Source: Chloroflexota bacterium (GTDB taxonomy: Bacteria; Chloroflexota; Dehalococcoidia; SM23-28-2; RBG-16-64-32). Taken from it: a DNA stretch of 24,830 nt. The stretch spans positions 1 to 24,830 of the forward strand of contig JADFNQ010000001.1 of assembly GCA_022563285.1 (NCBI GenBank). Direction: 5' to 3'. The notes under the pieces were generated by a model. The model was not told where the DNA came from. It ran no database searches and saw nothing but the letters and a program-made list of their open reading frames with translations. Shown piece after piece: positions 1 through 24,830 of the stretch; positions within the stretch are counted from its first letter, which is position 1; each line of letters opens with the position of its first letter. Position numbers and translations under genes: made by a program.

Positions 1-1
1 C

Positions 2-196
2 CAGATCGCGGACGCCATCACGGAGGGGCTCTCGCCGGACGGCGTCGCCGTGGTCATCGAGGCGGAGCACCTGTGTATGACCATGCGGGGCGTCCAGAAG
101 CCCGGCACCACGCTCATCACCTCCGCCATCCGCGGCGCCTTTCGCCGCCGCGCCGTCACACGCTCGGAGTTCCTGGCGCTGGTGAGAGGAGGCTAG
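2..196 (+). CDS. folE: GTP cyclohydrolase I, C-terminal part (5' end outside window)
   Basis: Frame 2 reads [35 protein letters not shown]...[10 protein letters not shown], containing the FolE EAxHxCMxMRGV motif. Stop TAG at 194-196. Not in the ORF track because it has no start in the window. Confidence 0.93.
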
Positions 197-197
197 T

Positions 198-1178
198 TTG
201 GCCTGCACCGTGCAACGGGAGGAGCTGGACCGGCTGGAGCCGGAGTGGCGGGCACTGCTGCCCCGCGCCGGTATGAGCAAGGTGTTCGCATCCCCCACCT
301 GGCTGCGCGTCTGGTGGGAGGAGTTCGGGTCCGGGCGTGACCTCATCCTGCTTTCGGTGCGGCGCGAGGGTGAACTCATCGGCGTGGCGCCGCTGATGCG
401 CGACGGTGACCGCCTCTGCTTCGCCGGTGATACCGAGATCTGCGATTACATGGACTTCATCGCCGCCCCGGGCGAGGAGGAGGCCGTCATCTCGGCCGTT
501 CTGCGCAGCCTAGGCGAGGAGCCCTGGCAGGAGCTGGCCTTGTGGGCTGTCCCCGAAGGTTCTCCCACCCTGGCTGCGCTGAAGGCGGTAGCGCCCCAGT
601 TCGGACTTCGTGTGGATATCGAAGTCGAGGATGTCTGTCCCCAGCTTGAGCTGCCCGGCGCCTGGGAGGAGTACCTGGCAAGTCTGGGCAAGAAGGACCG
701 GCATGAGCTGCGCCGCAAGCTGCGCAAGCTCTCCCAGGCCGGCGAGGTTGTCCTGGAGACGGTGGAAGAGCAGGCGGCAGTGGAGGCGGCGCTGGACGAC
801 TTCCTGCGCCTGTACCGTGCCAGCCGCTCCGATAAAGCCGCCTTTATGACCGAGCAGATGGAGCGATTCTTCCGGGCCATCGTCGCCGCCCTCGCTGCCG
901 AGGGGCGGGTTGAGCTCCTCTTTCTCAGTTTGGGCGGCGTCCGCGCCGCTGCTGTCCTCTGCTTCTGCGAGGGCAAAGAATCTCTCCTCTACAACAGCGC
1001 CTACGATCCAACCTACGCCTACCTCTCGGTGGGCCTCCTCTCCAAGGCGCTCGCCCTGCGGAAGGCTATCGAGCAGGGGAAAAGCCGGTTCGACTTCCTG
1101 CGCGGCCCTGAGCCCTACAAGTATGACCTGGGCGCCAAGGACGTCCGCGTGTATCGCTGTACGGTGCGCAGGAATTGA
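198..1178 (+). CDS. GNAT-family acyltransferase, CelD/BcsL-like (tandem GNAT, Fem-like fold)
   Basis: TTG start 1 nt after the folE stop. N-terminal FASPTWLRVWW, ICDYMDF, basic helix YLASLGKKDRHELRRKLRKL and C-terminal FDFLRGPEPYKY are typical of this family. Confidence 0.8.
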   Translation: MACTVQREELDRLEPEWRALLPRAGMSKVFASPTWLRVWWEEFGSGRDLILLSVRREGELIGVAPLMRDGDRLCFAGDTEICDYMDFIAAPGEEEAVISAVLRSLGEEPWQELALWAVPEGSPTLAALKAVAPQFGLRVDIEVEDVCPQLELPGAWEEYLASLGKKDRHELRRKLRKLSQAGEVVLETVEEQAAVEAALDDFLRLYRASRSDKAAFMTEQMERFFRAIVAALAAEGRVELLFLSLGGVRAAAVLCFCEGKESLLYNSAYDPTYAYLSVGLLSKALALRKAIEQGKSRFDFLRGPEPYKYDLGAKDVRVYRCTVRRN

Positions 1179-1205
1179 CCGTTAGGTTATCATTGATGGA
1201 CGCGC

Positions 1206-2435
1206 ATGTGTAACATAGCGGTTGTCTCCGTCCATACCTCGCCCCTGGCTCGCCCCGGCACCCGCGATAGCGGTGGCATGAACGTCTACATCCGGGAGTT
1301 GAGCCGCCAGCTCTGCCGCCGCGCCCACACCATGGATATCTTCACCCGCCGCACTGATCCGGACTCGCCGCAGGTGGTGGAGATAGATGGGCGGACGCGG
1401 GTCATCCAGATAGAGACGGGGCCGCTCGACGCGGACAAGGCGTCGTTGCACCTGCATCTCCCCGAGTTCCGCCGCGGCGTTATCCGCTTCCAGGAGGAGC
1501 AGGGCCGCTCCTACGACCTCGTCCACAGCCATTACTGGCTCTCCGGCTGGGTAGGCCAGGCGCTCAAGGCCCGCTGGGGCGTCCCCCATGTCATCATGTT
1601 CCACACGCTGGGCGAGGTGAAGAACCGCGCCCGCGTCAGCGAGCGTGAGCCTGATTACCGCATCGCCGGGGAGCGGCTGGTCGCTCAGGGTGCGGACCGC
1701 ATCATCTGCGCCAGCGAAGGGGAACGGCGGGCCCTGATCGAGTACTACGGCGTGTCACCGGCGCTGACGGTGCAGGTACCCTGCGGTGTAGACATGGATC
1801 ACTTCCGCCCCATGTCCAGCGGCCGCGTTCGCCGCAGCCTGGGCCTGCCCCAGAGCGAGATGCTGGTCCTCTACGTGGGGCGCATCGAGCCCCTGAAAGG
1901 CATCGATATCCTCCTGCGGGCGGCCGCTGAGACGGAGGGCCGGTTCTGCCTCCTCATCGTCGGCGGCGATAGCAAGGACGCGGCGCGCAAGGCCGAACTG
2001 CGCAAGCTCGCGGACGAACTCGGCATCAGCGACCGGGTCATCCTCCGCGACGCCGTCCCCCACGAGCAACTGCCGCTCTACTACAACGCCGCCGACGTCT
2101 GTGTCGTCCCCTCCTACTACGAGAGCTTCGGCCTGGTGGCCCTGGAGGCGATGGCCTGCGGGATCCCCGTGGTCGCCTCCCGCGTGGGTGGTCTCCTGGA
2201 GACCGTGAAGCACGGCCAGACCGGCTATCTGGTGCCCTGGCGCTGCCCGGAGCCGTTCGCGGAGCGACTGGAGCTCCTCCTGGACAACGAAACCCTCCGC
2301 CGTAGCCTGGGCCGCATGGCCCGCGCCGCCGTAGAGCGCTTCCGCTGGGCGGAGGTCGCCACCCGCGTGGAAGAGGTCTACCACGAGCTCGTCTCCCAGT
2401 ACCGGGGTGTCAGTATCGGCGCGCACGTGGCCTAG
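1206..2435 (+). CDS. mshA: GT4 glycosyltransferase, MshA-like (D-inositol-3-phosphate glycosyltransferase)
   Basis: SVHTSPLARPGTRDSGGMNVY, HSHYWLSG, FHTLGEVK and PSYYESFGLVALEAMACG match the actinobacterial MshA motifs. Substrate is inferred, not shown. Confidence 0.8.
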   Translation: MCNIAVVSVHTSPLARPGTRDSGGMNVYIRELSRQLCRRAHTMDIFTRRTDPDSPQVVEIDGRTRVIQIETGPLDADKASLHLHLPEFRRGVIRFQEEQGRSYDLVHSHYWLSGWVGQALKARWGVPHVIMFHTLGEVKNRARVSEREPDYRIAGERLVAQGADRIICASEGERRALIEYYGVSPALTVQVPCGVDMDHFRPMSSGRVRRSLGLPQSEMLVLYVGRIEPLKGIDILLRAAAETEGRFCLLIVGGDSKDAARKAELRKLADELGISDRVILRDAVPHEQLPLYYNAADVCVVPSYYESFGLVALEAMACGIPVVASRVGGLLETVKHGQTGYLVPWRCPEPFAERLELLLDNETLRRSLGRMARAAVERFRWAEVATRVEEVYHELVSQYRGVSIGAHVA

Positions 2436-2447
2436 AATCCGCCTCGC

Positions 2448-3140
2448 GTGAGCGAACCGAAACGAGCCCTGGTCATAGTCGCTCACCCGGACGATGCGGA
2501 GTTCCTCTGCGCCGGCACGGTGGCCCGCTGGGTCTCCGAGGGATGGCAGGTAGCGTACGTCCTGGTCACATCCGGCGATAAGGGCAGCCACGATGAGGGT
2601 ATGACCAGCGAGCGGCTGGCCGCCGTGCGGGAGAAGGAGCAGAGCGCCGCCGCCAAGGTGCTGGGCGTCAGCGAGTGCGTCTTCCTGGGCTACCCGGACG
2701 GCTTTGTAGAGGACACGGCGGAGCTCCGGGGGAAGCTGGTGCGGGAGATACGGCGCTTCAAGCCGGACCTGGTGATCACCTGGGACCCCTACCGGCTGGG
2801 CCATAACCACCGCGATCACCGCCTCACCGGGCAGGCCGCCCTGGATGCGGTCTATCCACTCTCTCGCTCCCACCTGTACTATCCGGAGCATCTGGAACAG
2901 GGGCTGGGGCCGCACCGGGTGAAGGAGGTCCTTCTTGCCGGAAGCGATCGGGCCAATTACCATGTTGACGCAAGCGATTTTTTTCACAAGAAGATGAAGG
3001 CTTTGCGTTGCCATAAGAGTCAGCTCGGCCGCTATCCGCTAGGCGAGCTGCGAAAACGGGTGCGAGAGCGCATGGCAGAGGTGGGCAAGGAGGCCGGTTT
3101 CAAGCTGGCCGAGGCGTTCCACCGCATCGAGTGGAGATAG
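2448..3140 (+). CDS. PIG-L/LmbE-family metal-dependent N-acetyl-sugar deacetylase (MshB/BshB/Mca superfamily)
   Basis: GTG start. AHPDDAEF metal motif, TSGDKG, PDLVITWDP and the NHRDH (HxDH) motif. Confidence 0.88.
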   Translation: MSEPKRALVIVAHPDDAEFLCAGTVARWVSEGWQVAYVLVTSGDKGSHDEGMTSERLAAVREKEQSAAAKVLGVSECVFLGYPDGFVEDTAELRGKLVREIRRFKPDLVITWDPYRLGHNHRDHRLTGQAALDAVYPLSRSHLYYPEHLEQGLGPHRVKEVLLAGSDRANYHVDASDFFHKKMKALRCHKSQLGRYPLGELRKRVRERMAEVGKEAGFKLAEAFHRIEWR

Positions 3141-3147
3141 GACTAAG

Positions 3148-4032
3148 GTGGAGGGCCTTTCACTAACCACGTTCTGGCTGGCCCTGGGCCTCACCGCCGC
3201 GGCGGTGGTCTTCTACTGGGGCTACTCCTTCGGTGTGCGAGTAGCCGTGCGCCGCCTGGCAACCGACGGCGACGGCGGCATGACCGTCGCCACCTTCGAG
3301 AGGTTGCCGGAACCCCTGGGCAGGCTGGGCAGCCTGGCTACCTGGGCGGCGGCGGCCTTCCTGGCCGTATCGCTGTTCGCCCGCTGGCGGGCTGTGGGTC
3401 ACGCCCCCTGGTCCAACATGTGGGAGTTTACCGTCGCCTTCGCCGGCGGCATCCTGCTATTCTACATCGTGTTCGAGCGCCGGTACGGCCAGAGGGCGCT
3501 GGGCGCATTCATCCTGCCGGTGGTGCTGGCACTTCTGGCCGTAGCCGCCGCCTTCTTCCCGTCGGACGTGCAGCCCCTGGTACCCGCCCTGCAGAACCAG
3601 GACCTCCTGGCAATCCACGTAGCGATGATGGTCCTGGCCTACAGCGCCCTCAGCGTCTCCTTTGGCACCGGCGTAATGTATCTCCTCCAGGGGGAGAAGA
3701 ACCGCTTCCCGCGTCTGCCCAAGGCAACGCTCCTGGACGAGATCGGCTACCGCTCGGTAATGGTGGGCTTACCCTTGCTGGCCGTGGGGATCGCCTTGGG
3801 GGCGTACTGGGGCAACTCTGCCTGGGGTCGCTACTGGGGCTGGGACCCCAAGGAGACGTCGGCCCTGGTGACCTGGCTCATCTACGCCGGCTACATGCAC
3901 ACCCGAGGACTCCGCGGCTGGACGGGCACGCGAGCCGCCGTAATCCTGGTGCTGGGGTTCCTCGCCGTGATCTTCACCTTCTTCGTGGTGAACCTGTGGG
4001 TGTCCGGCCTCCACTCCTACGCCGGGGTGTGA
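3148..4032 (+). CDS. ccsA: System II cytochrome c biogenesis protein (heme-handling WWD-domain membrane protein, CcsA/ResC)
   Basis: Multiple hydrophobic helices, PWSNMWEF, VPALQ, AIH, the WWD motif AWGRYWGWDPKET and conserved His residues (YMH, GLHSYA). Confidence 0.93.
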   Translation: MEGLSLTTFWLALGLTAAAVVFYWGYSFGVRVAVRRLATDGDGGMTVATFERLPEPLGRLGSLATWAAAAFLAVSLFARWRAVGHAPWSNMWEFTVAFAGGILLFYIVFERRYGQRALGAFILPVVLALLAVAAAFFPSDVQPLVPALQNQDLLAIHVAMMVLAYSALSVSFGTGVMYLLQGEKNRFPRLPKATLLDEIGYRSVMVGLPLLAVGIALGAYWGNSAWGRYWGWDPKETSALVTWLIYAGYMHTRGLRGWTGTRAAVILVLGFLAVIFTFFVVNLWVSGLHSYAGV

Positions 4033-4038
4033 CCAAGC

Positions 4039-4067
4039 TTGACACCACAACAGCCGGTTGCTATCCT
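4039..4067 (+). promoter_or_regulatory. sigma70-type promoter for the rpsL superoperon
   Basis: Perfect -35 TTGACA (4039-4044), 17-nt spacer, extended -10 TG-c-TATCCT (TG 4059-4060, hexamer 4062-4067). A second TATCCT follows at 4068-4073. Predicted TSS about 4074. Confidence 0.8.
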
Positions 4068-4099
4068 TATCCTTTGGCGTCTGGTTCATAAGCCATATA

Positions 4100-4200
4100 C
4101 GCGAGACTAGCGGTCGGAAGGCCTCGCCGACGTGATCGGCGCACCGGATCAAGCCGTGCCGGTCTAGCGCGAACAGTCAGGCCTTCGGCCTTTTGTTTGT
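4100..4200 (+). ncRNA. Putative structured cis-regulatory leader of rpsL (three-way junction plus terminator-like hairpin)
   Basis: Closing stem CGCG/CTAG 4100-4110 with CTAG-CGCG 4164-4171; hairpin GTCGG 4113-4117 / CCGAC 4127-4131; hairpin 4137-4161. Manual pairing only, no family assigned. Confidence 0.5.
4179..4200 (+). terminator. Intrinsic terminator-like hairpin inside the rpsL leader
   Basis: AGGCC-ttc-GGCCT (4179-4191) followed by TTTGTTTGT. The stem can be extended through GAACAG 4171-4176. Confidence 0.5.
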
Positions 4201-4218
4201 GGAAGAAGGGATTCGCAG

Positions 4219-4638
4219 GTGCCAACTATTAACCAGCTGGTCCGCCATGGGCGGAAGCCGATGGTCAATAAGACCAAGGCTCCGGCCCTGCGTTTCCGTT
4301 ACAACGCGCTAAAGAACCGGATGGTGCGCGATAGGGGCGCACCCCAGAAACGGGGTGTCTGCACCAACGTGCGCACCCAGACGCCGAAAAAGCCGAACTC
4401 CGCCCTGCGCAAGGTGGCCAGGGTGCGCCTAACCAACGGGATTGAGGTGACCGCCTACATCCCCGGCGAGGGCCATACCCTCCAGGAGCACTCCGTGGTC
4501 CTAATCCGCGGCGGCCGCGTGAGGGACCTGCCCGGCGTTCGCTACCACATCATCCGGGGGGCGCTTGACGCTACAGGGGTGGACGGGCGCAGGCAGCAGC
4601 GCAGCAAGTACGGGACCCGTAGGACCGAAGGTCCTTAG
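4219..4638 (+). CDS. rpsL: 30S ribosomal protein S12
   Basis: GTG start. [27 protein letters not shown] and [12 protein letters not shown] motifs; carries the ~13-aa N-terminal insertion of the Firmicutes/Chloroflexota type. Confidence 0.99.
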
Positions 4639-4659
4639 TAGGCTTCGGGAGTCTGACCA

Positions 4660-5130
4660 GTGCCGCGCAGAGGTAAAGTAGTCCGCCGTCCAACGCCGCC
4701 CGACGCCAAGTACGGGAGCATCTGGGTTCAGATGATGATCAACAAGGTGATGAAGCGAGGAAAGAAGAGCACTGCTGAGCGCATCGTTTACGCAGCGATG
4801 GAGACGGCTGGGCAACGCACCAAGGACCCGCCGGCCCAGGTGATTGAATCGGCGATCCGCAACGTTATGCCCACCCTGGAGGTCCGCCCCCGACGCGTAG
4901 GCGGGGCTACCTACCAGATACCGCTGGAGGTACGTCCTTCGCGGCAGCTCTCCCTATCCATGCGCTGGATCCTCAGCAGCGCCCGTGCCCGCCAGGGCCG
5001 CCCCATGGCCGAACGCCTGGCCGCCGAACTCGTGGACGCCTACCGCCAGCAGGGCACGGCGGTCAAGCGTCGGGATGATACACACCGCATGGCAGAGGCC
5101 AATAAGGCCTTCGTTCACTACCGGTGGTAA
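4660..5130 (+). CDS. rpsG: 30S ribosomal protein S7
   Basis: [16 protein letters not shown] and [15 protein letters not shown] motifs. Confidence 0.99.
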
Positions 5131-5168
5131 CGGCAGCCCGGCCACGGTCTGAGTTGGGTATAGACATC

Positions 5169-7256
5169 ATGACAAGACAAGTGCCGATCGAATCACTGCG
5201 GAATATCGGGATCATCGCTCACATCGATGCTGGTAAGACCACGGTCACGGAGCGCATCCTGTTCTACACGGGACGCACCTACAAAATCGGTGACGTGGAC
5301 GCCGGCACTGCCGTCATGGACTGGATGGCCCAGGAGCGGGAGCGGGGGATCACCATCACCGCGGCCTCCACCACCACCAGCTGGCGGGACCAGGTGATCA
5401 ACATCGTGGATACCCCCGGCCACGTGGACTTCACGGTCGAAGTTGAACGCAGCCTTCGTGTCCTGGACGGGGGCGTTGTTGTATTCGATGCTGTCGCCGG
5501 AGTCCAGAGCCAGTCGGAGACCGTGTGGCGCCAGGCTGATCGCTACCATATCCCCCGCATCTGCTTCGTCAACAAGATGGACCGCGTGGGCGCCGACTTC
5601 TGGCGCACGCTGGGGATGATCAAGGAGCGCCTGAGCGCCCGGCCCGTGGCGATCCAGATCCCCATCGGCGCTGAGGACGCCCACCAGGGCGCCATTGACC
5701 TTGTGGAGATGAAGGCGATAACCTTCTCCGCAGACCGCGAGACGCCGCCGAAGGTTGAGCCTATCCCCGATGCCTATCTGACGGAGGCCCGGACCCGCCG
5801 CGAACAGCTCATCGAGGCGATAGCCGAAGTGGACGACCAGATGCTAATCAGCTACGTGGAGCACCACGACGTATCGCCTTCGGAGCTCAAGAAGGGGCTG
5901 CGACGTGCCGTCGTCAGCAACCTCGTCAACCCCGTCCTCTGCGGCGCCGCACTCAAGAACAAGGGTATCCACCCGCTGCTGGACGCGATCATAGATTATC
6001 TCCCATCACCGGCAGAGGTTCCGCCCGTCAAGGGGATCCACCCCAAGACGGGCGGCTTGATTGAGCGACGCCCCAGAGATGAAGAGCCGTTCGCCGCCCT
6101 CGCCTTCAAGGTCGTCGCCGACCCTTATGTGGGGCGCCTCGTCTACTTCCGCGTCTACTCCGGCTGCGCCAAGCAGGGGGCGGCTGTGCTCAACAGCGCC
6201 CGCGACAAGAAAGAGCGCCTGGGCCGCATCCTGCGCATGCACGCCAACCGGCGGGAAGATATAGATGATGTGAAGGCGGGTGACATCGCGGCCACGGTGG
6301 GCCTGAAGAACACATTCACCGGCGATACGCTTTGCGCCTTGGATGAGCCCGTGATCCTGGAGGCGATCAAGTTTCCGGACCCGGTCATCTCCGTGGCCAT
6401 CGAGCCCAAGACCAAGGACGACCAGGACCGCATGGCCGAGACGCTGGTCCGGCTGGGCGAAGAGGACCCCACCTTCCGTACCCGCTACGACTCCGAGACC
6501 GGCCAGACGATCATCTCCGGCATGGGCCAGCTCCACCTGGAGATCATCGTCGACCGCATGCTACGGGAGTTCAACGTGGAGGCCAACGTGGGCCGGCCTG
6601 AGGTCGCCTACAAGGAGACGATCGTTCAGCCGGCGCGGGCGGAGGGACGCTTCGTCCGCCAGACCGGCGGCCGCGGCCAGTTCGCCGTAGTCCAGCTAGA
6701 GGTGGAGCCTCAGCCGCGGGGCGCCGGATTCAAGTTCGAGGGCAAGATCATCGGTGGCGCCATCCCCCGCGAGTTCGTCCCGGCGGTGGAGCAGGGCGTG
6801 CGGGAGGCGCTGGAAACCGGCGTCTTATCCAACTACCCTGTGATAGACGTCAAGGTCACGCTTGTGGACGGTCAGCACCACCCGGTAGACTCCTCTGAGA
6901 TGGCGTTCAGGATGGCCGGGTCTCTGGGTGTCCAGGTAGGGCTGAAGCGCGGCAAGCCGATCTTGCTGGAGCCGTTCATGAAGGTGGAGGTGGCCACACC
7001 CGATGAGTTCTTCGGCGATGTGCTGGGGGACATAACCTCCCGCCGCGGCCACGTTGTGAACGTTGACCAGAGCGGCCATCTGCGGGTCATCTCTACTCTC
7101 ATCCCCCTGGCTGAGACGTTCGGCTACGCCACTGACCTGCGCTCCCTCAGCCAGGGTCGCGCCACCTACACTATGGAGTTCGATCACTATGAGGAGGTCC
7201 CCGTCTCCGTCGCCGAGCATGTCATCGGCCGGGTGCGGGGCGTAGTCCGCAGGTAG
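5169..7256 (+). CDS. fusA: Elongation factor G
   Basis: [29 protein letters not shown] and NKMD GTPase motifs. Start moved from the ORF-track 5124 to the in-frame ATG at 5169 ([14 protein letters not shown]). Confidence 0.98.
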
Positions 7257-7260
7257 AGCC

Positions 7261-7569
7261 ATGGCCCGCCAGAAGATCCGCATCCGCCTCAAGGCCTACG
7301 ACCACCGGATACTGGATCAATCGGCGGTGCTCATCGTCGAAGCGGCGGAGCGCACGGGGGCGGCCGTGGCCGGGCCGGTGCCATTGCCGACGGAGATCAA
7401 GAAGTTCTGCGTGATCCGCTCGCCCCACGTCGATAAGGACTCACGGGAGCAGTTCGAGATCCGCACCCACAAGCGTCTCGTGGACATCCTGGACCCCACG
7501 TCTAAGACCGTGGACGCCCTGATGCGTCTGCAACTGCCTTCGGGCGTAGACATCGAGATCAAGCTGTGA
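7261..7569 (+). CDS. rpsJ: 30S ribosomal protein S10
   Basis: [18 protein letters not shown] and [20 protein letters not shown]. Confidence 0.99.
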
Positions 7570-8198
7570 GCATCGAAGGCATCCTGGGACGCAAGCTGGG
7601 CATGGCCCAGATCTTCCGGGACGACGGCACCGCCGTCCCCGTGACGGTCATCGAAGCCGGGCCCTGCACCGTTGTCCAGGTAAAGACGGAGGAGAACGAC
7701 GGCTACTCCGCCGTACAGCTAGGGTTCAGCACCCGCAAGCGGGTCACCTCGCCCCAGAAGGGTCACATGAAGGGGCTGGGCCAGTTCCGGTACCTGCGTG
7801 AGTTCCGCGTGGACGATATCAGCGAGTGGGAAGTGGGGAAGAAGGTAGGATGTGAGATCTTCCAGGAGGGGGACATCGTGGACGTATCAGGGGCGTCGAA
7901 AGGCCGCGGCTTCGCCGGGGTGATGAAGCGCCACGGCTTCCACGGCGGGCCCCGCACCCACGGACAGTCGGACCGCGCCCGTGCCCCCGGCTCCATCGGC
8001 GCCGGGACGGATCCCGGCCGTGTAGTCAAGGGTAAGAAGATGGCGGGACACATGGGCACGGGCCAGATCACAGTCAAAAACCTGGAGATCGTCCAGTCAG
8101 ACCCTTCCCGCAACATCCTGATGGTGAAGGGCTCCGTCCCCGGCAGTGAGGACGTACTCTTGCGCGTCCGCCGCTCGAAGCACGGGAGGGCGCGGTAA
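7566..8198 (+). CDS. rplC: 50S ribosomal protein L3
   Basis: GTGA overlap with rps[27 protein letters not shown] and RAPGSIG. Confidence 0.99.
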
Positions 8199-8199
8199 C

Positions 8200-9090
8200 A
8201 TGAAGCTCGCCGTGCACAACGCCCAGGGCAAGCGGGTGCGCCAGATCACGGTGGACGATACTGTCTTCGGGATCGTGCCCAACGGCGCCGTGCTCCACCA
8301 GGCGTTCGTCGCTCAGCGCGCCAATCAGCGGCGGGGCAGCGCCAGCACCAAGTCCCGGGGCGAGGTTCAAGGCAGCACCCGCAAGATCCGCAGCCAGAAG
8401 TACACCGGCCGCGCCCGACAGGGGAGCAACCGCTCGCCCGTGCGGGTCGGCGGTGGCGTCGCTTTCGGGCCCCGGCCCCGCAGCTACCGCCAGGCCCTGC
8501 CCAAGAAGATGAGGCGGCTGGCGATCCGCTCCGCCCTATCGGGCAAGGTGGCGGACGGTCAGCTACACGTCGTCGACAAGATAGGCTTCAAGCGGCCGCG
8601 CACTAAGGACGTGATCCGTATCCTGAACAACGTGGGCATTGAGCGCTCCGCGCTCATCGTTACCGGCGAGCCGGACCGCTCCGTTCTGATCAGCGCCCGC
8701 AACCGCCCAAAGACGAAGGTTCTGCCCGCCGCCTACCTCAATGTAGTCGACATGCTCACGTATCGTGACCTTCTGCTGACGGAGGGGGCGGTACGCGCTG
8801 TCGAGGGGCTGTGGGGTGCCGCAGCTGCGAAGCCCGCCGCAGCCGCCGAGGAGCCGACCGCAGAGGCGGAGACGCCGCCGGAGGAGAAACCGCGCCGCCG
8901 CCGGCCCGCGGCCGCAAAGGCGGCAGCCCCGGAGGAGGCGCCGGCGAAGCCAGCCCGCCGTGCGAGCCGGCCCAAGGCTGAGGCCGCAGAGAAGACGGCG
9001 GCAGGGGCCGGCGAGAAGCCCAAACCAGTGCGGCGCCGCTCGCGCAACAAACCTGCCCTGAGCCCCGCCGAAGGGAAGGAGGAGGAGTAG
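8200..9090 (+). CDS. rplD: 50S ribosomal protein L4 with a 90-aa low-complexity C-terminal extension
   Basis: ATG at 8200, 1 nt after the rplC stop. QKxTGRARQGS, GGGVAFGPRPR and PKKMRRLA motifs; core ends about 8817. Confidence 0.98.
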   Translation: MKLAVHNAQGKRVRQITVDDTVFGIVPNGAVLHQAFVAQRANQRRGSASTKSRGEVQGSTRKIRSQKYTGRARQGSNRSPVRVGGGVAFGPRPRSYRQALPKKMRRLAIRSALSGKVADGQLHVVDKIGFKRPRTKDVIRILNNVGIERSALIVTGEPDRSVLISARNRPKTKVLPAAYLNVVDMLTYRDLLLTEGAVRAVEGLWGAAAAKPAAAAEEPTAEAETPPEEKPRRRRPAAAKAAAPEEAPAKPARRASRPKAEAAEKTAAGAGEKPKPVRRRSRNKPALSPAEGKEEE

Positions 9091-9093
9091 GCG

Positions 9094-9393
9094 ATGGCCA
9101 AGCCTGCCCATCCTCTGGAGGTGCTGCGCCGCCCCCTGATCACGGAGAAGGGGACAAGGCTGGGCGGCGAGAACAAGCACGTGTTTGAGGTTCGCCGTGA
9201 GAGCAACAAGCACCAGATCAAGGAGGCTGTGGAGAAGGCCTTCGACGTGCGTGTCCTCAACGTGAATGTGATGAATGTCAAGGGGAAGCCACGGCGTAGC
9301 AGGGGCAGGCGAATACTCCACCGGCCGGACTGGAAAAAGGCCGTGGTGGCCCTCCACCCTGACGACAAGATCGAGCTGTTCGAAGGGCTGTAA
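9094..9393 (+). CDS. rplW: 50S ribosomal protein L23
   Basis: PLITEK, NKHQIKEAVE and WKKAVV. Confidence 0.98.
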   Translation: MAKPAHPLEVLRRPLITEKGTRLGGENKHVFEVRRESNKHQIKEAVEKAFDVRVLNVNVMNVKGKPRRSRGRRILHRPDWKKAVVALHPDDKIELFEGL

Positions 9394-9396
9394 GCG

Positions 9397-10227
9397 ATGG
9401 GTATCAGGCAGTACAAACCAACATCGCCGGGGCGCCGCGGCGCCAGCGGCTACACCTTCGAGGAGATCACCAAGAAGCGGCCGGAGAAGTCGCTCCTCGC
9501 TCCCCTTAAGAAGAGCGCCGGACGGAACAACCAGGGCCGGATCAGCGTGCGGCATCGCGGCGGGGGCCACAAGCGCCGCCTGCGAATTATCGACTTCAAA
9601 CGGGACAAGACCGGCGTGCCCGGCAAAGTAGCCGCCATAGAGTACGATCCCAACCGCTCCGCCCGCATCGCCCTCATCCACTACGCGGACGGAGAGAAGC
9701 GGTATATCATCTGGCCCGTCGGCCTCGCCGTAGGCGATACCGTGATGGCGGGCCCAAAGGCGGAGATCAAGCCCGGCAACGCTCTGCCCTTGCGCAACAT
9801 CCCCGCCGGCAACAGCGTGCACAACCTGGAGCTGCACAAGGGCCACGGCGCACAGCTGGCGCGCGGGGCGGGCAGCTCGGCGCAGCTCATGGCCCGCGAA
9901 GGGGACTACGTAATGGTCCGCCTGCCCTCCGGCGAGGTGCGCCGCGTCCACGCCGATTGCATGGCCACTGTTGGCCAGGTGGGCAACGTGGAGCATGACC
10001 AGATCAAGCTGGGACGGGCCGGCCGCAAGCGGCATCTGGGCCGGAGGCCCAAGGTGCGCGGCAGCGCGATGAACCCCCGTGACCACCCCCACGGCGGCGG
10101 CGAGGGAAAGGCTCCCATCGGCCTGCCCGGGCCCAAGACGCCCTGGGGCAAACCCACCCTCGGCTACCGCACCCGCCGCCGCAAGGACACCAACAAGTAC
10201 ATCGTACGCAGACGATTCGACGTGTAG
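9397..10227 (+). CDS. rplB: 50S ribosomal protein L2
   Basis: [25 protein letters not shown] and [14 protein letters not shown]. Confidence 0.99.
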
Positions 10228-10235
10228 GAGAGCCG

Positions 10236-10526
10236 ATGTCTCGTTCGACCAAGAAGGGGCCCTACGCGGACCCCAAGCTGATGAAGAAGGTGGAGCAGGT
10301 AGTGCGCTCCGGCCAGAAGACCGTTATCCGGACCTGGGCCCGCCGTTCCACCATCATGCCGGAGATGGTGGGCCTCACCATCGCCGTGCATGACGGCCGC
10401 CGCCACGTGCCCATCTTCATCACTGAGAACATGGTCGGCCATAAGCTGGGTGAGTTCGCACTGACCCGGACGTTCCGCGGCCACGGCGGCAAGTCCGCCC
10501 AGGTCAGCCAGGTGCGGAGGTATTAG
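10236..10526 (+). CDS. rpsS: 30S ribosomal protein S19
   Basis: RSTKKGP and [13 protein letters not shown]. Confidence 0.99.
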
Positions 10527-10531
10527 GCGGG

Positions 10532-10870
10532 ATGGAAGTGCGAGCCTACGCCCATAACGTCTCCATCGCGCCCAAGAAGGCGCGGCTCATCCTGGATGAG
10601 ATCCGCGGCATGCGCGTGGATGAGGCGATGTCCCTCCTGCGCTTCATGCCCACGCCGCACGCGCGCATCGTCGCCAAGGCCGTGCGCTCCGCCGTCGCTA
10701 ACGCCGAGAACAACTACAACCTTCAACCGCGAAGCCTGCGCATAGCAAAGGCCTACGCCGGGGACGGCATGACCTTCCGCCGGATGCGACCACGGGCCCG
10801 CGGCCGCGCCGATATCATGCGGCGCCGCAAGAGCAACATAACCATAGTCGTCCAGGAAGAGGAGCTCTAG
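10532..10870 (+). CDS. rplV: 50S ribosomal protein L22
   Basis: [16 protein letters not shown] and RPRARGRA. Confidence 0.99.
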
Positions 10871-10871
10871 C

Positions 10872-11675
10872 ATGGGCCAGAAGGTACACCCCCACGGCTT
10901 CCGGCTGGGCTACATCTACGACTGGAGCGCCAAGTGGTTCGCCGGCCGTGATTACCCACAGCTCCTGCAGGAGGACCTGGCCATCCGCAAGACCATCAGC
11001 GATCTCCTTCCGGATGCCGGCATATCGTCTGTAGAGATAGAGCGCAACGCAAACCTGATCACGGTGGCTGTGAACACGGCGCGCCCGGGCATCGTCATCG
11101 GGCGCGGGGGCCAGCGGGTGGACGAGCTCCGGGCCGCCCTGGAGAAGGCGAGCGGTCGCAAGATCCGCGTCAACATCAACGAGATACGCATGCCGGAGGT
11201 AGACGCTGCCCTGGTCGCGCGCGCCGTGGCGGACCAGTTGGAGCGTAGGATCTCCCACCGGAGGGCTATCAAGCAGGCGATCGCCCGCGCCATGCAGCGC
11301 GGCGCCCAGGGCATCAAGATCAAGGTTGGAGGGCGTCTGGGCGGGTCCGATATGTCCCGCAAGGACCAGGGGATGGAGGGCCGCGTCCCGCTGCACACCA
11401 TCAGGGCGGACATAGACTACGGCACCGCGGAGGCCCGCACCGCCCTGGGGCGCATCGGCGTCAAGGTGTGGGTCTACAAGGGCGACCGCATTATCGAAGA
11501 GCCAGCGCAGGTGCAGCGCCGGCGTCCTCGGAAGGAAGGCGCCGAGGCGGGGGAGCAGCCGGAGGCGGGGGAGCAGCCGGAGGCCGCGGCCGAGGCGCCG
11601 GAGGTGGAAGCGGCGGTAGCCACAGAACCTGAGCCTAAACCTGAAGCTGAGGCTGAACCGGATGCTACAGCCTAA
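10872..11675 (+). CDS. rpsC: 30S ribosomal protein S3 with a ~62-aa C-terminal extension
   Basis: [35 protein letters not shown] and [10 protein letters not shown]. Confidence 0.99.
11544..11584 (+). repeat. Perfect 18-nt tandem duplication (EAGEQP x2) in the rpsC tail
   Basis: GAGGCGGGGGAGCAGCCG at 11544-11561 and 11562-11579, plus a partial GAGGC. Confidence 0.9.
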
Positions 11676-12078
11676 ACGGACCAAATTCCGCAAGACCCAC
11701 CGAGGCCGCCGCGCTGGCCGCGCCGGCGTCGGCAACGCCGTCACCTTCGGCGATTTCGGCCTGCAGGCTCTGGGCACCTGCTGGATGACCGCTCGTCAGA
11801 TAGAGGCCGGACGGCGGGCGATCACCCGCTACGTCCGCCGCGGTGGAAAGCTCTGGATACGCGTCTTCCCTGACAAGCCGGTGACGAAGAAGCCGCTGGA
11901 GACGAGGCAGGGATCGGGCAAGGGCCCAGTAGAGTTCTGGGTTGCGGTCGTGAAGCCCGGCCGCATCATTTATGAGATCGCCGGGGTGCGCGAGGACACC
12001 GCACGCGAGGCTATGCGCCTGGCCTCCCACAAGCTGCCGATACATACCCGCTTCGTGTTGCGGGAGGCGGTGGCGTAA
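11662..12078 (+). CDS. rplP: 50S ribosomal protein L16
   Basis: [20 protein letters not shown] and [11 protein letters not shown]. Overlaps the rpsC end by 14 nt. Confidence 0.99.
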
Positions 12079-12090
12079 GAGAGTAATGAG

Positions 12091-12318
12091 ATGGCGAAGA
12101 AGCTAAAGACGAAGACCCAAGACATACGCAAACTCTCGGACGAGGACCTGGTGAAGCAGCTGGAGGAGGCGCACCGCCGCCTGTTCTCCCTGCGACTCCA
12201 GAAGGAGACCCACCAGATCACCAACCATCGCGAGCTGCCGAGGGCGAAGCGTCTCATCGCGCGGCTGAAGACGATCCTGCGGCAGAGGCAGCTCGCAGGC
12301 ATCGGGGAGGCGCAGTAG
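12091..12318 (+). CDS. rpmC: 50S ribosomal protein L29
   Basis: Position after rplP; [16 protein letters not shown] and [11 protein letters not shown]. Confidence 0.95.
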
Positions 12319-12320
12319 GC

Positions 12321-13031
12321 ATGGGCCGGTTGGCTCACGGCGGTCACAAGACCCGCGAGGGCACGGTAGTGTCCGACAAGATGGACAAGACCGTCGTCGT
12401 GGCGGTGGCGAGCAGCGTCAGGCACCGTCTCTACAAGAAGATCGTCCGGCGACTTCGTCGCTACAAGGCCCACGACGAAACCAATGACGCCAAGCTGGGT
12501 GACCGTGTCCGCATCGTGGAGTCCCGGCCCTACTCCCGGCACAAGCGCTGGCAGCTCATCGAGGTGTTGATCCGCGCCGACCGGCCCGAAGTGGCCCCCG
12601 AGGAGATAGACTTGGAGCTCCTGGGCGAAGTGAAGGCAGAAGAGGAGGCCGCCCCGGAAGTCCCGGAGGTCGAGGCCGAACCGGAGGTCGCGGAGGAGCC
12701 GGAGGCGAAGGAGGAGCCGGAAGCGGAGGAGCCGGAGGCCGAGGCCGAACCGGAGGTCGCGGAGGAGCCGGAAGCGGAGAAGGAACCAGAAGCGGAGGAG
12801 GAGCCGGAGGCCGCGGCCAAACCGGAGGCGGAGGAGGAGCCAGAAGCGGAGGAGGAGCCGGAGGCGAAGGAGGAGCCGGAGGCGAAGGAGGAACCGGAGG
12901 TGGAGGAGGAGCCGGAAGCGAAGGAGGAGCCGGAGGCTGAGGCAGAAGTGGAGGCGGAACCGGAGGCAGCGGAGGAGCCGGAAGCCGAGGCAGAGGAAGC
13001 GGAAGGCGAGGAGAAGGAGGGATCATCGTGA
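12321..13031 (+). CDS. rpsQ: 30S ribosomal protein S17 with a 150-aa acidic repetitive C-terminal extension
   Basis: [33 protein letters not shown] and KRW core (aa 1-86), followed by xEEPEA repeats. Confidence 0.98.
12672..12986 (+). repeat. In-frame imperfect 18-nt minisatellite (about 17 units, consensus xEEPEA) in rpsQ
   Basis: Units such as GAGGAGGAGCCGGAGGCG. A 32-nt block is exactly duplicated at 12672 and 12741. Confidence 0.95.
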
Positions 13032-13396
13032 TCCAGTCCTCCTCTCGACTCCGTGTCGCCGATAACTCCGGCGCCCGGCAGGTGATGTGCATTAAGGTGC
13101 TCGGCGGCACCCGGCGCCGTTATGGCAGCGTGGGCGATATAATCGTCGCCTCCGTCAAGCATGCCGCCCCGGGCGGCGCCGTCAAGAAGGGGGACGTAGT
13201 GCGGGCCGTCGTCGTCCGCGTGGCGCAGACCTATCGGCGCGACGACGGCTCCTACATCCGATTCGACGACAATGCGGCTGTCATCCTGACCGATGCCTAC
13301 AACCCTCAGGGGACGCGCATCTTCGGGCCCGTGGCCCGCGAGCTTCGAGAGCGCAACTTCATGAAGATCGTCTCCCTGGCCCCGGAGGTGTTGTAG
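13028..13396 (+). CDS. rplN: 50S ribosomal protein L14
   Basis: GTGA overlap with rps[17 protein letters not shown] and [13 protein letters not shown]. Confidence 0.99.
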
Positions 13397-13398
13397 GC

Positions 13399-13713
13399 AT
13401 GCAACGGGTGAAGAAGGAGGACACAGTCCTCGTTACCAAGGGCAAGGACAGGGGCAGGAGCGGCCCCGTGAAGCTGGTCATACCCGGGAAGAACCGCGTC
13501 ATCGTCACCGGCATTAACATCGTGAAGCGGCACATGCGGCCGCGCGGGCCGCAGCAGCCCGGCGGTATCATCGAGCGCGAGGCGCCAATCTCCCTCGCCA
13601 ACGTCCGTCCCCTGTGCCCCTCCTGCGATAAGCCCGTGCGGGTGGGCTTTCGTGTCCTGGCGGACGGTCGTAAGGTGCGTTACTGTAAGAAGTGCGATGC
13701 GAATTTCGATTGA
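13399..13713 (+). CDS. rplX: 50S ribosomal protein L24 (four-Cys zinc-ribbon type)
   Basis: VKKEDTVLVTKGKDRG KOW motif and GGIIEREAP; CPSC...CKKC. Confidence 0.98.
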   Translation: MQRVKKEDTVLVTKGKDRGRSGPVKLVIPGKNRVIVTGINIVKRHMRPRGPQQPGGIIEREAPISLANVRPLCPSCDKPVRVGFRVLADGRKVRYCKKCDANFD

Positions 13714-13726
13714 GGATGTGTAGCAG

Positions 13727-14272
13727 GTGGCTCCGAGACTGAAAGAGAGATACCGCCAGGAGGTAGTGCCGGCCCTGATCAAGGAGTTCGGCTACGCCAA
13801 CGTCATGCAGGTACCGCGGCCTGATAAGGCCAGCGTCAACATCGGCCTGGGAGAGGCCGTGTCGGACGCGAAAGCGCTGGACTCCGCCACCGCAGACGTG
13901 AGCATAATCACCGGGCAGAAGCCCGTGATCACCCGCGCCAAGCGGTCTATCGCCAACTTCAAGCTGCGCGAGGGGATGCCCATCGGTGTGATGGTCACTA
14001 CGCGGGGGGATCGCATGTGGGAGTTCCTGGACCGGCTGCTGAACGCCGCCCTTCCCCGCATTCGCGACTTCCAGGGCCTCTCACCTAGCTCCTTCGACGG
14101 CCGCGGCAACTTCAGCCTCGGCATCCGCGAGCAGCTCATGTTCCCCGAGATCGATTACGATAAGGTCGACCGTATCCGGGGGCTTCAGATAACCATCGTT
14201 ACCACAGCCAGGACGGACGAAGAGGGGAAGCGGCTGTTGGAGCTTCTGGGGATGCCCTTCGCGGGGCGTTAG
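13727..14272 (+). CDS. rplE: 50S ribosomal protein L5
   Basis: [32 protein letters not shown] and LLELLGMPF. Confidence 0.99.
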
Positions 14273-14282
14273 GGGACAGTAA

Positions 14283-14471
14283 GTGGCCCGCAAAGCGCTG
14301 TACGAGAAGACGTTCAACAAGAAGCCGAAGTTCCGGGTACGGCACCGCAACCGCTGCCATCGCTGCGGGCGCCCGCGCGCCTACCTGCGCGCCTTCGCTC
14401 TCTGCCGTATCTGCTTCCGGCAGCTAGCCCTGCTGGGACATCTGCCGGGGGTAAAGAAGTCCAGCTGGTAG
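14283..14471 (+). CDS. rpsZ: 30S ribosomal protein S14, short zinc-binding type Z
   Basis: GTG start. RCHRCGRPR...LCRICFR...PGVKKSSW. Confidence 0.97.
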
Positions 14472-14481
14472 GACAAGCAAG

Positions 14482-14877
14482 ATGAATACCGACCCGATCG
14501 CCGACATGCTTACCCGAATCCGGAACGCCCTTCAGGCGCGGCACGACTTCACCAATATGCCCGCGTCCAAGGTTAAGCTCTCTCTGGCGGAGACCCTCAA
14601 GAAGGAGGGCTTCATCCGGGATTACGAGGTGCTCCAGGAGGGGCTGAGGCGGACGATTCGCGTGCACCTTGCCTACACCGATAACCGGGAGCCGGTCATA
14701 ACCGGCCTCAAGCGGGTGAGCAAGCCTGGGCTGAGGGTATACGCCAAGAAGCGCGAAGTGCCGCGGGTGTACGGCGGCTTGGGGATAGCCATCCTCTCCA
14801 CCTCTCAGGGCCTGCTCAGCGGCGGTGAGGCCCGAAAGCGCGGTCTCGGCGGCGAAGTCGTCTGCCACGTGTGGTAA
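14482..14877 (+). CDS. rpsH: 30S ribosomal protein S8
   Basis: [21 protein letters not shown] and LSTSQG...GGEVVCHVW. Confidence 0.99.
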
Positions 14878-14965
14878 GGGTAATAACATGGAGCACGGTG
14901 CAAGGAACAGCAAGCTTGGGGGCCTAAGGGTTCTCGTTCCCAGTACCCTGTTACCCGTTAACGGG
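14878..14965. other. Intergenic imperfect inverted repeat plus a 12-bp palindrome between rpsH and rplF
   Basis: GGGTAAtaaCA 14878-14888 pairs with TGTTACCC 14949-14956; GGAAC 14904-14908 with GTTCC 14936-14940; CTTGG 14915-14919 with CTAAG 14924-14928. Palindrome CCCGTTAACGGG at 14954-14965. Confidence 0.6.
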
Positions 14966-14985
14966 GGAGATGGGGAGGGGTGCGC

Positions 14986-15531
14986 ATGTCCCGCGTAGGC
15001 AAGATGCCGATAGCCATACCCAGCGGCGTGGAGGTGCGGATCGAGGGGGCCAAGGTCACCGTCAAGGGCCCCAAGGGCGAACTCAGCCGCGATCTGGAAC
15101 CCGATATGAAGCTCAACCTCAGCGACGGCGTACTCACCGTCGATCGGCCCAGCGATAAGCCCCGCCACCGCTCTGCGCACGGCCTCACCCGTACCCTGAT
15201 CCAGAATATGGTCAGCGGCGTTACCGAGGGGTTCGCCAAGACCCTGGAGCTTCAGGGTGTAGGCTACCGCGCCCAGATGCAGGGGCCCAACCTGGTGCTC
15301 GCCGTGGGCTACTCCAGGCCGGTGGAGGTTCCGCCGCCGCCGGGGATAGAGTTCGAGGTGGAAGGCACCACGCGGGTGACCGTGAAGGGGATCAGCAAGG
15401 AAGGCGTGGGCCAGGCCGCCGCCGATGTCCGCAAGGTCAGGCCGCCGGAGCCCTACAAGGGCAAGGGCATCCGCTACGTGGGCGAGTACGTCCGCCGCAA
15501 GGCGGGCAAGGCGGGCAAGGCGATTCACTGA
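14986..15531 (+). CDS. rplF: 50S ribosomal protein L6
   Basis: SD GGAGGGG then ATG at 14986. [15 protein letters not shown] and [11 protein letters not shown]. Confidence 0.99.
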
Positions 15532-15533
15532 GC

Positions 15534-15902
15534 ATGAAGAAGACCAAGACTCCTTTCGCAGCGCGAAGACGACGCCACCGCCGGGTGCGCCGGAGGATCA
15601 GCGGCTCCCCCGTGCGCCCGCGGCTGGCTGTCTTTCGCAGCCTGAACCACATCTACGCTCAGGTCATTGACGACAGCAGTGGCCGCACCCTTGTGGCCGC
15701 TTCCGATATGGAGGCTGACCTGCGAGGCCAGCGCAACGGCAAGAAGAAGAGCCAGGTAGCCAAGCTGGTAGGGGACTCTATCGCTCGTAAGGCGATCGAC
15801 AAGGGGATCAAGACGGTCGTCTTCGATCGCGGCGGCTTCAAATACCACGGCCGTGTTAAGTCCCTGGGCGACGCGGCCCGAAAGGGAGGGCTCTCCTTCT
15901 AA
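15534..15902 (+). CDS. rplR: 50S ribosomal protein L18
   Basis: [18 protein letters not shown] and [13 protein letters not shown]. Confidence 0.99.
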
Positions 15903-15913
15903 CTGAGGTGGTC

Positions 15914-16450
15914 ATGTCCAATCCGGGAAAGTACATCGCCAAGCGGGAAAAGATAGACGTCTCCGAGATGGAGATCACGGAGAAGGTAGTCTACATCAAC
16001 CGCGTAGCGAAGGTGATGAAGGGCGGCCGCCGCTTTCACTTCACCGCCGTAGTGGTGGTGGGCGATGGCGCTGGCCACGTGGGCGCCGCCCTGGGCAAGG
16101 CGAGGGAGGTCCCCGAGGCGATCCGCAAGGCCTCGACCATCGCCCGCAAGCACATGATCAGCGTACCCATTGTGGACACCACCATCCCCCACCCCCTCCT
16201 CACTCGCTTCAGCGCCTCCCAGGTGCTGCTCAAGCCGGCGGCGCCCGGCACCGGCCTCATCGCCGGCGGCGGTATCCGCGCCGTGCTGGAGGCGGCGGGA
16301 GTGAAGGACGCCGTGACCAAATCCCTCGGCTCCAAGAACCCGGCCAACGTGGTCAAGGCGACGATCCTGGGCCTATCTAGGATGCGTTCTCCGGAGGAGG
16401 CGCTGGCCCGACGGCGGTCCGTATCTGCGGCGGCATCCAGAGATGGCTAA
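15914..16450 (+). CDS. rpsE: 30S ribosomal protein S5
   Basis: [27 protein letters not shown] and [13 protein letters not shown] at 15914 preferred (GAGG SD) over GTG at 15908. Confidence 0.98.
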
Positions 16451-16631
16451 GCTTCGTATAAGTTGGCGTAAGAGCGCCATCGGCTATGGCGGTGACCAGA
16501 AGCGCACGATCGAGGCGCTGGGTCTGCGCCGGCTGGGGCACACTGTGGAGCATTCCGACACGCCTGCTATACGTGGTATGATTAACAAGGTTCGGCACCT
16601 TATTGAGGTTGCTGAGGTTCCCCAGGACTGA
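16443..16631 (+). CDS. rpmD: 50S ribosomal protein L30
   Basis: [15 protein letters not shown] and [13 protein letters not shown]. Confidence 0.98.
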
Positions 16632-17092
16632 TGCTTGCCCACGAACTTAGACCGCCCAGGGGGTCTAAACGCGCCCGAAAGCGGGTGGGCCGCGGCAATG
16701 CCAGCGGCCATGGCACCTATTCCGGACGCGGCCTTAAAGGACAGAAGTCTCGCGCGGGGCACAAGCCCAAGCTGGGGTTCGAAGGCGGCCAGACCAAGCT
16801 GATCAAGCGCCTGCCCAGGCGACGCGGCTTCACCAACATCTTCCGCAAGGAGTACGCCGCGGTAAACCTGCGCGACCTGGAGCGGTTCCAGGCGGGGACT
16901 GAGGTGACGCCGGAGCTGCTCAAGCAGTCGGGCGTGCTGAGGACGCTGCGGCGACCGGTGAAGGTGCTGGCGACGGGCGAACTGACAAAGGCTCTGACCG
17001 TGAAGGTGCATAAGTTCTCTATGACCGCAAAGGCGAAGATCGAGGCGGCGGGCGGCGCTGCCCAGGAGATCGGCGATGGCGACGGCGGCTAG
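16631..17092 (+). CDS. rplO: 50S ribosomal protein L15
   Basis: [27 protein letters not shown] and AKIEAAGG. Confidence 0.99.
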
Positions 17093-18449
17093 ATCGCAGC
17101 AGTCGCAGCGTCCCCAACTGCTCCAGGCGGCCTACAACGCGCTGTTCCAGCCGGACATCCGCGCGAAGATGCTGTTCACCTTCGCCATGCTGGTGATCTT
17201 CCGCTTCGTGGCGAACCTGCCGGTGCCCGGGACCAATCCGGCGGCCCTCTCGCAGATCTTCGAGAACAGCACCGTCCTGGGGTTCCTGAACATCTTCAGC
17301 GGCGGCGCCCTCCAGAACATGAGCGTCGCCGCCATGGGCGTCTACCCCTACATCACCTCGTCCATCATCATGCAGCTCATGGTCCCTCTGATCCCCACCC
17401 TGAAGGCGCTGTCGCGGGAGGGGGAGCAGGGGCGGCGCCAGATACAGATATACACCCACTGGATGACCGTGCCTATGGCTCTCGTCCAGGGCTACGGTCA
17501 GCTGATCCTTATCCAGAGCCAGGGAGGGTTCGCGGGCACCGCGGGCATCGGCCTCACCGGCGAGCAGGCCCTGCCTACCCTGTCCATGATCATCTCCATG
17601 ACCGCCGGCACCATGTTCGTGGTCTGGCTGGGCGAGCTCATCAGCGAACGAGGGATCGGGAACGGCATCTCCATCATGATCTTCGCCGGCATCATCGCCG
17701 GACTGCCTCAGTTCGTCGCCGGCCAGCTCTACACCGGCACCGGGGACACGGTCAGCAGCACCATCCTCCTTGGGGGATTGATGATCGGCCTGGTCTACGT
17801 GATCGTTGTCGTCCAGGAGGCGCAGCGGCGGATCCCCGTCCAGTACTCGCGCAGCGTCTTCCGTAGTGGCCGCATGTATCGCCAGTCCGGCCAGACGCAC
17901 ATCCCCCTGCGGGTGAACACCGTGGGGATGATCCCCCTTATCTTCGCCTTCTCTATCATCATCTTCCCGGCCTACGTCGGCAGCATATTCGCCACTTCCG
18001 ATAACGCTTTCGTCGCCGGCGCGGCCGATTGGATACAGGGCGTGTTCGACCCCGGCAACTTTGGCTACTGGGCGTTCCTATTCGTAACCGTTGTGATCTT
18101 CACCTTCTTCTATACGCTGGTCATCTTCGGGCAACAGAACCTGGCGGAGAACCTCCAGCGCCAGGGGGGCTTCGTTCCCGGCATCCGGCCGGGGCGTCCC
18201 ACTGAGGAGTACATCAACCGCGTGCTGATGCGCATCACCTGGGGCGGCGCCTTCTTCCTGGGCTTTATCGCGGTTGCGCCGTTCATATTCGCTGCCATCG
18301 TGGGGGGAAACTTCGCCCTGACCGGCCGCTCAGCCGCCTTTGGAATAACCTCCAGCGGCCTGATCATCGTCGTGGGCGTGGTCCTCGATACCCTGCGCCA
18401 GATCGAGTCCCAACTCCTCATGCGCCAGTATGAAGGGTTCATCCGGTAG
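17076..18449 (+). CDS. secY: Preprotein translocase subunit SecY
   Basis: [44 protein letters not shown] and FVPGIRPG, with about 10 hydrophobic segments. Confidence 0.99.
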
Positions 18450-18465
18450 GGGGCAGACGACAAGC

Positions 18466-19125
18466 TTGTATCTAATCTTGTTGGGTCTGCCGGGAGCGGG
18501 CAAAGGCACTCAGGCTACCCTACTATCCCAGGACACGGGCATGGCGCACATAACCAGCGGAGAGCTCTTTCGCGAAAACATCCGCGGGAAGACGGAGCTG
18601 GGCCGCAAGGCCCAGCCGTTCGTGGAGCGTGGCCTCCTGGTCCCCAACGAGTTGACGGTCGGCATGATCCTTGAGCGCATCTCTCAGCCGGATGCCCGGC
18701 GGGGCTTCCTGCTGGACGGGTACCCGCGAAACCTGGAGCAGGCGAGGGCGCTAGATCGGGCGCTGGCCGCCCAAGAGAAGGCGATCGACAAAACCCTTTA
18801 CATCAAGGTCTCTGATGAGGAGCTAGTCCGCCGCCTCGCCGGCCGCTGGAACTGCCGTCAGTGCGGGGCGGTCTACCACGAACAGAGCATGCCCCCCAAG
18901 CAGAGCGGCGCCTGCGACCGCTGCGGCAGCGCCCTGTACCAGCGCGAGGACGACCGCCCTGACGTAGTCCGCACCCGGCTTGAGGTCAACCTGAAGGAGC
19001 TGGAGCCCCTGCTGGCGTATTACCGGAAAGACGGAAAGCTGATTGAGGTGGACGGAGAGCTGGAAGTGGAACGGGTAAAGGAGAAGCTCCTGGCTGCGGT
19101 AGGCCGCCCTCAGGAGGTGCCCTAG
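18466..19125 (+). CDS. adk: Adenylate kinase with a zinc-binding LID domain
   Basis: P-loop GLPGAGKGTQA, FLLDGYPRN and LID CRQC...CDRC. Start placed at the in-frame TTG 18466 after the secY stop. Confidence 0.97.
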   Translation: MYLILLGLPGAGKGTQATLLSQDTGMAHITSGELFRENIRGKTELGRKAQPFVERGLLVPNELTVGMILERISQPDARRGFLLDGYPRNLEQARALDRALAAQEKAIDKTLYIKVSDEELVRRLAGRWNCRQCGAVYHEQSMPPKQSGACDRCGSALYQREDDRPDVVRTRLEVNLKELEPLLAYYRKDGKLIEVDGELEVERVKEKLLAAVGRPQEVP

Positions 19126-19131
19126 GCCACC

Positions 19132-19881
19132 ATGCCCATCATCCTCAAGTCCCGAGACGAGGTCGCCATTATGCGCGAGGCCGGCCGTATCCTGGCTGAG
19201 GTGCGTGAGATCGTGGTGGACCGCCTGCGCCCCGGCCTGGTGGAGAAAGAGCTGGACGAGGTGGCGCGCAAGGAGTTCAAGAAGCGTAAGGTCGTTCCAG
19301 CCTTCCTCGGCTACCTGGGCTATCCGGCAACCGTATGCGTGTCCGCTAACGATAAGATCGTGCACGGCATTCCGGGCGACCGCGAGTTGATGGACGGCGA
19401 TATCGTCAGCATCGACATCGGCTGCATCTACAAGGGGTTCGTGGCTGACTGTGCGGTGACCATAGGCATCGGCGACGTCTCCCCGGAGGCGCAGCGCCTC
19501 ATTGATGTGACGCGAGAGGCGCTGAACAGGGGAATAGGAGCCGCTCGCGCCGGCGCCCGGCTGGGTGAGATAGGCGCCGCCATACAAGGCTATGTAGAGG
19601 GTGAGGGCTTCTCTGTGGTGCGGGAGTACGTGGGCCACGGCGTGGGCCGCCAGATGCACGAAGACCCTCAGGTGCCGAACTACGGCCGCCCTGATTCCGG
19701 CCCTATCCTCAAGGAGGGCATGGTCATCGCCATCGAGCCGATGGTTAACGCCGGTGACTGGCGCACTAAGCGGGACTCGGACAACTGGACCGTTCGGACA
19801 CTGGATGGCAGCCTGTCCGCCCACTTCGAGCACACCCTTGCCATACGAGACGGTGAGGCAGAAGTGCTGACTTTGCCGTAG
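19132..19881 (+). CDS. map: Methionine aminopeptidase type I
   Basis: VHGIP, SIDIG, ADCA, GHGVG, IEPM and AHFEHT metal-site motifs. Confidence 0.98.
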   Translation: MPIILKSRDEVAIMREAGRILAEVREIVVDRLRPGLVEKELDEVARKEFKKRKVVPAFLGYLGYPATVCVSANDKIVHGIPGDRELMDGDIVSIDIGCIYKGFVADCAVTIGIGDVSPEAQRLIDVTREALNRGIGAARAGARLGEIGAAIQGYVEGEGFSVVREYVGHGVGRQMHEDPQVPNYGRPDSGPILKEGMVIAIEPMVNAGDWRTKRDSDNWTVRTLDGSLSAHFEHTLAIRDGEAEVLTLP

Positions 19882-19903
19882 AATATAAGCTTTGGAGGTA
19901 GAT

Positions 19904-19951
19904 ATTCAAGGAGGTGACCGCCGAAACGCCCGCTATGGGCGGGGGCGCTGA
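19904..19951 (+). other. Candidate small upstream ORF (ATT start, or TTG at 19892) whose TGA overlaps the infA ATG
   Basis: GGAGGT 19894-19899, ATT 19904, 15 codons [18 protein letters not shown] 19949-19951 (TGATG overlap). Translation is not demonstrated. Confidence 0.3.
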
Positions 19952-20169
19952 TGGGGAAAAAAGAAGCAATAGAGGTTGAGGGGGTAGTTAAAGAGAACTT
20001 GCCCAACGCGTTTTTTCGTGTAGAATTGCCTAATGGGCACAGGATCCTCGCCCATGCGTCTGGAAAGATCCGGATGCACTTCATCCGCATACTGCCCGGC
20101 GATCGCGTGCTGGTGGAGCTCTCCCCTTACGACTTAAGCCGGGGCAGGGTGACCTATCGCTTCAAGTAA
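19951..20169 (+). CDS. infA: Translation initiation factor IF-1
   Basis: [33 protein letters not shown] and [17 protein letters not shown]. Confidence 0.99.
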
Positions 20170-20178
20170 GGTTCTATA

Positions 20179-20292
20179 GTGAAGGTATCGGCATCCGTCA
20201 AACGCCGCTGTGATAATTGCAAGGTCGTGCGCCGCCGAGGGGTGGTGCGCGTGATCTGTCGCAACCCCCGCCACAAGCAGAGGCAGGGGTAG
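20179..20292 (+). CDS. rpmJ: 50S ribosomal protein L36 (zinc-binding form); below the ORF-track size cutoff
   Basis: GTG start; [37 protein letters not shown]. Confidence 0.98.
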
Positions 20293-20301
20293 GAGGGGTT
20301 C

Positions 20302-20685
20302 ATGGCTCGCATAGCTGGAGTGGATATACCCCGAGACAAGCGCGTCGACGTATCGCTGCGCTACATCTACGGTATAGGCATCACCGTAGCCAACCAGATA
20401 TGCACTCACGCCGCCGTATCGGGCGAGACGAAGGTCCGGGAGCTGACGGACGATGAGATCTCCCGCATCCGTGAGTACATAGACCGCAACTTCATCGTAG
20501 AGGGCGAGCTGCGCAAGCAGGTGCGCCAGAACATCCAGCGGCTTGTAGAGATCAACAGCTACCGGGGCATACGCCACCGCCGCGGCCTGCCCGTACGCGG
20601 GCAGCGCACTCAGACCAACGCCCGCACCAAGCGGGGCGCCCGCCGCACCGTGGCCGGCAGGCGGCGCGCCGTGGCCAAGAAGTAA
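20302..20685 (+). CDS. rpsM: 30S ribosomal protein S13
   Basis: [16 protein letters not shown] and [26 protein letters not shown]. Confidence 0.99.
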
Positions 20686-20694
20686 GGGAGCAGA

Positions 20695-21090
20695 ATGGCG
20701 GAACGGAAGACAAAAGCACGCACGCGCAAACGAGAGAAGAAGAACGTCCCCACGGGGCTGGCCTACATCCAGTCCAGCTTTAACAACACCACCATCACGT
20801 TGACCGACCCCAACGGCAACGTTCTCTCCTGGGCCAGCGCTGGCACCGCCGGCTTCAAGGGCTCCCGCAAGAGCACTCCCTATGCGGCCGGGCTGGCCGC
20901 CGAAGCAGCCGCCCGCCGGGCCATGGACCACGGCCTGCGGCAGGTGGACGTGCGAATTAAGGGGCCCGGCAGCGGCCGAGAAGCGGCGATCCGCTCCCTG
21001 CAGGCCGCCGGCATACAGGTCACCAGCATCCGTGACGTGACACCGATACCACACAACGGCTGTCGTGCGCGCAAGCGACGGCGAGTTTAG
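20695..21090 (+). CDS. rpsK: 30S ribosomal protein S11
   Basis: [26 protein letters not shown] and [11 protein letters not shown]. Confidence 0.99.
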
Positions 21091-21097
21091 GAGGGAT

Positions 21098-21724
21098 ATG
21101 GCCCGCTACACCGGACCCGTCTGCCGTCTCTGTCGCCGCCTCGGCGATAAGCTATACCTTAAGGGCGAGAAGTGCTTCTCGCCCAAGTGCGCGTTCGAAA
21201 GGCGCCCGTTCGCCCCCGGTCAGCGCTCTATGCGCCGCCGCAAGGTGTCCGACCGCGGCCTGCAGTTGCGAGAGAAGCAGCGCGCCCGTGCGATATACGG
21301 CGTGCTGGAACGGCAGTTCCGCCGCTACTACGCTGAGGCGGTGCGACGCCACGGCGTGAGTGGTGACAACCTGCTCCGAATCCTGGAGCTGCGCCTGGAT
21401 AACCTCCTGTACCGCTTCGGCTTCGCCGACTCGCGGGCCCAGGGCCGCCAGGTGGTCCTGCACGGGCACATCACTGTGAACGGCCGCAAGGCGCGCACTC
21501 CCTCCCACGTTCTCAAGGTGGGGGACGTCATCGGCTGGACGTCGCGGGGGCAGAACTCGCAGTACTTCCAGATCGTGAAGGAGCAGATGGAGAGCAAGAG
21601 CCCGCCGTCCTGGTTGAGCGTAGAAGGGGAGAAGATGATCGGTCGCGTGCTCATGCAACCGGAGATAGAAGAGATTGGGGCTAAGTTCAGCTCCGCCACC
21701 GTCGTCGAATACTACTCTCGGTAG
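21098..21724 (+). CDS. rpsD: 30S ribosomal protein S4 (four-Cys type)
   Basis: SD GGAGG then ATG at 21098. MARYTGPVCRLCRR...KC..PKC, LREKQR and LELRLDN. Confidence 0.99.
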   Translation: MARYTGPVCRLCRRLGDKLYLKGEKCFSPKCAFERRPFAPGQRSMRRRKVSDRGLQLREKQRARAIYGVLERQFRRYYAEAVRRHGVSGDNLLRILELRLDNLLYRFGFADSRAQGRQVVLHGHITVNGRKARTPSHVLKVGDVIGWTSRGQNSQYFQIVKEQMESKSPPSWLSVEGEKMIGRVLMQPEIEEIGAKFSSATVVEYYSR

Positions 21725-21734
21725 GGGATAGTCA

Positions 21735-22991
21735 ATGCTAGAGTCTCAGGTTTATCAAGGTGTGCCTGCTGCGCCCGTTGTGGAGGAACCGTCCTACGAG
21801 CCTCAGATCGAAGTTGAGGATAGCACGGACAATTTTGCCCGCGTGATCGCGGCGCCGTTGCTGCCCGGCTTCGGCATCACGTTGGGGAACGCCCTCAGGC
21901 GCGTGCTCCTCAGCTCTCTTTCCGGGGCGGCGGTTACCTCCGTGCGCATCGAAGGGGTGCAGCACGATTTCTCAACCATCCCAAACATCAAGGAGGACAC
22001 CATAGAGTTCCTTCTGAACATCAAGGGGCTGCGCCTGCGGGCCGCCTCGGACCGGCCCGGTACGCTCATCCTTGAGGTCAGCGGCCGCGAGGGTGAGATC
22101 ACCGCCGCCGATCTCCAGGTTCCGGAGCACTACGAGGTGATGAACCCAGAGCTCCACCTGGCGACCATGGACTCGCCAAAGGGCCAGCTCCGGGTGGAGC
22201 TGAACGTTGAGCCCGGCCGCGGCTACGTTCCCGCCGGCCTGGCCGATGGTGTGCCCCTCGGCGTCATCCCCGTGGACGCCATTTTCTCGCCCGTGCGCAA
22301 GGTCAACTATAAGATCGGTCGAACGCGCGTTGGTCAGGAGACCAACTTTGACCGCCTTGAAATGGAGGTCTGGACCGACGGCACCGTCAGCGCCGTCGAT
22401 GCCGTCAGCAAAAGCGCCGAGATCATCATCGAGCAGTTCCAGCTGTTCGCTCACATGGGGCAGCCCCCTCTGCCGGTGGTGGAGCGCGGCCTGGGGGCAG
22501 GGGTTGTCCTCACGCCTGAGAAGTTCAACATGCCCATTGAGGACCTCAGCCTCTCCATGCGGGCCTACAACTGCCTGCGCCGCAGCGGTCTCATGACCGT
22601 GGGCAATGTGCTGGAGAAGAGCGAGGAGGAGCTTCTCTCCCTGCGCAACTTCGGTCGCAAGTCCTACGACGAGCTAAAGGACAAGCTGAACGAGTTGGGT
22701 CTGCTCCCTGTCGAGCCGGAGGAAGAGGTGATGGAGGCGCCGCCCTTGGAGGAGGGGGAGGGCCCCGTCCTGGCTCAGCGCCCGGCGGTGGAGGAAGCCG
22801 AAGCCCCCCCTGCTGTTGAACAGCCTCAGGAGGTGCGGGAGGAGGCGAAGAAGACGGAGGAAGCGGAGGCGCCTGCCAAGAAACAGGCAAAGGCCGCCAA
22901 GGTGGAGCCGTCCGCTGAGGATGACGAGGACGAAGTACCGGACTGGAAACGCAAACTGATGGAGATCACCGGTGGGGAGGACAGCGAGTAG
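21735..22991 (+). CDS. rpoA: DNA-directed RNA polymerase subunit alpha with a 95-aa C-terminal extension
   Basis: [28 protein letters not shown] and alpha-[14 protein letters not shown]...RNFGRKS. Confidence 0.99.
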
Positions 22992-22993
22992 GC

Positions 22994-23356
22994 ATGGCCC
23001 ACCGCATCGACGGGCGCAAGCTGGGCAGGCCCACCGACCACAGGTTGGCCATGTTCCGCAACCTAGTGACGGCTCTCCTCCGTCATGAGAAGATCATCAC
23101 CACGGAGGCGAAGGCGAAGGAGGTGCGGGGCCTGGCTGAGCGGGTGATCACCCTGGGCAAGCGGGGCGACCTGCACGCCCGCCGCCAGGCGTTGCGCTTC
23201 GTGTACGACGAGAAGATAGTGAGGAAGGTGTTTGACGACCTGGCCGAGCGTTACGCCACCCGGCCCGGCGGCTACACGCGGATCGTGAAGCTGGGCCAGC
23301 GGCACGGAGACGGCGCCCACATGGCCCAGCTGGAGATGGTGACGGAGGAGGGCTAG
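22994..23356 (+). CDS. rplQ: 50S ribosomal protein L17
   Basis: [24 protein letters not shown] and [10 protein letters not shown]. Confidence 0.99.
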
Positions 23357-23378
23357 GCTGCTGCCCGGCTCATCGGGC

Positions 23379-24173
23379 ATGTCAGGGGACGCACCAGTCC
23401 GCCGTCTGGCCTTGCTCCTGGAGTACGAGGGCACCGGCTTAGGAGGCTCTCAGTACCAGACGAATACGGGAACGATACAGGACGCGCTGGAACGCGCCCT
23501 GCGCAGCTTAACAGGCGAACCGATAAGGGTAGCCCTCGCCGGCCGCACCGATGCCGGCGTCCACGCCCGTGGTCAGGTGGCCGCGTGTACCTCCGGCAGC
23601 CGCCACGGGCCGGACGTGTTCGTGAGGGCGCTCAACCATCACCTGCCGGACCAGATAGCGGTGCGGGCGGCCAGGGAGGTTCCCCTCACCTTCGACCCGC
23701 GTCGCCAGGCGGCCGGCCGCCGGTACCGCTATACTATCCACAACGGACGCCAGCGGCCCGCCCTCCTGCGACGTTTCGTCTGGCAGGTGGCTGAGCCGCT
23801 GGATGTGGATGCGATGCGGCAGGCGGCCGTCTCCCTGGTGGGGCAGCACGACTTCGTCGCATTCACGCAGCCCTCACTCGCCGGACGGCAGAGCACCTGC
23901 CGGAGGATGACGCGGGCGGAGGTCAAGCGCTCCGGCCGCCGCATCCGGGTGGACATGGAGGCCAACGCCTTCTTGCCCCACCAGGTGCGCCGTACGGTGG
24001 GGTCGCTGGTGGAGGTGGGCAGAGGCAGGCTCTCGCCGGCGGAGTTCGAGGCCCTGGTCCGCGAGGCCAGACCGGGAGCGGCGAGCTTCGCGGCGCCGGC
24101 CCGCGGGCTCTGCTTGATGAAGGTTCGCTATGAGGACGGACTGTTTGATGATGAAACGGATGAAGACTTATAG
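23379..24173 (+). CDS. truA: tRNA pseudouridine(38-40) synthase
   Basis: [13 protein letters not shown] with the catalytic Asp, RRYRY, GQHDF, FLPHQVR and APARGLCL. Confidence 0.97.
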
Positions 24174-24642
24174 CCTAAAGGGCGGCGACATAGACAAGCG
24201 CTGGCATGTGCTGGACGCCGCGGATCACACGCTGGGCCGGCTGGCCAGCCAGGTGGCCAGCCTCCTCATGGGCAAGCACAAGCCTGACTTCACCAAACAC
24301 CTGGACATGGGCGACTTTGTGGTGGTGGTGAACGCGGCCAAGGTGCGAATCACCGGAAACAAGCTGCAGGACAAGATGTATTACCGACATACCGGCTACA
24401 TGGGCGGCCTCAAAACGATTCCCTTGGCCCGGATGATGGAACGCCGCCCGGAGCGCGTCATCGAGATGGCGGTGCGCGGGATGCTTCCCCGCAACCGCCT
24501 GGGCCGGCACGTATACCGGCACCTCAAGGTGTACGCGGGGCCTGACCACCCGCACCAGGCGCAAGTCAACGCCTCCCGCAAGCGAGAGGCGGCAGCGGCC
24601 GCCACCAGCACGCCGCGCCCGACAGGAGAGCAACCATCATGA
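24160..24642 (+). CDS. rplM: 50S ribosomal protein L13
   Basis: MKTY start at the in-frame ATG 24160, overlapping the truA end. [27 protein letters not shown] and GMLP. Confidence 0.98.
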
Positions 24643-24830
24643 CACAAGAACAGTCCGCGGAGCTTACCGCCCCGCCGGGCGAGCGGTATTACTACGGCAC
24701 CGGACGTCGCAAGTCGGCGGTGGCCCGTGTGCGGCTCTACGCCGGCTCCGGCGCCATCGTCGTCAACGGGAAGCCCTACCAGGAGGTGTTCACCCGGCTG
24801 CTGCACCAGGTCAAGATACGGGAGCCGCTG
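24639..24830 (+). CDS. rpsI: 30S ribosomal protein S9, N-terminal part (truncated by window end)
   Basis: ATGA overlap with rplM; reads MTQEQ...[25 protein letters not shown]. Confidence 0.97.

Follow-up and report, generated by a model that had tools for sequence, protein, structure and literature searches.

The question raised by this locus is what product a group of three adjacent genes recalling the mycothiol biosynthesis pathway makes in a bacterium outside the Actinobacteria. The window, that is the whole stretch of DNA analysed here (24,830 nucleotides), derives from a metagenome-assembled genome (MAG) of an uncultured member of the Dehalococcoidia. Homologues of its proteins are named as Dehalococcoidia or Chloroflexota MAGs, which agrees with the non-actinobacterial, Chloroflexota-like host proposed in a preliminary description of this DNA. 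The source genome is 77% complete and absences from it carry little weight.

Organization of the locus

The 3' end of folE, coding for GTP cyclohydrolase I (positions 2–196; PF01227 positions 118–178 of 179, E 8e-20), is followed on the + strand by three ORFs (198–1178, 1206–2435 and 2448–3140), which are as tightly linked as had been claimed, and by the cytochrome c biogenesis gene ccsB (3148–4032; TIGR03144, 229.8 bits, above the cut-off). The order is not, however, the one first given (MshA, PIG-L, acyltransferase), and the acyltransferase gene comes first. It starts with a TTG codon behind an AGGAGG site and codes for a predicted Fem-fold double-GNAT transferase of 326 aa; it is followed by the genes for a MshA-like retaining GT4 glycosyltransferase (409 aa) and a PIG-L/LmbE-family zinc de-N-acetylase (230 aa). 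All five genes are co-directional and separated by 1, 27, 12 and 7 nt. No promoter-like or terminator-like sites were found on the + strand within the folE-adjacent block formed by the trio, and a promoter-like site is located at positions 4039–4067, after ccsB and before rpsL. It is probable that folE belongs to the same transcription unit as the trio and that ccsB is co-transcribed with it; ccsB is a neighbour, for which we claim no membership of the pathway. In agreement with the preliminary description, neither mshC nor ino1 lies in the window.

The GT4 glycosyltransferase and its acceptor

The GT4 protein (1206–2435) scores 393.3 bits on the MshA equivalog model TIGR03449, against a cut-off of 462.5 bits, and the next family gives 157 bits; the score on the BshA model is 112 bits. 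The cut-off is reached in none of the 92 genomes of the class that have a match to TIGR03449 (maximum 428 bits), while the MshA anchor P0342 scores 625 bits. Furthermore, CgMshA (275 bits) and the sucrose-phosphate synthase (SPS) Tll1590 (271 bits) are matched about equally well, and on both counts the term near-canonical MshA, which had been applied to it, goes too far.

The GT4 protein shares M24, N25, K78, H109, Y110, H133, T134, K139, R154, R231 and K236 with CgMshA and keeps the ESFG...E motif of that enzyme, and in a HMMER alignment to 3C4Q, N25, K78, Y110, H133, T134, R154, R231, K236, E316 and E324 are identical. We take these ten CgMshA positions to be the contacts to inositol phosphate and UDP-GlcNAc; the list is said to stem from Vetting et al. 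2008. The MshA-type residues are invariant or nearly so in the 74 cassette-linked GT4s. Tll1590 (PDB 6KIH) resembles the GT4 protein in that a phosphorylated acceptor is held by conserved basic residues, but it departs from both CgMshA and the GT4 protein at Q51, R105, N, S and P332. Residues typical of SPS (A48, Q51, R105, HTNYW, YHSLG and P332) are absent from the GT4 protein and the cassette-linked GT4s, and at every acceptor-side position that separates SPS from MshA these proteins match MshA. The same signature is also common to unnamed groups from other phyla, and because it is found beyond the cassette groups it is necessary but not sufficient for, and hence does not prove, an inositol-phosphate acceptor.

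In a quick tree made with IQ-TREE, the cassette GT4s form a clade of their own (SH-aLRT 84) and P0342, the single verified MshA anchor in our trees, is placed together with SPS-like and Thermomicrobiales-type proteins (92); with FastTree the group of this anchor adjoins the cassette GT4s (support 80). The SPS-like representatives form a distinct clade, supported at 99%. An origin of the GT4 protein within the MshA clade is thus not borne out by the IQ-TREE result, which we judge to be the better tree and which places it outside the clade of the anchor, while the MshA-like character of its active-site residues stands.

It could be argued from these results that the acceptor is not inositol phosphate but some other phosphorylated sugar, polyol or acid, or a glycan- or lipid-linked compound, and that the locus produces a different aminoacylated glucosaminide, for example a compatible solute or a surface decoration. 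We consider this unlikely. The equal closeness to Tll1590, the score below the MshA cut-off and the position outside the anchor clade (IQ-TREE) would all be in line with such an acceptor, as would the DUF502 membrane protein found inside the locus in many relatives, and exopolysaccharide (PEP-CTERM) loci are known to contain FemAB-like genes, with which the weak TIGR03019 match of the Fem-fold protein may be compared. The ino1 gene is uninformative here; it is present in the source genome and in all 88 high-quality genomes of the class and, being universal, does not discriminate. On the other hand, the GT4s side with MshA wherever the acceptor residues of SPS and MshA differ, and no membrane segments were seen by eye in the Fem-fold, GT4 and PIG-L proteins. 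This alternative also has to contend with three observations described below, namely a truncated CysRS paralog and MDMPI_N domains that track the GT4 gene and an MshD-like gene in part of the related loci.

The PIG-L deacetylase

The assignment of the third protein (2448–3140) as a PIG-L deacetylase was correct. It matches PF02585 with 126 bits over positions 1–128 of 129 and has the metal-binding AHPDD motif at residues 12–16 of the translation. Its scores are below the cut-offs of BshB1 (102.9 against 182.5 bits), BshB2 (90.1 against 195), Mca (73 against 277) and MshB (46 against 224), and among solved structures it comes closest to diacetylchitobiose deacetylases (128 bits), with BshB at 45 and MshB at 41 bits.

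The Fem-fold protein and its donor

The product of the first gene (198–1178) matches PF13480 (Acetyltransf_6) with 121 bits and PF04339 (FemAB_like) weakly; among NCBIfam models, it has weak matches to the crotonyl transferase BspF (31 bits) and to TIGR03019. Its AF2 model (pLDDT 92) is most similar to FemX, FemA, Sba18/Sbb17 and MprF (Z 18–21.6, rmsd 3.3–3.8), with Z values of 21.6 over 291 residues for FemX (6SNR), 21.3 for Sba18 and 18–19 for MprF. The top 23 structural neighbours are aminoacyl-tRNA-dependent transferases, plus one uncharacterised protein; among them is Sba18/Sbb17 in complex with the amino-sugar compound streptothrisamine. As judged from this model, the protein is a Fem fold made of a double GNAT. 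The GNAT of the earlier assignment is a double GNAT with the fold of the Fem proteins (PF13480) and not of the MshD type, and the MshD model TIGR03448 gives no match.

K308, part of a C-terminal LRGxExYKYxLG motif, does not vary across the 81 sequences compared. Nor does the basic helix K166–R176, with eight basic residues in the helix 165–177, although part of this motif served among the search patterns by which the related loci were retrieved. In FemX and DhpH, conserved catalytic lysines (K305 and K329, respectively) are located near the C-terminus and a basic tRNA-binding helix is found on domain 2 (PMC12945691). The protein studied here has its best fold matches among the FemX, FemA, FemB and MprF proteins, with which it probably also has in common the C-terminal lysine motif and a basic helix that may bind the tRNA acceptor arm. 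It differs from them by the lack of a membrane domain and by its nearly constant pairing with a GT4 gene. A role in peptidoglycan synthesis was ruled against, as the Dehalococcoidia hosts, unlike those of FemX, FemA and FemB, carry a single Mur-ligase-domain gene (one in each of the cassette-positive genomes G001–G003).

PF13480 also includes acyl-CoA users, and the likeness in fold does not settle the donor. With the same GT4 and PIG-L chemistry, the Fem-fold protein could be an acyl-CoA N-acyltransferase that forms a non-thiol N-acyl-GlcN glycoside with an acyl group other than acetyl, used for instance as an osmolyte, a signalling compound or an envelope precursor. The generic annotation of PF13480 proteins as GNAT acetyltransferase and CelD/BcsL fits this idea, as does the weak match to BspF, and the structural similarity to MshD (2C27, Z 16.3) and to glucosamine N-acetyltransferase remains clear. 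We nevertheless regard it as distinctly unlikely, since the best structural matches are all users of aminoacyl-tRNA, the acyl-CoA-dependent tandem GNATs matching less well (Z 14–17, rmsd 4.8–7.3). In addition, no obvious Q/RxxGxG/A motif, which we take to be the CoA-pyrophosphate motif, was found in the sequence of the protein, but it does have a C-terminal YKYxLG motif, presumably Fem-like, with the invariant lysine. An acyl-CoA donor would also leave unexplained the complementarity with the truncated CysRS paralog described next. Taken as an aminoacyl-tRNA-dependent transferase, the Fem-fold protein more likely replaces the missing MshC step than acts as an analogue of MshD.

Ligase, MshD-like and thiol-related genes

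A search for MshC (TIGR03447) gave no match above the cut-off of 485 bits in the source genome, five large relatives and 121 genomes of the class. Of the three genes that the preliminary description had named for a search of the genome, ino1 was recovered, but, at 77% completeness, neither MshC above its cut-off nor BshC was. The CysRS-like genes of this genome are a CysRS–GT2 fusion (226–227 bits on the MshC model) and a partial regular CysRS. A gshB gene was absent from the five genomes searched for it.

The locus of families f4 and f40 reads folE–GT4–PIG-L–(ccsB)–rpsL and has no Fem gene. GT4-positive, Fem-negative genomes have a truncated CysRS paralog that retains HxGH and KMSKS and lacks the anticodon-binding end; it scores 303–394 bits on the MshC model in the class sample (318–394 bits for the first ten fetched). 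The paralog was found in 17 of the 20 genomes of this kind, in 9 of 81 Fem-positive genomes and in none of 20 GT4-negative ones, a complementarity that represents about five independent lineages per side. One of the nine genomes with both genes (G110) belongs to the family of the source organism. In family f6, the truncated paralog is coupled to a GT2 gene and may be part of a different system.

An MshD-like tandem GNAT (TIGR03448, 87–118 bits, full length) adjoins the GT4 gene in 34 of 80 related loci, all of other lineages, and in each of them coexists with the Fem gene; none was found in the source lineage. MDMPI_N/DinB-type domains, which belong to thiol-dependent enzymes, are present in seven of eight GT4-positive and in none of six GT4-negative genomes, and among 14 control genomes only bacillithiol and mycothiol producers have them.

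These data make it highly improbable that the organism has the canonical four-enzyme mycothiol pathway, with the acyltransferase performing the MshD step and mshC located elsewhere or unassembled. The incompleteness of the genome would allow for this, and G110 does combine a truncated CysRS paralog with a Fem gene. However, the acyltransferase has the PF13480 Fem fold and not that of MshD, TIGR03448 finds nothing significant in the source genome (best score 20.8 bits, nothing above 21), a second CysRS-like ligase is missing from 72 of the 81 Fem-positive genomes, MshC exceeds its cut-off in none of the 121 genomes, and where an MshD-like gene does occur it is a separate gene beside the Fem gene.

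Conservation of the cassette

The Fem gene adjoins the GT4 gene in almost every one of 80 species-level loci, at Fem protein identities down to 42%, and in most of them a folE match lies directly upstream of it. PIG-L follows the GT4 gene directly or lies 1–5 kb downstream; it is unlinked in about 11 loci, and in all six genomes without a linked PIG-L gene that were searched an orthologue is present elsewhere. In many relatives ccsB comes after PIG-L. The Fem, GT4 and PIG-L genes are thus strongly co-conserved, as the preliminary description had anticipated. The region around the block (folE ... ccsB, rpsL, rpsG, fusA) is highly conserved, and this, with the unlinked PIG-L genes, could mean that the trio are neighbours through conserved order near ribosomal-protein operons and have no joint function, but such a reading is very hard to credit given that the Fem gene stands beside the GT4 gene in nearly every locus and is gone from exactly that position where the truncated CysRS paralog is present, that unlinked PIG-L genes are still kept in the genome and that the enzyme chemistries are compatible with one pathway.

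Proposed pathway

We give about an even chance to a pathway, predicted from sequences and a structural model, in which a GlcN-inositol is aminoacylated from an aminoacyl-tRNA, probably with cysteine, as a Dehalococcoidia variant of the mycothiol and bacillithiol logic. Judging from its residues, the GT4 protein would move GlcNAc from UDP-GlcNAc onto a phosphorylated acceptor, most likely 1D-myo-inositol 3-phosphate supplied by the ino1 gene product of the genome. The phosphate would then be removed by a putative phosphatase, and de-N-acetylation by the PIG-L protein, as expected from its family, would bare the amine of glucosamine. Fold, synteny and phyletic pattern together suggest that the Fem-fold protein would acylate this amine from aminoacyl-tRNA, which in Actinobacteria is the job of the ATP-dependent CysRS paralog MshC. 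The amino acid would most likely be cysteine, the one ground for this choice being the complementary pattern of the Fem gene and the CysRS paralog, and the product would be Cys-GlcN-Ins, a mycothiol-like thiol. Since no MshD-like acetyltransferase was found in the source lineage, this product may remain without an acetyl group or receive a different cap; free Cys-GlcN-Ins would be prone to autoxidation, which counts against the proposal. In another large group of Dehalococcoidia, the MshD-like tandem GNAT of the locus would finish an N-acetylated product. Of the GlcN-inositol conjugate proposed earlier, GlcNAc transfer and de-N-acetylation therefore remain the best reading, and the role of the acyltransferase as an MshD analogue is given up.

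More tentatively, and with clearly less than even confidence, we suggest that most Dehalococcoidia, including the SAR202-type marine and groundwater lineages, might make Cys-GlcN-inositol or its N-acetyl form as a new low-molecular-weight (LMW) thiol. Cys-tRNA(Cys) would be the donor and the Fem-fold transferase a non-orthologous replacement of MshC, with Fem-less sister lineages using the MshC-like truncated CysRS.

Relation to known systems

With the mycothiol system of the Actinomycetota (MshA, MshA2, MshB, MshC and MshD), the locus and its genome share a retaining GT4 with the CgMshA residues, a PIG-L-fold deacetylase and ino1, and some relatives share in addition the MshD-like tandem GNAT and others the MshC-like truncated CysRS paralog. 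The host phylum is different, the equivalog cut-offs are reached by none of the GT4, PIG-L, MshD-like and CysRS-like proteins, the ligase step here and in most genomes apparently falls to a Fem-fold transferase, and the MshD-like gene is missing here. Unlike the genes described here, mycothiol genes are not as a rule clustered in Actinobacteria. With bacillithiol synthesis (BshA, BshB and BshC) the shared logic is that of a GT4, followed by a PIG-L deacetylase and the addition of cysteine to the glucosamine amine; moreover, the PIG-L protein scores best on BshB1 and BshB2, and MDMPI_N/DinB-type domains are present. The low BshA score, the failure to find BshC and acceptor residues that are MshA-like and not of the malate type set the two apart.

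Fem-fold aminoacyl-tRNA-dependent transferases that act on small molecules include the streptothricin-type Orf11/Sba18/Sbb17, VlmA, PacB and DhpH. Sba18/Sbb17 have the same double-GNAT Fem fold (Z about 21), and they act on an amino-sugar amine, that of streptothrisamine (PMC12945691), an acceptor of the type that we propose here. Identity is, however, at 15–17%, and the gene studied here is part of a core, class-wide housekeeping locus and not of an antibiotic cluster.

The Dehalococcoidia are abundant in soils, sediments, aquifers and the deep ocean, and some of them are organohalide respirers that serve in bioremediation; in a literature search, no LMW thiol or GlcN-inositol metabolite was found assigned to them. 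Should the Fem-fold protein indeed make such a thiol from Cys-tRNA, redox-buffer thiol biosynthesis would gain its first tRNA-dependent step and the Chloroflexota their first assigned LMW thiol. If the model holds, there would also be reason to drop the label CelD/BcsL cellulose acetyltransferase for the PF13480 gene of this locus. Mycothiol-type chemistry would then reach a second phylum, charged tRNA could take the place of an ATP-dependent ligase in making a core metabolite with a redox or protective role, and the exchange of a Fem-fold transferase and a truncated CysRS at one conserved locus would represent a clean natural case of gene displacement.

Organization of the cassette and its conservation in Dehalococcoidia

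The window lies on contig C38 of a metagenome-assembled genome (MAG) of 1.45 Mb, which is 77% complete and comprises 241 contigs, and where homologues of its proteins are named, they belong to MAGs of Dehalococcoidia or Chloroflexota. The plus strand carries, in this order, the 3' end of folE (2-196; PF01227), the gene for a 326-aa protein of family PF13480 (Acetyltransf_6 / FemAB_like; 198-1178), here referred to as the Fem protein, genes for a 409-aa family-4 glycosyltransferase (GT4; 1206-2435) and a 230-aa PIG-L protein (2448-3140), ccsB (3148-4032) and, from position 4219, rpsL, rpsG, fusA and ribosomal-protein operons; no tRNA genes were found in the window. Because the genes from folE to ccsB are separated by only 1-27 nt and the sole promoter-like site of this region (4039-4067) lies 3' of ccsB, folE-Fem-GT4-PIG-L-ccsB reads as a single transcription unit. 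The assignment of open reading frames and families across 198-3140 bears out the existence of the three-gene cassette put forward in the preliminary description, though not the gene order given there nor two of its labels. The flanking genes folE (2-196) and ccsB (3148-4032) keep their place beside the cassette class-wide and are here probably co-transcribed with it; a functional tie, for example through thiol redox in cytochrome c maturation, is speculative.

The linkage first noticed in the window is retained in relatives. When one genome of each species was scanned, the Fem protein had at least 580 relatives, of which the best 80 are all from Chloroflexota, mostly labelled Dehalococcoidia and including one SAR202 MAG. 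At Fem identities down to 42%, the GT4 gene directly follows the Fem gene in every one of the 80 loci other than L035 and L045 (a contig end cuts L045), and folE directly precedes the Fem gene in most. The PIG-L gene comes right after the GT4 gene or 1-5 kb further on, and in six of six genomes without a linked copy an orthologue is present elsewhere. Even sampling of the class gave 121 genomes, 88 of them of high quality; the Fem gene was found in 81 of the 121 (57 of the high-quality set) and an MshA-like GT4 in 92, none of which scores over the model cut-off. Family f49 includes closed genomes of 1.4-1.9 Mb that have homologues of both Fem and GT4.

In 34 of the 80 loci a convergent gene for a tandem GNAT of approximately 300 aa is located between the GT4 and PIG-L genes; its best NCBIfam match is MshD over the full length, at 87-118 bits (cut-off 163). 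No MshD-like gene was detected in the query genome, in four of five close relatives or in Fem-negative lineages. A DUF502 membrane protein, absent from the window, is encoded directly 3' of the GT4 gene in a good number of distant relatives (24 of the 80 loci, for example at L036:12172-12894 (+) and L058:12354-13079 (+)), in most cases alongside the MshD-like GNAT, and might serve the pathway as a transporter or membrane partner.

The glycosyltransferase and the deacetylase

The GT4 had been described as a near-canonical MshA. Its best NCBIfam model is indeed MshA, with 393.3 bits (next family 157), but this is below the curated cut-off of 462.5 bits and the protein falls outside the MshA equivalog. 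Among solved structures, the C. glutamicum MshA (CgMshA; 275 bits) and Tll1590 of Thermosynechococcus (271 bits) are equally close. Tll1590 is a sucrose-phosphate synthase (SPS), which uses UDP-Glc and fructose 6-phosphate as substrates (PMC7264703). The published SPS contacts (A48, Q51, R105, H158, R178, E331 and P332) were placed on the GT4 alignment together with those of CgMshA. Wherever these contacts differ from the residues which we take to be the contacts of CgMshA, the GT4 sides with MshA in the alignment: both share the N-terminal loop DSGGMNVY (ESAGGQNIY in Tll1590), K78 (R in Tll1590), the acceptor-side motifs HSHYW and HTL (HTNYW and HSL) and the donor-side motif ESFG (EPFG). The discriminating positions are invariant, or nearly so, in 74 GT4s that adjoin a Fem gene.

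Trees were built from 150 representatives of a whole-library search and anchored by NCBIfam scores, according to which the anchor P0342 is a true MshA (625 bits), while SPS-like representatives score 305-330 bits and the remaining groups 312-403 bits on MshA. FastTree made the group of P0342 a weakly supported neighbour of the cassette GT4s, whereas in the quick IQ-TREE tree the cassette GT4s formed a clade of their own (SH-aLRT 84) and P0342 grouped with SPS-like and Thermomicrobiales-type proteins (92). The proposed membership of an MshA clade is thus weakly favoured by one tree and contradicted by the other, the two differing in their deep branching. Naming the clades from cluster names yielded one Deltaproteobacteria MAG and Thermomicrobiales MAGs, too few names to be of use. 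Judged from its sequence, the GT4 is an MshA-like enzyme with a predicted MshA-like pocket, outside the curated equivalog. Its acceptor is likely phosphorylated and its donor likely supplies GlcNAc, and inositol 3-phosphate would be the best candidate acceptor. The co-occurrence of ino1, considered as a test of the acceptor, is uninformative because the gene is universal in the class (115 of 121 genomes, 88 of 88 high-quality ones). The query genome has ino1 at a contig end (C24, L004:7264-8328), after nusA-ylxR-infB-rbfA-truB, with no downstream partners visible.

The PIG-L protein contains the complete PIG-L domain, including its AHPDD motif. BshB1 and BshB2 rank first among its NCBIfam models, followed by Mca and MshB, every one below its cut-off. 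Among proteins of solved structure, archaeal diacetylchitobiose deacetylases are closest to it. The activity common to all these enzymes is removal of the N-acetyl group of a GlcNAc glycoside.

The Fem-fold protein

The acyltransferase of the cassette had been taken for an MshD-type GNAT; it has no similarity to MshD, and its fold is of the Fem type. A sequence search against the PDB returned no significant match, and the protein matches the crotonyl transferase BspF weakly. With 28 orthologues as input, AlphaFold gave a confident model (pLDDT 92), which was compared with known structures using Foldseek and VIA as a second look, with concordant results. The 23 best matches (Z 18-21.6, rmsd 3.3-3.8 Å over 263-291 residues) are FemX, FemA, the aminoacyl-tRNA-dependent peptide synthases Sba18/Sbb17, MprF aminoacyl-phosphatidylglycerol synthase domains and one uncharacterised protein; the Sba18/Sbb17 structures were solved with the amino-sugar compound streptothrisamine. 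Acyl-CoA-dependent tandem GNATs, including MshD, glucosamine N-acetyltransferase and VipF, rank lower (Z 14-17, rmsd 4.8-7.3). A precedent for aminoacylation of an amino sugar is Orf11, which moves glycine from Gly-tRNA onto the amino sugar of streptothrisamine, and Fem-type enzymes have a C-terminal catalytic lysine and a basic tRNA-binding helix in common (PMC12945691, a 2026 review). All 81 orthologues have the lysine that corresponds to K308 of the Fem protein, in the motif LRGxExYKYxLG, and helix 165-177 contains eight basic residues, the conservation of this helix among the loci being partly by construction, because part of its motif served to fetch them. The modelled fold points to an aminoacyl-tRNA as the candidate donor.

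Peptidoglycan branching was considered as the conserved role of the Fem protein and rejected, because only one gene with a Mur-ligase domain was found in each of the cassette-positive genomes G001-G003, compared with five to six in the query genome and in G127. The query lineage likely has peptidoglycan, and cassette-bearing Dehalococcoidia with one such gene are probably without a wall.

A single tRNA-Cys gene was detected when an extra copy was looked for in the query genome; aragorn also found a tRNA-Sec (anticodon TCA), and the organism therefore probably uses selenocysteine. Contig C48 of the same genome (L001:481-2754, minus strand) encodes a 757-aa protein in which a full-length CysRS (434 bits on cysS) is fused to a C-terminal family-2 glycosyltransferase (GT2) domain; a simple pattern search for HxGH did not detect the usual motif. 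As a dedicated supplier of Cys-tRNA to the cassette this fusion was rejected, since orthologues occur in only 12 of the 121 genomes and do not track with the Fem gene.

A CysRS paralog in genomes without the Fem gene

MshC over its cut-off was found neither in the query genome nor in five large relatives or the 121 sampled genomes; BshC was not found in the 77% complete query genome, nor gshB in five genomes. The GT4 is present without the Fem gene in families f4, f6, f7, f40 and part of f32 of the class, and in f4 and f40 it directly abuts folE in the order folE-GT4-PIG-L-(ccsB)-rpsL. The first ten such genomes tested all have a second gene of the CysRS family, of about 390-415 aa, with HxGH and KMSKS kept. 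As only 115-126 residues follow KMSKS, compared with 183-224 in regular CysRS, the paralog lacks the anticodon-binding end, which is the architecture of MshC. On the MshC model the paralogs of these first ten genomes score 318-394 bits, and the full-length ones among those scanned have similar scores with cysS; regular CysRS reach 500-531 bits on cysS and 295-334 on MshC.

When second, non-fusion CysRS-like genes (303-394 bits on the MshC model) were counted across the class, they were found in 17 of 20 GT4-positive, Fem-negative genomes, in 9 of 81 Fem-positive genomes and in none of 20 genomes without the GT4; of the three genomes in the first group without one, two are less than 75% complete. 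Truncation was seen directly in 15 paralogs fetched as loci and judged for the remainder from match ranges and open-frame lengths, so that a few of the copies counted may be full-length. These counts tie the paralog to the GT4 and make it largely complementary to the Fem gene, on the basis of about five independent lineages per side, a pattern expected if either protein adds cysteine to a deacetylated glucosaminide. The paralogs are mutually only 40-52% identical and may be of more than one origin; an HMM from six truncated ones did not cleanly split all of them from regular CysRS. Nine genomes, including G110 of the query's own family, have both genes, and because some Fem-positive genomes keep a truncated paralog, the two routes can coexist; the incomplete query genome might hide such a copy.

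In two Fem-positive genomes the truncated paralog adjoins an enoyl-CoA hydratase gene (L090:1438-2610 in G005; L134:1377-2561 in G110). Around truncated paralogs no MshD-like gene was found, the neighbours being GT2, HpcH aldolase, PrpD, enoyl-CoA hydratase and others. In f6 a GT2 gene (L116:505-1404, minus strand, 299 aa; also in L108) lies 3 nt past the paralog (L116:1408-2589), and its product shares 29% identity with the GT2 domain in the CysRS-GT2 fusion. The pairing of a GT2 with a CysRS-like enzyme, fused or adjacent, is therefore recurrent, and the f6 paralog could be part of a different system.

Proposed pathway

A few hints relate to thiols. MDMPI_N/DinB-type domains occur in seven of eight GT4-positive and none of six GT4-negative genomes, a small sample confounded with genome size. 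Among 14 control genomes the Pfam family was confined to B. subtilis, D. radiodurans and C. glutamicum, which we take to be the bacillithiol and mycothiol producers of that set. A 'mycothiol maleylpyruvate isomerase' has been annotated in SAR202 (PMC6123686). Our literature search found no description of the cassette or of a low-molecular-weight thiol of Dehalococcoidia.

We propose that inositol 3-phosphate from ino1 would be converted by the GT4 to GlcNAc-Ins-P, from which some phosphatase would take off the phosphate before the PIG-L protein yields GlcN-Ins. The Fem-fold transferase would then use an aminoacyl-tRNA, probably Cys-tRNA, to form aminoacyl-GlcN-Ins, which in some lineages would be N-acetylated by the MshD-like GNAT. 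We regard a GlcN-glycoside core of the product as quite probable and favour inositol, with less assurance, as its aglycone. For tRNA-dependent aminoacylation by the Fem protein the chances appear about even or slightly better, and cysteine as the amino acid added is a tentative assignment that could well be wrong. The cassette pathway would represent a variant of a known pathway type.

Follow-up and report, generated by a model that had tools for sequence, protein, structure and literature searches.

Structured RNAs located upstream of rpsL are represented in Rfam by rpsL_psuedo and rpsL_ricks. Attenuation in the leader of the E. coli S10 operon depends on L4 and NusA and involves a long hairpin followed by a U run. 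In B. subtilis, the rplJL and infC-rpmI-rplT leaders adopt competing folds that are shifted toward terminator forms by the binding of L10(L12)4 and L20, respectively. To our knowledge, the leader RNAs of ribosomal proteins differ from phylum to phylum, and none has been catalogued for the Chloroflexota.

Few genes are preceded by predicted attenuators as often as rpsL (Naville and Gautheret 2010, PMC2965389), and the same study described 'multiform' leaders of rpsL in Listeria, Xanthomonas, Pseudomonas, Rickettsia, and streptococci that have no common sequence or structure. It cited earlier predictions of rpsL attenuators by Merino and Yanofsky, discussed S7 as a possible but unproven ligand of rpsL leaders, and cited the translational operator for S7 in the rpsL-rpsG spacer of E. 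coli (PMC2965389). Among the 20 ribosomal leaders reported by Eckert and Weinberg, none belongs to S12 or S7 and none comes from Chloroflexota (PMC7247131).

The leader described here lies in a window (the whole stretch of DNA that was analyzed, 24,830 nt) in which rpsL follows a ccsB-like gene (Pfam Cytochrom_C_asm) that ends at 4032. The 186-nt spacer between the two genes contains both a promoter and the leader, which were resolved into the following features.

4039-4067, + strand: sigma-70-type promoter (TTGACA at 4039-4044, 17-nt spacer, TATCCT at 4062-4067)
4079-4111, + strand: 5' hairpin, in which 4079-4088 pairs with 4103-4111 (RNAalifold, seven close relatives)
4112-4124, + strand: block Q, GGUCGGAAGGCCU, the 5' strand of a long-range helix or, self-folded, a tetraloop hairpin at 4112-4123
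4125-4178, + strand: variable rod interior, with helix 4134-4142:4156-4164 at the tip and short helices within 4126-4133:4167-4177
4179-4190, + strand: block T, AGGCCUUCGGCC, the 3' strand of the long-range helix or part of a small local hairpin, 4179-4183:4187-4191
4191-4199, + strand: U tract, UUUUGUUUG, directly 3' of the helix
4198-4218, + strand: ribosome-binding region; a weak hairpin, 4198-4203:4212-4217, carries the purine-rich Shine-Dalgarno sequence GAAGGG (4205-4210) in its loop
4219-4638, + strand: rpsL (S12), GTG start at 4219, Pfam S12 match

Like the 'multiform' rpsL leaders (PMC2965389), this leader lies 5' of rpsL-rpsG-fusA, joins a terminator-like stem to a T stretch, offers alternative pairings, and is lineage-specific. 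It differs from them in its rod, closed by GGUCGRAAG:CUUUCGGCC, in its occurrence in Chloroflexota, and in preceding a fused str-S10-spc-alpha cluster that lacks tuf. The position before rpsL is shared with rpsL_psuedo and rpsL_ricks, but neither matched at its gathering score. The E. coli S10 leader likewise has a long leader hairpin and a U run, and rpsJ-rplC-rplD lie downstream in the gene run of the window; however, the window leader precedes rpsL rather than rpsJ, and a role for L4 here would be pure analogy, with no sequence likeness seen. The E. coli S7 operator belongs to the same operon and presumably the same kind of autogenous control, yet it is intercistronic and translational, whereas the window RNA is a 5' leader and the rpsL-rpsG spacer is 21 nt. 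Competing leader folds with a terminator among them are shared with the B. subtilis rplJL and infC-rpmI-rplT leaders, although those belong to other operons and have other folds, and protein binding is only proposed here.

No Rfam family was matched at its gathering score in the window leader or in the leaders of 19 relatives (4227 families, Rfam 15), and no match at E≤10 was found in the window between 3950 and 4750. Attenuators before rpsL are a known kind of element; the structure and the lineage found here are new. The preliminary description of this DNA had called the leader a novel attenuator, which is right for the structure and not for an attenuator before rpsL, which had already been described (PMC2965389). 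With this motif the 'multiform' rpsL leaders gain one more structurally distinct form, not a new kind of regulation. It is a defined candidate control element at the first gene of an apparent, very long operon of translation genes in an abundant, uncultured sediment lineage.

The rpsL promoter has 10/12 matches, with TG ahead of the second hexamer, and no better promoter-like site occurs in 20 kb; transcription is predicted to begin near 4074-4076. The order TTGACA, TA-rich hexamer, TTGGCG recurs 5' of rpsL in relatives with other upstream genes. Because the promoter and the leader are kept while the upstream genes differ among relatives, the element belongs to rpsL. The same variation, and the promoter that sits between, led us to reject the leader as a terminator of ccsB. 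A leader peptide was also rejected, as no Shine-Dalgarno sequence with a start codon was seen in the leader, and the ORFs that overlap it (3420-4091 on the + strand, 3769-4152 on the - strand) were taken as chance frames of G+C-rich DNA.

A TTGGCG box (or TTGGCA, TTGGTG; 4074-4079 in the window) was observed 6-8 nt past the -10 hexamer of rpsL promoters throughout the class. It occupies the same place in L001-L030, in L151-L157, and in many of L160-L245, and was kept even in L193 with its very short leader. One rRNA promoter (L246) has a similar TTGGCAG 3' of its -10 hexamer. The promoters of translation genes may share this box as a conserved start or discriminator region.

Downstream of the leader, Pfam matches and ORF spacing delineated a gene run at 4219-23356, in which rpsL is followed by rpsG, fusA, rpsJ, rplC, rplD, and further S10, spc, and alpha genes, passing through secY, adk, map, infA, rpsM, rpsK, rpsD, rpoA, and rplQ. 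Weak promoter-like sites, which may act as internal promoters, were noted within this run at 16555, 19999, and 20188. The rpsL-rpsG-fusA genes are joined straight to rpsJ with no tuf between, and the gaps in the run are 0-21 nt, apart from wider ones ahead of rplF (approximately 100 nt), infA (69 nt), and rpsM (132 nt). From this tight spacing, we infer that the whole of approximately 20 kb may be controlled from a single point, as had been proposed.

In the window, the hairpin AGGCC-UUC-GGCCU at 4179-4191 is followed by TTTTGTTTG at 4191-4199, and GAAGGCCT (4117-4124) and AGGCCTTC (4179-4186) are exact reverse complements of each other. The preliminary description had placed all of these, and the promoter, correctly. 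Block T reads CCUUCGGCC, and GCCU comes directly after block Q. With G4117 bulged, 4112-4116 pairs with 4186-4190 and 4118-4124 with 4179-4185 in a helix of 12 bp. This long-range helix is the minimum free energy (MFE) state of the window leader; its duplex was calculated at -20.8 kcal/mol, versus -5.4 kcal/mol for the self-hairpin of block Q and -6.8 kcal/mol for the small hairpin, and when folding of the growing transcript was modeled it dominated once 4186 had emerged.

Structure prediction showed that the leader beyond the 5' hairpin forms a long irregular rod with GGUCGRAAG:CUUUCGGCC at its base (4112-4124 with 4179-4190) and the U-rich tail next to it. The 5' hairpin carries compensatory changes among the seven close relatives (AU/UA in columns 9:37, UA/CG in 14:32, CG/GU in 15:31), and the window's own MFE contains a smaller variant, 4077-4080:4099-4102 plus 4082-4086:4091-4095. 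The rod-tip helix shows a change from U.G to C-G at 4136:4162 in the same relatives. The hairpin in the ribosome-binding region had no covariation support because its pairs are mostly invariant. A three-way junction had been described at 4100-4171; that span folded as a four-way junction when taken alone, and both the full leader and the seven-relative consensus gave the rod. The hairpins described with it, hairpin 1 (GUCGG/CCGAC) and hairpin 2 (GAUCGG/CCGGAUC), were not kept in relatives, where the conserved local hairpin is GGUC[GRAA]GRCC. A pairing of UUGGC at the 5' end with GCCAA at the start codon appeared in the consensus and was set aside as a probable artefact that arises from two conserved strings; the likely start at 4074-4076 may leave out the U residues.

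The MFE of the leader was not unusual (z = -0.96), and when the 145-nt leader was shuffled by dinucleotides, 10% of the shuffles contained a perfect 8-nt inverted repeat, so that the sequence alone is not beyond chance. Terminator-like patterns were not enriched in the window. Besides the U tract, only two other 9-nt stretches in these 24.8 kb of 65% G+C contain 7 T or more. The leader is held to be real because it is conserved in relatives, not on the strength of single-sequence statistics.

To assess conservation, rpsL was anchored in 40 relatives and 260 nt upstream were read. The leader was present in 29/30 order-level rpsL loci. Alignment A1 consisted of 34 close leaders, and comparisons were made in all 69 rows (68 distinct; 34 close and 35 class-level). 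In A1, blocks Q (GGUCGRAAG(R)C) and T (CUUUCGGCY then UUUUGUU) were invariant, with GGUCG.A.G.C identical in all 34 leaders, and 11-98 variable nt separate Q from T among relatives. The form of block T found in relatives, CTTTCGGCYTTTTG, occurred once per genome, at rpsL, and the idea of a generic terminator was rejected on this ground. A covariance model built from A1, R1, gave one strong match per genome, always at rpsL. When R1 was applied to other orders of the class, the motif was found before rpsL on the correct strand at 28/86 loci with E<0.01 and at 34 with E≤1; by our own matching of loci to family labels, these represent about 20 families. Under strict filters, the motif was not found in 134 genomes sampled from other classes of the phylum. 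A pattern scan for Q plus T through the whole collection returned mostly chance matches in unrelated phyla, with only 10 loci at rpsL.

Identical leaders were present in contigs labelled 'Chloroflexota bacterium' (the genus of the window) and 'Dehalococcoidia bacterium', and DNA of the stretch was present in marine-sediment and sediment metagenomes from 11 studies. A search of RNA datasets for 1.6 kb around the leader found none that contained it, the runs listed sharing only 0.00-0.04 of its sequence words. Judged by this conservation, the element is a real, single-copy RNA leader of rpsL. It represents, as far as sequence comparison can tell, an uncatalogued class-wide motif in the 5' leader of the rpsL mRNA of a marine-sediment Chloroflexota lineage with relatives labelled Dehalococcoidia. 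A second block-T string, GGCTTTCGGCCTTTTGC, was seen in one relative (L159, G037:C1:425587-425633), intergenic and upstream of a prs-like gene; R1 scored it at only 23.8 bits, and it is probably an ordinary terminator.

The conserved core of the motif pairs GGUCGRAAG (4112-4120) with CUUUCGGCC (4182-4190), 9 nt that are complementary and close the variable, rod-like domain. For A1, RNAalifold drew no consensus structure other than this Q:T helix, and for a separate alignment of 29 class-level leaders it drew the helix again, together with an invariant inner UGA:UCA pairing. Cells of the helix were paired at 98% in A1. Over the 69 rows the value was 96%, versus 92.4 ± 0.5% when shuffled (0/2000 shuffles reached the observed value), and at the four variable positions it was 92% versus 83.5 ± 1.0% (0/5000), in comparisons that are inflated by kinship and in which half of the rows had been aligned by a model that contains the helix. 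Double-sided changes were found at four pairs: Q6:T4 occurs as A-U, G.U, and G-C; Q7:T3 as G-C and U.G; Q8:T2 as C-G, G-C, U-A, and U.G; and Q9:T1 as A-U in five leaders. About 20 cells of the helix were unpaired among the 69 rows. In 33/34 leaders of A1 the pairing probability of Q:T was at least 0.56 and mostly about 1, and the helix was on average approximately 6 kcal/mol better than the two-hairpin state. The 5' UTR of this ribosomal-protein operon thus holds a conserved, structured RNA with covariation, as is characteristic of autogenous leaders.

A U-rich tail follows the helix directly in 69/69 leaders, with approximately four times the U content of the leader body. The 8 nt after block T contain on average 6.0 U in the close set and 4.7 in the class set, versus 1.4 expected from leader composition, and at least 3 of the first 4 nt are U in 64/69 leaders. 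In the window, the G+C-rich stem ends at 4190 and passes directly into the U tract at 4191-4199, as in an intrinsic terminator, and helix and tail have this geometry approximately 20 nt before the ribosome-binding site. The 'loop' of the putative terminator is atypical in being a structured insert of 50-100 nt: the compact hairpin at 4179-4191 has only 5 bp, and the stable stem of the window encloses approximately 55 nt of structured RNA. Among relatives, 8-60 nt lie between the conserved domain and the ribosome-binding site. Tails outside the order of the window are often only UUUCACUG or UAUCACUG. Tails such as UUUCACUG are poor terminators, and a translational or structural role therefore stays a live rival to termination.

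Two local hairpins compete with the long helix. The self-hairpin of block Q, GGUC[GRAA]GRCC (GGUC[GGAA]GGCC at 4112-4123 in the window), retains 4/4 pairs in 54/69 leaders and is mutually exclusive with Q:T. Its loops are mostly of the GNRA type (GAAA, GGAA, GAGA, GGGA, GCAA, GUAA), with all four bases occurring at N. Covariation of its stem is weak, the stem being nearly invariant, with U.C or U.U in two leaders; an extended long helix would also account for its 3' arm, and the hairpin is missing in families f18 and f35 and at locus L178. The small hairpin at 4179-4191 keeps at least 4 of its 5 pairs in 42/69 leaders. Conservation is lowest for this hairpin among the three helices, and it was never the MFE structure. 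The self-hairpin is the best candidate for the competing fold. The loops of the self-hairpin (GRAA) and of the small hairpin (UUYC) are complementary, and from their sequences the RNA could possibly exist as two hairpins, as two kissing hairpins, or as one extended duplex; a kissing contact lies beyond the scoring of nested-structure energy models. A choice between two hairpins and one terminator-like duplex would be a compact model for co-transcriptional folding decisions.

The interior of the rod was compared among class-level leaders. Most families outside that of the window keep the interior strands AAAGUGAYAACGG and CUGGCUCAGNAAUAAGG (L160-L245), and the interior UGA and G.UCA are invariant in 29/29 leaders (alignment A3, columns 22-36 and 99-117). 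These strands are likely to form a ligand-binding internal loop. The family of the window has replaced this interior.

The reading that we prefer, with a probability of about 0.5, is that the leader is an uncatalogued structural variant of the rpsL-leader attenuator, in which attenuation occurs at the long helix and U tract under feedback by a ribosomal protein. With the self-hairpin formed, block T would be left with a weak local hairpin of 4-5 bp, and if the self-hairpin persisted during transcription, RNA polymerase would read through. Closure of the long helix would place a strong stem at the U tract, and transcription would stop. Closure might be promoted by a ribosomal protein encoded downstream that binds the conserved interior, which would provide feedback on the operon; analogy would point first to S7, and S12, S10, or L4 could take its place. 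In this model, we infer termination as such, which way the switch works, and which molecule acts on it. A default off state is not expected of an essential, highly expressed operon, yet the long helix prevails at equilibrium, so that the model needs kinetic control; a factor that promotes closure of the helix is probably needed.

The same switch was read in the opposite sense in the preliminary description, where the small hairpin with its U tail was the terminator and the pairing 4117-4124:4179-4186 was an antiterminator under the control of a protein or metabolite. The small hairpin with its tail does match a simple terminator pattern, and the 8-nt complementarity is exact in the window and competes with that hairpin. 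However, the pairing is the inner part of the 12-bp MFE helix, running on into 4112-4116:4186-4190, so that the 3' arm beside the U tract stays paired and the proposed loss of termination does not follow. The full 8-nt register is confined to the genus of the window (5/34 close and 0/35 class-level leaders). The weakness of the small hairpin and its limited conservation speak against it as the terminator, as do L002 and L004, which keep block T but lack the 5' arm of the small hairpin. We consider this sense of the switch improbable; what did stand is the broader proposal that the rpsL operon has a conserved leader RNA that acts in cis, offers mutually exclusive pairings, and ends like a terminator. 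Alternatively, the element could be a constitutive partial terminator or pause site that sets the expression level or uncouples the operon from upstream read-through without sensing. This would agree with thermodynamics that favor a single state and with our failure to identify a ligand or effector. Plain terminators normally keep shape, not sequence, whereas here both strands are invariant, the interior UGA and G.UCA occur throughout the 29 leaders, and a competing hairpin is conserved, which is more than a plain terminator needs; we regard this alternative as more improbable still.

A role without termination has a stronger claim, although we still think it rather unlikely. The rod would then be a translational operator that binds a ribosomal protein, or a stabilizing domain that protects the 5' end, and the tail a ribosome standby or S1-binding site immediately 5' of the Shine-Dalgarno sequence. 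The end of the domain 8-60 nt before the ribosome-binding site suits such a role, as do the U-rich but poorly terminating tails outside the order, a closed form whose stability at equilibrium befits a constitutive structure, and the ability of the 3' half of the U tract to pair with bases before the start codon; S7, moreover, acts on translation of the E. coli operon (cited in PMC2965389). Against it, the conserved helix does not sequester the Shine-Dalgarno sequence, the G+C stem that abuts a U run in all 69 leaders is the signature of a terminator, and rpsL leaders elsewhere are predicted attenuators. A more unusual form of switch is doubtful. In it, the leader would be an isomerization riboregulator that alternates between two hairpins with complementary loops (GNRA and UUYC) and one duplex that also serves as the stem of the terminator. 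Its ligand, sensed through the invariant interior strands (AAAGUGAYAACGG and CUGGCUCAGNAAUAAGG in most families), would be a small molecule or a ribosomal protein other than S7, and the leader would govern the fused str-S10-spc-alpha cluster of approximately 20 kb from a single point.

The leaders were also compared with the 16S and 23S rRNA of relatives, and no convincing mimicry that would point to an effector was found. The candidates in 16S 1337-1395 (GAAGGCGGAGUCGC ... GGUCAGCAAUAC ... GGUGAAUACG) and in 23S (CAAAGUGAUCCUACGGU) were matches of the 7-of-9 type only. They were rejected, as several such matches are expected by chance in 4.5 kb by our estimate, and they were inconsistent between genomes and absent from the family of the window. 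A boxA or Nus-factor site was rejected as well: the leader strand GGCUCAGNAAUAA shares only GCUCA with the boxA of rRNA leaders, differs at the U-rich core, and is absent from the family of the window. The rRNA leaders of relatives themselves carry boxA-like GCUCAUUAACAA and GCUCUUUAAUAA approximately 150-200 nt 5' of 16S (L247, L248, L249), with two TTGACA-type promoters upstream in L247 and L249.

Other rpsL leader forms were observed within the class. In family f2 of the same order (L151-L157), the TTGGCG box is followed by one long hairpin and a U-rich tail. The hairpin strands are GGCGCCGAGG...CUCGGCGCC or GCCGAGGG...CUCUCGGCC, the form GCCGAGRG...CUCUCGGCC, and this leader may be either a minimal ancestor from which the motif arose or a reduced version of it. 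Low-G+C families of the class without the Q/T motif have another hairpin, GAUGAGCCC...GGGCUCAUC then UUUAGUGUU, which lies just 5' of the rpsL ribosome-binding site in L169, L170, L191, L203, L205, L212, L227, L240, L242, and L245. This hairpin looks like a second, unrelated terminator-like form of rpsL leader.

Follow-up and report, generated by a model that had tools for sequence, protein, structure and literature searches.

The window analysed here, a stretch of 24,830 nucleotides from contig JADFNQ010000001.1 of the metagenome-assembled genome (MAG) of an uncultured member of the class Dehalococcoidia (Chloroflexota) from marine sediment, contains on its forward strand an rpsQ open reading frame (12321-13031) that translates into a uS17 of 236 amino acids, nearly three times the usual size. 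S17 is a primary 16S rRNA-binding protein, universal, essential and early-binding in the 30S subunit, and its size is normally under tight constraint. The gene is preceded by rpmC (L29; 12091-12318, +) and followed by rplN (L14; 13028-13396, +), both identified by Pfam, the latter at full length (PF00238, E 1.1e-54); this is the position of rpsQ in the S10/spc cluster. The first 86 residues (12321-12578, +) constitute the core and carry a net charge of +13. Pfam Ribosomal_S17 (PF00366) matched aa 14-81 with an E value of 2.4e-27 and 95.3 bits (cut-off 25.9), and the two NCBIfam equivalog models for the protein, TIGR03635 (uS17_bact) and NF004123 (PRK05610), scored 104.7 and 108 against cut-offs of 88.7 and 74, respectively. 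The part alignable to S17 chains in the PDB covered aa 6-89. AlphaFold2 modelled the core as five strands (residues 11-21, 24-34, 41-51, 62-67 and 75-84) with pLDDT values of 91-96, and the five-stranded OB fold of S17 is present in this model. Because the Pfam and NCBIfam scores lie above the cut-offs, the gene sits between rpmC and rplN and the genome (a MAG that is 77% complete) gave a single S17 match, rpsQ of the window is, judged from its sequence, a genuine S17 gene and the only one detected in the MAG.

The remaining 150 residues (aa 87-236, linker included; nt 12579-13028) form a highly acidic tail. A script counted 72 Glu, 2 Asp, 8 Lys and 1 Arg, corresponding to a net charge of -65 or -0.43 per residue, together with 29 Ala and 21 Pro (14%); aromatic residues, Cys, His and Met are absent altogether. 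Ala and Glu make up 67% of the entire tail and 72% of the part after the linker (67 Glu and 28 Ala in 132 residues). The first-pass annotation, made from the sequence, had described an S17 almost tripled in length by a 150-aa acidic repeat tail, and the open reading frame, the Pfam core and the tail count agree with that description; its hand count of 72 Glu plus 2 Asp against 9 Lys/Arg is identical to that of the script, and the tail is indeed, at net -65, a tethered polyanion.

Most of the tail is encoded by a hypervariable repeat array (12636-12980, +) of 18-nt units that specify Glu-Pro-Ala-rich hexapeptides. Tandem Repeats Finder reported a period of 18 nt with 15.4 copies and 76% matches at 12663-12936, along with overlapping periods of 36 and 54 nt (scores of 225-269), the repeats overall spanning 12663-12990. 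A repeat search gave 17 in-register copies, most of them spaced by 18 nt, matching the initial estimate of about 17 hexapeptide repeats. At the protein level, 20 units of the tail end in PE[A/V], 13 of them in EPEA, and the consensus hexapeptide is [E/K/A]-E-E-P-E-A. The Glu/Ala/Pro stretch of about 130 residues after the linker is made of about 15-17 in-phase 18-nt units, a copy number that rests on a short-read metagenome assembly. Codon usage within the tail is skewed: CCG accounts for 17 of the 21 Pro codons (81%), compared with 35% in the other genes of the window, and GCG for 15 of the 29 Ala codons (52%, compared with 30%). This skew fits recent amplification of one founder unit.

The AlphaFold2 model gave the array pLDDT values below 50, compared with more than 90 for the core, and the tail is predicted to be disordered. 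Predicted disorder, high net charge and the lack of F, W, Y, C, M and H together give it the character of a polyanionic disordered tail. Searched alone, the tail had no Pfam match up to E = 1 and no NCBIfam match up to E = 0.01.

Between the core and the array lies a linker of 19 residues (aa 87-105; 12579-12635, +). Among 22 S17 sequences from the same family, six of its residues (A92, I96, D97, L98, G102 and E103) are invariant and three more (P89, V104 and K105) are each present in 21, a degree of conservation that equals that of the S17 core in the family. The initial 11 residues or so, with the pattern [ED]-V-A-E-x-x-P-x-E-[VI], are found throughout the class, even where no long tail follows, and a later segment of 10 residues is kept family-wide. 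Judged from these alignments, the linker is the most conserved part of the S17 extension and the repeats are the least conserved. A hydrophobic-acidic linker after the core had been noted initially and is present; it had been passed over as a short linker and not recognised as the most conserved part of the extension. In the AlphaFold2 model pLDDT drops across the linker from about 83 to 45-60, and residues 91-110 had values of about 45-50 when the core plus linker was modelled alone, so the linker is not predicted to fold by itself. In the models it looks like a segment that orders only upon binding. A scan of the genome gave no second copy of the linker motif besides S17, one further match being taken as a non-coding frame. 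In family f6 of the same order (L021, L022, L024 and L025), a different conserved acidic linker with an amphipathic-looking sequence, ALPEEEKAIIEEEVAEEVRELDEA, is present. Each family seems, at the level of sequence, to keep its own structured-looking segment ahead of the repeats.

The 3' end of rpsQ (12981-13031, +) is fixed. It contains the rplN Shine-Dalgarno (SD) sequence AAGGAGG (13014-13020) within the final S17 codons, and the rpsQ stop codon TGA (13029-13031) overlaps the GTG start of rplN at 13028 (GTGA, 4 nt). The 4-nt stop/start overlap is kept in nearly all relatives. On this arrangement rplN is predicted to be translationally coupled to rpsQ, and the proposal in the first-pass annotation of a real coding sequence coupled to rplN is borne out by the conserved overlap and the maintained frame. 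The G+C content of the tail by codon position (0.92/0.37/0.81) is frame-specific. The +1 frame of the array is open as well and would encode a poly-Arg/Ser/Lys tail; no such shifted tail frame occurred among the complete S17 sequences of relatives that were examined. Two minus-strand open reading frames (12530-13162 and 12556-13110) were rejected as genes; they are Ser/Gly- and Pro-rich frames that we read as mirror images of the repeats.

The assembled array is matched piece by piece by Logan contigs of independent runs, which overlap across it (12100-12712, 12674-12772 and 12743-13342) and show 0-6 differences; no public Logan contig spans it in full. The runs with matching sequence come from marine or other sediments, and no RNA data set is among those listed. 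Tail-bearing relatives include genomes assembled into one or two contigs (G012, G023, G031, G037, G150, G166, G193 and G246), so assembly artefacts do not generally account for long arrays. At least 968 S17 proteins of 129-413 aa are present in databases, and the S17 domain was found in all 120 among the matches listed. In two relatives (L022 from G033, and L034 from G267) runs of N, marking scaffold gaps, lie inside the S17 arrays, and in L034 the frame after the gap runs on into rplN. Such arrays can break short-read assemblies and give false S17-L14 fusions.

Comparison with close relatives revealed that the length of the array changes at the strain level. One close S17 variant (P0001) is identical over the core and linker (105/105) and has a tail that is 12 aa shorter with 15 substitutions; further close variants measure 209 and 155 aa. 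In two contigs whose flanks are about 99% identical, the arrays differ in length by 36 and 81 nt; in a third, with flanks 94-97% identical, the difference is 243 nt. All three indels preserve the frame. Logan contigs contributed two additional in-frame variants of -57 and +108 nt. The last 51 nt of rpsQ are 100% identical in the window and the three strain-level contigs despite the differing array lengths. S17 length thus differs 1.5-fold or more among near-identical strains and ranges from 174 to 238 aa across six genomes of the genus, with the reservation that these comparisons use short-read assemblies in which partial collapse of an array is possible. The in-frame indels between near-identical contigs indicate that the array behaves, as far as the assembled sequences tell, as a length-variable coding minisatellite (VNTR), a behaviour that had been suspected from the window alone. 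By the same comparisons it gains and loses repeats in frame, and its sequence and length change far faster than the core. The composition of the tail (30-50% Glu/Asp, less than 6% Lys/Arg and hardly any aromatic residues) and its reading frame are kept order-wide.

A survey of S17 length across Chloroflexota, as suggested in the first-pass annotation, placed the window's protein in a wider series. S17 was found in 40 of the 41 genomes searched in the order (among them that of the window), and every complete S17 extracted from the order has an acidic tail of 50-198 aa with a net charge of -11 to -68, in which Lys and Arg make up 6% or less and 0-3 residues are F, W, Y, C, M or H. The shortest of these tails are about 50 aa long (e.g. 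L026). Given such short tails within the order and the large strain-level variation, no particular length is needed. Other Dehalococcoidia families have tails of 142-300 aa built from repeats of their own, and low-GC members of the class have only 3-30 aa beyond the core. In MAGs of the Tepidiformaceae the acidic tails measure 44-54 aa. The tally for the class takes in the unpublished genome G255, on which none of the individual statements made here depends. In the phylum outside the class most S17 open frames are short, and in the genomes examined of Streptomyces, Clostridia, cyanobacteria and one Anaerolineae the protein stops one residue past the core. Judged from these genomes, the tail is a lineage-wide trait of many Dehalococcoidia; the feature initially presented for one genome is real, and it is not peculiar to that genome. 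Long tails were found only at a locus G+C of at least 0.56, and short ones at high G+C too, so high G+C is not sufficient. Tail length and locus G+C gave a Spearman rho of 0.375 in a hand-chosen sample that is uncorrected for kinship.

The C-terminal ends of the tails vary by genus (e.g. ...EGSS, ...EEES, ...QEGQG and ...EEPA). A conserved terminal peptide that would bind a partner, as in the factor-recruiting acidic tails of bL12 or the P-stalk, is thus absent. Where tail ends are identical within the species, the identity extends to the nucleotides and falls on the SD sequence and start of rplN. A contig labelled Nitrospinota bacterium (JAUXIQ010000006.1; L058) encodes an S17 with a Dehalococcoidia-like acidic extension of 17 aa, RPEVAVIGEELD...; either this contig has been binned wrongly or such extensions are also present outside Chloroflexota.

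A six-frame scan of the 1.45-Mb MAG identified the S17 tail as the longest acidic stretch, and further Glu-rich low-complexity stretches were found in S2, L19, L25, S3, RpoA, RpoC, NusA, FtsK, FtsY and GrpE. In the window itself, S3 has an acidic Glu/Pro/Ala C-terminal tail of about 55 aa (11510-11675, +), which holds a perfect 18-nt repeat of 2.3 copies (11544-11584; 100% matches in Tandem Repeats Finder) and overlaps the start of rplP by 14 nt. L4 (8200-9090, +) carries a mixed-charge C-terminal tail of about 95 aa that is rich in Ala, Glu, Pro, Lys and Arg and ends in KEEE; its final codons, GGAGGAGGAG, are the SD sequence of rplW. The true start of L4 is likely the ATG at 8200, which is preceded by GGGAGG, the mechanical ORF start (8146) lying further upstream. 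The alpha subunit of RNA polymerase (RpoA) has an acidic C-terminal extension of about 90 aa (22704-22991, +) that finishes in a non-repetitive, Trp-containing segment. On other contigs of the MAG (C174, C96, C24 and C232; loci L151, L155, L156 and L157), Pfam identified the hosts of acidic stretches as S2 (a C-terminal tail of about 115 aa), L25/TL5 (a low-complexity stretch of about 45 aa), NusA (about 50 aa near the C-terminal end) and RpoC (about 50 aa at the C-terminus). Two contig ends (C27:3-515, L153, and C164:2-292, L154) encode apparent L19 C-termini with differing acidic tails of 65-85 aa, L19 being confirmed by Pfam for C27 only and the C164 fragment being assigned by its C-terminal motif. 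The two L19 ends suggest that the MAG combines two strains or contains some contaminant sequence, and they point once more to tail hypervariability.

The reading that we favour, in which we place an even degree of confidence, is that a genuine rpsQ encodes a four-part protein whose tail is a slippage-variable, composition-selected polyanionic brush tethered to the 30S subunit. The first part would be the canonical uS17 OB-fold core, which binds 16S rRNA, and the second the 19-residue linker, with its first 11 residues or so shared by the class and the remaining segment by the family. The third part would be a disordered polyanion of about 115 residues made of Glu-Pro-Ala hexapeptide repeats, and the fourth the fixed C-terminal end, the codons of which double as the ribosome-binding site of rplN. 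The tail would grow and shrink through slippage, by gain and loss of repeats in frame. It would remain on assembled S17 and project from the 30S subunit as an extended, highly charged entropic and electrostatic brush, which might keep S17, a very basic protein, and the surface of the ribosome soluble and prevent non-specific contacts with RNA and protein. The lineage may then clothe its transcription and translation machinery in an acidic coat to which the S17 tail belongs. The roles that the first-pass annotation put forward for the tail (RNA mimic, built-in chaperone, solubility brush or cation buffer) are candidates between which the present data do not choose. As to origin, the purine-rich, Glu-coding SD segment at the 3' end of rpsQ might seed such tails, for which high genomic G+C would be permissive.

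The hypervariable length is as compatible with a tolerated by-product as with a brush, and the kept composition could reflect selection solely against harmful (basic or hydrophobic) residues. A near-neutral by-product is accordingly an explanation that we take seriously and consider possible, if somewhat unlikely. Slippage in the purine-rich, SD-bearing 3' end of rpsQ would produce a tail that the exposed C-terminus tolerates and that has no function of its own, selection merely purging frameshifts and basic or hydrophobic variants. Such a tail could well differ in length and sequence between near-identical contigs and be anywhere from 3 to 300 aa long within the class, short forms occurring even at high G+C. 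The restriction of long tails to high-G+C loci suggests mutational bias, the codon usage of the tail reflects amplification of a single unit and not optimisation, and L4 and RpoA likewise end in Glu-rich, SD-bearing codons. However, a tail without function would hardly be expected in every complete S17 of the order, across at least 25 genera, and 150 additional residues are costly on S17, since it is among the most abundant proteins. Like tails also recur on many proteins of the expression machinery, and the adjoining linker is conserved as much as the core.

The opposite charges within one chain, +13 in the core and -65 in the tail, raise another reading, that of a pre-assembly chaperone or RNA mimic. 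Here the polyanion would fold back onto the basic core and block aggregation and non-specific RNA binding until specific binding to 16S rRNA displaces it. Acidic tails autoinhibit nucleic-acid-binding domains in other proteins, an analogy that would suit a primary 16S-binding protein, and a conserved, amphipathic acidic linker follows the core directly. Yet the tail charge is about five-fold that of the core and its length is freely variable, neither of which is expected of a stoichiometric shield. AlphaFold2 gave no confident contact, with low pLDDT across linker and tail, and low-GC relatives do with 3-30 aa. We consider this reading rather improbable.

A more elaborate functional proposal, which we put forward as speculative and doubtful, makes linker and polyanion a two-part module. 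The linker, conserved to the same degree as the core and with equivalents specific to each family, would be a docking segment for rRNA or for a partner, or else the mark of a processing site. The polyanion, being tunable, would control the moment at which S17 joins 30S assembly, or the way in which ribosomes pack, hibernate or escape aggregation. As part of the same joint and doubtful proposal, the tails on S2, S3, L19, L25, RpoA, RpoC and NusA would form, together with that of S17, a selected acidic coat, and the setting would be that of slow-growing, energy-limited sediment cells.

That the linker is a processing site, the tail being a cleavable pro-region removed during or after assembly, has a parallel in the N-terminal extension of L27, which is removed by Prp in Firmicutes, and the strongly conserved 10-residue motif does lie exactly at the border of the hypervariable segment. 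We nevertheless judge it very improbable: the linker differs among the families of the class, the similar tails of other proteins (S2, S3, L19 and RpoA) lack a common motif, and the S17 motif is unique in the genome. Even less can be said for a role at the RNA level, in which an array of SD-like GGAGG motifs would act on the mRNA, for example by offering ribosomes a place to stand by or pause for rplN, while the encoded peptide would be incidental. The tail does contain 31 GGAGG motifs in 453 nt (69 per kb, compared with about 4 per kb elsewhere in the window), but the tails of relatives keep their acidity at densities that vary from 0 to 47 per kb (L030, 0; L019, 3), and we rejected the idea on that account as exceedingly unlikely; the share of GAG among Glu codons in the tail (75%) is, moreover, no higher than in other genes (82%). 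A mis-assembled array or an untranslated read-through, to which the lack of a public contig covering the full array and the N gaps in two relatives might point, has a negligible probability in view of the independent tiling contigs, the homologous tails in about 40 relatives (one-contig genomes included), the many long S17 proteins in databases, and a frame, stop/start overlap and codon-position G+C that fit coding sequence.

A whole class of bacteria puts up with, or exploits, an additional 100-300 acidic residues on S17 and has tails of a similar kind on other components of its expression machinery, which shows that the surface of the ribosome is open to far more remodelling than model organisms suggest. 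If functional, such tails would be a bacterial instance of disordered, charge-based coats on ribosomes and could bear on the solubility and assembly of ribosomes, and on dormancy, in slow-growing microbes of the subsurface. On the practical side, arrays that break or collapse in short-read assemblies and an inflated S17 length matter for pipelines that use uS17 as a marker gene. The most useful specifics are the well-conserved linker and the in-frame variation in length at the strain level.

Compared with canonical bacterial uS17 (for instance the 80-90-aa chains in the solved ribosomes of E. coli, B. subtilis and C. acnes), the protein of the window has the same OB core and the same position between rpmC and rplN. 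Its best match in the PDB, 8crx_Q, aligned across aa 9-86 with an E value of 1.6e-23. The canonical chains run only a few residues past the OB core, whereas the window's S17 adds 150. Thermus thermophilus uS17 (105 aa) also has a C-terminal extension past the core, the alignment ending at residue 82 of its chain; that extension is only about 23 aa long and has no acidic repeats. The C-terminal segment of Thermus uS17 is helical and basic. Homology between the linker and this extension was considered and dropped, as phmmer found no similarity between them: the Thermus alignment reaches no further than query residue 89, and those with the full set of S17 chains in the PDB end at query residues 83-90. 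The mitoribosomal uS17m (7pkq chain q, 220 aa) is similarly enlarged and has its OB core at residues 8-81, but it is organellar, and no homology to the window's tail was detected. Another 30S protein, bS6, ends in poly-Glu, a few Glu residues that are added post-translationally by RimK. The likeness is that a 30S protein has a run of Glu at its solvent-side C-terminus; the difference is that the roughly 130 residues of the window's tail are encoded by the gene.

Further parallels are found among low-complexity regions (LCRs). In bacterial ribosomal proteins, C-terminal LCRs rich in Ala and Glu are common and occupy the surface of the ribosome (Ntountoumi et al., 2019; PMC6821194), and the LCR-bearing proteins named in that study are S2, S16, L25, S3, S6, L3, L10, L17, L19, L21 and L31, with no occurrence of S17. 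With 72% Ala plus Glu after the linker, the window's tail falls within the main Ala/Glu class of that study (at least 70% A+E). It is C-terminal like the LCRs described there, and a position on the ribosome surface is presumed from its predicted disorder and the location of S17. S2, S3, L19 and L25, all on the published list, have acidic low-complexity stretches in this genome too. Compared with a typical LCR of that study, the tail is Pro-rich (14%), more acidic and much longer, and has a recognisable tandem repeat. In the C. acnes 70S map, a 100-aa C-terminal extension of uL4 is invisible and presumably disordered (PMC10085706). This resembles the case described here in being a lineage-specific C-terminal extension of about 100 aa on a core ribosomal protein, and the window's own L4 has its tail of about 95 aa; it differs in the protein and subunit concerned, and no acidic repeats were reported for it. 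Full-text literature searches returned no published description of an acidic S17 tail. The tail of S17 is an addition to the acidic C-terminal low-complexity tails already published for bacterial ribosomal proteins.
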